The position numbers and the translations under genes are program-made. Of a stretch of 64,000 bases of DNA, positions 1 through 64,000 are shown piece by piece (positions within the stretch are counted from its first letter, which is position 1; each line of letters opens with the position of its first letter). This stretch comes from Torpedo marmorata (Eukaryota). The notes under the pieces are model-generated. The model ran no database searches, was not told where the DNA came from, and saw only the letters and a program-made list of their open reading frames with translations. Location: positions 26,350,001-26,414,000 of the forward strand of contig OZ360243.1 of NCBI GenBank assembly GCA_977017645.1, written 5' to 3'.

Positions 1-415
1 TTGGAAATCTGATGTAGATTTAGGGTTAGGAAGATGGCATGCAGAACTTCGTTCGTGTATACCACTTGAAAAAATTACTTATAATTTACCTAATAAGTAC
101 ATTTCTTTTTTAAAATTTGGAGCCCATATATGAAAGTTGTTGGTTTAAGGATTTGAAGATCTCTGGATATCGGATCTACTGGCGTACCTAACCTCCATAA
201 TAGAATTAGTTTATAGATTTAATTTTTAGATTGACATTCTCCTTACTCTATTTTTTTTTCTTTCTTTTATTTTTATTTTATTACATTAGTAGGGATGGGA
301 GGGTTAGGGAGGGGAGGGTGGTGAAAATATATCACAAGTATTTCGATAATTTTATATTTTATCTTATGTATTTTGTGATTTAAAATTTTAAATAAAATAT
401 ATTTTTTTTAAAAAG
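1..415 (+). mobile_element. L1/Tx1-clade LINE 3' end (ORF2 C-terminus, 3'UTR, A-rich tail)
   Basis: WKSD...[18 protein letters not shown]...KIWSPYM...GLRI*, homologous to 4800-5240; AATAAA. Confidence 0.93.
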
Positions 416-439
416 AGTGTCCCTTCAGAGTGTCCCTTA

Positions 440-487
440 GGGTAGTACTGGCAGACTCATTTGTAGTTGTCTCTGTAGTTGTTTTTT
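440..487 (-). pseudogene. PTS micro-exon 5' part (EKTTTETTTNESASTT) running into the L1 tail
   Basis: ttttcag acceptor at 488; no strong donor before the L1 poly(A) near 415. Confidence 0.55.
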
Positions 488-853
488 CTGAAAATAAAAA
501 TTTTCATAACCACTACATTCAACCTGAAGAATAACAGAACTGAGGAAATGTAAATGAGCCAGTACATATTGCAGAAATGAAATGACATCGTGCAAAATAA
601 TTTCAGCAGGTGATTCCAAATTTCCAATCATATTGTATGCAGAAATAATATTTACTGAATGTTTTATCTGTCTGACAAATAAACCCTGCATCACATGACA
701 ATCTCCAGTGAGCAAGAGTGATAACCTCATACAACTCACTGTGAAACAGTTGAAACTTTCAGGTATAATACCGAGTAATTATGAAGATCATGATAACTTC
801 CTTTCACTACAGAACATCCATAAATGAAGATGCAAAAGCAACAAAATTGTGGA

Positions 854-2236
854 CGACGACCACATCGGTGCTGCCTCATGCACCCGCGATGAGCTTGTCA
901 ACTTCATCCACTTCGCGTCCAGCTTCCACCCCGATCTCAAATTCACCTGGTCCATCTCCGATGACACTCTCCCCTTCCTCGATCTCTCTGTCTCCTTCTC
1001 GGGAGACAAGCTTTCCACCGACATATACTACAAACCCTCCAACTCCCACAACTATTTGGACTACAATTCCTCACACCCTATCCCCTGCAAGGATTCCATC
1101 CCCTTCTCTCAATTTCTCCGTCTCCGCCGCATCTGTTCCCAAGATGAGGTCTTCCAGTCCAGATCTTCTGAAATGTCTGCCTTCTTCCACAAAACGTGGC
1201 TTCCCCTCCACCACCATCAACTCAGCCCTCACCCGCATCTCCTCCATTTCCCGCTCATCTGCCCTGGCCCCCTCTGCCCCCAGACACAACAAACATAGAA
1301 TCCCCCTCATCCTCACCTACCACCCCACCAGCCTCTGCATCCAACACATTATCCGCCGGAATATCCGGCACTTACTACAGGATCCCACCACGAGACACAT
1401 TTTTCCTTCTCCTCCCCTCTTGGCCTTTCGCAGGAACCGCTTCCACCACGATTCCCTCGTGCACTCATCCTTCCTCACTTATCGCACCCCCGGCACCTTC
1501 CCCTGTGCCCGCAGGAGGTGCAACACTTGCGCCCGCACCTCAACCATCACCACGGTCCGGCGCCCCAAACAGACCTTTCAAGTGAAGCAACACTTCACTT
1601 GTACATCCAGAGAACTTATTTACTGCATCTGGTGCTCCCTTTGTGGCATTCTCTACATCGGCGAGACCGGTCGTAAATTGGGATATCGCTTCTCTGAGCA
1701 CCTCCTCTCTGTCCGCAACAACAACGACCTCCCAGTAGCCAACCATTTCAATTCCGAGTCACACTCCCACACTCATGTCTGTCCATGGCCTTATGTACTA
1801 TCCCACCCAGACCACCCGCAAATTGGAGGAACAACATCTTATTTTCCTTTTGGGCACTCTCCAGCCAGATGGCATTAACATTGACTTTTCTGCTTTCTCC
1901 TAAACCTGCTCGCCTTTTCCTTCCCCTCCCCCCTGTCCTGTCCTTCCAGTTTTTCCGCCCACCCAGCCATCCCTCCTCCTCCTCTTTGCTGCTGTCCTCT
2001 CCCTCCTTTCTTCACCTATCATCTCCTGCCTTTGCCACCCCGCGTTCCCCCCCCCTCACTCTTTTGTTCAGACGCCTGCCGGCATTTTCTCATACTTTGA
2101 TGAAGGGCTCAAGCCCGAAACGTCGGTTATGTATTTCTACCTTTACCACATAAAAGACACTGTTTGTCCTGCTGAGCTTCTCCAGCATTTGTGTTTTTTA
2201 CTTCAACCACGGTGTCTACAGATTTTCGTGATTTAC
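854..2236 (+). mobile_element. Penelope-like retroelement, 5'-truncated (RT C-terminal part plus GIY-YIG endonuclease, frameshifted), 15-bp TSD
   Basis: PFLDLSV..TDIYYKP..YLDYNSSHP (RT thumb); CARRRCNTC and IYCIWC..C..LYIGETGRKL..RFSEH (GIY-YIG); caacaaaattgtgga at 839-853 and 2237-2251. Confidence 0.92.
2091..2134 (+). ncRNA. Minimal hammerhead-ribozyme-like motif in the Penelope terminus
   Basis: (T)TGATGA-a-GGGC tcaa GCCC-GAAACGTC; the core has T in place of the canonical C3. Confidence 0.55.
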
Positions 2237-2468
2237 CAACAAAATTGTGGAGCCCTGCACTGGTTATTTTCAGTTTTGATTCCTTCTCAACCCTTATGTG
2301 GCTGAGAATGATGCGTCGACATTTCAAGAAAATGACCAAAAGATTGGCACTGTCTTGAAAGTTTGAATTTGAACTGCATGAGTTTAGTACCAGGAAGAGA
2401 CATGTTACTCAGTTTCATGCAGGATGGCTGATTTAAGCAGGCATATTTCAAAGAAAAAAAATCCAATC

Positions 2469-2697
2469 AATGTTTCGATCAAAAAAATTGTGAAAGATTC
2501 AATAATTATGCCATTAACCAATGATATCTACTGAAAATGATGGTGAAGTGCCAGAAGAGCACAAAAGTGGAAGTTGCAATTGAACGAATGAATCAAGTTA
2601 CACATTGACAAAAATGAACACACACCCGTGGTGGAGGGAGTGGTTCTTGTTGACACCGTGGTAGTTGTTTCTTTGTAAAATAATTAAGGTATTCAAA
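2469..2697. repeat. Left copy of a perfect 229-bp direct repeat flanking the L1
   Basis: Base-by-base identical to 5239-5467. Confidence 0.95.
2626..2670 (-). CDS. muc19: PTS micro-exon type B ([15 protein letters not shown]), identical copy 2 within the 229-bp duplication
   Basis: Identical to 5396-5440, with the same splice sites. Confidence 0.55.
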
Positions 2698-5600
2698 CTG
2701 CTATTATTACAGTTATACCAAAAAAAGATAGAGATGTATTAAAAACTGAATCATATAGACCTATTTCTTTATTAAATGTAGATTATAAGATTATGGCAAA
2801 AATTTTGGCTAATAGAATAGCTAAATATTTGCCAAATTTGATACATTCAGATCAAGCTGGTTTTATTAAAAATAGATATTCTAAAGATAATATAGCTAGA
2901 TTATTAAGTTTAATTAATTTTCATAAAAAGAAACAAGATTTACCATTGGTGATTACGTTGGATGCAGAAAAGGCTTTTGATAGATTAGAATGGAATTTTT
3001 TATTTAAGGTATTAGAAAAATTTGGTTTTGGGAATACTTTTATAAATTGGATTAAAACTATATATAAGGAACCTACAGCTAAGGTAATTACAAATGGACA
3101 AATATCGTCAAAATTTTCTTTAACGCGTTCTACAAGACAGGGTTGTCCCTTATCACCAGCTTTATTTGTTTTGGCAATAGAACCTGTAGCTGAATTGATT
3201 AGGACAGATCCTAATATAGTGGGGATTAAAGTTGGTATAGAAGAGCATAAGATTAGTTTGTTTGCAGATGATGTATTAATATATATGACAAAATCAGTTT
3301 CATCACTTCAACATTTAGCTATTATATTAACAGAATATGGTGAAATTTCTGGATATAAAATTAATGCGGATAAAAGTGAAATAATGGCTTTATCTCAAGG
3401 TGATTATACTAGATGTAAAGAAGTTACGGAATTTAAATGGGCAAAAGAAGGAATTAAATATTTGGGAGTAAAAGTAGATACAAAATTAGAGAATTTATAT
3501 AAATTAAATTATGTACCCTTACTTACAAAAATAAAGAAAGATTTGGAAAATTGGAAAGATTTACCTATAACTTTAATGGGGAGAGTAAATTGTATTAAGA
3601 TGAATATTTTTCCAAGAATTCAATATCTTTTCCAATCAATTCCTTTTGGAATTCCAAAAAATTTTTTTAAAGATTTAAAATTTATAGTTAGGAAATTTTT
3701 ATGGAAAGGGAAGTTAGCAAGAGTGAGTATGGAGAAGTTAACATGGAATTATGAGATGGGAGGTATGCAACTCCCTAATTTTCAATATTATTATAAAGCA
3801 GCTCAATTAAAATTTGTTAATGAATTTTTTGATTTAGTTAAAACTTCTGCTTGGATTAATATAGAATTAAATAATATCGGAGAAAATTATAAGGAGGATA
3901 TTATTTATAAGTGGAATTCTAAATTATTATCAGTTAAAAAGAAAAATTCACCGATTATTAAACATTTATTGGATATATGGACAGAGGTAGATAAAAGAAT
4001 AGGTGGGAAAGGTAAGATTTCATTAAATATGCCAATATATCAAAATCCACTTTTAACGTTTTCTATGAATAATCAATTATTAAAAATATGGTTTCAAAAA
4101 GGTATTAAAAATTTTAAAGATTGTTTTGAAGCTGGAAGATTTGTTACATTTCAAAGACTGAAAGAAAAATTTGATATATTAGATAATACATGGTTAGTCT
4201 ATTATCAGATTAAAGCTTTTCTAGTTGAGAAATTAGGAGATAATTTGATTACTCCAAGATATAATGAGTTGGAATTATTAATTACTAAAACAAATATTAA
4301 TAAGTTTATTTCTCAAATGTATAAATTACTTCAGAAAAAAATGCCTAAAGTAGGGTTACATAAATCAAGATTAAGATGGGAATTAGATTTAAATATTAGT
4401 ATAGATCAAAAACATTGGGAGGATTTATGTAAGTTAAGTATGACTAAAGTTATTAATGTTAGGTATAGATTGGTACAATATAATTTTTTTCATCAATTAT
4501 ACTTAACACCAAAAAAACTAAAGAAATTTAATCCGGCATTGTCAGATTTGTGTTTTAGATGTAAGAATGAAGTAGGTTCTTTTGTTCATTCTACATGGTC
4601 ATGTCCTAAGATTCAAGATTTTTGGTTTAAAGTTAAGGATTTTTTAGAAAGAGTTTTCAATGTTAGGTTTTTATTGGACCCTATGTTATTTTTATTTGGA
4701 GATATTAGAAAATTTAGTATTAGGAACAGATTGAATATGTATCAGGTAGAGTTTTTACGTATTGTTTTAGCGGTTTCAAAAAAATGTATCGCTATTACTT
4801 GGAAATCAGATTTAGATTTGAATTTAGATAGATGGCATGCAGAACTTCGTTCATGTATTCCTTTGGAAAAAATTACCTATAATTTACGGAATAAATATCA
4901 TTTATTTTTAAAAATTTGGAGCCCATACATGAGGGTTATGGGTTTGAGGATTTGAAATTTTTTGGGAACTAGGTCTATTGGCGAGTTTAACCTCCAGATT
5001 AGAATTAGTTTTTAGATGGCTCTCTCCTCATTATTAATCTCTTTCTCTTTTTCTCTTTTTTTTCTTTATCTATTTTATTTTTAGTATAGTGGGACTGGGG
5101 GGTTGGGGAGGGGTGGGAGGGAGTGGGGGGAGGAAATTTATATCACTGTATTTTGGAATTATATATTTTGGATTCTGAATTATGTATTATGTGATTTTAA
5201 AAATTTAAATAAAATAATAAAAAAATAAAAAATAAAAAAATGTTTCGATCAAAAAAATTGTGAAAGATTCAATAATTATGCCATTAACCAATGATATCTA
5301 CTGAAAATGATGGTGAAGTGCCAGAAGAGCACAAAAGTGGAAGTTGCAATTGAACGAATGAATCAAGTTACACATTGACAAAAATGAACACACACCCGTG
5401 GTGGAGGGAGTGGTTCTTGTTGACACCGTGGTAGTTGTTTCTTTGTAAAATAATTAAGGTATTCAAAACATCAGAAACAAATCTGTACCTTAACTACTCA
5501 AGCAGTGGAATACGAGTTTGTAATGCACAGGAAAATAAATATGAGAAAATAAACTTGTTTGTGGTCATTGAGAAAAGGTAACACTAACCAGGTGTGTAAC

Positions 5601-8600
5601 TGGTGGTCGACTCTGTTGTTGATGTTGTTGTTTTTTCTGCAAATGAATGATGACACCATCATTACATTTAACTTGGATAACACAAATCAAGAAGTAGAAA
5701 ATAACTCAGGAGATATTGCACAAATTAAAAGATATTGTGCATATTACTATCAGCAAAATCACTCAAAACAGAAATATTATTTATTGTATAAATCATTGCA
5801 TCACAAGTCATTTCTGCATGAAATCTGCATCACTTGGTGAGTGAGGAAAACACCCCCTTTACTAAACTAGAATATAGTTTGCAATGAAAATCCTTGAAAA
5901 TTAAAAAACAATACCGTATTGACAGAAGATCGCACAAAGGCTATTGCAGCCTTTCCTCTATGCTGGTAATGTTCTTTTTTTAACTTACAAGCACATATTA
6001 GCATAGTTGGGTTAAAATATCTATCAATGAATAATGAGAGAAGACATCACTCACCAGATGTGTAACTGGTGGTAGATTCAGTTGTGGTTGTCTGTGGAGT
6101 TGTTTTTTTCTCTTCAAATAAAAATGTTGGCATCCATTATATTTAAAGAAGAATAACCCAATTGAAACAGTACTAACAGATATAAGAGCGAAATGTGAAC
6201 TTTCGGGCATCCAAATGCAACTATGCACTAGCCATAGCATGTTTCTAACAGCCACTTTGATAGCTTGGCCTCAATGTGCCAATAAAGAACTTCATTATCA
6301 GGTCAGCTCCTGCAGTTCAACATGTCACCTTTATACATTTGTATAATGAAAAGAAAATGGTGACATTTTACAATGCGTGTTGTTGCCAATTTACAATGAG
6401 GAAACACTGAAAATATGGGGATTCAGAAAAGGCAAAAATAGTGAACTTCACAATGCTCATTTTACAGATGATTATACTGAAGCATCAAAACTGTTGTAAT
6501 CAACAAGACAACAACTCTTTTCAGTTATTCCTACCATCAAGAAACCTAGTGCAATATATTATGGATGGATGTCCAATGCATTGTTCAGTAAGTTACTACA
6601 AATAACATAATGAGTTAACAGATTCAATATTTAATGACTTCTATAAAAAAAATGTACAAAGTAATTGTAGCAAGTGACTCAAATTTATAATAGGCATCCA
6701 TATTGAACTGTAATATTTACTAGGCTTTTTATTTGCATTACAAACAAACTCTACATCAAATATGTATCACATGGTGCACATGAATGTTAGCCTTATTAGC
6801 TTGCCCAGGAGGGTGTCACAGTCAGAAAGTTGTACTGCAACAAAATGCGACCTTGGACCCACCACATCCCTACCCCCCTAATTGTCCACCCACATGAATT
6901 CCAATTGCATACATTTGGACTCTATTCTTCGAAGACTCCTTGACTGAAAAGTCTGTATCTTCAACGTTGTTATTATATCTGATTCCAACATCTCCTTCTG
7001 ATATCAACTGATCCCAATGTAATTAACCTCAACCCTCAGATTTCCTTAACAAATTGTTCCTCTCATCTGAAATCTTTGCCCACTTGTTTTTGACACCAAA
7101 CCATGGATGGAAGATTTTGACTGACCTCTCTATGATGCTTACAATCTTTTATACGTCACTTCAGCCTGCTTTGCCAAAAGAAAACAGGCTGAGATTATCC
7201 AATCTCTCCGTACAACTAGAATCCTCCAATCGAGGCAAAATCACGGAGAAGATTAACTTCTCCCTGTACATGACAATATTTGTCATATATTAGTAACAGA
7301 GTTTGGAAAAAATTTCTGCATCTTTAATAAATTTGCCACAAGTTTTAATACTTCGGCCAACACATAGTCACAAACCCAGTTTTAGAACTGAGGCAAAGGC
7401 TGCTTCCCTCACATTATGCCAGATCAGCATTCAACTGAACAAACTGACCAGTACATCTAATAGTGAGACATAGACTACTGAGCTAAAATTGTCATACTGG
7501 AAGCAGAGAGAATGAATGCCAAATACTGAATATGAATTTATGATGTAGACAAAAGATGTAATAAAAGAAATCCGTTGGTGTACATCATGAAAATTTCGTA
7601 GTTACCAGTTGTGGAACTTGTGGTAGACTCAGTTGTGATTGTTGGAGTCGTTGTTTCTTCTGCAAACAAATGATTGCACAAAAATTACATCGAAATTCCA
7701 GTAAAACACATATCGGAGAGAAAAACTAGCATATATTGCACAAATCAAAAGTGTGCAAATCAACAACAGAAAAATCACTTCAAGCAGAAATAGTATGTTG
7801 GGTGTTTCATCTGGTGTCACAAGCAAACTATGCATTGAACCTGCACAATTTTGGGAAGATAGAATAGGAAACCCCTGTAGTACACTAGAGTTCAGTTTAC
7901 ACTATCAGTTATAATGCTGACAATTCATTAGACACACAAAGACAATTGAAACAGCTGTTTTTTACTCAGTGCTTTGAAGTCGTTCATCTCTGCTGATTGT
8001 GGTCACAATAAAACAAATGTAGTTGTAGAATCTTGTCCAGTATGTGAATGCCACAGCACACTCATAGAACCAGACAAACATCGAGGGCAGAAGATCAAAC
8101 ATTGGGCACTGCTGCACTTCCCATTTCTTACACTTGATGATATCAAGGTATAACCCACAAGACGATGAGCTACTGAGCTTAAATTGCTCAAATTGTGTAG
8201 GTTGGTGTTGTGGCTGTTGTACCTTCTGTAAACCAATCATTACACCATCATGAGATTCAATTTGAAGAACACATATCAGAGAGAAGCAACAGAAACAGCA
8301 AATAGGAACATTAAAATGAATGTGCAAATTAATTGCACCAAAATTACTCCAAACAGAAACAATATTAGTTGGGTATTTCAACTGTATCTGAAGCAAACTC
8401 TACATTAAATCTGCACAATTTTGGTCAGATTCAAGGAGAATCCCCTTCAGTACACATGAGTCCAGTTTACACGGCCAATTATAATGTTGAGAAATCATTA
8501 AAAACTTAAAGACAAGAAAGACAACAGAACATACTTGGGGAAGGATGCTGGACTTCGGAAGTCCAAAATACAGTTACAGAGAGGGGAGTTGAGGTCACTA

Positions 8601-11600
8601 CAGTTCTCAGTTTTGATTCCCTCTCACTCAGCCTGTATGGTTCAGTATGGTGGATCAATACATTCATGGCAATGACCACTGCACTTTGAATTCAAGTTAC
8701 ATGATCAAATATCCATGAAAGACTTTTTACTCAGTCTGACACAAGATGGATGATTTTAGTAATTTTCATTCAACGAAGATGAGTCCAAATTACTTCTGTA
8801 AAATTATTGCAGAACAATTCTTACAATATTTAGATGAACAACCATTGCTCTCCCCTAGCAATTATATTGATGTACCAAAATGGAAGTAAATGAATTTTAT
8901 TGGCATTTAATGAAGTTGCAATTGAAGGAATGAACAAAACTGGCAATTATACACACACCGAGGCAATGACTCACCTGCAATGGAGGGAGTGGTGCTTGGT
9001 GTCACTGAGGTAGTTTGTTGTTCTGGAAAAAAATAGAAGGATTCAGAACGCATTCATCTCAGTACCTTAATTATCCAGCAGTGCAGATGCAGAAGCAAAT
9101 GCAAGTTGTGTGGAACAAACTTGTTACACACTGCAAGTGCAAGTGTTCGGATTGATTTGCATTTGTCAAAGCTCTGCCTAACTTTCCACTTGCTCGATAT
9201 CTTGCTGGAGCCTTAGTCAAACTACCCCACAATCCACTGCGCCATCAATTGCTCTGTCATCTACAAACTTACTACGGTAATTATTTCTTCCACATTCATT
9301 TCCAGGTTAAAAGATACGACAATCTGAAACATTCACTGCAGTTCTCCATTTTGATTCCCCTTCAAGATCTCTGTCTGGTGGATCAAGATGTTAATGGCAA
9401 TGACCAAAAGCCTACGACCACTCCACTTTGCATTCTAGTTGCATTATTAAATATCCGTAAGAGACTTTTTAAAATCAGCATGACACAAGCTAGCTGATTT
9501 TGGTCATTTTTGTTTAACAAAGATGAGTTCAAAGTACTTATGTAGAAATTATTGCAGAACAATTTTTACAATATATAGACCAGGCGTGGCCAAATTTCCT
9601 TAACGCAAGAGCCACAGACGATAAACTTCAGATGTTGGAGAGCCGCGTCATGAAAAAAATATTACATACACGTTTTTACTTTTGCATGCACATTTTGTCA
9701 CAAAAAGTTTATATAAATATTAAGAATTACATGTTTGAAATAATATTTATTAATGTATGTCGTTTTTAAACTGCTAATTTGTATTAGTTTCAATCATCAA
9801 AAAGTACACATGCAATAGACAAATTTTGTGGACCAATTTAGGGTAAAATTTGGGCGGTCGACTATTACATGCATACAACTTTTGAATGTGGTAAGTACTT
9901 GCGTCGTTTTAGGCGTTAGGAGCTTGGAAGGGCGGGCGGGCGGTCTGGGCCTGGTGGTAAGTCCACAGTCGGGGAGTCGGATGGCCAGGACTGGGTGGTA
10001 AATCCGCAGTCAGGGCGTCGGGAGCTCAGATGGGCGAGCGGCCAGGGCCAAAAATAGGGGGTTAGGGTTAGGCCTCGACTATTACACGCGTATATACGTG
10101 TATATATGGTATACATACCAAATATTTTCAATCGCAAGCCATGTGCACTAAAATTACCATTGTGAGCACCAGCTCGTACAATTCATGTCTCAGCCAACGT
10201 ATTTCCATGAGCAGTGGCGGATTAACCATTAGGCTGAGTAGGCTGAAGCCAAGGGGCCCGGAAGGTAAGGGGGCCTGGCGCATTATGGTCTGATTAAACT
10301 GACTTAACAAAAACAATGAGGCTCATTACTCAGCCTAATGGTTAATCCGCCACTGGTTGTAGAAGCGTAAATTTGACACCTTGTAGCCATGCCAGTTTAT
10401 TAAAAGAATGTCCATTAACCCCAGGCAGACTACAGCGCCAGCGATCGGGACAGGGGTTCGAATCCCACGCTGTTTGTAAGGAGTTTGTACGTTCTCCCCG
10501 TGTCTGCATGAGTTTTCCCCGGGGGCTCCGCCAGGATTTCTCTGATATTTATTTGTTGAACCTGCCAGATTGCAAGAGACCCCCGAACTGCACCTGAGCT
10601 AGTGGCAGCGCTGTCACTGGCCCGTCTTTGTCTGGTTGCACTGGGTGTCTAAGATTTTTAGAAACACATTTGCGGTGCATTTCAGCAGCAGCGGACCCAC
10701 GGGCCAGGTATAGAAGACCCGACCACGTGGACACAGAGGGGGGCTACAGGTCAAACTGAGACGCGGGGACCTGAAGCTTCCGCTCCCTACCATCCTCCTG
10801 GCCAACGTACAATCCTTGGAGAACAAACTTGATGAACTCCAAGCCAGACTTCAACATCAGAGAGTCATTAGGGATTGCTGCGTGATGTGCTTTACAGAAA
10901 CGTGGCTAAACGTGGACATTCCGGACACGGCGCTGCAGCCCAAGGGCTACACCCTCCATCGCGCTGACTGAACATGAATAACCAGGGGAGGCGGCGTTTG
11001 TGTCATCATCAATCCATCGTGGTGCACAGACGTGACGGTCATGTCCTAGTCCTGCTCCCCCGACCTGGAACATCTGGGGATCAAGTGTCGCCCATTCTAT
11101 CTGCCGAGGGAGTTCACCGCCATCATCCTGGTCGCAGTGTACATTGCGCCCCAGGCTAACGTCAGGCTGGCACTGGAGGGACTGAGCACTGTGATAAACA
11201 GCCATGAGACAGCACATCCTGATGCCTTCCCGATCATTGTGGGAGACTTCAATCAGGTCAATCTGAAGAAATAACTGACAAACTACCACCAACACATCAC
11301 ATGCGAGACCAGGGGAACCAACACACTCGGCCACTGCTACACCACCGTGAAGAACGCATACCGAGCCAAACCACGACCGCACTTCGGCAAGTCTGATCAC
11401 CTGGCTGTACTTCTACTCCCGGCGTACAAGCAGAGACTGAAGACCACAGCACCAGTGGTGAGGAAGGCGAAAGTATGGTCGAGGGGGGCGGAGGAGCGTC
11501 TGCAGGACTGCTTTGAATCGGTGGACTGGAACATATTCAAGCACTCAGCCACCGACTTCATCAAGACCTGCGTGGATGAGTGTTTGCCCACGTGCAAATA

Positions 11601-14600
11601 CCGGGTGTTCCCCAACCAGAAGCCCTGGATGAATCAGAGAATTCGCAACCTGCTGAGGACGAGAACAAGGGCGTTTAAGGCCGGGGACCTGGATCTTTAC
11701 AAGAAGTCCAGGCACGACCTGCACAAGGCCATCTCTGAAGCAAAGTGGCAATTCCGAAGGAAGCAAGAGACAGAGACAGATACACGCCAGCTATGGCAGG
11801 GAGTGCAGGCCATTACAGCCTACAAAGCGAGGGCGAACACTATAGACGGCTGTGATGCTTCGCTACCCGATGAGCTGAACACCTTCTATGCCCGCTTTGA
11901 GAAGAAGAACAAAACAGTGCCTACTAGAATCCCTGAAAAGGCTGAGGACCCTGTGATATCTGTCTCTGAGGGCAACGTCAGAACATCATTCAAGAGGGTG
12001 AACCCTCGCAAGGCGTCAGACCCTGACGGCGTACCTGGCAGGGTACTGAAAATCTGCGCCAACCAACTAGCCGGAGTGTTCATGGACATTTTCAACCTCT
12101 CATTGCGGCAATCAGAGGTTCCCACCTGCTTCAAAAGGGCATCAATCATCCCGGTACCCAAGATGAGTAGTGTGGGCTGCCTCAACGACTACCGCCCAGT
12201 AGCACTAACTTCTACTGTGATTAAATGCTTTGAGAGGCTGGTCATGGCCAGAATTAACACATACCTAAGCAAAGATCTGGACCCACTGCAATTCGCCTAT
12301 CGTCACAATCGCTCCACAGCAGATGCAATATCGCTGGCTCTCCACTCAGCTCTGGATCACCTCGAAAACAGCAATTCATACATACGGCTGCTCTTCATCG
12401 ACTACAGCTCGGCCTTCAATACCATTATTCCCTCAGTGCTGGTCAAGAAGCTACAAACTCTAGGCCTCTGTACCCCCCTCTGCAACTGGATCCTTGACTT
12501 TCTCATCGGAAGACCACAGTCAGTACGAATTTGAAACAACGTCTCCTCCTCACTGATTATCAACACAGGCGCACCCCAAGGATGCGTGCTTAGTCCACTG
12601 CTCTACTCGTTATACACCCATGACTGTGTGGCCAGGCACAATTCCAATGCCATCTACAAGTTTGCCGATGACACCACAGTTGTCGGCAGAATCACAAACG
12701 GCAATGAGGAAGCGTACAGGAGGGAGATAGATCAGCTCGTTGAATGGTGTAATGGCAACAACCTTGAGCTCAACTTCAGCAAAACCAAGGATTGTGGACT
12801 TCAGGAGGAAGTCAGGGGAACACGACCCAGTCCTCATTGAGGGCTCAGTAGTGGAGAGGGTCAAGAACTTCAAATTCCTGGGTGTCAACATCTCCGAGGA
12901 TCTGTCCTGGAGCATCCACGTTGATGCAATCACAAAGAAGGCTCGTCAGCGGCTATACTTTGTGAGGTGTCTGCAGAGATTCGGTATGTCACCGAAGACT
13001 CTCGTAAACTTCTACAGGTGTACCGTGGAGAGCATTCTGGCTGGTTACATCACTGCCTGGTATGGAGGCGCCAACTTCCAGGACAAGAGTAAACTCCAGA
13101 GGGTTGTTAACTCGGCCTGTGACATCACAGGCACCAAACTTCACTCCATCGAGGACATCTACATGAGGCAGTGTCTTAAAAAAGCAGCTTCTATCCTCAA
13201 AGACCCCCACCACCCAGGCCATGCCCTCTTCACTCTGCTTCCATCGGGAAAAAGGTACAGGAGCCTAAAGACGAGCACTCAACAGCACAAGGACAGCTTC
13301 TTCCCCGCTGCCATCAGATTCCTGAATAATCAATGAACCAAAGACACTGCCTTACTTTTCGTGCACTATTGTTTATCATTTTTTATAGTAATGTCGTAAG
13401 ATGGTTAATATGAATGTTAATTGCACTATGATGCTGCCGCAAAACACCGAATTTCATGACTTGTTCATGACAATAAATTCTGATTCTGTTTCTGATAACG
13501 CTAGTGCGTCTGTGAGTCCGTAGGCCGGCACATAACTGGCAACTTGCGCTCACTGCCTCCTTCGCCAGCGTCTGCTGGGCGAAACTGCGCAAAATCCACA
13601 AGCTATGTCTGTGCTCGGGCCCAGACCCAGACCCAGCGAGATTCCCCTTTCCCTGCGGCCACATTGCGTTCAGCCGGTGCTGGCCAGGCAGCCGAGTAAC
13701 CCCGATGGCTGCAGCTCGCAGCTGGTTACTTATGACGCCCTTTGCAGCTGCTGCAACAAGTGAACAACTCTCTCCGAGTGGTCATGGCTAAGAGATCGGT
13801 GGGTTGTACTTGACAGTTGGATGTGTTACCAATGGGGAACATTTAGAAACAACAAGCAGGGAGATAGTCTTTTCCAGCATTGTCAACGCTTCGGGAGAAA
13901 AGGGGGGGCGAAGAATGGATTTGGGCAAGAGGGTTCGAGTTGGGACCGGTTGGAGGAAGCCGGCCGGTGTCGGGACTGTGCGTCTGAAGTCGCGTCGGGG
14001 TGGCTCGCAGATGCAGACGCAAATGCAAGTTGTGTGGAACAAACATGTTACACACTGCAAGTGCAAGTACACACTCCCTCAAAGGTCAAATTACCTGAAG
14101 AGACTTGTTTTGGACCTTGGGGTGGGAGAGGGAAGTTATGATTAAAGCTTTGCTGAAAAAAGGCATCACTCACCAGTGGTGGAAGTGGCAGTGGACTCAG
14201 TTGTGCTGGTGGTTGTTGATATTTCTTCTGAAGGGAAACAAAAGCAATAACATTTCATTCATTCACATCGACTGGTAGATTTTGTATCACTGTCAAATTC
14301 AGTGGATATTTTTCAATGTTGAAGGGATTGCTCACAGTCGAGAAAAACCTCTTGCATTAATTATCATCTTTAGAAACTCAAAGGACTATCGACCAATAAA
14401 TGGTTTCACAATATAGTCATTGCTTAAAATTTGAACACAGCGAATAATTTATGAACTGCCCATCGTAAAAATGTAACATATTGTGTGTAAAAATTATTTT
14501 CTGCGAAATGTTGGTTTTATCATTGCTATTAATCAAGAGGATGGAAATGTTTACTAGTCACTTGCTGCAAGGTTTTGTACATCTGAAGCAGCAGCAGACC

Positions 14601-17600
14601 CGGAATAATATCTGAGGCAGAAGATCAAATATTGGGCACTGCTGCACTTCCTTTTCTTCGTCTTGAGTCTCCTCAAGATACAATGCAAAAGACGATATCA
14701 TAACATAAGAACATAAGGAATCGGAGCAAGAGTAGGCCATTCAGCCCGTCATGCCAGTTCTGCCATTCAATGAGATCATGGCTGATCTCATGATAGGCTC
14801 AACTCCACCTACCTGCCTTTTCCCCATATCTGTTAATTTCCCCTACCAGGTAAAAATTTATCCAACCTTGTCTTGAATATATTTAATGAGGTAGCCTCCA
14901 CTGCTTCAATGGGCAGCAAATTCCACAGATTCACCACCCTCTGGGAAAAGCAGTTTTGTCCTAAATCCACTACCCTGAACTTGAGGCTGTGTCCCCTAGT
15001 TCTAGTCTCCCCCAACAATGGAAACAAATTACCTACCTCTATCTTATGCCTTTCAAAATTTCATACATTTCTATCCCCTCTTATTCTTCTAAATTCTAAG
15101 TCCAAGACAACTCAATCTCTCCTCATAGGCTAACGCCCTCATCTCTGGAATCAACCTGGTGAACCTTCTCTGAACAGTCACCAAATCCAGTACATCCTTC
15201 CTCAAGTAAGGCGACCAGAACTGTATACAATACTCCAACATGAGTTTCTGAGCTAAAATTGCAGACTAAAGATGAAAGGATGAAATCCAGATAATGAAGA
15301 TGAATTGTTCTGCATAAGAAAATGGATTTGATAACAGAAACCTGTTTGTGTACATTGAGGGAAGAGATCACTCACCAGCTGTGGAACTGATGGTAGATTC
15401 AGTTGTGTACATTGGTGTTGTTGTTTCTACTGGAAACCAATGATCACACCATCATTACAGTCAATTGGAAGAATAACATATATCAGGGAGAAACAACAGT
15501 AACAGCATAGAACCACAAATTATAAAAGAGCGTACAAATTAATTTGAGCAAATTCACTGTAAACAGATACAATATTAGTTGGGGATATCACCTGCATCTG
15601 AAGCAAACTCTGCATTAAATCTGCACAATTTTGGTCAGATTTAAGGAGAATTCCCTTCAGTAGACTAGAGTCCAGGTTACATGGTCAGTTATAATGTTGA
15701 CAAATCATTGAAAACTAAAAGACAACATAGTCACCAGAACATTCTTGGGGCATTGCATCCCTCCATCTGTGCTGGTAATGGTCAAAATACAACAAACAAG
15801 CATAACTGTGTTACAATATCTGTTAATCTTAACGAATTGAGAGAAGACATCACTCACCTGTTGTATAAGCGGTGGTAGACTCAGTTGTTGTTGTCTTTGA
15901 AGTTGGTGATTCTTCTGCAGAAAAAGGAGTTTTCACGTCCATTATATTTCATTTCCAGAATGACTCAATATCGAGCAAAGTAACAGAAATAAGGTTAATT
16001 GCATGGAATAAACACAGAATGTGCTGAATAATTGCAGCAAGTGACTAGAAATTGACAGTCATCATTATGCATTTATTCTGCATCTCAAACAACCTCAAAA
16101 TCAAATGATTGTCATGTATGTGCATCAAATGTCAGCATGAGTGTAAGTCTCATTCAGCATTCTGTCAACCAGTTGGAGTCATGGACATAGAGTTGTACAG
16201 CAGAGAAGTGGTCCCGTCAGCCCACCTCATCAACACCAGTCTTGGCAACATCCTGCAGAGTCTTTTCCACACTCTCTTCAGCTCAATGATATTCGCGTCT
16301 ACAACGCACCACCTTACACTTGTTTGGATTGATTGGCATTTGTCAAAGCTCTACCTCACTTTCCACCTGATCCATATCTTGCTGGAGCCTTAATCAAACC
16401 ACCCCACAATCCACGGTATCACCAATTGCTCTGTCATTTACAAACATACTACTCATTCCTTCACATTCAACTCCAGGTTAAAAGATGCGACATTCCAAAA
16501 AATTCACTGCAATTCTCCGTTTTGATTCTCAAGTTCTCTGCATGGCTCAGTATAGTAGATAAAGATGATGATGGCCAAGACCAAAAGCCTACGATCATTG
16601 TATACTGAATTCAAATTACATCATTAAATACTCATGAGAGACATTTTACTCAGTGTGACACAAGCCAGCTGAATTTAGTCATTTTCATTTGACAAAGATT
16701 AATTCAAAGTACTTCTGTAAAATGTATTGCGGACCAATTCTTACAATATTTATATCAACAACCATTGCAGATGCAGAAGCAAATGCAAGTTGTGTGGAAC
16801 AAACTTGTGACACACTGGAATTGCATAAACACTCTCTCAAAGGTTAAATTACCTGAAGAGGTGTGTTTTAGATCTTGCGGTGGGAGAGGGAATTTGTGTT
16901 CAAAGCTTTGATGAAAAAGGCATCACTCACCAGTGGTGGAAGTAGTTGTGGTCTCAGTTGTGCTGGTGGGTGTTGATGTTTCTTCTGAAGGGAAACAAAA
17001 GTAATGACATTTAAATCTTCTATCTAGACTGGGAGATTTTGAATGACTGTCAAATTCAGTAGATATTGCACAATGTTGAAGTGATTGCTCATGGTATAGA
17101 AGAGTGTCTTGCATTTCTTATCATCTTTTCAAACTTAAGTCAAGTCAAGTTTATTGTCATCTGATTGCACAAGTACAACCCAACAAAACAGCGTTCTCCA
17201 GTCCTCGGTGTAAAACATGCAGACACACAACTAGACGTGACACACAAACAATATATCTGCAGTACAAGTATTCATATATACAAATAAATAAATACATTTT
17301 GTTTAGTAAATATGAGAGTTTTGGATGGTTAGTGTGAGCAGTTCCATTGGTCGTTCAGCATTCTCACTGCCCGCAGGAAGATTCTATTTTTCAGCCTGGT
17401 GGTGCTGGCTCTGATACTCCTGTATCTCTTTCCCGACAGTAGCAGCTGAAAGATGCTGTGTGTGGGGTGGAAATTGTCCTCAATGATTTTGTGTGCTCTC
17501 TTCAGTAACGATCCCAGTTGATCATGTCGATGGGTGGAAGGGAGACTCCAGTGATCCACTCAACCACTCTAATGATCCTGTGGATTGACCTCCGATCCAT

Positions 17601-20600
17601 TTCTCTGCAGCAACCACACCATACTGTGATGCAGCCAGCCAGGACACCCTCGATATAGCTCTTAATGGTGGCTTGTAGCCTTGCCTGCTTCAGTCTTCTC
17701 AGGAAGTGCAGTCGCTTCCTGACACGTGAGGAGGTTTTGTGTGTCCACGATAGATCACTAGTTAAGTGAACTCCAAGGAACGTGGTCCTCTCCACTCTCA
17801 CCACGACAGAGTTATTGATGTGTAGTGGAGGATAGTCATTTCTGGTCCACCTGAAGTCCACGATCTTCTCCTTCATCGTGTCCATGTTGACACTAAGGTT
17901 GTTACTCTCGCCCCATATCACAAGACTTTCCACCTCTTTTCTGTAGTGCAACTCATTGTTGTTGCTGATGAGGACAACTACTGTTGTATCATCTGCAAAT
18001 TTATAACCCTGTTGGAGCTGGATCTGGCGATGCAGTCATGGGTCAGTAGCATGAAGAGGACTATCAACCAATAAATGGTTCCAAAATATAGTCATTGGTT
18101 AAATTTGGTCACACAGCATTTAATTGATGAACTGCCCATTCTAAAAAAGGAAACATTTATTGTGGCTAAAATCTATTTATTGCAAAATGTTGGTTTAATC
18201 ATTGTTATTAGTCAAGGTGGTGGAAATGTTTCTGGTCACTTACTGCAAGATTTTGTACATCTCACACACCAGACTCACAGACCTGGACTCACAACTATGC
18301 AGAATGTCAAACATTTGGCACTGCTGTACTTGCTTTGTTTTGCTAGTATGATAACATGAGCTACTGAGCTGAAATTGCAAGACTGAAGAAAAGATGAAAG
18401 CCAGTCATTGGAGATTAGTTGTTGTGAATGGACGTGATTCAAGAAACATTGAGAGAAGATGTCACCCATGATGGTGTAATCATTTTATTCACAGAAGAAC
18501 AACCGCACTGATGACAACAACTGAGTCTACAACCAGTCTCAATTGTGGTTGTCAGCGCGTTTGTGTCTTCAGTGAAAAAAATGATGACACCATCATTACA
18601 TTAAACTTTGGAATTATATTGATGTACCAAATGTAAAACATATTTCTTATAATTGAACTTTAGTGAAGATGGAATTGAACAAATGAACTCAATAGCACAC
18701 AAACTTACAAGGATCCAGTTTTCACTGCCAGTTACATTGCTGCTAATCACTACAAAAGGGACAATTTTGACAGCTTAACATGCTTAGTGTGTTACAGCCC
18801 TTCATCAGTGTTGACAATACAGTAAAAGTCCAAAAATCCAGATGCCAGAAATCCAGACCACCCAAGAATCTGAACTCCTCGAATACTCTCAAACGTTTTA
18901 AATTTAGCGGGCTTTTGTGTGTACGTGCGTGCTAAGCACCACAGATGCATAGAAGTCGCAGAAATTAACAAATAAATATTAACAGTATTTTCTTTTTTTG
19001 TATTTTGTATTTTATATGAAAACATGTTTCATTAATAAACTATCAAAATTTACCTACTCATATCTTCTTTATTCTCCTTAAATTTGAATTTTAAAGGTAC
19101 TGCCCAAGAATCCTGAAAATCTGAAAAGCAAGTCCTACCCAATCCCGGACCAATCCTGCAATTTGGTTTTTATGACTTTTACTGTAGTCAGTAACAACAC
19201 ATGAGTTTGTGGTATATCTAACCAAAATTGTGCTAAAATATCTGTTGAAAAATATTGAAAGAAGTTTTGTCTCACCAGTTGTGTAACTGGTGGGAGACTC
19301 AATTGTGGTAGTGTCTGTAATTTTTGTTTCTCCTGCAAATAAATACATTCATGACCATTTCATTCCATATGAAAAATAACACGATTGAGACAGGAGTAAC
19401 CTAATCAATATTTATTGTGTGGATTAAAAGAGAACACGCAAAACAATGCAGCATTGACTCAAAATTTATGATCAGAATCTATATTCAGCAGTAGTATTCA
19501 CTGGGTGTTTAATCTGTATCACAAAAAAAATAGACCACATGAGTATCATGTGGTGAGCCTGAGTATGTGCATCATTCATCATGCTGTTGTCCATTTGCAG
19601 TCATAGTCACGGAGTTGTACAGCAGAGTATTTGGCCCTTCAGCTTTCCTGTCCTGGTTTACATTTTTGTCCATCTCCACTCATCTTATTTGACACATTCA
19701 AGGAACAGTGGTCCTAATCTGTAGGTTTCTCCATTCATCAACCTTTCTTCATCCTCCAGCACTTAAAGTCCACCCCAATTTGATTTCTAAAATGTCTGAC
19801 ACAAGTTGGTTGATTTTAGATGTCTGTTTAAAGAGGAGTCAAAACAACTTGTGTGGAAATTGTTGCAGAAGTTTTCTTTCAGTATTTAGTGCAATGCCCT
19901 CTATTGGGAATTACAGTGAAGTACCAAGAGGGCAAATGAATGAACTTTTATTGAAGTTTGATGGAAGTTACATTTCAGCAAATAAACCTCATGAATGTCA
20001 ATTACACACTGACAAAGGCTATCACTTACCTGTTGTGGAGGGGGTGGTGCTTAGTGTCACCGTGGTAGTTGTTTCTTCTGGAAAATAATAAAGGCAGTCA
20101 AAACACAAGAACCAAATCTGTATCTTAATTTTGCCAATATGCTGATTCATATGCAAACATAAGTTGTTTGGAACAAAATTGATTTATATTGCAAGTGTAG
20201 ATCTGCTCTATTACCCTTATTAATCAGATTAGCTGATGAGAAATGGACTGGAAGAATTAACTTGTGTTGAAAGATCTGGAAACGTTTCTCGAAAAAGGCA
20301 TCACTCACCAGTTGTGGAATTGCTTGTGGACTCAGTTATGCTGGGGGTGGTAGATGTTTCTTCTCAAGACTCCATCAGGCTGTTGTTCATTGACTACAGC
20401 TCGGGTTCAACACCATCATACCAGCAAAGCCTTTGATCAAACTGAAGGATCTGGCACTCCATTTGTCCCTCTGCAACTGTGTGCTTAATGCCCTACTCTG
20501 CTCTTTGTACACTCATGACTGTGTAGCCAAATTCGGCTCCAACCTAATCCACAAATTCACTAACAACACACCGCTGTTGGCTGAACTACTGGAACTGATG

Positions 20601-23600
20601 AGTCAGAATACAGAATGGAGATTGAGAATCAGGTTGGGTGGTGCCAGAACAACAACCTTGCTCTCATTGTCACCAAGACCAAGGAGCTTATTGTTGATTT
20701 TAGGAAGGTGAGGCCAAGGGACCACGCACCTGTCCGCAATCATGGGACAGAGGTGGAGAGGTTTGAAACCTTCAGGTTCCTGGGAGTCCATATTTCAGAA
20801 AACTTCTCCTGAAATATGGACTCCCAGGAACCTGAAAGCACCTCAAAGCAACCAAGAAGAAGACACAGCAACACCTCTACTTTCTCAGGAGTCTGAGGAG
20901 ATTTGCCATATCGTCGACTACTCTATCAAACTTCCACAGATACACTGTGGAAATTATACTCACAGGTTGCATTGCAGCCTGGTTTGGGAATTCCACTGCC
21001 CAGGAACACAGAAGGCTCCAGAAGGTAACAAACATAGCCAGGTCCATCACAAGCTCCAAACTCCCATCCATTGAATGCTTTGAGTGAGGCTCTGCCTCAA
21101 GAAGGCAGCCAACATCATAAAGAATCCCATCACCCTGGTCACAACCTCTTCTCATTGCTACCTTCAGGCAGAAGTCACAGAAGCATGAAGAACAGCACCT
21201 CTCGGTTCAAGATTAGTTTCTTTCCAACAGCTATCAGGCTTTCGAACCTCCCCATGTTACACTACTCAGAGACTTCTCCTACACCAAAAAAGGACTATTT
21301 GCCAAGTCACTTTGTATGTACTTGGATAACTGTGAGTATTTATTACCTGTGTCTTTTTGTATTATTGTCTCTTTTTAATTCAATTAAATAAACTATTGTG
21401 TCTGTAGTTGTTTTTACAAAGTACCTGTTCAGCTGCAGCAAGAAAGAACTTTGAGACCTATGTACATTGTACAATGTTTATGACAGTAATCTCATCATCA
21501 TTATCAAGAGAAACAAAAGCATTGACAATAAATTCATCCATCATGCCTTTTTTGACTTCAATATTTATGCTGTTGCTCATTCAGTTTGGCTTGCTTTCCT
21601 GAATGGTACTCATCAGGTAATACCCAGATACAGAATGTGAGGAACATTCTGATTTGCATTCATTCATATCATCATAATTTGGCTGTGCTAGCAGCTCGAA
21701 GCCCAGGTATGACCTGCAATTTTGCATTGACCTTCAGTTATAAATAAAAGTTCAGACTATTTTCTCATCCAATGAAGCAAAAGGTTTGCTTTTGACAACA
21801 GCAGCTGCTTTTGGCTTAGTCCTGTGAGGCAGGTGGGTTTTGGGGCAGCAGCAGTGGTGAATGTGACTGGAGATGAGTCAAGTTGGCTGAATCCTACTTT
21901 TGACTTGTGGAGCCAAGAGGGACAAACACCTTTTCTCAGTGGGGTTTGGCATCTCTTTCAGACCCTGAAGATCTTATCAGAGTATAATTGCTAATTATCA
22001 ACATCATCAAACGTGTTGGAATATGACAAACTGTTTGTGATTCCCATTTTGTGAATATTATTTCCTAAAATACAGACATATTGATATCCTGTTTCACCCT
22101 TAGGTCTTACTATTTTTTCTTATTATTTTGCAAACATTACTTCCTGTTAATCATCATTTCACAATTGCCAATAGTTATTTTAACTGAGTTCTTTCATATT
22201 TTTGTCTCTTTGAGTTGGTAGAATGGCGAAGTACATTTATATTTTGTCATATTACTTTGTGAATATGTTTTGTTTATTAAAATTGAAAACTTATCTCTCT
22301 ACCTGTGCTGGTGATGGTTGAAGAAATTGTTGAAGTTGATGTCGGTAGCGTTGTGGTCAACAGTGTTGTCGATGGAACAGTTGTGGTGGTTCGTCCTGTT
22401 ATGAAAATGCACACAATAAAACTGTGCTCCTTATCTATTTGTGAATATTCTTTAAAGTACCACTCAGGAAACAAAAATTCACTCTTGTCAAATTCACAAA
22501 TCACTACTCAAAAATTAGAGATGCGGAATAAAATTCCTCTCATGTAATATACATGGGAAAACAAACAAACAAATATATAAATAAATGACAGAAAATACTC
22601 AAGAAACAACAAATTTTATTTTTATTTTTTTTGTCATAATTCTGTAAGCTAAAATGTTTTCAATATAACATTACTGCGCCAATTGGGTTGACACTCGCTG
22701 CCTCAGTAGAGCAGCCAACATACTGAAAGACCCATTCCACCTTGGACATCATCTGTTTGAGCTGCTGCCCTCTGGTAGACGCTTCAGGTCCATTAAATCA
22801 CAGACAAACAGACTTAAGAACAGCTTCTACCCCAGAGCCATATCAGAACTGAACACTGCCAAGCACTGACACCGATTGGTTGGGATCTGTGTGACTATCA
22901 GCACTACAATACTGTACTTCAGTCACACCTAAAGAACAGTTGTATACAAATACAACTGCACCTTTTTATGTATATATTTCGGACTGCATTATTTGTATAT
23001 AGAGCCACTACATTACAACTGCACTTTTGTATGTAAATATTCCCAACTGCACTACTTGTATAGAGGGCCACTGCAATTTTCAATTCCAGTAAATGTGCAA
23101 TATCGAGAAGTGCAATATCTCAATATCTCAGTTGCTTTTGTATTGTTTTATATTTTATTGTTTTCATTTTTAATTGCTGTTTGATTTGTGTGAATGCACC
23201 GTTAGGATTGCTAATTAATTTCATTGTACTCTGTGCAATGACAATAAAGGAATATCTATCTAATCACAGCTAAGTCCCTCCTTTGACATCCCTTTTCCAG
23301 TCTGAGAACAGACGTCTCACAGTGTGTAGCTGCATTGTGGGGACCAACATGAGCCATGGCCAGTTCCTTAAAATAATCCCTCTGTCTTTGCTCCACTTCC
23401 ATTAAGTCACCATGCTTTAACCAATTGCCCCGGAACTCCTTCTTCACTATCTTTCTCCTATGAACCCCAAATCTCAAATCCCAACCCTTTTCATGATATC
23501 CTACTTCCTGAACTTTATCCTAATCATCATAGGCAAAGAGCGAAGCAGCACTGCAGTCTGAGACACCTGTTCACATGTCCTCTGATTGGAGAGGGCATGG

Positions 23601-23748
23601 CAAAGGAGAGACTCAGCAGTGATTGCCACCCAAAGCACTGACATCATATCCCAAACTCTGGCTCCACAGTATTGAAAGACAAAGTAAAAATTGACAAAAT
23701 TTGTTGTTTTTTGCAAAAGCTTTGACCATTCCCAAAGACTGATGTTGA

Positions 23749-23779
<31 letters not shown>

Positions 23780-26700
23780 GTGTATTGGCTTAGTCAGCAA
23801 TATGCACATCTATGAGATCAAGAAGAGATCACTTTAGTGCTGTACCTTCTGAAATAAAGATATGACTGCAACTGTTCAGTTGCCATGTTAATGATCAATA
23901 ATAAATTATTTCCATTGACAAGAAAGATCTGTTATTGAGAGTTTGTACTGTTGATGGTAAATCACATCTGCAATATCTTCAGCAGAAGGGCTGTTGATAT
24001 TGTAGAACCATCATATGAAGTGTGAAAATACCTCATACGCTGTTTTTATTTCAGATTTTCCATTGATTTCCATCAAATCTTTGATGAAGATGGAGAAGCA
24101 AAACGTGGCTCAAAATGGAAGAATCAATTTAAAGACAACCCGATTGATCCAGACATTTATCCAACTGTATTTCTGTCACACCAAAATGAATACCTCCTGA
24201 CATTAATGTTGCACTGCAAATTAGCTAATGATGAAAAAAAGTAATTCATTGCACATACTAATTCTTTTAACATTACTCACGTCGGCAAGTAGTGATTCCG
24301 TCCTTGCATATACTGTAAATAAAAAACAAAGCTATTACAACAATAAAGAGCTCATTAGGTGCAGTGGTTCACCCTTTCTGGTATGATTAACAACAAACAG
24401 GAAGCAGAAAGGAAAATTATCAGCTCTAAAATGATCACCTTTGGAGGTTTTTAAAATACAGGGTGTAATGTATGGTTTGAGTGCTCAATCTGTTCATAAC
24501 TAATTGCAGATTGTGCAAGAAACATGAAGAACTTTAATAAAATTTGTTGGTTTAGTTTTGAGCACCTCAGATCTCCTGGAACTTTCTACAGAACATTACT
24601 GCAACTTAAGGAGAAATTCCTCTGAAAAGGGGTGATATCCTGAAGTGAAAATACATTTTTCACAATTTCATGTCACACTGACAGAGAGACAGAGTAATGA
24701 GAATGACATGATGATGAGATGGACTCCCAGTAGAAGAATAATCAACTGAATCGTATGGGGTAGAGAGAACAAAGAAAGTAAAGGTTGTGAGCAGACTTTG
24801 TTTGAGAAACAGAAAGTTAACAGTACTGCAGAACAAAGGAGGGTGGTGGGGGTGAAACATGTTGAGGACAATTATTTTGGCCTTTGTTCAGATGGAAAAT
24901 TATCACAGACTGCATTTTATATATCAATTCTTAGAATATCTATTTTAGAAGCTCATGGGACTATTTGGACATCATAATATATTTTTATGTTTTATTTTAG
25001 GTAACTAAAAGTTTAAAATTTACTCACATGATTAATCTAAATCAGAATATGTCAAATACCTTTGTATCTGAATTCATAGTGGGTTATTTCTGGTTCATAA
25101 CAAAATCATTTCTCAGACTTAAATGTTTATGACTCAATTTACTTATTTATGGCATTTTCAAGAGAATGGTTACATATGTAAAAGATTCAAAACCTACCGT
25201 ATATTTCGGCGTATAAGTCGACCCTTGAAACCCTCAAAAATGTCTCAAAAAACGGGGGTCGACTTATACGCCGGATATACTTTTGAGACCTTAAAATCAG
25301 CTCAAAATCGAGTTCACGCCGATTCGGCGTATAAGTCGACCCCTGAAAACACGATTCGGCGTATAGGTCGACCCTGGAAGTGCCTCCCCACTGCCGGCGC
25401 CGCCGCTCCCCGACACCTCCCCACCGCCGGGCGCCGCCATAAACCACCCAGACATTCTACAATTGTAGAGCCCGAGGTCCCCGCTCCTACCCGGGAGAAC
25501 GAGCTCCCCGCTCCTGCCTGGGAGAACGAGCTCCCCGCTCCTGCTCGGGAGAACGAGCTCCCCGCTACTGCCTTGGAGAACGAGCTCCCCGCTCCTGCCC
25601 GGGAGAACGAGCTCCCCGCTCCTGCCTTGGAGAACGAGCTCCCCGCTCCTGCTCGGGAGAACGAGCTCCCCGCTATTGCCTTGGAGAACGAGCTCCCCGC
25701 TACTGCTCGGGAGAACGAGCTCCCCGCTCCTGCTCGGGAGAAAGACGTCGCCGCACCTGCATCTTCCCGGCCAGAAGCAAAGGTTTTTTTTACTGTTTTT
25801 TTTACTTACCGGTACTTGCTTAATTTACAGCTTTGTTACTTGGCGATTGGGATGTTGTAACAAATTTTGGGTTGTTGCTGGGAGGCCCAGACAGCCTGAA
25901 AATTGGGGGTCGACTTATACGCCGGTCAATGCGCAACATCTCAGGCATCCCGATTTTTGGGGTCGACTTATACGCCGGATATACCATAAAACCATTAAAA
26001 TGAGGCTGAAAAAGGGGGGTCGACTTATACGCCGGTCGACTTATACGCCGAAATATACGGTAATTTTATTATAATTATATATATTTTTTGCTTTCATTGG
26101 AATGGCGATAAATATTCAATGATCTGGCTACTTTACCATTCTTCACAATCATTCATTGTTGTTTCACCAGGTTGCAAAATTCTTCCGTCATAATAACATG
26201 TGCACTGAGGTAATGTTACACATTTCATAGTATTTTCATCCAGGTAAGGAGCCTTCTCTGGGCACTTGGCATAGCAACCTGAAACAGTGAGAAGTAAAAG
26301 TCACAATGGAGACAAACAAGAACTCAATGAATACTATAAATCTTGAGGCCAATGTTCCACTTTAAAAATGCATGGTTTTCCCCTGAATGACTACCTTAAC
26401 AAATTAACTTCCACTACCCAATCCTCCATTGTTTTGGGCCTTGTGTTGCCAGGTTTAGTCACAGCATGACAGCACACCTCCGCTGGCTTCCCTGGTGCAT
26501 GAACTTTACTATTTTAATTGTAAGCTACAAAATGTTGACATACTTCTGTGTTCCACACATTAATAGGAGGGTTTATCCTTTGGAGACAGAAAACATTGAA
26601 CACATGAATAATTGAATCCTCTTACACCATGATAGAAAAAGGAAAAAGGGCACTCTCTTGTGAAATCAAATGTGAAGATCCGTAAAAGCCCATGTGACTA

Positions 26701-29700
26701 GCTATTGATTCAATGGAAAGAATTAGCAAACTACATTCATACAAGCATGAGATACTTTCCTCTCTAAAGGTTTTTCTTCATTTCTTCGCAGGAATGGTTT
26801 CTTTAAATTAAGATTTTGGATTAAAGCAAGAGTTTTTTTTTGTCGGAATCAGTCAGTCAAAATGGGAAAGCAGAGGGCCATTTGGCCAATTATCCATGCC
26901 AGCTCCCAAAAGAACTATTCAATGAGTCCCACTCCCTTTCTCTGTCCCACAGACCTGCAAGTGGATTTTCCTCAAACACCTTTCAATATCTTTTTGAAAT
27001 TATCGATCAGCTTAGTTATCAATTATAATTATATTGACAATTGCAGTTATTAAATTATAATTATTAATCAATTATCAATTCAGGTGGCATGGTTAGCGTA
27101 GCGGTTAGCACAACTTTGTTACAGCACCAGCAACCCGGGTTCGGATCCCACGCTGCATGTAAGGAGTTTGTACGTTCTCCCCGTGTCTGCATGGGTTTCC
27201 TCTGGGTGCTCCAGTTTCCTCCCAACTTCCAAAGCCGTACGGGGGTTGTAGGTCAATTGGGTGTAATTGGGCGGCATGGACTCGTGGACCGGAAGGGCCT
27301 GTTAGCATGCTGTATATCTAAATTCATTCTTAGCTCCACTTCCATCTTACTTGCAGTATCCAGGACATTATGAAGTACAGCTTCTTTTTTTTTCTCATAT
27401 CTCCCCAGTATATCTGATCTGTCCCCTAGTTGTGGTATTATCAACCAATGGGGATTCTGATCTTATTTAAACCTGTCAAAAATCTGAAGGGCACCATACC
27501 TTTGCAGCATACCATCTGTGCTCCTCACTGAAACAGGGTTGATCACTTGCCTTGATTTTAAAATGGACCCATTTCTGCTATTGTCACTGCATTGTTTTCC
27601 AACATTGCTCTTTATGTTTGCAGCTCACCAACCTTATTCATTACATTATATTCATTTATTAATGCATTCTAAATGTGTCTTTGTAATCCTCATACTTGTA
27701 CTTGATCTGGTCCTATCTGAAATTGTACTACTTTCTATTATGCTATCCAATGTTCTCACTGCCTAATGCATATTATTATACTTTCTTACATCCATATGTT
27801 GCTGCCCAACCTCCTCCAGGGATTGTGCCATTTGTGCAATGACAGGAGAGCCTGGATACAAACAGTCATAATTTTCATAAGACTTCAAATTTGCCTGGAT
27901 TTTTGTTTAAAAATGGATTTTGATTTCCTGAAATAGCAGTTGGCTGTATAAAATATAAACACTTGCAATCAACCCTTGAAAATATGCCGATCAGAGAAAT
28001 AAGCCAGAGAACAGTTTAAGATAGTTCACAGTGCACTGTACTAAGGTAGGTCCATGACATTTTCTGATTTGTGTCTGTGTCAGGATCACCAAAAGAAGTT
28101 TGGGAGAGAGTGTGATTCACTGTGAAAACTCATTAAAATATATGGATAATTTAATTGAAGAAACATAATAATCATTGCGATGATTAATTTTATAAAAGAG
28201 GATAACAAAAATATTATCTAAAACAACATTGGAAACAGATTGTAATGTATTTGAATAAAATCTAAAGAGCACCTTCAAGAACTGCAGAATATTTTTTTCC
28301 AATAAAATGGCCTGAGCATGTTTTTGTTGTTATTGTTCCACACGGCTGATAGTGCCAACTGCAATCACCAGGAGTGTTATAATAGTCACAGTACACAGCT
28401 ACAGAATAAAAGAAAAAACAATTCAATTGAAATTTTGGATCAGTGATTCAATGATCAAAATAAGCACGATTTAAACCCTCTGTGGTAAATTATCACAATG
28501 TATTCATTTTATGCATGTTAGTGATTGATTTGGAGTAGGGGACTACAAAGTGGTCGATATCGAACCCTGGGGGTCGATAGGACTATCCAAGGGGTCTAAA
28601 AATGCCAGGGGGTCTAAAATGCCAGGGGGTCAAAAGGGGGATCGATAAACACCGGGGGGTCGATTGAACTTTTGGGGTCGAAAGAATTGTAGAGCCCGAG
28701 GTCCCCGCTCCTGCCGGGAGCCCGAGATCCCCGCTCCTGCCTGGAAGCCTGAGGTCCTCGCTCCTGCCCAGGAGCCCGACGTCTCCGCTCCTGCCCAGGA
28801 GCCCGACGTCCCCACTCCTGCCCGGGAGCCCGAGGCGACTTCTTCGATGCGGACGGCACCGCACCCGATGTTGAAAATGGAGTCGCCGTCGCCGAAGACT
28901 TGGACCCAGCTCCGTTTGGTATCTTCCCGGCCAGAAACAAAGTTTTTTTTTACTGTTATTGTAATCACTTGATTGCTTAATTTACAGATTTGTTACTTGG
29001 TGATTGGGGTGTTGTAACAAAGTTTGGGTTGTTGCTGGGAGGCCCGGACACCATGCATATGGTATGCAGTTTCCCTCACTAATGCATATGGAAACTGCAC
29101 GTCTACTTAATTATCTATTTATTTATTTATTTTTGTACATGCCTGGGGGTCTATGAGGGATCAAGGATTCCATGAAGGGGTCGATGGTCTAAAAAGTTTG
29201 GGGACCCCTGATTTGGAGTGTTGGAATCTCGTACTTTCATCCTTATCATAGATACTCAGACAATTTTATTTCCCTGTTCAAAAGAGCAAACCAGGTCGAT
29301 AAATGAGTTGTCATGAGATAGATTAAGGAGATTGTCATGAGGATAAATAATAATAATAATAATAAGTGCATTTATTTCCAATGGTATTCACTGTCAGGAG
29401 AATGGAGATTAGATGTTGGCAATTCATCAAGATTTCAAATGAATGGCCATAAAGAACGTTAACTGAGCAAACAGGAAAGATTAAAAAAACAAATATTTTA
29501 GATTAGGCGCAGAAGATGTTACTCTGTGGACCAATGTGTTCCAAAATCTATAAAGCAGTGTCGATGAGCTCTTATACCTTATTTGTTCACTACAAGGAAC
29601 ACAGAAGTTTAGACTTACGACATAGATCAGGGGTTCTCCAACGAATGCAAGCATCAGCTTTGTTACAAGCCTCTGCATACACAGCAACAGCAGTGCAGAA

Positions 29701-32700
29701 ACTAAGGTACTTTCCCTCCATGTCACAGGCGCAAGCTTCTTGGACACAAGCATCATAATATGGGGTTGGATCAACCTGACAAAGAGCCAGAGCATCAGGA
29801 CACATGCACAGAACACAGAAATCTTTTTTAAATTTCAAATTTAATTGGCATCTTACCATTTTATGGCAAGCTTGAAAGACTGCACCAGTAATTATATGGC
29901 ACCTCTTCTGAGCCCATGCGAAACAATATGGATTGCTATCACAGGGAAATGTTTGAGCTATTGTATTAGAGCATGACTGCATCGACTTCCAACTGTTCCC
30001 AAAATCAATGAAGCTGGTCACCAAAGAATTCTCCTTTGTTGTTAAGTCGTCTTCAAGGTCATCGTTGAAATTTCCACAAAGGCCACAAACCTTATTCTTT
30101 AGTGTGTAAGAGAACCAAAATTATAGTGAATATTCCAAAATTACAATTTATGTTTCATACTTTTTCCAAGTTAACCAAAGGCTGAATGGAAAAAGCAGGA
30201 TGCAATAAAACCACTTGAACAATACTTGAGATCTAGAAAGGCACCAATAAAATGTAAATAATTAATCAATTAATTCAATAATTAATGATTTAACTGGTTG
30301 ATTCTTAAATATTCCTTGATCTTTAATGGTCAGTGTTCTTAGTTTCAAGTTGAATCCAGTAAATGCGGGGATTTTACACATTTCTCTATCAATTAACACA
30401 TTTATTGGCTAAAGTGTAATATATATTTATATTATATATACCATAAGTACAATGCAACAACATTTACATGGACAGTCTCATAGTAGAAGTGAACACAAGC
30501 ATCTAAAATAGAAATAAACGGCTAAATGTATGACTAAAATGGAGAAAAATCTGAGATTGCATTGTCTAATCCAATTATACTTCATCTTCCTCATTTTTAA
30601 CCCAATCTGTCTCAAAACCTCATGATCTTTACCGTGTATGCACACTTTACATATTTCTGTTGTTATTGTTTATCTCATAGCTTTAAACTAGCCTTTGACA
30701 TAAATGTAAACCTTATTTTTTTATAATTCAAAATAAGTACATGAACAGTTGCCTGAAACGACATGTTTGCATATTCTTGATTGAATTAAAGCAGTGTTTT
30801 TTTTATAACAATCCCTCTTGTATTTCTGCTTTCAGGTGAGCGATTTAATGTTTCATTTCAAACTTTTTGTTTTTATACATGATTGCTTGTTGATGAGTCT
30901 GGGCAAGCTTCTTGCCCCACCTAGGTGCCCGTTTTGCTTTCCCACACTCTATTTTAAGCCTCTAGACCTTGAGGCAAGCTCTAGGGCTGGGACTGTCCCA
31001 GCAAAGGTTTCGCTCCTTGGTCTTAATTACCATATATTTTGGTGTATAAGTCGAGTCTTGAAACCCTCAAAAATCTCTCAAAAAACGGGGGTCGACTTAT
31101 ACGCCAGATATACTTTTGAGACCTTAAAATCAGCTCAAAAACCAGTCCACGCCAATTCAGCGTATGTTGACCCTTGAAAACACGATTCGGCGTATAAGTC
31201 GACCCTTGAAAACACGATTCGGCGTATAAGTCGACCCTTGAAAAACAAAAAAAAAACCCAACTGCAACAAATTTTCATTGATATTTTTATTGAAAACAAC
31301 AACACATTTAGAACCCTTCAAAATCACTTTCGCTATCATCGTCTGAGGCAAAGATCTCGGCAAGCATATCCGGGGTCTCACTGTTTAAACAGTCATCGTA
31401 CGGGTCCCAGTCTGTATCTGATGAGGCGTCTTCAGCTTCATTGTCAGTGTCCCACAATAAATCATCTTCCGTACCATCAATTGCACAAGAGATACCGCAC
31501 TTTTTAAACGATTTTATTATAGTCTCTACTTTCACTTTGTCCTATGCCTTGAGCACGAAGTCACACAGCACATCAAGCGATGCAGCACGCATTGCCCCGC
31601 CTTTTGTAAAGGAATTTTCTGCACTCGACATCCATGTATTCCACTCTTCATGCACATGGTCTTTGAATGGCTTGTTCAAGCAGACATCGAGAGGTTGCAA
31701 TATAGACGTCAAACCACCCGGGATAACCGCCATGTAAGTATTATGTTGTGCTAATCTACTTTTAGTCTTCTCAGTTAAGTGGCTACGAAACATATCCCAG
31801 ACCAGCAAACTCCGTTCCTTGCGTAAACTGCCTGGCCGCCTGTTCCACACATTGTCTATCCATAGTTTTACACCATTTTCATCCATCCATCCTTTTTCAT
31901 GAAAATGTACAAAAATACCTGCTGGGAAATTTATTTTAGGTTTAAGTTTGCGCTTGAAGATTACCATGGGTCTTAACTTTGTCCCGTCGGCCATGCACGA
32001 TAACACCACAGTAAACCTGGTCCTTTCATGTCCTGTACTCCTGGTTTGCACAGTTTTCACACCTTTCCATTCCACTGTTCTATTGCCTATCATGTCAAAA
32101 TTCATGGGGGTTTCGTCCATGTTTCCAATATTTGCCAATGCAAACTTGTGTTTCGGCCGGTTACGTAAAATAAACTGGTGAAAACTTACAACTTTATGAT
32201 CAAGATCTTTTGGTAGTTTCTGAGCAATTTTAGTTTTTTGTCGTAAAACCAGATTTTTCCTGTTCATGAAATGGTTGCACCAGCCTACTGTAGCTTGAAA
32301 ATCATTACTGAGTTCTGGGTGCGACTTTGCCCACTTCAGTGCAAATGTTCTTATTTTATTTCGGGTGACTATGTAGCAATCTTGCCTCTGTTCACATACC
32401 CATGCTGCAACATGATTTTCCAACTCTGGCCAACGAGTGATTCCTCTTCTCATCGAACATTGCCTTTTTGGTATTTTTCTTAAAGTATCTTCTTTCTTCC
32501 TCCATTCTCTTACCAACTTCTCGTATATATCAAATTTTCTAGCAGCAGCACAGTTGTTGGTTTTCTTGGCCATTTCTATAACTTTTAATTTAAAACTCGC
32601 CTCATACTTTCGTCGTTTCAATTGAGCCTCCATGATAACAATCACCTCCAGCCAACGCCCAGCAGCTCAATCAGCGCGATCGTTGTGGGTCGACCTATAC

Positions 32701-35700
32701 GCCGGTCAACGCCCAGCAGCTCAATCATCGCGATTTTTGGGGGTCGACTTATTCGCCGGTCAATGTGCAACATCTCAGGCATCGCGATTTTTGGGGATCG
32801 ACTTATACGCCGGATATACAATAAAACCATTAAAATGAGGCTGAAAAAGGGGGATTGACTTATCTGCCAGTCGACTTATACGCCAAAATATACGGTACAT
32901 GCTGGAACACCTCCCTGGGAGTCCTCAGCTTCAGGTTCATATTTCAATGTGAAGATGTTGGAAATCGGAAAATAAATAAAAACAGAAAATGCTGGAAAGG
33001 AGGCATATGTAAGAGAAACATTTTATGCTTTTGAAGGGTCAAAGACCCTTATGGCTGTTTCCCTTTCGACAAATGCTCCCTGATTTGCTGAGTTTTTCCA
33101 GCATTTTCTGTTTTTATTGCAGCATTACATTGGTTGTTTCTAGTTTAACCAGTCCCAACATTTATTTATCAAAGATATAAAAACACATTTGTTTAAAAAT
33201 TCCCATTTGCAGATTTGTGCTTTATTCAATGTTATTCATATAAAAATTGATGTCGATGAAAAAAGTATAATAATCATTCCGAGGACATTTTTCAATGTCA
33301 TGAGTCTATCTTGTGACAGCAAAGCTATTTCACCATCAGAGATCCACAGAAACCAAATTTGATACATCCAGATCAAGCTGGTTTTATTAAAAATAGATAT
33401 TCAAAAGATAATATAGCTAGATTATTAAGTTTAATTAGTTTACATAAAAAGAAACTGGATTTACCATTGGTGGTAACGTTGGATGCAGAAAAGGCTTTTG
33501 ATAGATTAGAATGGAATTTTTTATTTAAGGTGTTAGAGAAATTTGGTTTTGGGAATATTTTTATAAATTGGATTAAAACTATATATAAGGAACCTACAGC
33601 TAAAGTAATTACAAATGGACAAATATCATCAAAATTTTCTTTAACGCGTTCTACGAGACAGGGATGTCCTCTATCACCAGCTTTATTTGTTTTGGCAATA
33701 GAACCTTTAGCTGAATTGATTAGGATAGATCCTAATATAGTAGGGATTAAAGTTGGTATGGAAGAACATAAGATTAGTTTGTTTGCAGATGATGTATTAA
33801 TATATATGACGAAATCTATTACATCACTTCAACAATTAGCTATCATAATAACAGAATATGGTGAAATATCTGGGTATAAAATTAATTCAGATAAAAGTGA
33901 AATAATGGCTTTATCTCAAGGTGATTACACTAGGTGTAGAGCAGTTACGGAATTTAAGTGGGCAAAAGAAGGAATTAAATATTTGGGAGTTAAAGTAGAT
34001 ACAAAATTAGAAAATTTATATAAATTAAATTATATACCTTTATTTAAGAAAATAAAGAAAGATTTGGAAAATTGGAAAGATTTGCCTATAACTCTAATGG
34101 GGAGAGTAAATTGTATTAAGATGAATATTTTTCCAAGAATTCAATATCTCTTTCAATCAATCCCTTTTGGAATTCCAAAGAAATTTTTTAAAGATTTAAA
34201 GTTTATTGTTAGGAAATTTTTATAGAAAGGGAAGTTAGCAAGAGTAAGTATGGATAAGTTAGCATGGAATTATGAGATGGGAGGATTGCAACTTCCTAAT
34301 TTTCAATATTATTACAAAGCAGCTCAATTAAAATTTGTTAACGAATTTTTTGATTTAAATAAAACTTCTGCTTGGGTCAATATAGAATTAAATAATATAG
34401 GAGAAAATTATAAAGAGGATATTATTTATAAGTGGAATTCTAAACTACTATTAGTAAAAAAGAAAAATTCACCGATTATTAAACATTTGTTGGAAATATG
34501 GACACAGGTAGATAAAGAAATAGGTGGGAAAGGGTTAATTTCTTTAAATATGCCATTATATCAAAATCCACTTTTATTATTTACTATGGATAATCAATTA
34601 TTGAAAGCATGGTTTCAAAAAGGAATTAAGAATTTTAAAGATTGTTTTGAGGCTGGAAGATTTGTTACGTTTCAAAGATTGAAGGAAAAATTTAATGTAT
34701 TAGATAATACATGGTTAGCTTATTATCAAGTTAAAACTTATTTGATTGAGAAATTAGGAGAAGATTTGATTGCTCCAAGACATAATGAGTTAGAATTATT
34801 AATAACTAAAGCAAATGTTAATAAGTTTATTTCTCAAATGTATAAATTATTTCAGAGAAAAATGCCTAAAGTAGGATTACATAAATCAAGATTAAAATGG
34901 GAATTAGATTTAAATGTTAATATAGCTGAAAATCATTGGAAAGATTTATGTAAGTTAAGTATGACTAAAGTTATTAATGTTAGATATAGATTAGTACAAT
35001 ATAATTTTTTTCATCAACTATATTTAACACCAAAAAAATTAAAGAAATTTAATCCGACATTGTCGGATTTGTGTTTTAGATGTAAGAATGAAGTAGGTTC
35101 TTTTGTTCATTCTACATGGCTATGTCCAAAGAGTCAGGATTTTTGGTTGAAAGTTAAGAATTTTTTAGATAGAGTTTTTATTTTATGTTTCCAATGGACC
35201 CTATGTTATTTCTATTTGGAGATATTAGAAAATTTAGTATTAGGAATAGATTGAATATGTATCAGGTAGAATTTTTGCGAATTGCTTTAGCTGTCTCAAA
35301 AAAATTTATTGCTATTACTTGGAAATCAGATTTAGATTTAAGTTTAGATAGGTGGCATGCAGAACTTCGTTCGTGTATTCCTTTGGAAAAGATTACTTAC
35401 AACTTACGTAATAAATATCATTCTTTTTTAAAAATTTGGAGCCCATATATGAGAATTATGGGTTTAAGGATTTGAAATCTCTAGAAATCAGGTCTATTGG
35501 CGAGTTTAACCTCCAGGATAGAATAAGTTTTTAGATGGTTCTCTCCTCACTATTAATCTATTAATCAATTTTTCTTTTTATTTCTTTTTTTTAAACTATT
35601 TTTAGAATAGTGGGGTGGGGGGGGAGGGTTTGGGGGGAGGAAATTTATATCACTTGTATTTTGGAAACTATATATTTTGATCTGTGTATTGTGTGATTTA

Positions 35701-38700
35701 AAATTTAAATAAAATAATTTTAAAAAAGAGATCCACAGAAAATGTTAGTTCTTGATCAAAGCTCATGTTTTCCTACCATTTTGCTCTTCCAGGAGACCTG
35801 TTTGAAAGTGAGTTAATTCCTGCCATATTTAATAAACAACCCCAAAGTACTCAATCTCCAGAAGGATCCTGACCCTCTGATCAACATAACACTCATTTCA
35901 ACACAAAGATTCATTCCTGGATGATTTGCTGGCCTTTGTTAACTCCTCAGCCACTCACACCTCCACCTCCCCTGTGTCGCAACACCAGTCTGATTCCATC
36001 CACTCCCATCAGAAAGCTGATAGAATGCTTATGAATCACTGCAGTGACAGTAACTCCTCAATCCAAGGCTCCTTCAACCCTGTGATGCACCTGTCAAGCC
36101 TTCGTGGGGGTGTACAAAACCAAATCTCTTGCACTTAAGGTCTTGGAGTACAACTGAATTTTAATGCAACTGGTGAATGATTATAATAAGCATTGCCCCA
36201 CAGATCTGTTCCATTCCAGTGCACTTTTTAATCAAGAATTTTATGACACCCCTGCTCAACTCTGCTGTCCACCATTGTTTTCTGCCAGGTTTCCTCTATT
36301 GTTGAATAATGCTGCTTCTCAATCCCCTTAAGAAATTATTTTTAAACTGATGCCATTTGCCCATGTCAATATTATCTCTCTGCAAAAAAATGTGAAATAT
36401 TTTCCAGCAGCTTCTTAAAATGTTATAACCACCTCCTCACCCAATAAATGGGTGAAAATTTGGCCCATGGTTCACATTTCAAATTTATTGTCAGAGTACA
36501 TCACATACAACCCTGAGATAAAGTGCAAAAGTAAGAGTCCTTAAATAAGTCCCTGATTGAGTTGTTGAGGAGTCTGATTATGGAGGGGTCACAGCTGTTC
36601 CTGAACCTGGTGGTGCGAATCTTGTGGCACCTATACCTCTTTCCTGATGGTAGCAGCGAGAACAGAGCATGTGCTGGGTAATGTGGACGCTTGATGATTG
36701 TTGCTGCTCTCTGACGGCAGGTTCCCTGCATGATCTTGATGGACAGGTCAGAGTTTGGAGATGATGCCTTCACAGGAGGGTTTTGCCTGTGATGTCCTGG
36801 GCTGCGTCCATTAACTTTTGCAGGGCTTTACACTCAGGGACATTGGTGTCCCCATACCATACCGTGATGCAGCCGGTCAGCACACTTTCCACCACACCCC
36901 TGTAGAAATTTGCCAGTGTTTCCAATGTCATAACAATCCTCCGCCAACTCCTGAGGAAGTAGAGGCACTGACGTGCTTTCTTCACAAAGCAATTTGTGTG
37001 TTGGCTCCAGGAAAGATCTCTGAGATAGTGACTCCCAAGAACTTAAATTTCTGCACCTCTGATCCCTCAATGATCACTGGATCGTACACCTCTGGTTTTC
37101 CCTTCCTGAAGTCAACAATCAGCTCCTTGGTTTTGGTGACATTGAGTGCAAGATTGTTGTCAGTGCACCATTCAGCCTTCCTGTATGCTGACTCATCGCC
37201 CCTTTTTATACAACCCACTACCGTGGTATCATCAATGAATTTGTAGATGATGTTTTTGTCTAACCGAGCCACACAGTCATAGGTGTATAGAGAGTAGAGC
37301 AGGGGGCTAAGAACGCAGCCCTGTGGTGCTCCGGTACTGATGGAGATTGCGGAGGAGATGTTCTTTCCAATCCTCACTGATTGTGGTCCGGAGGTGAGGA
37401 AATCCAGGATCCAATTACACAGTGGGGTGTTGAGTCCCAGGTCTTGGAGTTTGCTGATCAATTTTGAGGGGATGATGGTGTTAAATGTCAAACTGTAGTC
37501 TGTTCCTCACTGCTATTTTGGAACAAATGCTACAGCTGTACAGTGAATGTTCCATCATCTCCAAACTCTGACCTGTCCATTCCAGCTATGACTCCATGAT
37601 CTTGATCATATAAATAAACATACTTCACACTATATCCTTGTTTTTCAAAAATGAATTATGCCTCAGAAGTTTTCTTTTACAATTTCTGAATATATTTTCT
37701 CCATTGATAAACGGAAATGAAGAACACATCTTAACTTACAACCCTACATACCTTCCATCTTGTGTCCAATGTGACTGAAAATCCTGTACGTTTGTCCCAT
37801 ATCACGGTGATCCCATTGGAAAATGTTAGGACTAAGTAGAGTCCAACAGTGTGAACTTTATATGAATTATCTGTGCACTGATTTTTTCCAAGAGATATCT
37901 CACTTACTCCACTTCCACTCAAGAGAATTATTTCTTTATCCTGTAAGAATACATTTGAAAATAGGCTTGTTTATAACATGCTTAATGATTTCAGATGAAT
38001 CGTCACATGGATCCATTTGAAAGTCCTGTTTCAAAATGCCAGATTGAACATTCTAATTGTTATTCATCAAAACAAATGTACCTCAAATAAGATTCTGATA
38101 TTTCTTGAACATGTCACTCCATTTTCACAGCAGGGAACACTTTCTGTCAGTATTTGGAATGTTCCAATATCTTGCAAACATTGGTCCTAAAATTAAGATA
38201 ATTTGAATGAATTTGTGTAGCAAAATTTCAACTGATAATCTAAGATGGCACAGCTTGTTCATTAATTTTGATATAATTTGCAGATTATTAAGAAATATTT
38301 TTATAATCCATTGAGCTCAAGTAAATACAAGTACAAAGGAGAGGGAAAAGGCAAGATCATAATAAAAGTTCTTGGAGCACTGAACACCAAGTGGTCACCA
38401 GCACTTTCAAAGGCATAAAAATACTTGATGAAGAACATTCCATACTTTAGAATATCAGATGATTTAATCAAATTGATAATTTTTTTTCAAAAATGCTGAC
38501 CTTCCTATCTCAGAAGCAATACAAGATATTCCTGATTCCACAGAAATATATTCTTGCTGATACAAATGTTACTGCATAGCTCTGAATTATATTTTCTAGA
38601 TCAGAGCATCTGAGCCAATTCATAATTGTCAACACATAATCTGATGTACTGCTGCATGTTTATCATATCTGAAATCACGATTTCAAAGCATGATATACAG

Positions 38701-41700
38701 GTCGAGTACCCCGTATCCGAAGTTCCGAAAACCGAAAAGATCCAAAAACAAATTTTCTTTTTAGCGCCAACATGACGTCACAAGTTGAAAAAAATTCACC
38801 ACCTGATTTGCCCATGTGGGGCTCTGACGCTCTGTTGGCACCAGTTTGGTAACAACAGAGCTCTGTGGTACAAAACAAAATCTTTGCTTCTGGCCAGGAA
38901 GATGCCAAACGGAGCTGGGTCCAAGTCTGCAGCATCGGCTGCAACCAGAGTCGGCGACAGCTACTCCATTCTCAACATCGGGTGCGGTGCCGTCCACATC
39001 AAAGAAGTCGCCTCGGGCTCCTGGACAGGAGGGGGATCTCAGGCTCCCGGGTAGGAGCGGGGACCTCGGGCTCCCGGGCAGGAGCGGGGACCGTAGTCAG
39101 GGACCGGCGGCGGCGGTGGGGAGGTGTCGGGACATGCGGTGGCAGTGGGGAGGTGTCGGGGACCAGCGGCAGTGGTGGGGAGGTGTCGGGGAGGTGTCGG
39201 GGATCGGCGGCGGCAAAAGACAAAAACCATTGTTAATGAGGCAGATGACACTGGAGGAAACATTTGAAAAAGCCATCGAGGAGAATTTCTAGTGTTTGGT
39301 GCTGCATTTATCTTTTTTTGTAAGCAGAGATCACGTTTTTTTTTGGTAAGTGCTAAACATTATTTCACGTGAATTTTACACTTGTGGCGTGATGTCGGTG
39401 CTCAAAAAGCCTGCCGTTTTTTGTTGTTGTTGTTTAACCGCTGATACAGGTATTCTGTTGATGCTTCTGTGCTGCTTCCGAAAACCAAAAAAAAAACCAA
39501 AAACCGAAAAACGTCTGGTCCTAAGCGTTTCGGATATGGGGTACTGTACCTGCACTGATATCTTATAGTGAGTGAACATTTTGAATAAGTATATCACTGA
39601 GTGGGAAAGGGGAGAGGAAACACAGCCAACAATCACTGTTTCAATTAAAAATGACCTTTTACATCTGGATGAACTTGGAAAAAATGTAAAGATGTTTGTT
39701 ATCGGTTGACTAAAACTTTATGGTTGATAACTTGCGTGATCTGATTCAAAGAATTTCTGTACAAATTAATGGCTTGTTTCACGTTTGTCTCCCAAGAATC
39801 CTGCACAAGACCTATATACTTTATTGCACAATACAGTATTTAAAAGTTTTCCCCACCCTTTTACCTTAATCTCAAATTGATGAAATAATGACAATTTCAG
39901 TAATTGAAGTTCATTCACATAATAGGTGTGGATTAAATTCCCAACGTTTCCCCACAACTTTTTTTTGTGTTTTTTTTTACAATAAAGAGCAGGTCTGAAG
40001 CATTGTCATGTATGTTTGCATTTGAAAGAGGTGAAAATAGGCACATTGAACTTAACTTTCAATGTCTTACCTCAACAAAGATATATTCGCAGTTGCCATC
40101 AAAGCTGTAACGTTTTCCATCAAAGGTTATGTAGTGTCCATCTCCATAAACTTGACAGGTCTTTGGACATGCATTATTGGTGCATTTCCAAGCTCCACCT
40201 TCACATGTGCTGTAATATAGAGCACAGATGAACATCTTTCAATAATTCTATCTTGTTAGTGTCATTTGGTATTATTTGTTTCATATTCATCTAATCTTAC
40301 CATTTATTGCAATCATTTATGATTGTTTCTCCCGGTATAAAGTTTTCACCTCTAAATAAACAAGGACACTGGGATGGTAAAATGCATTTTCCACTGGAAT
40401 CCTCCACAAGACCATTCGGGCAGACACAGCCAGGAACACATGGGTTTGGCTTTAGAAAGGAGAACACAATTTATTAGATGTGAGATTTCAGATTTATTGT
40501 CAGAGTACATACATGACATCACATACAACCCTGAGATTATTTTTCCTGCGGGCAAGCAGAATTACTACTTATTGGCAGTGCAAAAAAAAAACTGTATACA
40601 ATGTACACGTCTAAACAAATAAAGAAGTGTAAACAGACAATGGATGTAAACAAACTGACTGTGTAATACAGAGAGAATTAGAAAACAATCAATAAAGTGC
40701 AAAAGTAAGAATTCTTAAATGAGTCCCTGATTGAGTTTGTTGTTGAGGAGTCTGATGGTGGAGGGGTAGCAGCTGTTCCTGAACCTGGCGGTGCGAGTCT
40801 TGTGGCATCTATACCTCTTTCCTGATGGCAGCAGTGAGAACAGAGCATGTGCTGGGTGATGTGGATCCTTGATGATTGCTGTTGCTGATTGATAATTGCT
40901 ATTAACTGTCAGAGTTGTTATTAAGTCCTATGGATGGACACCATGGTATGTGCAATCATCATATAGTTAAAACATACCTCCAATATTTGCCATCTAAATG
41001 TCTTTCGACTGTGGTTGCACATAACCATACTCTCCCCTGCTCTCAGCTATAAATTGTATGAGAAACAGGTGAATATAATTCTGAACAGCATTACAGTTAT
41101 GAGACCCACTTCTTTGCAAAGGCAGGCTTCAATGATGAAATTTGTCGTCACCTTCAATGTATCAGTACCATTTTGGTCAATTGAGGGAAAGGGTATGTGA
41201 AGATTGGCAATAGACCTGGCATAAATCTCATGGCTAATCAGACACCAGTGATCCATGCAAAAATGAAACCACTGGTAGAACTTAATGAGTCAAACAACAT
41301 GTGTAGATGCAAAGTGGATGTGTCGATGTTTTAGGTTGAGGCCCTACATCAGGAGATGGAGGAGGAGGAAAGAAGGCCACTATTTAGAAGGTCAGAAATT
41401 GGAAGACAGTTAAAATAACATGCAAACGCAAGTTCAAGATGGCCATGATGGACAGTCCGCAGGTGCTCTGCAGAAGAATCATCAAGCCTATGCCGATGTA
41501 GATGAGGCCACATCACAAGCATCAAGTGTAATCGAGCAGATTGGAGGATGTGCACATGAATCTCTGCCTCACCTGGAAGTGCTGTTTTAATCCCTGGATG
41601 ATGGTGAGTGAAGAGATGAAGGAACAATCGTTGCATCTTCTCCTCATGCCAATGGATAGGAGGGGTTGGTGGGAAGGGATGAGCAGACCAGAGATAGCAA

Positions 41701-44700
41701 TACATGCAGAAAGCAGAAGTGGGATGAGAGGGGAAGATGTGACTGCCAGTGGGCTCCTGTTGGCACTGGCTGGCAGAAATGTTTCTGGAAAAGGAGGACA
41801 TTAGAGAAACTGACGAAAGGGATGGCATTCTTATAGGACTAAGGATGAGAGGAGGTGTGGTCAAGGTAGCTGTCAGTGTGAGTTTATAGGACTAAGGATG
41901 AGAGGAGGTGTGGTCAAGGTAGCTGTCAGTGTGAGTTTATAGGACTAAGGATGAGAGGAGGTGTGGTCAAGGTAGCTGTCAGTGTGAGTTTATAGCAGAT
42001 ATTGGTGGCGAATTGGTCTCCTGAGATGGAAACAGACAGATTGATGAAAAGAAGTGTCAGAGATGGTCCAGGGAATTAAGGACAGGGTGGAAGTTGGTGG
42101 CAAAAATGATAACATTGGCAAGTTCTGCACAAATGCAGGAATCAGCTCAAATACAGAAATCAATGCAACAGCAATGGAGGTGGGAATGAGTGTCGGGGTA
42201 GATTTGGAACAAGGACTGCCAATGAAAAAAACTGGCATAGCTTGGGCCAATTATTTATCTTTTTCATCCCTCTTCTCCCCAACCTGGCTCCATCAGTTCA
42301 TTATTCCATCTATCCCTTTCCAGCTTGAATTCCATAACACCCTCACACTTTCCTCTTTCCCCACCCCTCTCAGTCCTGATGCAGGTTCTCCTTCCTCAGT
42401 TGCTTTTTGACTCTCTAGAATTTTTCTAGCATCTGTAGTCTCTTGTGATCTCTAACCTCCAATATGTTCTTGAACTAGGACTATCTATAGCAGGCATCTC
42501 AAGGCAATGGAAAAATACTACAAATGTCTTTTGTGTGAAATCTTTGAAATTCACTGTAAGGACAAATGATCTAACATCAGCATCTTCTCCCAGGCCATAA
42601 GATCCAGCATTGCGGACCAGCTTACTTTCAGTTGGCACTACAGGCAGGTCAAAAATTCACGTGCCCAATGTCAGTCTGCCAAAATGGGCACTTTTCCAAG
42701 CTCTGTCACGTTTACTAATAAGACATAGGACAAGATCCTTGAATGTACTCAAATCCTGCTTGAAGAAATGCAACTTCACTGACCTTTGGCCCATTACCAC
42801 TCAATGGAGAAGAAACATTCAAGATAATATGGAAAACCCTGAGGCCATACATCATGATCACACAGTGTCTGAGATAGAAGTAGATAACCTCTCAATCTAT
42901 CTACCACTCGCCCTGTCAGTCAGCATCTTCCCCAAGTGTGGGAGAGTTTGTGGTTCCCACATGGCCTCATTGGCCATCTCAGAACCCACAAAACCAAAGC
43001 AGAATTAAGTCTTCCTCAATCCTAAGAGGCTGCCTAAGAAGATTATTAGAATGGATCACCATTTCAGATTCAGATTTCATATTTCAAATTTATTGTCAGA
43101 GTACATACATGACATCACATACAACCCTGAGATTCTTTTTCGTGCGGGTGAGGCAGAATTACCCACAACCCTATCAATTTGAACCAATGAACACCAGAAT
43201 GATATTGGATTACGTTCACTTACACATGGTTTGTTTAGAGTTGAACATGTCCTCTTGCAAACACCAGTAGAGGCACAGTCTGAAACTATTTTATTTTGTT
43301 TCTTGCAATCTAATGATAAAATAAATTATTTTAAAAAAATAAAAGGTACTTCTCAATTTAATTCCAAATTTAAACTTGTACTTCATTAGCTTCAATAGGA
43401 TTTTTAAAAAGTTTACCTTGTGAGATGGGTGGATTGATTGGATCAGAGCAGGAAGGGACTCCATTGTGACAGTAACTGAGAAAAAAAAATACACTCACTA
43501 TTTTATAGTTGTGGGCGCTTCATTCCTTAATCCGAAATGAACAGAGTAAAATGTGAAATACTTACCAATTCATTCCATTTAAAGTAATCAATTCATCTTT
43601 TTGTTTAATTAAACCATCAACATAACATGGGCATTCTGATCTGTTCACACATGTTTTCTTGTCATTCATGTACATTCCCTCAGGGCAACCACAACCATCA
43701 ACTGGAACATCATGCAGCTCACATGTGAAATCAGAACTTGACAGAAACCTGCATGTACGGTTGCAGGCTCTCATATCGTGGTGATAAACTTGTGTGGTCG
43801 GGCAATTTACTCCTGACAAAGCAAAAAGATTTTATGTAAGCCATTTAATTTTTGTTACTAATTGCAACATGCTAACACTTGCACGGCTATTTGCTTAAGA
43901 TGTTGTGCAATTGGCAAAGATACTGTGAACTAGTTGACCATTTCCAGAGGGCTATGTTCTCTGCAAAAATTTGAAAAGAACATTTTATATTTTTGAGACA
44001 AGACTGTTCTTGTTCATTATAATTTTTCCAACAATACCCTGTTAGGTTTCTTTCTAGAAAAGTAATCCCGTAATGTCGGGATACTTTACGCATACTTAGT
44101 AAGTAGCAGAAAATAAAAACAGCTTTCAATATTGTGTGTCTCTTTTGAACCTTGCTTTGGGAAACTGCAAATTCTAATAAAATATCCTGTTCTAGATACA
44201 CTGATTTCAGCTCTTAATTTGTTTTTCATTTAATTATTATAATTATTTTTTGTTTCTGCATTGGGTATCAATATTTCTGAAGAGTCTGTGATTTACAGAT
44301 AAGTCATGATCAGCACCTATGCTCTATCCAGAAAAAAACATTGCTTAGTGGATGTTAAGTAATGGTTCGGAGGTCATTCACAGGACCATAAGAGCAGCAA
44401 AGGGGATCACTGGGGTCTCCCTCTCCCCCATCGACGTGTCTACTGCGATCGTTGTTTGAAGAGGGCTTGCAAAATCGTTGAGGACCACTATCACCCCTCA
44501 TGCAACATCTTTTAGCTATTCCTGTCGGGAAAGAGTTACAGGAGTACCAGAGCCAGAACCACCAGACTGAGAAACAGCTTCTTCCCATGGGCAGTGAGAC
44601 TGCTGAACGACTGATGAACTGGTCATACAAACCCTCTGAGACTCTACTGTTCATTAACAATATTTATTTATTTTTGTATGTGTGTGTATATATGTCCTGC

Positions 44701-47700
44701 ATATGTATCATTTGTCTGTATGTGTGTTATGTCTGTATGTGTGTTTGCATTTTTTGCACCGAGAACCAGAGAATGCTGTGTCGTCAGGTTGTACTTGTAC
44801 AATCGGATGATAATAAACTTGAAATGAAAGAGGCCATAGTTTTGTTTTCTCTCTTGGAGGAGACAGGTTTAGGTCAGAGTCTCTTGATGCAGGTGAGCGT
44901 TGGGAGCTGTACTTTGTTTCAGGATAGTTTAAATTGAAGCGAGCGCCAACCTCGGAAATTGGTTGGAGTTTGTTGATACAGAAAGAGCCAGCAACAAATA
45001 AAAAGAAGGGAAGCTCAAGTGGAGCAACCCAGTGTGGAGCAGCACAGTGTAGGAGTGGAGATTTAGAGGCTTTGGCTTGAGAGGCTTTGGGGAGCATAGG
45101 CTGAGAATGTACTACACGTAAGGTCAGGTAAGATCTTTTCATAATAACCCAGAGTAGGCAGTGGGGATGGCAGCTAGGGGAATGGTGTGCTCCTTCCTCA
45201 GTTGCTTTTTGACTCTCTTGAATTGCAGGATGTGGGAAATCTGCGACAGCCCATCTGCCCCTGATGACTACACATGTGTGCAGGAAGTGCATTGAGCTGC
45301 AGCTCCTTGGAGACCGTGTTAGGGAACTGGAGCTGGATGAACTCCGGATCATTCAGGAGGCAGAGGGGGTGATAGAGAGGAGCCACAGGGAGACAGTCAC
45401 ACCCATGAGGCAAGAGGCAGGTAACTGGGTGACTGTGAGAAGAGGGAAGGGGAATAGGCAGTCAGCGCAGGGCATCCCTGTGGCCGTTCCCCTCAACAAC
45501 AAGTATACTGTTTTGCAATACTGTTGAGGGGGATGATCTACCAGGGACAAACTGGTAGGAGCTGAAAGTAAAGGAACCCCTAGGAGGCAGTGATCATAAT
45601 ATGAGATAATTCACCCTGCAGTTTGAGAGGGAGTAACTAAAATCAGAGGAGTCAGTATAGCACTGGAAGGAAGGGGACTACAGAGGTATGAGAGAGGAGC
45701 TGGCCAAAGTTAATTGGAAGCGGACACTAGCAGGGATGATGGTACAGCAGCAGTGTCTGGAGTTTCTGAGATTAACTTGGAAGACACAGACAAATTCATC
45801 CCAAGGGAGAATGAGGCAGCCGTGGCTGACAATAGATGTCAAAGATAGTATAAAAGCAAATGTGAGGGTGTACAATATGGCAGAAATTAGTGGGAAGTAA
45901 GATGATTGGGAAGCTTTTAAAAGCCAACAGAAGGCAACTAAAAACAAATGAGAGAAAAGATGAAATACGAAGGTAAGATAGCCAGCAACATAAAAGAGGA
46001 TGTGAAAAGTTTCTTCAGGTACATAAAGAGCAAAAGAGAGGCAAGGTTGGACGTTGCACCACATGAAAACAACACTGGGAAGATTGTAATGGGGGACAAA
46101 GAAATGGTCTTTTGAGTCTGTCTTCACTGTGAAGGACACCAGCAGTGTGCCAGAAGTTCGAGAGTGTCAAGGGGCAGAAGTGTGTGATGTTGGTATTACC
46201 AAGGAGAAGGTGCTGGGAAAGGTGAAAGAACTGAAGATGGATAAACCACCTGGACCAGTTGAACTACACCCCAGGGCTTTGAAAGAGTAGCTGAAGAAAT
46301 CATGGAGGCATTTGTGGTGATCTTTCGGGAATCGCTAGATTCTGGAATGGTTCTGGGAGATTGGAAAATGCAAATGCCACTTCATTCATTAAGAAAGGAC
46401 CGAGGTGAAAGACAGGAAATTATAGGCCAGTTAGCCTGACTTCAGTGGTTGGTAAGATGTTCGAATCTATTATTAAACTATTATCAGGTTTCAGTGTACT
46501 TGGAGGCACACAGTTAAATAGGTCGAAGTCAGCATGGTTTCCTGAAGGGGAAATCTTGCCTAACAAACCTGTTGTAATTCTTTGAGGAAATTATCAGGAA
46601 GGATAGAGAAAGGAGAGTCAGTGGATGTGGTTTACGTGGATTATCAAAAGGCCTATGACAAGGTGCCGCACATGAGGCTGCTAAGCAAGATGAGAGCCCA
46701 TGGCATTATGGGAAAGATACTATCATGGATAGAATGTTGGGTGACCAGCAGGAGGCAGAGAGTAGGGTCAAAAGGGGCCTTTTCTGGTTGGCTGCCGGTG
46801 ACCAGTGGTGTTCTGCAGGGTTTGGTACTGGGGCCGCTTCTTTTCACGTTATCTGTAAATAATTTGGATGATGGATGAGATAGCTTTGTGGCCAAGTTTG
46901 CAGACGATACAAAGATCGGAGGAGGGGCAGGTAGTGTTGGGAAAACACTGAGTTTGCAGAAGGACAGACAGGTGAGGACATTGAGCAAGGAAATGGGAGA
47001 TGGAGTACAGAGCAGAGAAGTGTATCATGTACTTTGGTGGAAGGAATAAAGGTGTAGACTATCAGAATCAGAATTTATTGTCATGAACAAGTCATGAAAT
47101 TCGGACAATTTGAACTGGGCAATGAGTTCAGAAATCAGAGGTGCAGGGGGACTTGGGGAACCTTGTGCAAGACTCCCAAAGGGTGAACGCATGTAGAGTC
47201 TGTGGTAAGGAAGGGAAATAGAATGCTAGCAATAATTTCGAGAGGTATAGAATATAAAAGCAGGGATAAGATGTTGAGGCTTTAAAAGGCATTGGTCAGG
47301 CTACACTTGGAATATTGTGAGCAGTTTTGGACTCCATATCTAAGGAAGAATATGTTGGCATTGAAGAGGGTCCAGATGAGGTTTACAAGGATGATCCATG
47401 GAGTGAAAGGGTTTTCCTATGAGGAGCATTTGACGACTCTGGCATTGTATTCGCTGGAGTTTCAAAGAATGAGTGGGGATCTCATTGAAAACTTTTGAAT
47501 ACTGAAAGACCTAGATAGAGTGGATGTGGAGAGGATTATTTTCCATGGTGAGGGAGTCTGGGACCAGAGGACACAGCCTCAGAATACAAAAATGTCCCTT
47601 TAGAACAGAGATGAGGAGGAATTACTTTACCCAGAGGGTGGTTAACTTGTGGAATTTGTTGCCGTTGACTGCTGTAGAAGCCAAGTCATTTGGGATATTT

Positions 47701-50700
47701 ACGGCAGAGGTAGAAACGTTCTTGATCAGGAAGAGCATCAAGTGTTATGGGAGAAGGCAGGAGAATGGGGTTGAAAGGGTTAGTAAATCAGCCATGATGG
47801 AATGGCGGGGTAGACTTGAAGGCCAAATGGCCTAATTCCGTTCCTATGTCTATGGTCTTATGGAAAGATATGATTGAAGTTTTTTTTATAAATGCTTTCA
47901 ATTGATTGAAAGTAGCTTTGAAAATAAAATTTCTGAAATGGGGACAAAAAAGGTAAGTTAAGTTAAACTGCCATAAAGATAGTGGAGGAATACCAGACAT
48001 AAGAAAGTTGTGGACAGCAATTTCTAGACCTGAGTTATGCCTTGAAAAATATGTTTACTGGATGTGTGCAAGTAATTTTCAATTATCTCCACTTCTTAAT
48101 ACAGTTCTTTGTTCTGAAACAGTTATTGCATAGATTTTCCACAAGATTATCTAATTTTAGAGATGAAATCGATTTAATCAAGAAATATCGGTAAAAGAAA
48201 ATGTTCTGCTATATTGATCCCACAATATGAAGAGTCTAAACAACATTTACTATTAATTGTGAATTTAGAACTTCCTTCCTCAAATATTAGTGAATACTGG
48301 GAGAATGATGCTTTTAAATGTAAAGTTGAAATCAAGAGAAATGGAGCAAAGGCAGATAAATGGAGTTGCTATGTAATGCAGCCATGATTCAACTGAATAA
48401 TGGAGATCAGCTCAATAACTAAATGGACTGCACCCTGTGTTGGTGTTTCCTTATCATTTTTCTTTCTGTATTTATGAAGGGAAATATGACTAAAAACACA
48501 TACTGCACACCGATCTTCTCCAGTTCTTCACAGTGATGCCTTTTGCAGCACAAGCATGAGCATATGCTCCCATTGCAGCACACACACAGTCATTGACCTT
48601 CTGACAGTTACACGAGGCAGCTTTACACATCTAAAAAAATAGAACACTTTTGTTATAATTTTAAATAGCTTCATTATAGGTATCATAAGTTGACAAACTA
48701 TATAGTGGAACAATTATTTACATTTTAATATATTTCCATCTATCTGAATCTATTGATAGGCTATCATTTTATTTTAAACTAGTAAAAAATGCCAACTTAA
48801 ATTCCAGCACAATGTGTGTTATTTTGTTCATAGGTAGTTTAGTGTCTCAAAATTATTGTCAACTCAATCTAATTTCCAAGCCTTCTTTAATCCGTATTTC
48901 GGTTCTAAATACTATTGTTTTGTTGTCACCATAATTGTAATTCAAGTACTTTGTTTAAAACAAAAGCAAGAATGAGGTTTCTGGATTTTGGAACATAAAC
49001 AAAATCCTATTTAAAACATATTGACTGTGTAATTAAATGTAAATTTCTGAAAAAAAAAGGTGGTAGCTTGATTGGACAGGGTCAAATAGTGCTGGGAGTG
49101 GAATACTGCTTCCAAAGAGAACCACTGCTTATCAGCCATTCGCATCCAGTTAAATGGGAAAGGTGTTCTGAAGGTCAGATAAGTCTGACTATCCACAACA
49201 CTGCTGGACTTATAATTAAGCCTAGTACTGGAGCAAACACTTGCTGAAAAGATACTAGATCCAGTGGACCTGTTATTCGTCTTTACACCAGCTCTATTAG
49301 AACTTGTGAGGTGCAGTGGGTGGTGAGTCAACTCATCAAATTTTCTGCATCCACAAAAGTAAATGTAGGTGGGGCAGGATGATGAACAGTGATTTCATCT
49401 ATTGGGCCAAGTCCAGGATGAACTGACCCAATATATTTTCATTTGCAGAAGTTTGTTTAAAATTCTGACTTACTTCATAATACTTGTTAAATTCTACTGT
49501 GGAATGGCAGCTGGAGAAAGCTCCTGCAGGGTCTTTCAAATAGGCACAATATTCTTTGGCAAAGTCCTCTGCAAAGCAGATAGAAGTTATAATTATATAA
49601 AATATGAAATGATCCATTTGACCATTTAGTTAGCAAAGTAGTTTTGTTACTCAAATACCAACTTATACATCAACATGTTGCTCATATACCAACTGACTGA
49701 GTTCGTGGGAGTCATTAGTATGCTTTGTAAAATTCACAGGCATAGACTTCAATCTAGTCAGCAGCTACCCATATTTTCCTGAATTCCCTCTGACGTGTAT
49801 TTTTATTGAGTTACTCAGATTCCCATCATGGATAATATGTTTCAGGAACTTCAGCAATTTTAGACTTGAAATAGGGAGGTTACTTTTATTGATTTCAATA
49901 GAGGAGAACAATTGTGAAGGACTAAGGTAAGTAAAATAATGTTCATTTTTTTAAAAACTGCTTATTTTTTTTGTTAGCTTTTGTATCAAAACCATTCAAT
50001 GGCTTTGACAATCTCAGCAACCAATTGACTCGACTGTCAACATTTTTTCCAGGTGTCTTTTGGTTGGGTCTTGTTCTGCCTGGTTCTGCACTCCCCACCT
50101 CCATGTGATGCAATTGTGTCACAGAAGTCCCTGCCATGGCACAAGACCTTCTGATGGTAGAGAGAGCTTCAGACTAAATATTAGCTTCAAAATCTGGGTC
50201 ATTTGGGCAGCACGGTTAGCGTAGCAGTTAGTGCAATGCCATTGGAGTGCGAGCAACTGTTTTATGTTTTTAAAGTTCCATATAATACATTATTAAGAAA
50301 TATCTATGCCTATGCACATCTTCGATATTAATTAATTTATTAATTTCAATTTGTAGGAAACTGGTGCTCTGGCTCCAGTGGTTATTAAAGGAGGATAATT
50401 TCCACCTTAATTTTAGTTAATTCAGAACAATATTTAATCGGAGTCATCCACCCGATGCTGAATAGGTTTGCATCCATTACATTTCTTTTATCTCTTATTG
50501 TTCTACAGTATTGTTTCCCAATATTTTCCATTTTTACACTTTTCCTAAAATGATAATGGTAATTTATCCTTAAATTCTAAATCTTCTACTCATGTTTGTT
50601 CTTTAGCCTCCGGCTTTGATTTTATTGATGAGAGGAAGTGGGTTTTCTGACATCTTAAAACTCTCAGAGGTTTATGTATAAGTGTCCAGGTCTAATTTTA

Positions 50701-53700
50701 GTGTATGATAATGCAGGAAGAAATGGGAGTTGTGTGATTTTGGGATGGGGGGAATCCAGATGAGAGGGGCTACAATTTACAAGTATACTGCACTTTGAAT
50801 AAAAACATTAAAAAATGCTGTTTGACCAGTTTAATTTACGCAACATATTGCCATTAAAAATTACCATTTTCGGAGCTAACACATGTAGGATTCACTTTTG
50901 GTGAAGGACATTTCTCATTTTCTTTCCATGAATTACTGAATGGAATGAAAGTAGGTTCCACAATGTTCTGTGCAGATAGAAAGTCATCCTTTGCATTATC
51001 ATTGAAGGTGCCACATAAACCTACAGGAAAGAACAATTCAGATCATCACAGGACAGCAATTATGTTCTTATGTAACCTATTCTGACAGATGAATGAAATT
51101 GACTACATTTCATTTGTGTTCCATAGTTTATTACACTGTTATAAAGACTGTTTCTTTCCAAAACCATGTAAATGTTACTATGCAAAGGAAAGTTTACAAA
51201 ATTGAGAGTCAGGTGGTTTTACATTTTACCTGACTTTACTTTCCAGCAAGATGAATGATATGTATTATTGGGAAAAAAGAGTAATGCAATCTATCTGATT
51301 CTGTTAATTTCCTAATAATGGATCATCTTAAAGTCATTCACAAGCTGTTTTTTGGGAATCTTCAGTAAGACTTTTCATTTTTTCCATTTAATCTACCACT
51401 TAATATATTTCAGAGATTCAGGAAATAATTTCACTGTGGAATAATCCAAATCTTATTCTAAAAAAGGAGGTTTGATGTTTAATATGAATAAAGGAGAGAC
51501 TTTACAAAAGCAACTGATTCCTGGGTTGCAAACAGTGATGCTGATGTACTTGGCCAAATACTTTTCTTGAATGTATGCATTCTATCAGTACCAACAGCAG
51601 TGAAATCAACTCTATACTAGAACATTCTTCTGAAAGAGCGAATTCATGAGTTGGAATTTAAAACTCTGAAGCTATTGTTTCCCAATAAATACTGCATGCA
51701 ATAGAAGGCTAAATCAAATTTTAATCACCTATCACTTCCATTACAAATTTTTGATTTTTCCTCTGGGTTCTCCATTCACGTGGAAGTGCCCTGCAATGGA
51801 CAGGGCTAGCCAATGGTACACATCGCACCACCGTCATAAAATTCACTTTAACACTTGTAGTCTGTGGAGAGCTTGGGCCACTTGTTCCGAAGCAAGCATT
51901 TGCGAGGAACATCACAGCCATTTCAGTGATACTTTATAGGCACCTGCCTGACAGGACCCAGCCTCTGCAGTCCAACCCAAACAGCAGCACACAATCATGA
52001 TGACATCCTAATCCTACCCAATGGGGTTCCAATCCTCCTTCAACTGACTCATATCTCAGTGAGTGAAGGAACAGACTTTGACACAGAACAAGCAAGGCTT
52101 CTGTGCACTGAACATTTAATATGACATTCTCAGCAAGTGAAAATGTTGTGCCTATTTTATTATATTGTATAGTTTTCTAGCAGGCAATAGTAGAACTTGT
52201 ATGCATGCAGCAATGTTGCTTTAGTATCCTACTCACTTGTTTAAATATTCCCCTTATTCAGCCTGTGAACAAGGTGAAAGGAGCAAGTGAATAAACTAAA
52301 GAAACAAGGCATGGCAAGTATTATGTAATAGGAACATTTTTTTAAAAATGAAAAACAAAAACAACTAAATGAAATAGAAATTACAACAGTTCATAGAACA
52401 TAGAACACTACAACTCAGTACAGAGAGCTCTGTTTTTCAGCGAATGTCTCAACTCTTGTAACCTTTGTCACAAAACACTGCTCGCAATCGATAATCTTTT
52501 GTTCGCACAATTAATTGTACCTTTTGTGCTTCTTTGTGCACTTCTGGGAAGTGAGATGGAAAGTTGCATGATGGGAGATATCTGTATTTGCATCTTCAGT
52601 CCAGATTTTGTGTGCACTTGAATGTATTGTGACGACAGTTCAAATATCACGATTTGACCTGAGATAAAAAGTTAATAGGTCAACTATACTTTAACGATTG
52701 TTTGGTTGGTTGCTTTGTAGACTGATCGATTAATTGATTGAAAATTATTTACCATTTCCTACAGGCAATTCCATTTTATTTCCATTAAGTTGAACAGTGC
52801 CATCATAATTGACTGTGTAAACGAACTAGAATGGAAGGATTGATGTTATAAAATGTAAATAAAAAATAATTTGAACAAGAAAATCTTTGAATAAAATTCA
52901 CAAAATTGTACCTGGTGCTTTATGTATGACACTTTTTGTAAACATGTCTGTTCATGTGCTACTTGACATGGATGCATTTCAATTTTCACTGACCAGTCCT
53001 TTGTCTGTGAAGAGCAATTAGAATTTCAAAATTCAGAAATATATTTGATGGGCAAGATAGATAATAAATGGAAAGTGCATATTTGAAAAATTGCACTCCA
53101 ATGATTAAAATCAATTGAAACAGTAAAAGCTCACGTACAACAACAGCATGGTATGTGCAATCTCCGATCAAGTTATAATATGTGCCATCAAATGTTGTGA
53201 TGTGAGTTCCTTCTTCAATTTTGCATGTTTCAGGACAGTTAAGCTTGGTACACTCCCACTTTCCACCTTGGCAGTTGCTAAAAAGATTAGGAAATATTTT
53301 TACAGCAAATTACATTTTTTGAAACATACTGATATGCACATGATTTCAACCATTACCATGACTGGCAGAAAGAATTTCTCGTTTCTCCAGAGCTATAAAT
53401 CTTTCCATCATATTCACATGAGCAATCCATCTGCTTGATGCATCTATTACCACCTCTTAGGTTATCAAGGACTGTACCTGAAAAACAATGAAATAAATAG
53501 ATAAGTGCATCTGTTCTGTGACTTTCATATGAAAATTAGTTTATTGAAGACAGTTAAACTTCCTAGTAGAAATCAGATACTTCTTTCAGTACATAAAGGA
53601 CAGAAATACTAACTACAAATTCAATAGAGAAAAAGAAACTAATAAAAAACTCTGCACACTTCTTCAACAATTCATGTTACCAATAATTCTTAATTATTTT

Positions 53701-56700
53701 AGAAGGCGATCTACAATGTGAACAAGTTAGCTGGTTAGCTTTGATTTTATGTACACCTTTTACAAAGGAAAAGACAGTCATTCAAGATGAAATATGTTGT
53801 GTTCTGTCAAAAATTATTGTAATGTGTCTGGAAATTACCTGCTAAAAATCAATAATTTTAAAGCTTTTTATAGGATAACTTTGCTGCACTTTATGATTCA
53901 GATTTCAGATTTATTGTCAGAGTACATACATGACATCACATACAACCCTGAGATTCTTTTTTCCTGCGGGCGCAGCAGAATTACCACTAATTGTTCGTGC
54001 AAAAGTAAACTGTACACAGCATAAACGTGTAAACAATCAAAAGAACTGCCAACAGGTAATGAATGAAACTGAAAATGGAACTGGCTGTGCAATACAGACA
54101 GAGCAAAGAAAAATCAATAAAATGCACGAGTAAGAGTCCTTAAATGAGTTCTGATTTGACTTTCTCGTTGAGGATTCTGATGGTAGAGGCGTAGCAGCTG
54201 TTCGTAAACCTGGTGGTATAAGTCTTGCGGCACCTATACCTCTCTCCTGATGGCAGCAGCGAGAACAGAGTGCGTGCTGGGTGGTGTGGGTCTTTGATGA
54301 TTGCTGCTGCTCTGTAGATATACTCAATAGTGGGGAGGGTTTTGCCAGTAATGTCTTGGGCTGTGTCCACTACCTTTTGGAGGGCTTTACGCTCAGGAGT
54401 ATTGGTGTTCCCATACCAGACCGTGATGCAGCCGGTCAGCATACTTTCCACCACACATCTGTAGAAATTTGCCAGGGTTTCTGGTGTCATACCAAACCTC
54501 TTCAAGCTCCTGAGGAAGTAGAGGCACTGACGTGCTTTCTTCACGATGCCATTGGTGTGTTGGGTCCAGGAAAGATCCTCCGAGATAGTGACTCCCAAGA
54601 ACCTAAATTTGCTCACCTCTCCACCCCTGATCCCCCAATGATCACTGTATTGTATACCTCTGGCTTTCCTTTCCTGAAGTCAACAATCAGCTCCTTAGTT
54701 TTGGTGACATTGAGTGCAAGGTTCTTTTTGGTGCACCATTCAGCCAGGTTTTCAATCTCCATCCTGTATGCTGACTCATCCCCTTCCTTTATACAACCTA
54801 CTACCGTGGTATCATCGGCAAATTTGTAGATGGTGTTATTGTCATTCCGAGCTACACAGTCGTAGGTGTAAAGTGAGTAGAGCAGGGAGCTAAGAACACA
54901 GCCCTGTGGTGCTCCGGTACTGATGGAGGTTGTGGAGGAGAAGTTCTTACTCACTGCCATCAGATTCCTGAATAATCAATGAACCAAAGACACTGCCTTA
55001 CTTTTCGTGCACTATTGTTTATAATTTTTTATAGTAATGTCGTAAGATGGTTAATATGAATATTAATTGCACTATGATGCTGCCGCAAAACACCGAATTT
55101 CATGACTTGTTCATGACAATAAATTCTGATTCTGATTCTGATCTTCACTGATTGTGGTCTGGAGGTGAGGAAATCCACGATCAAATTACGCAGTGGGGTG
55201 TTAACTCCCAGGACTTGGAGTTTGCTTATCAGTTTTGAGGGGATGATCGTGTTAAATGCCGAACTGGAGTCAATAAAGAGCATTCTGATGTATGCATCTT
55301 TGCTGTCCAGGTGTTCTAGGGCTTTGTGTAGGGCCAGTGAGATGGCATCACTGTAGACCTGTTGCCGCGATAGGCGAACTGGAGTGGAACATGTCACTGC
55401 TCAGACAGGAGCTGATATGCTTCATCACCAGCCTTTCAAAACACTTCATCACTGTTGATGTAAGTGCTACTGGTCGATAGTCGTTAAGGCAGGTTACTGC
55501 ACTCTTCTTGGGCACCGGTATCATTGACGCCTGTTTGGAACAGGTGGGTACCATGCCCTGCTGGAGTGAGATATTTAATATATCCGTGAATACCTTGGTA
55601 AGTTGATCAGCACAGATCTTTAATACTCGGCCAGGTACTCCATCCGGACCGGATGCTTTCCTCGGATTCACTCTCCTGAAGGCAGCACGCACTTCATCCT
55701 CAGATACGGACAGGGTGGAATCGTCATGGGACGTGGGGGTGCGGAGGGGTGGTTCTTCGCTGTTACTATCATAAAATTGGGCGTAGAAGGCGTTGAGTTC
55801 CTCTGGGAGAGAAGCTTTGCCGTCAGCTACTTTACCGGATTTGGTTTTGTAACAGGTTATGGCATTCAGACCCTGCCATAGCTGTCGGGTGTCCCTTATT
55901 GTTTCCATTTTCACGCGGAATCTCCACTTCGCCCAGGAGATAGCTTTCCGGAGGTCATACTTGCTCCTGCTGTACTGATCTGGATCTCCGAACTTAAATG
56001 CCTGCTCCGACCATCGGTTGTACAACCATCTCAAATAATGAATGTTCTTGCTCAATAGATTATTTCAAAAGAGAATTGAGAAATATAATCAAGGATGTCA
56101 GCCACAAATAGAAGCTTAATTTAACATTTTCACCTTGCCATCCTAAAATTAAATGAACACATTCATTCCCAAAAGTACAATGCAGTTGTTGAACAGGGTC
56201 AAATTGTATCGACTGATAGCTGGAATTTCTGAAGGGAGCTGCCAACTCTCAGCTATTCACGCCATAGCTTGTCTCTGACTGCTTGTACTGAATTTGCAGT
56301 TGAAGAATGGAGATGTACTCCAGAAGTCCAGTTGCACTTAGCATACAACTCCCAGCTTTACAGAAGGGAAGGTTGGTAAATGAACAGTAATCTGGGACCC
56401 CATCGATCAAGCTAAATGTAGCTAAGTGTGTTCTTGTTCTTCAATGTTTTTATTAACTTTTTAAAGTTTCTTTTTAATTACATGTATTTGTTATTTATAT
56501 TTTACATTTTTAAAATAATTCATTTTGAACATATATTTAAATCTAATTGAGTATTTTTAAATGTAGCTGAATTATCAGATAACTGCTTCAGACTGTCAGG
56601 GTTTCTAAGGCTGGAACCTTGGGATGTGCAGCCTTAGAACTACTTGTCACTCACAGCCTGTCCCTCCTTGTGAGATGCCCTTTGGGTACAGGGGGCCTCT

Positions 56701-59700
56701 CTGCATGTGTGAAAAGTACATGTGTGTGAAGTCCGTGGACAAGGTCCAGAACGCTCCTTTACTCAATAAAATGCTTTCTCAAAGCAATTAGAACCATAAG
56801 TAACTGTTAATTTTTATTACCTGCTTGACATCCACATGTATTAATGCATTGATCACACTGCTGTTGAGAATTTGGATCAGCGCAGGTTGGCATACAGGCA
56901 GGACCACACTCTTGGTAAACCTGATTCCCTGGACAGTTGGGCCGTGCTGAAAAGGAGAATATGATGATTTTATAATTTGAACTACTCAGCATTATAAAGC
57001 AACAGAAGGTAATTACTAAAATTTTGTTTGTCAGTTTGCTGAGGCAAGAAATGAAGCAGATCTATTTAATTTTAAAGGTTTAATTCAAGGTATGACTGGC
57101 CTCAGAGGTAACTTACTGCATTGATGAGAATCCCTCCATGTATTCCAAAGTGATGGATTTACATGAGCACATTGCTTTGATGCTTTTTCAAAGGTGGCAC
57201 AATGGCATTGTGGAGCTCCTTTACAAGCACAAGCATCCATCTGACACATCTTCATGAATTTATTGTTGATGACAGAAGAAGAACACATGGCGAAAACTTC
57301 TGGGATTTTTGAACACATCTGAGTAAGAAAACAAATTAATATGCTGAAACATTATCTGCCACACAATATATCCACAGAAGAAACAAGGAGCAATATTTTC
57401 CTGCTGTAAGGATGATCATTGATCATCAATAAGATTCCTTTCAGTGCAACACAATCATAATGCGTAATAAAACTTATAGCCATTTTTTTTGTTAGAGAAA
57501 TTATTTTACATAATTTCAGTCAACAACTGAGAGAGATTGGGCAAACTTCGGTGGTTTTCTCTGGAGTGTAGGAAAACAAGGGGAGTCATGCGAGAGCTTT
57601 ATAAAATCACAACAAGCATTGGTAGGGTGGACAGTCAAAATCTTTTCCCCAGGCCAAAGCGTCACATACTAAAGGTGCAATGCACAAAAGTGCTGGAGAA
57701 ACTCAGCAGATCATTCAGCATCTATAGGAAACAAAGAGTAACCAATGTTTCGGGTCTGAGCCCTTTGTCAAGGTATACTAAAGGTCATGTGCTTAAGGTA
57801 AGGAGAGAAACTTTAAGGGAGATGTGCTGGGCAAATATATTATACATATATATTATACTCCTGGAACGGTTGCCCGGAGTAGTGGTGGGAGCAGTTACAA
57901 TCATAGCATTTAAGAGGCTTCTAGAGAGACATATGAATATGAAGTGGATGGAGGGGTATGTCTCAAGTGCAAGCAGCAAATTCTTAAGTTTGATTTGGAC
58001 ATCATGTTCGACACAGACACCTGGGCCAAAGGGCCAGTTCCTGCACTGTACTGTTCTATGTTTTAAATATTTTGCTCCACACAAACTTCCACCTTCCTCA
58101 CTTTAGCTATTCTTAATAATCTATCCTATTCCTTTCTTCTTCATCTATTTATCTACGTTTCTTTCAAATCCATATTCAACCTTCATGTCAACCATTCTTG
58201 TCCCATATTCTCATCACTCTGATTTCAATGTAGAAAGTTAATTGGCGATGAAGCCATCACACAATTCACAAAACAAAATCTAACATGTCTGAGGCAAAAT
58301 AATAGATAAACTGAACCAATGTTTAAAATATAATGAGTGAACTGAAAAACAAGTGGCTCCTTACGAGAAATGGAAAGAACTGTATCAGTTATTTACCCCA
58401 TCCATTTGCTGAGAAATTTGAAAGCATAATACAAGTAAACAAGTGAAAAGAAACCCTAAATTAGTAGTTAAAGGGGGGTTTACAAACATGAATAAACATT
58501 AATAAAGCTCCATAGAAGCGAACTGTGGTGTCTTTCAAGACTACCATGAGACCTGCTCTCACTATTCAGAAATGATAAGGATACGAGTTGTAATTTTAAA
58601 AAAATAATTAGTGACATCATTTTTTTGTTGCAAGGTGATATGATCACAGAACTAGCATCAGTTCATGAAATTAGGTTATGTGCACTGAAACAGGAAACCT
58701 GAAAAAAAAATAGACTTTTCAAAACTTGTGTTTTGGTGAACTGATTTCTGAATACTTCTGGTGCAATGTGACTTACATCATTTGATTCACAGGCAGCTTC
58801 ATCTGGGAACACAGTCTTGCAGGTACTACCTGTATCCAGGTTGGCCTGATAGGTGAATTCCAAATCTACACCAAAAAGAATGTTCCAGTCACCAATTCCA
58901 GAAATAATGTGTTACACAAAACTTGAAAGAATTAGGCAAAACCTTAAGAATGGTTAGGTTATAGAGTGATAAAAAATGGTATATATATTTTTTTACCATA
59001 AGTTGTTGAGATACTTTCATCAAAAGGTCCACAAAGGCCACATAGTTTCCTATGATATTGAACATCCACAGTTAACTGAAAAAAAAAAATTAAAACGTGA
59101 TATGAAAATTATGTGTCCTGGTCTCTCAAAGGTGTCTTCCATTTAAACTCAACAAAAGTTCTTCCCAATCTGTGTCAATGACAGCAAGGATAGAAGATAG
59201 AATTTAAATTAATCTATAAATTGTTTTAAACATAAATTGATTGTTCATACAGAATAAAAGAAGTGTTCTTCAAACTTTCTTACCGACAATGCATTGTTGT
59301 AATCCCAGATCAGTGATATAGTGTGCCTCTTGTTTGTAAAATGTACACCAACTCCATATTGCTGAATATTGATCAATCTGTCATTATATGGTAATGAAAC
59401 TCTATGGAGGAAAAGCAGTAATGATTGAAAATTTAATTGATGTCCAAAATGTTGACATCGACCAGCACTCAAATTTTGGTAATGCCATTATTTTAAATAT
59501 ATTTCTTCGGAATTCTTTCCGCATTGGTACATTTGCAGACATTCTAAATCTTTTTCATACAAAGGCAATAGTTTCAATAAAGTCCCCAAAAGAATTTCCA
59601 TTCTGAATTATTCAACTATGATAAGTGAAATTGGAGCTGACATCATCACAATTATTTGAAAAATTATGGAGTTAATGGACTCAAAAAATCCTGTCATCTT

Positions 59701-60308
59701 TGAGGGGAGACAGCAGATAGACTGGGATTTGAGGCTGTTTAGAATACAGGACAGCAACGGGTTCAGCCAATTTTCCATCCCATTCAATGCTTAGCCATTG
59801 TTGGTTATTTCAATTACAATTAATATCAAAATTAATTCTGTGAAACTTACACTTTCTGTTTAACCTTGATTGTACCATTCGCCACAACGATCAAAGCACC
59901 ATCAATTTTCATGAAAATGTGCTCTAAATTGCCTGTTAAGCCACGTCGAATCTCCACATTAAAATCTTCTGTCTCATCTTGGCAGTTGCGACTCAGAATG
60001 TAGTTACAATTTGATGTGAAATGATAAAATTCATCGGTGAAAGTCTTGAAAGCTCCATGCCCCCATGTGCTGCAGGTATCTGAAAAAATGGAAAGAAATC
60101 AACCACTTTCATTGTTGTACATAACACATGAATGTATCTTATGATAAAAATCAGTATTGATTTTTATCAATATGTAAAGACAAAAAGTAATTGTGTATTC
60201 ATGTATTTTGAAATGAAAAGAATATATACTTACGAGGTTGTTCGCCTGATGCGTCTGAAATATCCCGTGCAAATCTTAAAGTTTGTGTGACAGCAGACCC
60301 TTTCAAAT
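2626..60308 (-). CDS. muc19: Multi-exon secreted gel-forming mucin, mucin-19-like (D1-D2-D'-D3 assemblies then micro-exon-encoded PTS region); 5' exon(s) unresolved, 3' end outside window
   Basis: 41 GT-AG exons join in one open frame. Translations such as [70 protein letters not shown] and [20 protein letters not shown] closely match MUC19 as I recall it. Orthology needs BLAST or synteny. Confidence 0.85.
2698..5238 (+). mobile_element. L1/Tx1-clade LINE, 5'-truncated, with uninterrupted ORF2 remainder (RT and C-terminal zinc knuckle)
   Basis: 720-aa ORF 2793-4955: [26 protein letters not shown]...H..W.C; poly(A) at about 5210-5240. Confidence 0.96.
5239..5467. repeat. Right copy of a perfect 229-bp direct repeat flanking the L1
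   Basis: Starts right at the L1 poly(A); identical to 2469-2697. Confidence 0.95.
5396..5440 (-). CDS. muc19: PTS micro-exon type B ([15 protein letters not shown]), copy 1
   Basis: 45 nt, caaag/gtgtgt; keeps its native upstream intron. Confidence 0.65.
5589..5636 (-). CDS. muc19: PTS micro-exon ([16 protein letters not shown])
   Basis: 48 nt, tgcag/gttagt. Confidence 0.78.
6055..6111 (-). CDS. muc19: PTS micro-exon type C ([19 protein letters not shown])
   Basis: 57 nt, weak tgaag acceptor, gtgagt donor. Confidence 0.72.
7606..7659 (-). CDS. muc19: PTS micro-exon type D ([18 protein letters not shown])
   Basis: 54 nt, tgcag/gtaact. Confidence 0.85.
8186..8225 (-). pseudogene. Truncated PTS pseudo-exon ([12 protein letters not shown])
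   Basis: tttacag acceptor and the shared flank aaccaatcattacaccatca are retained, but the 3' half and donor are missing and a stop follows. Confidence 0.6.
8975..9022 (-). CDS. muc19: PTS micro-exon type B ([16 protein letters not shown])
   Basis: 48 nt, tccag/gtgagt. Confidence 0.83.
9581..10200. mobile_element. DNA-transposon remnants (hAT-like left end caggcgtggccaaa, plus pogo-like gtcgactattacacgcgtata motifs)
   Basis: Interrupts a duplicated intron block that resumes near 14007; no matching right TIR seen. Confidence 0.4.
10212..10355. mobile_element. 144-bp MITE with perfect 29-bp terminal inverted repeats
   Basis: cagtggcggattaaccattaggctgagta ... tactcagcctaatggttaatccgccactg; no TSD visible. 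Confidence 0.8.
10430..10530 (+). mobile_element. tRNA-derived V-SINE (HE1-like) fragment
   Basis: B box ggttcgaatcc followed by gtaaggagtttgtacgttctccccgtgtctgc, as in 27083-27322. Confidence 0.75.
10530..13490 (+). mobile_element. Near full-length Rex1/Babar-type LINE (APE plus RT, several stops and frameshifts)
   Basis: [51 protein letters not shown]; 3' end caataaa(ttctga)n. Confidence 0.9.
14174..14227 (-). CDS. muc19: PTS micro-exon type A ([18 protein letters not shown])
   Basis: 54 nt, ttcag/gtgagt. Confidence 0.87.
14702..15238 (-). mobile_element. CR1 LINE 3' fragment
   Basis: [22 protein letters not shown]; tail (cttatgtt)n. Confidence 0.85.
15376..15429 (-). CDS. muc19: PTS micro-exon type D ([18 protein letters not shown])
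   Basis: 54 nt, tccag/gtgagt. Confidence 0.85.
15858..15914 (-). CDS. muc19: PTS micro-exon type C ([19 protein letters not shown])
   Basis: 57 nt, tgcag/gtgagt. Confidence 0.87.
16931..16984 (-). CDS. muc19: PTS micro-exon type A ([18 protein letters not shown])
   Basis: 54 nt, ttcag/gtgagt. Confidence 0.87.
17137..18056 (-). mobile_element. Rex1/Babar-type LINE 3' fragment
   Basis: [22 protein letters not shown]; tail aataaa(cttga)n; interrupts an intron block that is intact at 14361-14400. Confidence 0.85.
18468..18596. pseudogene. Fold-back (inverted) pair of broken PTS micro-exon copies
   Basis: Arms of about 60 bp, atgatggtgt(a/c)atcatttt..cac(a/t)gaaga..ctga..tgag, in opposite orientations; no usable minus-strand donor or acceptor. 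Confidence 0.75.
18820..19184. mobile_element. Tigger/Tc1-mariner-like MITE
   Basis: TA|cagtaaaagtc...gacttttactg|TA. Confidence 0.75.
19276..19332 (-). CDS. muc19: PTS micro-exon type C ([19 protein letters not shown])
   Basis: 57 nt, tgcag/gtgaga. Confidence 0.85.
20030..20077 (-). CDS. muc19: PTS micro-exon type B ([16 protein letters not shown])
   Basis: 48 nt, tccag/gtaagt. Confidence 0.85.
20309..20362 (-). CDS. muc19: PTS micro-exon type A ([18 protein letters not shown]); pyrimidine tract displaced by a LINE insertion
   Basis: 54 nt, ttgag acceptor, gtgagt donor. Confidence 0.55.
20370..21503 (+). mobile_element. Rex1/Babar-type LINE fragment inserted in a micro-exon splice acceptor
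   Basis: [25 protein letters not shown]; tcaaga repeat at 20364-20369 and 21504-21509. Confidence 0.85.
22303..22395 (-). CDS. muc19: First PTS exon ([31 protein letters not shown])
   Basis: aacag/gtagag, 93 nt, phase 1-1. Confidence 0.85.
22690..23255 (+). mobile_element. Rex1/Babar-type LINE 3' fragment
   Basis: [20 protein letters not shown]; caataaag plus (atct)n tail. Confidence 0.75.
23749..23782. repeat. (TG)n microsatellite
   Basis: Visible dinucleotide run with one interruption. Confidence 0.9.
24281..24312 (-). CDS. muc19: Mucin exon, end of D3 assembly ([11 protein letters not shown])
   Basis: tacag/gtgagt, 32 nt, phase 2-1. Confidence 0.85.
25197..26060. mobile_element. Non-autonomous pogo-family element sharing ends with 31030-32895 and carrying a GC-rich minisatellite cargo
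   Basis: TA|ccgtatatttcggcgtataagtcgac ... gtcgacttatacgccgaaatatacgg|TA; repeated gtcgacttatacgcc subterminal motifs. Confidence 0.92.
25468..25745 (+). repeat. 21-bp minisatellite, about 13 copies (gagaacgagctccccgctcctgcccgg-type)
   Basis: Tandem units; read as (ENELPAPAR)n in a spurious ORF. Confidence 0.85.
26137..26278 (-). CDS. muc19: Mucin exon ([32 protein letters not shown]...DCEE)
   Basis: ttcag/gtaaag. Confidence 0.93.
27083..27322 (+). mobile_element. tRNA-derived V-SINE (HE1-like)
   Basis: A box tagcgtagcgg, B box ggttcggatcc, V-domain gggtgctccagtttcctccca, CR1-like tail gggcctgttagcatgctgtat. Confidence 0.85.
28273..28398 (-). CDS. muc19: Mucin exon, TIL3 ([21 protein letters not shown]...AVLE)
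   Basis: tgtag/gtgctc; CDYYN...WHY.PCG motif. Confidence 0.92.
28536..29210. mobile_element. hAT-type non-autonomous element with 8-bp TSD, carrying the same GC-rich cargo
   Basis: atttggag at 28528-28535 and 29211-29218; ends taggggactacaaa / tttggggacccctg. Confidence 0.85.
29619..29775 (-). CDS. muc19: Mucin exon, C8 domain 3 ([37 protein letters not shown]...WRTPDLC)
   Basis: gtcag/gtaagt. Confidence 0.95.
29857..30096 (-). CDS. muc19: Mucin exon, VWD3 end ([17 protein letters not shown]...FGNSWK...[16 protein letters not shown]...CHKM)
   Basis: taaag/gtaaga; CGLCGNF. Confidence 0.95.
31030..32895 (-). mobile_element. Full-length pogo-superfamily (POGK/Passer-like) DNA transposon
   Basis: TIRs cc(a/g)tatattttgg(t/c)gtataagtcga, TA TSD, transposase ORF inside. 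Confidence 0.93.
31308..32645 (-). pseudogene. pogo-type DDD transposase (Brinker-like DBD, CENP-B HTH, DDE_1, acidic tail) with one in-frame stop
   Basis: [40 protein letters not shown]; [21 protein letters not shown] continues in the same frame. Confidence 0.9.
32979..33114. repeat. Short fold-back element with 20-bp inverted ends
   Basis: aaaacagaaaatgctggaaa ... tttccagcattttctgtttt; resembles Penelope-terminus-derived repeats. Confidence 0.6.
33353..35726 (+). mobile_element. L1/Tx1-clade LINE, 5'-truncated, 15-bp TSD, ORF2 with one stop and one frameshift
   Basis: ORFs 33359-34225, 34250-35254 and 35185-35475 homologous to 2793-4955; agagatccacagaaa at 33338-33352 and 35727-35741. Confidence 0.95.
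36471..37500 (-). mobile_element. Rex1/Babar-type LINE 3' fragment
   Basis: [36 protein letters not shown]. Confidence 0.88.
37752..37940 (-). CDS. muc19: Mucin exon, VWD3 (...[26 protein letters not shown]...RWK)
   Basis: tacag/gtatgt. Confidence 0.93.
38082..38186 (-). CDS. muc19: Mucin exon, VWD3 ([35 protein letters not shown])
   Basis: tttag/gtacat. Confidence 0.93.
38698..39552. mobile_element. Tigger-like MITE carrying the shared GC-rich cargo in reverse orientation
   Basis: TA|caggtcgagtaccccgtatccgaa ... ttcggatatggggtactgtacctg. Confidence 0.82.
40071..40209 (-). CDS. muc19: Mucin exon, VWD3 start ([10 protein letters not shown]...[25 protein letters not shown])
   Basis: tacag/gtaaga; [11 protein letters not shown] motif. 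Confidence 0.95.
40301..40449 (-). CDS. muc19: Mucin exon, D-prime ([30 protein letters not shown]...DCNK)
   Basis: taaag/gtaaga, phase 0-2. Confidence 0.92.
40483..40888 (-). mobile_element. Rex1/Babar-type LINE 3' end
   Basis: Same 3'UTR as 53897 onward (gatttattgtcagagtacatacatgacatc). Confidence 0.85.
41270..42250 (-). mobile_element. Degenerate Penelope-like element
   Basis: Remnant [15 protein letters not shown], plus a degenerate ctgatg.aggg..cct aaaac motif near 41321-41354. Confidence 0.55.
41831..41995. repeat. Perfect 53-bp tandem repeat, 3 copies
   Basis: ttataggactaaggatgagaggaggtgtggtcaaggtagctgtcagtgtgagt at 41831, 41884 and 41937. Confidence 0.95.
42430..43050 (+). mobile_element. 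Degenerate RTE-like LINE 3' fragment
   Basis: LKSCLKKC...; C-terminal [10 protein letters not shown] zinc-finger remnant. Confidence 0.5.
43224..43309 (-). CDS. muc19: Mucin exon, D-prime TIL ([29 protein letters not shown])
   Basis: attag/gtaagt, phase 1-0. Confidence 0.85.
43417..43475 (-). CDS. muc19: Mucin exon ([20 protein letters not shown])
   Basis: ctcag/gtaaac, phase 2-1. Confidence 0.87.
43566..43812 (-). CDS. muc19: Mucin exon, TIL2-E ([22 protein letters not shown]...[12 protein letters not shown]...)
   Basis: gtcag/gtaagt. Confidence 0.93.
44357..44825 (+). mobile_element. Rex1/Babar-type LINE 3' fragment
   Basis: Homologous to the reverse complement of 17140-17600; ends aataaacttga. 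Confidence 0.8.
44915..47862 (+). mobile_element. CR1 LINE, internally deleted (ORF1 remnant plus ORF2 RT remnant)
   Basis: [31 protein letters not shown]; [17 protein letters not shown]; [13 protein letters not shown]; 3' tail ggcctaattc..cctatgtctatgg. Confidence 0.88.
48504..48630 (-). CDS. muc19: Mucin exon, C8 domain 2 ([42 protein letters not shown])
   Basis: tttag/gtatgt. Confidence 0.93.
49474..49568 (-). CDS. muc19: Mucin exon, C8 domain 2 ([32 protein letters not shown])
   Basis: tgcag/gtaagt. Confidence 0.92.
50865..51020 (-). CDS. muc19: Mucin exon, VWD2 end ([22 protein letters not shown]...FSNSWK...)
   Basis: tgtag/gtaatt; GLCG.FN motif. Confidence 0.93.
52521..52658 (-). CDS. 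muc19: Mucin exon, VWD2 ([33 protein letters not shown]...)
   Basis: ctcag/gtacaa, phase 1-1. Confidence 0.92.
52753..52825 (-). CDS. muc19: Mucin exon, VWD2 ([24 protein letters not shown])
   Basis: tctag/gtaaat, phase 0-1. Confidence 0.88.
52912..53004 (-). CDS. muc19: Mucin exon, VWD2 ([31 protein letters not shown])
   Basis: cacag/gtacaa, phase 0-0. Confidence 0.85.
53139..53277 (-). CDS. muc19: Mucin exon, E module and VWD2 start ([32 protein letters not shown]...)
   Basis: tttag/gtacgt; TTFDG motif. Confidence 0.9.
53357..53477 (-). CDS. muc19: Mucin exon ([40 protein letters not shown])
   Basis: ttcag/gtaatg, phase 1-2. Confidence 0.9.
53897..56010 (-). mobile_element. Rex1/Babar-type LINE (RT portion) with a nested insertion
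   Basis: ORFs 55348-56055, 55029-55397, 54613-54960 and 54140-54616 carry RT motifs. Confidence 0.9.
54953..55140 (+). mobile_element. 3' tail of the 10530-13490 LINE family, nested in opposite orientation
   Basis: Near-identical to 13308-13488; (ttctga)n tail. Confidence 0.9.
56821..56946 (-). CDS. muc19: Mucin exon, TIL domain 1 ([21 protein letters not shown]...CGC)
   Basis: ttcag/gtaata; TIL cysteine pattern. Confidence 0.93.
57117..57318 (-). CDS. muc19: Mucin exon, C8 domain 1 (MCSKIPEVF...[19 protein letters not shown]...WRDSHQC)
   Basis: ctcag/gtaagt; C8 cysteine pattern. Confidence 0.92.
57530..58062 (+). mobile_element. CR1 LINE 3' fragment
   Basis: FSLE.R..RG...YKI; GHVLKVR; tail gggccagttcctgcactgtactgttctatg. 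Confidence 0.75.
57677..57774 (-). mobile_element. 98-bp Penelope-terminus-derived insertion (hammerhead-like motif plus tail) with 11-bp TSD
   Basis: Reverse complement resembles 2090-2200; atactaaaggt at 57666-57676 and 57775-57785. Confidence 0.75.
58777..58865 (-). CDS. muc19: Mucin exon ([30 protein letters not shown])
   Basis: gtag/gtaagt, phase 1-0. Confidence 0.85.
58997..59075 (-). CDS. muc19: Mucin exon, VWD1 CGLCG motif ([26 protein letters not shown])
   Basis: ttcag/gtaaaa; CGLCG. Confidence 0.92.
59284..59401 (-). CDS. muc19: Mucin exon, VWD1 ([16 protein letters not shown]...[12 protein letters not shown])
   Basis: catag/gtaag, phase 2-0. Confidence 0.92.
59851..60079 (-). 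CDS. muc19: Mucin exon, VWD1 start ([33 protein letters not shown]...)
   Basis: tttcag/gtaagt; VWD motif CSTWG...F.TF. Confidence 0.92.
60234..60308 (-). CDS. muc19: Mucin exon, N-terminal pro-region ([25 protein letters not shown])
   Basis: ctag acceptor, gtaagt donor, 75 nt, phase 1-1, in frame with the VWD1 exon. Confidence 0.7.
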
Positions 60309-61945
60309 CTAGCAGAAAATATGTTTAAGATTGATTCAGTTCACATAAAAGATGGGAGTTCAAAAATTTTCTTTCCAAATCCAATGATTATTTCTTTTCA
60401 CTGGGCACTCATCGTGGTTTCAGTAATTTTATTAATTAATTTTGACAACAATATCAACCATTTATTTTAATCATAAACAGAAGCATTACCTTAGTCATAT
60501 TATGACATTTTTATGAGGGGCATAATGTTTCAATTTGATGTAAATACAAATGCCACATCTTAACTTTTCATCAAAACCAAAGATTTTATGTTAGATTGCT
60601 TGATGCGAATGGAAAAAAAGGTAAAGTCTTTATTCTCTTCACTGCCTCATGCAAAATATAGTCTTAATTGGCTGTTATATATAAAAAATGTATTTGAATT
60701 TCTCCTTATAAAAGGATATTCACTCTATTATTTGTTTTGAAAATTAACGTCCTAATTATTCTCCAATGAGATGATAAAAGGTGATAGTGTGCTGACCTTG
60801 CAAGACAAATTAATTACTATGATAGGGTCCAGAAAAAAAACATGCCCCTCTTTGCTTGTGATGTTGTGTCAAGTATTAATTAATCATAATTATCCTAATT
60901 GTAACACCTTAGTACCAATTTTCCTCATCTGCCCAGCTTGTATGTAAATAATGCATCATGTATTAATGTATGATTTGCTTGGAATCACCTAAAGCTACCT
61001 GTAAACTTGGTACAAGTCCACTGAGTTACTGGTTGGAACTCTTGTTTGTAACTTTTCAGTTAGTGTTACTTACATGCAGCATTTGAATGATTGCTAAACA
61101 CAAACTGCAACTTTGAAGGAATAATGACCTGGCAAATACTGTCTTCTGTGGAAATTATTTATTTATTTTATCCCCTTGTGAGGTTAATAAATTGCTTTCT
61201 CACTGGCCTGAGACATCTGTCTATGGAAACCCTCAAAAGTTAGCATTTTGGCAATAATAGTGTGCGTTGATTTCCTTGATCAATTTATAGTTGTGGGGTG
61301 AATCCATTGACGTGGAATTAGTTTACCATTTTCAATAACCAAAGAAAGGAAGCTTGCTGGAAGACCCTGGCGTGAGACAGCAGAAAAACAATGCCTTGAA
61401 CAGGGGAAAGTAATGGAATTAGCCACATTAGTCAGTGAACTGTGCTGGGAAAAAACATAAAAGTAATCTTTCCAGAGGAGAAAAAATAGGCCATGAACAT
61501 TGTGTGCAAACTGGCATAATTGAAAATCCCAAATAGAAAATGCTGATGGAACATAAGCCTAATTAATATCACGATTTCAGCATTCTAAATTATAACTTAC
61601 CATAGTTGTTCATTGAATAGTCCCATTGAGTTAGTTTATGGGCAAAGATATTATCTGTGTTAAACAAAAATTAACGTTAATCAAATGATCTAAGAAATTT
61701 AAATTTTATTATTTATTTATGACTGAATAAGACAGACTTTTTAATTATTTTGTATAATTCTACAGAGATACTAATATGCAAGCCAATGAATAAAAATACA
61801 TTATGAAAGACTTTTATATTGGCTTTAACAAAGAGAAAATGAAAATCACTTAAACATACAAAATGAGAAATTCAACAACATATATTCATCCTTTAATATC
61901 CAAGTATAATTATTAACTGTGTGCCTGCTGAGTACCTGGCAGTCC

Positions 61946-61951
61946 TTTATA
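61946..61951 (-). promoter_or_regulatory. Candidate TATA box (TATAAAGG) upstream of the mucin exons
   Basis: Motif and position only; the region is AT-rich. Confidence 0.25.
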
Positions 61952-63489
61952 ACAACCATAAATAGTACACTGCTGACAAGATGTTATCACCTCACAAATG
62001 TCAGCATCAACTATGAAGAATGAAAAGCAATAGACAAGATAAAATCCATTATGAAATATAAGCTGAAATTTTAAGATCAACATAAATTTTCACCCATAGA
62101 TGTTTTTTTTAAATTTTGAATCAATAATGATACAAGATTGAGGCCAATTTGAAAAAACTTGGTATAACAACTTATGTTGTAAGTGGTGAATGAAAAGGAT
62201 GCTGAGGGCATGTTGTCCAATCGGACCCGAAAGGAACATGATAGCATAAGCTTAAGTGGACCTGAAAGGGTGATGAATCTGCGGACCGTGCAGGATAAAC
62301 CGATAACAGGGATGGACAGCGCATGGAGAAAACTAAAGTAGGGAAAAAGGGAAACTTGCATTTATATTTCACCCTCTTGACTTTAAACATCCTAAATGCT
62401 TTATAGCTAGCCTGCTATTGTATGAAAGGCAGCAGCCAATCTGCATGCTGCAAGCACCCACAACCTGTAATGTTATATTGGCTGAGTGTTCTGTTTTAGT
62501 ATCTCTGGTATAGAATTTGAACGCGTAAACTTCTGACTTTGAAGCATCTGAGTTAAGGCCAAATAATTACTAAATACCTAATTACTAAAATAGGCTGATG
62601 CGATAAAATTGACAATTTAATTGCACTTTACATGCATTTCTGTGATTGGTAAATTTGATATCAGAACAGGTTTGTTTGGGGGTTGGGTTTTTTTTTCTTT
62701 TAACAAGTTTTGAACTAAATATTAATTGTTGTTATTGATCTGTGATAATAACAGAGAATTGGGGAATTTTAAGTTTGGTTTACTCCTGTCTTTTGCAGAT
62801 GTGTGTTATTATCAAGTGTTTTTTCTTGGGGAGGGGTTTCCCTTAATTTTATTTTATTTTATATACATATATATATAATGTTTTATAAATCCTTTACCAT
62901 ATATGTATTGGACTTTTATGTGTGGGGATATACTATTAAGTTAGTTTGTCATTAACAAATACTATAATGAATTAATGATTGGTTACTGGATTGTAGGGAA
63001 TGATTATCTCTTTAAGTTCATAAATAAACTTTAGAAAGGAATTATTACTCCTATACATGTATTGGATTGATTGGCTGTTATGGGGTTCTTTTTACAAGTT
63101 TTGGTATGGAGTTGGGACCCCCCCTTTTTTTTTTCCTTTTTTTTATTCCCTCCCCTTTTTTTTCTTTCTTCTCTCCGGGGAGGGAAAGTGTTAAATAACC
63201 CTTTATTTTTACAATTTACTAGGATTTCTTTTAACTATTTTAAGTTTGTTGGCTTGAGCTTATCCATCACAACCAAGTATTATGGGGTTTCTATTAGTTA
63301 GTGAGCGGATCTCCCTCATGTTGGGAGATCATCAGTTTGGGGTGGGCCGGGAGTGGGGGTGTATTAGTTTAGTGGGTAGGATAAGGTTACCAAAAGGTTT
63401 TGATGTATGTCTTTATGGATCCGAAATGGTGGTCTCCGGGGTTGGCGGAGCTCTCGGGTTAGTAACTGTGGAATAATTATTTAGTTGGA

Positions 63490-64000
63490 ATGGTTCCAAT
63501 CAACATAGTATCATGGAATATTAAAGGTTTGAATGGCCCTATTAAACGGTGTAGAATAATGGCACATTTAGGACAATTAAAGGCAGATGTGGCCTTTATT
63601 CAAGAAACCCACATTAAAAATTCTGATAAAGATAGATTCATGTTTAGATGGAAGGGTCAATTTTTCCATTCCTGTTCTGAAGCAAAAATCAGAGGAGTTT
63701 CGATATTAATTAATCAAAATATTCCATTTGTATTACATAATAGTATATTGGACAAACAAGGTCGTTATATTATTTTAATAGGTAAATTATATAATAAACT
63801 GGTGGTATTGGCGAACGTTTATGCTCCAAACATTGATGATCCAGCCTTTTTTGAAAAGTTTTTTTTCCTTTTTACCTGATTTAAATCAGTATTCATTGAT
63901 GTTGGGAGGTGATTTTAATTGCTGTTTGAATACGGTTTTAGACTGTTCTTCGTTAAAATTAGCAACTCTCTCAAAATCTGCAGTTTTATTACATTCTTTT
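63490..64000 (+). mobile_element. L1-clade LINE ORF2 5' part (APE endonuclease), frameshifted near 63870, runs off the window; upstream T/G-rich spacer from about 62660
   Basis: IVSWNIKGLN..KR..FIQETH..GVSILI..D.QGRY..LANVYAPN; GGDFN in the shifted frame. Confidence 0.9.

Follow-up and report, generated by a model that had tools for sequence, protein, structure and literature searches.

Long target-site duplications (TSDs) are a known, rare outcome of LINE insertion. According to the available text of the papers cited here, TSDs above 100 bp make up less than 10% of events in HeLa cells, and most exceed 100 bp in NER-deficient cells (Servant et al. 2017, PMC5223499); the ZfL2-2 element left a TSD of 1228 bp in one of 25 wild-type insertions (Suzuki et al. 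2009, PMC2666801). Tandem duplications of 1-10 kb have been taken as large TSDs, with break-induced replication proposed as their source and short deletions being more frequent (bioRxiv 10.1101/2024.12.14.628481). Habitually long TSDs are described for Chlamydomonas Dualen-4b (median 900 bp) and rotifer R9 (126 bp; PMC9977147). On the host side, PTS mucins with one exon per repeat include chicken Muc13 (PMC1552070) and chicken MUC2 (PMC3549977), and Schistosoma SmPoMuc consists of ~1-kb exon-plus-intron tandem units under concerted evolution, with at most about 20 repeats (PMC2576457).

Here we analyze a locus in which an L1 and a mucin of this kind meet. The window is a stretch of 64,000 nucleotides, positions 26,350,001-26,414,000 of contig OZ360243.1; all coordinates are window positions, negative ones lie upstream of the window, and a slash marks a splice or cut point. 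In the last unit of a tandem array of predicted mucin micro-exons there is a very young, 5′-truncated L1 in antisense orientation, abutted directly at both ends by a 229-bp direct repeat, and we consider it likely that this repeat is a true long TSD that copied one predicted exon.

The mucin gene and its tandem array

The domain content of the predicted exons identifies the host gene as a gel-forming mucin of the MUC2/5/6/19 type. Its N-terminal exons lie in the window, and a Mucin2_WxxW (CysD) domain (E 2.7e-16) and a VWD domain (E 3.8e-10) are found downstream of the array near -107,000 and -108,900. The CysD piece matches MUC5B best, and the VWD piece matches FCGBP and MUC2 best; a protein homology search with the CysD exon returned nothing at E<=1e-8 among 58 candidates. 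The features of the gene are as follows.

29593-60098, minus strand: N-terminal VWD, C8 and TIL exons (Pfam match in seven of the eight ORFs scanned, one below cut-off)
6055-22395, minus strand: older, diverged PTS micro-exons, some with altered sites
5589-5636, minus strand: next predicted micro-exon upstream in the gene, with a CAG acceptor
about -104,600 to +5,850 (contig about 26,245,400-26,355,850): tandem array of ~110 kb, its in-window end at 1-5850

A genome search with 2300-2800 finds, immediately upstream of the window, about 30 matches spaced ~3.2 kb apart; the array lies within 200 kb of contig sequence that holds no N and in which the units are told apart by distinct variants. Since the window begins at the array edge, this ~110-kb structure was out of sight of the preliminary description, which was made from the window. 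The standard unit is 3213 bp long and carries three predicted micro-exons, and units are 96-99% identical; four longer units carry a fourth exon and a donor-less exon fragment. In total there are 114 exon-like loci including older and some degenerate ones, and the array is predicted to encode most of the PTS domain of the mucin. The L1 junction was tried as the right boundary of the array and rejected, as homogenisation continues to about 5800-5850. The array itself, a fully assembled PTS domain with one exon per repeat, is arguably more interesting than the L1.

Other repeats are found in and around the units. A GC-rich, retroelement-like piece at 860-2235 belongs to the array units, and most differences of the edge unit fall in it. 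A 238-bp insertion at about -1,150 to -910 contains AATAAA and has TG...CA-like ends; long units carry it, the terminal paralog lacks it, and by these features it looks like a solo LTR. An older 0.5-kb L1 3′ fragment at -102 to 410, within the array, has a normal 15-bp TSD; the same fragment recurs at -40,620 to -40,111, so that two long units 40.5 kb apart share it and two far-edge long units lack it, and this shared fragment is a marker of higher-order duplication. Outside the array, the minus strand at 31542-32666 carries a 374-aa open frame that we take to resemble a pogo/Tigger-type transposase, and related elements with internal 27-bp repeats (25473-25760, 28692-28835 and 39011-39092) lie in the mucin introns.

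The L1 insertion and its direct repeat

The insertion and the repeat on its two sides comprise the following features.

2469-2697, plus strand: left copy of the duplication, also the end of the last long array unit
2626-2670, minus strand: predicted symmetric PTS micro-exon of 45 nt, the copy further downstream in the gene, with AAG acceptor and CGG/GTGTGT donor
2698-5238: full insert, consisting of an extra C, the L1 body and an A-rich tail
2698, plus strand: extra C at the 5′ junction, absent from the target and from most sister copies at this point
2699-5215, plus strand: body of an L1-clade LINE, 5′-truncated and antisense to the mucin
5216-5238, plus strand: A-rich tail, as read from the sequence
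5239-5467, plus strand: right copy of the duplication, directly behind the A-rich tail
5396-5440, minus strand: identical predicted micro-exon, upstream copy in gene direction, with the same sites
5507/5508: 438-bp deletion found only in the terminal array unit, 40 bp past the duplication

Positions 2469-2697 and 5239-5467 match exactly over 229 bp, which is the longest exact match, with zero extension on either side. The match of 229 in 229 is far beyond chance. As the leading AA is indistinguishable from the poly(A) tail, the duplication is 227-229 bp long. In empty array units the nick context reads ...CCAATC/AATG.... At the 5′ junction, AAA is common to target and L1 (3-nt microhomology) and is followed by the one extra C; sister copies read TTTTTTAAA/TGCT here, and empty units read TTCAAA/ACATC. 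The ORF2 remainder at 2700-4955 is a single open frame of 751 aa followed by a 3′ UTR, and it matches RVT_1 (E 1.7e-43) and, below the curated cut-off, zf-RVT (E 0.0036). These results agree with the preliminary description, which had reported the 229-bp identity at both L1 junctions, a complete exon-like segment with acceptor and donor in each copy and an unbroken ORF2 remainder. Its label L1 is also consistent with the reverse transcriptase, the tail, the truncation and the short TSDs of the putative family.

The focal element is clearly very young, non-chimeric and the product of a single event. Compared with 20 full-span sisters it shows 99.6-99.9% identity with 2-9 mismatches and no switch point, figures that come from top hits because the sister matches were picked for similarity. 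It differs from the commonest letter among these sisters at three positions and has one private substitution in 2517 bp. In a genome search with the L1 3′ end, the 40 scored hits among 673 candidates are all 100% identical. Sister copies are 0.4-6.0 kb long, with variable 5′ truncation, A-rich tails and short TSDs. Given one recent event, as the whole-length identity and the one private change indicate, identical TSD copies are expected.

We compared the focal repeat with the TSDs of 81 sister loci, of which 42 are young (cut-off 98.5% identity) and 39 belong to an older subfamily; these are top-scoring matches and thus a non-random sample. From 20 extra loci only L069 and L070 entered the young set, and the other 18 were excluded from the 81. 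TSDs of 10-20 bp are found in 38 of the 42 young loci, one has ~5-7 bp, one has none, and two lie in satellite where the TSD length is ambiguous. Among the older loci, 25 of 39 have TSDs of 10-18 bp, five are nested in other L1s and nine have unrelated flanks. A clear junction TSD above 20 bp occurs in none of the 81 loci surveyed, counting the two satellite loci as ambiguous. This survey bears out the preliminary description, which had expected short TSDs, and the 229-bp duplication is therefore a one-off and not a family trait. Unrelated flanks without duplication are seen at 10 of the 81 loci (nine older and one young), which makes deletion at the junction look more frequent in this genome than a long TSD. 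In 33 of the 36 sisters with a junction TSD the base before it is a pyrimidine, mostly in the form Y/AA; the focal nick context C/AA, whose leading As merge into the tail, fits this family pattern, and the tail itself is normal. The two satellite loci (L044 and L055) lie in a 10-bp satellite in which a TSD length is undefinable, the same ambiguity as at the focal site. Young L1s are often found within or beside older L1s (L035, L042, L064, L067, L089 and L101).

Two other L1s in the region bear on the comparison.

33353-35726, within 33338-35741, plus strand: older L1 relative with a stop inside ORF2
33338-33352 and 35727-35741: its 15-bp TSD
-53,591 to -49,486 (L013-L014 region), minus strand: second array L1, 4.1 kb, gene-sense, with broken frames, inside the focal exon class

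The first had been described as a sister with an ordinary TSD; the 15-bp TSD is present, but at 90% identity to the focal L1 the element is an older relative. On both sides of the second stands a 32-bp repeat, equivalent to 2620-2651, whose copies differ at one position; its length is 30-42 bp according to how tail and microhomology are counted. Because the repeat includes the donor and the final 26 nt of the exon, a complete exon with donor has been retained (-49469). Finding two duplications above the norm in one array and none among 81 loci elsewhere is suggestive at n=2, but the older L1 fragment at -102 to 410 of this array has an ordinary 15-bp TSD.

The predicted exon and its likely consequence

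The duplicated exon is a 45-nt, phase-1/1 exon-like segment between an acceptor ending in TTTTACAAAG and the donor CGG/GTGTGT, and behind a split codon it translates into 14 residues. It belongs to a class of 31 copies, and the same peptide is predicted in 24 of the 29 others. If both predicted copies are spliced in, the mucin would gain 15 residues, one cassette among about 110 and less than 1% of the cassettes, which is no larger than the change expected from ordinary unequal crossing-over in the array. The importance that the preliminary description attached to this gain is thus reduced by the 29 copies that already exist: with ~30 near-identical cassettes nearby, the effect on the mucin is probably slight. 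A tandem cassette junction in cDNA is ambiguous unless anchored, since skipping two exons anywhere in the array mimics it.

Whether the repeat arose by duplication or by deletion, the chances are about even that there is no gain at all, the cassette being weak or dead and mostly skipped, or the antisense L1 disturbing the transcript. We judged splice-site strength by comparison with the paralogs and with the textbook consensus, in which an AAG acceptor and a CGG/GTGTGT donor stand at the weak end but are possible. Paralogous acceptors read CAG-NAG (TTTTCCAG/AAG at 20030 and TTTTTGCAG/TAG at -104638), whereas the focal class has only the AAG. Visibly degenerate cassettes lie nearby: 448-505 is without a donor, the acceptor of 6055-6111 has changed from CAG to AAG, and the pyrimidine tract of 20309-20362 is replaced, all of which point to exons being gained and lost. 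The start of the insert, read on the gene strand, is a long tract rich in U with a CAG, and the insert contains 10 AATAAA motifs compared with one in the standard unit. Against a dead cassette, all 31 class copies keep AG, GT, the length of 45 nt and an open frame, although few changes are expected among the copies and this conservation therefore says little. Across units, a comparison of the exon with its flanks finds five variable sites in 45 bp and no depletion, and is uninformative on selection. The second array L1, which hit the same exon class, left one whole copy with its donor, and the mucin gene already holds further antisense L1 pieces.

Origin of the repeat and comparison with known systems

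The array provides many paralogous counterparts of the insertion site. The ~105 kb that precede the window hold 28 further intact copies of the 229-bp segment (94-100% identity), a split copy and a copy of 78% identity; all intact upstream units have the segment once and lack an L1 at both junction positions. These are empty sites of the kind for which the preliminary description had proposed to look, found in paralogs rather than in an allele. The same copies qualify its argument from zero divergence. The youth of the insertion is upheld by the single private change in the L1 body, but with 28 further near-identical copies at hand the identity of the flanking copies is less telling than it looks.

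In the favored reading, an L1 would have inserted by target-primed reverse transcription into the last unit of the array, the second-strand break would have fallen about 229 bp from the first, and fill-in would have copied one predicted 45-nt exon together with its splice sites. We infer that both flanking copies come from one molecule. Their 229-bp haplotype is matched in only 1 of the 28 other intact, near-identical units, 24 of which differ at 2601, and the last four neighbor pairs before the L1 differ by 3-4 bases in this segment. The position of the site at the array edge points the same way. The unit left of the L1 has a mean of 75 substitutions to other units and the far-edge unit 79, compared with 30-53 for all others but one; divergence like that of the far-edge unit is expected if the unit left of the L1 is the true last one, with none lost behind it. 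The exception, an internal unit ending at -37814 with a mean of 73 substitutions, weakens this argument. Against a long TSD, neighboring copies are identical in the 229-bp segment in 6 of 28 cases, 229-bp windows are identical in 23% of comparisons between neighboring units and 9% between any two units, and the two flanking copies have no private variant in common.

The main rival for the origin of the repeat is an L1 insertion with a target-site deletion. Here priming would have taken place at 2469 in the last unit, the 5′ end of the L1 would have been joined to 2697 in the preceding one, and the sequence between, one period less 229 bp (about 3 kb, if not more), would have been lost; the apparent TSD would in that case consist of two paralogous copies that predate the insertion, and two exons would have been removed rather than one added. 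In an array of period P, a 229-bp duplication and a loss of kP-229 bp yield the same sequence, which qualifies the single event with a giant TSD that had been proposed for this site; the single recent L1, the C/AA nick and a repeat far over the family norm stand. The identity among neighboring copies fits a deletion, as do the sister loci that lack a duplication and have unrelated flanks. The available text of PMC7058536 also describes deletions mediated by L1 that measure hundreds to thousands of base pairs and show 1-5 bp of 5′ microhomology. Yet the end of the deletion must hit about a tenth of the period and must join an identical haplotype present in one other unit, when the last neighbor pairs before the L1 all differ and the unit left of the L1 resembles an edge unit. 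In a rough weighing of our own, we regard the deletion as unlikely and the long TSD as probable.

The repeat could also have come about, in a region rich in L1s and near-identical units, if L1s inserted at 2697 of one unit and at 2469 of another and subsequently recombined, or if the 5′ junction was created by a rearrangement after the insertion. This origin is very improbable: the focal element resembles single sisters from end to end without a switch point, neither position is occupied by an L1 in any other unit, and the recombination reading is largely refuted. An assembly artefact, with two haplotypes or two array units merged, is the least credible explanation; arrays of units at 98-99% identity are hard to assemble, but both junctions bear biological signatures (family-typical nick site, tail and microhomology), and the units are resolved by distinct variants in gap-free sequence.

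With a long TSD as the preferred origin, we tentatively consider a further possibility, which we hold to be doubtful: that a germline L1 created a whole new predicted spliced exon through a giant TSD and that the tandem array favored this outcome. It derives from the two array L1s, both of which sit in single units at the focal exon with above-norm duplications (229 and 30-42 bp), compared with no clear case among the 81 loci elsewhere. Neighboring homologous units might template the extension of a broken end; alternatively, selection might retain only insertions that spare the exon.

Close to the duplication, one 557-base contig from a DNA sequencing run fits 5507-5887 and breaks off at 5507, which hints weakly at a derived state of the 438-bp deletion there. 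Contigs of this run were compared with 5190-9100, skipping the repeat at 5190-5243, and most are less than 90% alike.

If confirmed, the locus would be a natural germline TSD that copies a complete exon with both splice sites, and thus a route of exon duplication distinct from 3′ transduction. Within the open-access full-text literature searched, as far as the available text goes, no description of a TSD duplicating an exon was found. The case also calls for caution, as a giant TSD and an insertion-mediated deletion look alike in tandem arrays.

The following comparisons refer to the available text of the cited papers. The focal insertion shares with the L1 and LINE cases of PMC5223499 and PMC2666801 the poly(A), the endonuclease-type nick, the 5′ truncation and a rare duplication of hundreds of base pairs in a family with short TSDs. 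Unlike those cell-culture insertions, it belongs to the assembled genome of a vertebrate, covers a predicted exon in full and lies in a tandem array, where TSD and deletion are inseparable from sequence alone. Dualen-4b and R9 likewise have host DNA duplicated on both sides of the LINE; however, their long TSDs are a family trait (PMC9977147), whereas 38 of 42 young sisters of the focal element have 10-20 bp. The PCAWG L1-mediated deletions resemble the focal site in their normal 3′ end and 5′ microhomology and would give the same sequence inside an array, but in unique DNA they leave no duplication (PMC7058536). Finally, the mucin shares with Muc13, MUC2 and SmPoMuc short symmetric T/S/P-rich exons repeated together with their introns in homogenised units. 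It differs from them, as they are described in that text, in that a gel-forming mucin here has some 110 exon-like loci spread over ~128 kb, with several exons to a 3.2-kb unit and with retroelements inside the unit.

Follow-up and report, generated by a model that had tools for sequence, protein, structure and literature searches.

A MUC19-clade mucin gene of a probable electric-ray-like batoid with a predicted PTS domain spread over 109 phase-1 micro-exons

The question raised by this locus is whether a mucin domain that is divided among many small exons reflects a system in which subsets of the exons are selected to tune the protein, or whether the exons are the units of a tandem array which are joined mostly in their genomic order. 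The window, which is the whole stretch of DNA that was analysed, comprises 64,000 nucleotides of Torpedo marmorata (contig OZ360243.1, 26,350,001 to 26,414,000), and positions given below without a contig name are positions in it. The initial annotation described a 93-nt exon and 13 Thr/Ser-rich micro-exons of 45, 48, 54 or 57 nt after the D3 assembly, all of them multiples of three and phase 1-1. These exons, or “cassettes”, are present on the minus strand with AG/GT ends (45 nt twice, 48 nt three times, 54 nt five times and 57 nt three times), and a scan of 2626-22395 that was blind to length and phase returned 13 calls, 13/13 of which are 3n in length and phase 1, against no calls on the plus strand and one call in 20 shuffles. 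The features of the region are as follows.

22303..22395, minus: first PTS exon, 93 nt, phase 1-1; 28/30 residues match the Narcine orthologue
20309..20362, minus: micro-exon, 54 nt; acceptor AG kept, polypyrimidine tract displaced by a LINE
20030..20077, minus: micro-exon, 48 nt; 12/15 residues match Narcine
19276..19332, minus: micro-exon, 57 nt
18468..18612, minus: damaged cassette, 3' part inverted, splice site lost
16931..16984, minus: micro-exon, 54 nt; 16/17 residues match Narcine
15858..15914, minus: micro-exon, 57 nt
15376..15429, minus: micro-exon, 54 nt
14174..14227, minus: micro-exon, 54 nt
8975..9022, minus: micro-exon, 48 nt
8193..8232, minus: damaged cassette, 3' half and donor missing
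7606..7659, minus: micro-exon, 54 nt
6055..6111, minus: micro-exon, 57 nt, type A of the repeat unit; 15/18 residues match Narcine
5589..5636, minus: micro-exon, 48 nt, type B, GTTAGT donor
5396..5440, minus: micro-exon, 45 nt, type C, GTGTGT donor
2698..5238, plus: 5'-truncated L1-type retroelement with an exact 229-bp duplication on both flanks (2469-2697 = 5239-5467)
2626..2670, minus: micro-exon, 45 nt, copy of 5396-5440 inside the 229-bp duplication
440..487, minus: damaged 54-nt-type cassette, donor replaced; same lesion in 3 further copies left of the window
1..439, minus: intron at the window's left edge, past which the gene continues

The count of 13 is correct for the window, but these are only 13 of 109 intact cassettes in the array as a whole. 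Two of them need qualification: the exon at 20309 is separated from its polypyrimidine tract by a LINE at ~20368-21500, and the exon at 2626-2670 is a product of the duplication around the L1, its source copy being 5396-5440. Three further cassettes in the window are damaged.

Identity of the gene

The gene is, as far as can be judged from its sequence, an intact-looking MUC19-clade gel-forming mucin with D1-D3, PTS, CysD, D4 and cystine-knot regions, which are distributed as follows.

24281..61655, minus: D1-D2-D'-D3 region, 27 internal exons and one partly mapped upstream exon
OZ360243.1:26,186,749-26,243,019, minus, left of the array: CysD exon, D4 assembly and cystine-knot exon (tblastn; Pfam Mucin2_WxxW, VWD and Cys_knot above cut-offs)

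Every one of the 28 introns in the spliced D1-D3 model is GT-AG, and the 1221 codons of the model include no stop; the start-codon exon lies ~4.3 kb to the right of the window. Single exons match VWD (Pfam), the Narcine orthologue contains three VWD, three C8 and three TIL domains, and three N-terminal VWD-C8-TIL assemblies are found in the gene. The PTS region is followed by a C-terminal cystine knot (26.4 bits against a Pfam cut-off of 24); the CysD exon (60.7 bits, Pfam) and a D4 VWD exon also lie beyond the array. A 9.7-kb array of 24-nt repeats downstream was weighed as a possible giant PTS exon of the gene and ruled out: it sits between the C8 and TIL exons of D4, has an L1 poly(A) on one side and a further L1 piece on the other, contains L1 sequence and changes frame.

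The closest match is a protein of the electric ray Narcine bancroftii (91%), in agreement with the initial attribution to a fish, probably a chondrichthyan. Identity over D3 is ~60% to mammalian MUC19 against 44-49% to MUC2/5, and a quick IQ-TREE phylogeny without bootstrap (58 rows, covering MUC19 and MUC2/MUC5, with MUC6, otogelin, VWF, spiggin, MucXS, FIM-B.1 and FIM-C.1 left outside it) separates MUC19 from MUC2/MUC5 with an SH-aLRT of 100 and places the ray gene on the MUC19 side. The proposed synteny with LRRK2 is likewise found, as 10 ARM_LRRK2 matches at OZ360243.1:26.819-26.895 Mb, ~400 kb from the mucin start codon; four mucin paralogues lie on the other side of the gene from LRRK2. 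Tree and synteny rule out a placement in the MUC2/5/6 cluster. Synteny is not informed by Pfam COR-A, which has no match on OZ360243.1, or by an alpha-adaptin search, whose matches are on one different contig only.

The D1-D2-D'-D3-PTS-cystine knot layout and the position beside LRRK2 are those of the MUC19/spiggin clade. MUC19 has been described as lacking a fourth VWD unit, and CysD has been named as typical of MUC2 and MUC5, in an account that also reports some spiggins with PTS and a fourth VWD, and three Muc19 paralogues in C. milii (PMC4948705). The ray gene, having both a fourth VWD assembly and CysD, departs from the mammalian type of MUC19, which has neither.

The complete cassette array

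The window contains a small part of the array, whose far end lies ~106 kb to its left.

OZ360243.1:26,244,014-26,349,677, minus: 96 further micro-exons, most of them in 57+48+45-nt exon triplets that recur with their introns as a ~3213-bp unit

These 96 of the 109 cassettes form a young array of three types with a period of mostly 3.2 kb, the spacing of type-A exons being 3193-3234 bp in 25/29 intervals. Whole units, introns included, have a median divergence of 1.4% among 25 regular units and are closest to each other near the centre, while two units at the block edges are ~5% from all others. Exon and intron are therefore repeated together, head to tail and at high identity, in a genomic tandem array like that of SmPoMuc; introns around the older cassettes are also homologous. 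With all cassettes included, the array gives 1850 codons with zero stops, 47% Thr and 74% Thr+Ser+Pro.

All cassettes that have both splice sites (109/109) are 3n and phase 1, and the seven damaged cassettes, in the window and to its left, each lack one splice site. Because of this division the cassette reading frame is, on the sequence evidence, under selection. The 11 old cassette pairs compared, which were hand-picked and are non-independent, show 5 gaps over 566 nt of exon and 68 over 2385 nt of flank. A phase-1 intron separates the final D3-assembly exon from the 93-nt exon, the entry into the CysD exon is also phase 1, and all 8 possible junction codons are sense, so that any subset of cassettes can be skipped in frame, as the initial annotation held.

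As a rule, exons as short as 45-57 nt are readily skipped. A crude U1 donor match is 5.5-9 for cassettes against 4.5-7 at the 28 constitutive sites of the gene, and acceptors have 8-15 pyrimidines of 16 in cassettes against 9-15 in constitutive exons. Since tandem exon duplication by itself demands symmetric phase, and the sites are like constitutive ones, the phase of the cassettes is no evidence of alternative splicing.

Interpretation of the array

The explanation which we favour, and which we hold to have somewhat better than an even chance of being right, is that in this MUC19-clade mucin of a likely electric-ray-like batoid the 109 phase-1 micro-exons probably increased in number through unequal crossing-over between units that include both exon and intron, and are probably joined for the most part in genomic order, a cassette being left out now and then at no cost to the frame. 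The array is best read as an intron-containing VNTR that is mostly spliced in order and tolerates skipping. An ancestral phase 1-1 Thr-rich exon would have been duplicated into several types, after which blocks of cassette types would have expanded, the latest being the three-exon unit with ~30 copies. Only symmetric 3n exons would survive such duplication, and copies that lose a splice site would drop out harmlessly. Between D3 and CysD/D4 the protein would then carry an O-glycosylated spacer with as many as ~1850 residues. The length of this spacer may vary mainly between alleles, in the manner of the mammalian mucin VNTRs that lie in single exons, and to a lesser degree between transcripts, the allelic variation in copy number being inferred from one assembly.

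It is possible, if on balance improbable, that skipping is instead frequent and unregulated, so that every tissue would secrete mucins of polydisperse length as in Xenopus FIM-B.1, where cassette splicing of the repeats leads to polydispersity. The evidence that bears on this comes from predicted RefSeq models of related skate and ray paralogues, in which cassette-sized blocks are missing. Leucoraja isoforms lack single blocks of 13, 15, 16 or 17 aa, singly and combined, and in Narcine the missing block is 18 or 20 aa, the 20-aa one matching a 60-nt cassette of the orthologous paralogue in the ray genome; junctions not in the longest form are found in 13/13 isoforms in Leucoraja, 2/2 in Narcine and 2/2 in Amblyraja. 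These models support the occurrence of some skipping, and with their novel junctions they indicate that skipping may therefore be common. A Pristis paralogue forms a cluster of 42 members, in which isoform names run as high as X45, but 12/14 Pristis isoforms are short by exactly one or two 37-aa periods and 10/14 contain no 24-mer missing from the longest form, a pattern that read mis-mapping would equally produce, and the isoform count was rejected as proof of splicing. FIM-C.1 is reported to be polymorphic via alternative splicing (PMC7177656). Against frequent skipping, the models belong to other genes than this mucin, whose cassettes do not have weak splice sites. In each of Narcine, Hypanus and Pristis the close orthologue forms a cluster with a single member, and the cassettes of the Narcine orthologue model correspond to those of the ray gene and follow one another in the same sequence. 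Isoforms in Stegostoma and S. torazame differ outside the PTS, and two S. canicula isoforms gave no clean alignment.

Three of the four nearby paralogues have micro-exon arrays of their own, each having expanded different cassettes and one having done so through a regular unit of 1165 bp, which gives the architecture in 4/5 genes of the cluster. A long shot that builds on this is an elasmobranch cluster-wide system, in which 276 or more frame-neutral micro-exons, distributed over four MUC19 paralogues, would be used in tissue-dependent combinations to give many mucin lengths and glycan loads per animal, atop allelic variation in copy number.

Very unlikely, in our assessment, is the initial proposal that regulated combinatorial splicing picks cassettes by tissue or state and thereby tunes length and glycan density. 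Every subset is in frame and stop-free, the architecture is kept in four of the five cluster genes, and the same idea has been put forward for chicken Muc13 (PMC1552070). However, no more than 31 distinct peptides are encoded by the 109 cassettes, three types (~53-73% Thr+Ser) being predominant, copies are ~99% identical including their introns and so offer little basis for copy-specific regulation, the array still contains dead cassettes and transposons, and the report on chicken MUC2 describes no detected splicing change on Eimeria infection (PMC3549977).

That the young 3.2-kb array is partly passive, being largely skipped in the mRNA or inflated in assembly so that the expressed PTS is far shorter, is equally improbable: some central units are only 0-0.2% apart, the acceptor of type C is AAG and its donor GTGTGT, and exons (12/150 variable columns) are barely more conserved than introns (341/3068). 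Against this, only 1 of the 300 unit pairs shows no difference in the aligned columns, the array contains separate L1 insertions as well as distinct sub-blocks but no N runs, and the frame and both splice sites are intact in the 96 cassettes to the left of the window.

Relation to known mucins

Multi-exon PTS domains are already known from chicken Muc13, MucXS and SmPoMuc; in the literature searched, no account of one was found for an elasmobranch. The initial contrast between single-exon MUC2/5 and many-exon MUC19 holds only in part, since the 30-bp VNTR of human MUC19 is reported to lie in one ~12-kb exon (PMC10557577), and the PTS of chicken MUC2 across many exons with one in-frame PTS splice variant (PMC3549977). 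The ray gene differs from human MUC19 in its 109 PTS exons and resembles chicken MUC2 in being multi-exon, although MUC2 falls in a different clade. Xenopus MucXS is gel-forming with a multi-exon central domain (PMC5789918).

Chicken Muc13, a transmembrane SEA mucin with 12 or more PTS repeats of 20 aa, is described as having a separate exon for each repeat unit, and the authors proposed both that alternative splicing controls length and that the multi-exon design is ancestral (Lang et al. 2006, PMC1552070); the ray gene, in contrast, is of the secreted gel-forming type, with 109 cassettes and a genomic unit of three exons. In Schistosoma mansoni SmPoMuc, a micro-exon and its flanking introns are reported in tandem, with concerted evolution and a repeat number that differs between individuals (Roger et al. 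2008, PMC2576457). These are small proteins whose 27-nt exon recurs in ~1-kb units, of which a gene has no more than 20, and cDNA shows exon repetition at the transcript level (PMC2576457). The likeness lies in the tandem repetition of exon with introns; the proteins are unrelated, and the ray exons are predicted from the genome sequence.

The array represents a second route to a vertebrate mucin VNTR, in which exons are repeated with their introns rather than within one giant exon, and which is used separately by four neighbouring genes. The idea of Lang et al. (2006) that PTS length varies within an individual by splicing becomes directly testable, because the number of cassettes can be counted on long cDNA and compared with genomic copy number. 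The data extend to elasmobranchs at most, which falls short of the early jawed-vertebrate origin initially proposed for the architecture. The results suggest that many elasmobranch RefSeq proteins named “mucin-2-like” or “mucin-6-like” are products of MUC19-clade genes, and that their many predicted isoforms call for caution. A paralogue from the cluster has been reported from shark skin mucus.

Cassette array and reading frame

The 13 micro-exons of 45-57 nt that the initial annotation had described on the minus strand of the window were all found where it had placed them, together with the exon that opens the Thr/Ser-rich (PTS) domain:

22303-22395, minus strand: first PTS exon, 93 nt, at the place first annotated

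The claim that all of the cassettes are multiples of 3 in phase 1-1 was evaluated with a blind scan, in which boundaries are picked by splice-site strength alone, with length free between 36 and 99 nt and phase also free. All 13 of the window micro-exons proved to be multiples of 3 in phase 1, as had been claimed, with no calls on the opposite strand and one call in 20 shuffles. In the spliced model the intron upstream of the 93-nt exon is likewise phase 1, as is the entry into the CysD exon, while the remaining introns of the mucin gene have mixed phases. Because the cassettes are all 3n in length and phase 1, and none of the eight possible junction codons between them is a stop codon, any subset can be skipped in frame, as had been proposed.

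The feature is real, and it is the extent of the array that requires revision. The window (G000:C57:26,350,001-26,414,000, in a genome assembly of 6.2 Gb) carries a minor part of it; over the entire PTS interval the blind scan called 109 cassettes, eight times the number first described, all of them 3n and phase 1 (45 nt, 35; 48 nt, 35; 54 nt, 6; 57 nt, 33), and none on the other strand. A homology search returned 120 clusters, which comprise these 109 cassettes, three upstream LINE matches and eight fragments that belong to seven damaged cassettes, each without a splice site; one donor-destroying lesion is common to four copies.

Left of the window the cassettes lie mostly in a three-exon unit (57, 48 and 45 nt) that includes the introns. 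The 57-nt exons are spaced at 3193-3234 bp in 25 of 29 intervals, and these 25 units have a median divergence of 1.4%, with 1 of 300 pairs identical over aligned columns. The central units are closest to each other, and two block-edge units are about 5% from the remainder.

Tandem NAGNAG acceptors occur in 10 of the 109 cassettes (window 5396-22395 and the array to its left), and the 45-nt type seems to descend from a 48-nt ancestor whose first AG has been lost. Beside these acceptors may be noted a single-residue difference in one Pristis isoform.

Gene family and synteny

The spliced model, which covers D1 through the 93-nt exon, shows GT-AG borders in 28 of 28 introns and runs through 1221 codons with no stop. 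Downstream of the array are a CysD exon, a D4 assembly and a cystine-knot exon, which were placed by tblastn and not joined into a model. Identity to a mucin-19-like protein of Narcine bancroftii is 91% for the D1 exon and 94% for D3, which makes an electric-ray-like batoid the likely source.

A VWD-region phylogeny and synteny with LRRK2 had been suggested as checks on family membership, and both agree with membership of the MUC19 clade. A quick, midpoint-rooted IQ-TREE analysis of D3 in this gene and 57 proteins, picked from among 120 matches listed, splits MUC2/5 from mammalian MUC19 and all of the cartilaginous-fish rows (SH-aLRT 100), and on this tree, which is without MUC6, otogelin, VWF, spiggin and FIM-B.1 rows, the gene is placed in the MUC19 cluster. 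LRRK2 lies head-to-head with the gene about 400 kb off; the intervening 26.514-26.818 Mb may contain other genes.

Selection and mode of splicing

A tandemly duplicated exon keeps the frame only if its phase is symmetric, so the uniform phase of the cassettes is no sign of alternative splicing. On a crude scoring of splice sites, 20 representative micro-exons and the 93-nt exon fall in a range that overlaps that of the 28 constitutive sites of the gene. The comparison of gaps in 11 hand-picked, non-independent old pairs indicates that the frame is under visible selection, with 5 gaps in 566 nt of exon, the frame being intact in all pairs, versus 68 gaps in 2385 nt of flank, of which 9 have a length divisible by 3; identity is 82% in the exons and 77% in the flanks. 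Exon and intron substitutions in the young array of 3.2-kb units differ slightly (variable columns 12/150 versus 341/3068). With all cassettes included the array would encode 1850 residues, of which 47% would be Thr and 15% Ser; its distinct peptides number only 31, and skipping would therefore alter length more than glycan density.

RefSeq isoform models derive from RNA-seq alignments, and those compared here are indirect evidence, as they belong to relatives and not to this gene: the Pristis and Leucoraja genes fall in the sister paralogue clade, the Narcine and Amblyraja genes are more distant paralogues, and the closest orthologues (Narcine, Hypanus, Pristis) are single-member clusters. 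Among the 15 members listed of the 42 in the Pristis paralogue cluster, 12 of 14 isoforms lack exactly 37 or 74 aa relative to the longest, and in 10 of 14 every 24-mer is already present in that longest form, a pattern that read mis-mapping would produce too. In Leucoraja, where the cluster has 16 members and a shorter record was set aside, all 13 isoforms compared among those listed are without 13-, 15-, 16-, 17-aa or larger blocks and have new junctions, as do 2/2 Narcine and 2/2 Amblyraja isoforms, which favours some real skipping unless the assemblies are collapsed. The most probable reading of the array is that of a VNTR that contains introns and is spliced for the most part in order; regulated combinatorial splicing of the cassettes is possible but unsupported.

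The architecture is already known in kind, and the ray array differs as a new variant. The repeat cassettes of FIM-B.1 are alternatively spliced. Each repeat of chicken Muc13 is one exon, with splicing proposed to control length (PMC1552070); MucXS is multiexonic (PMC5789918); the PTS of chicken MUC2 extends over many exons, with one in-frame variant and no splicing change detected upon infection (PMC3549977); SmPoMuc has tandem exon-plus-intron repeats under concerted evolution (PMC2576457); FIM-C.1 has a splicing-based polymorphism (PMC7177656); and the human MUC19 VNTR lies within a single large exon (PMC10557577; PMC13345508). No passage about PTS micro-exons or splicing was found in the spiggin paper (PMC2180178). 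UniProt A0A401PH36, a member of this mucin cluster and not an orthologue of this gene, is reported from the skin mucus of dogfish and catshark (PMC10707392). Literature searches, which reached few subscription journals, listed no paper about micro-exon arrays in elasmobranch mucins; gene structures for C. milii may be given in the supplements of PMC4948705.

Paralogues, age and surrounding repeats

Four related mucin paralogues lie beyond LRRK2 (G000:C57:27.09-28.54 Mb). Scanned in the same way with a length range of 30-119 nt, three of them gave 3n, phase 1 calls in 29/29 (possibly an incomplete count, the gene end not having been reached), 104/105 and 34/34 cases, with one antisense call each. 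Their cassettes differ, being mostly 63 nt in one, 51+57 nt in a 1165-bp unit in another and 57-60 nt in another; the fourth paralogue has larger PTS exons, four beginning with CysD, in a 2.7-kb unit.

The micro-exon design is likely older than the shark-ray split, because several paralogue clades of the D3 tree hold sharks and batoids together and shark orthologue models have similar Glu-led modules, the shark side being known from protein models and not from exon boundaries. The origin in early jawed vertebrates that had been inferred goes beyond these data: the Callorhinchus protein record has no PTS, so the evidence extends to elasmobranchs at most. The tail of P0036, a Narcine RefSeq protein model, is seemingly a paralogue's 57-nt cassette translated in a different frame, which is probably an error of annotation.

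Transposons are inserted in the introns within the window:

9580-13500, 20368-21500, 25190-26060, 31030-32900, 33350-35730, 44900-47870: LINE and DNA-transposon insertions

At 2469-5467 an L1 insertion lies between exact 229-bp duplicates that copy one entire micro-exon, a duplication far longer than the usual target-site duplication, and roughly half of the same exon type is duplicated by a second L1, some 49-54 kb beyond the left edge of the window. A retroelement remnant at 850-2230, which from its motifs we take to be Penelope-like, is also present within the 3.2-kb units and has been amplified along with the exons. Inside an intron of D4, directly after the poly(A) of a full-length L1 and before a second L1 piece, a 24-nt Thr-coding repeat is arrayed over 9.8 kb (G000:C57:26,203,037-26,212,895); an array of this repeat, at least 30 kb long, also occurs on another contig (C41:130.84-130.87 Mb), and the D4-intron array may be a fragment of another mucin-like VNTR that was mobilised by an L1. 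Elsewhere in the assembly, a VWD-rich cluster at G000:C50:90.2-91.2 Mb is probably the MUC2/5/6 locus, and a tandem array of VWD exons with a 7.9-kb period at G000:C42:61.1-61.25 Mb is probably FCGBP-like, both names being inferred.
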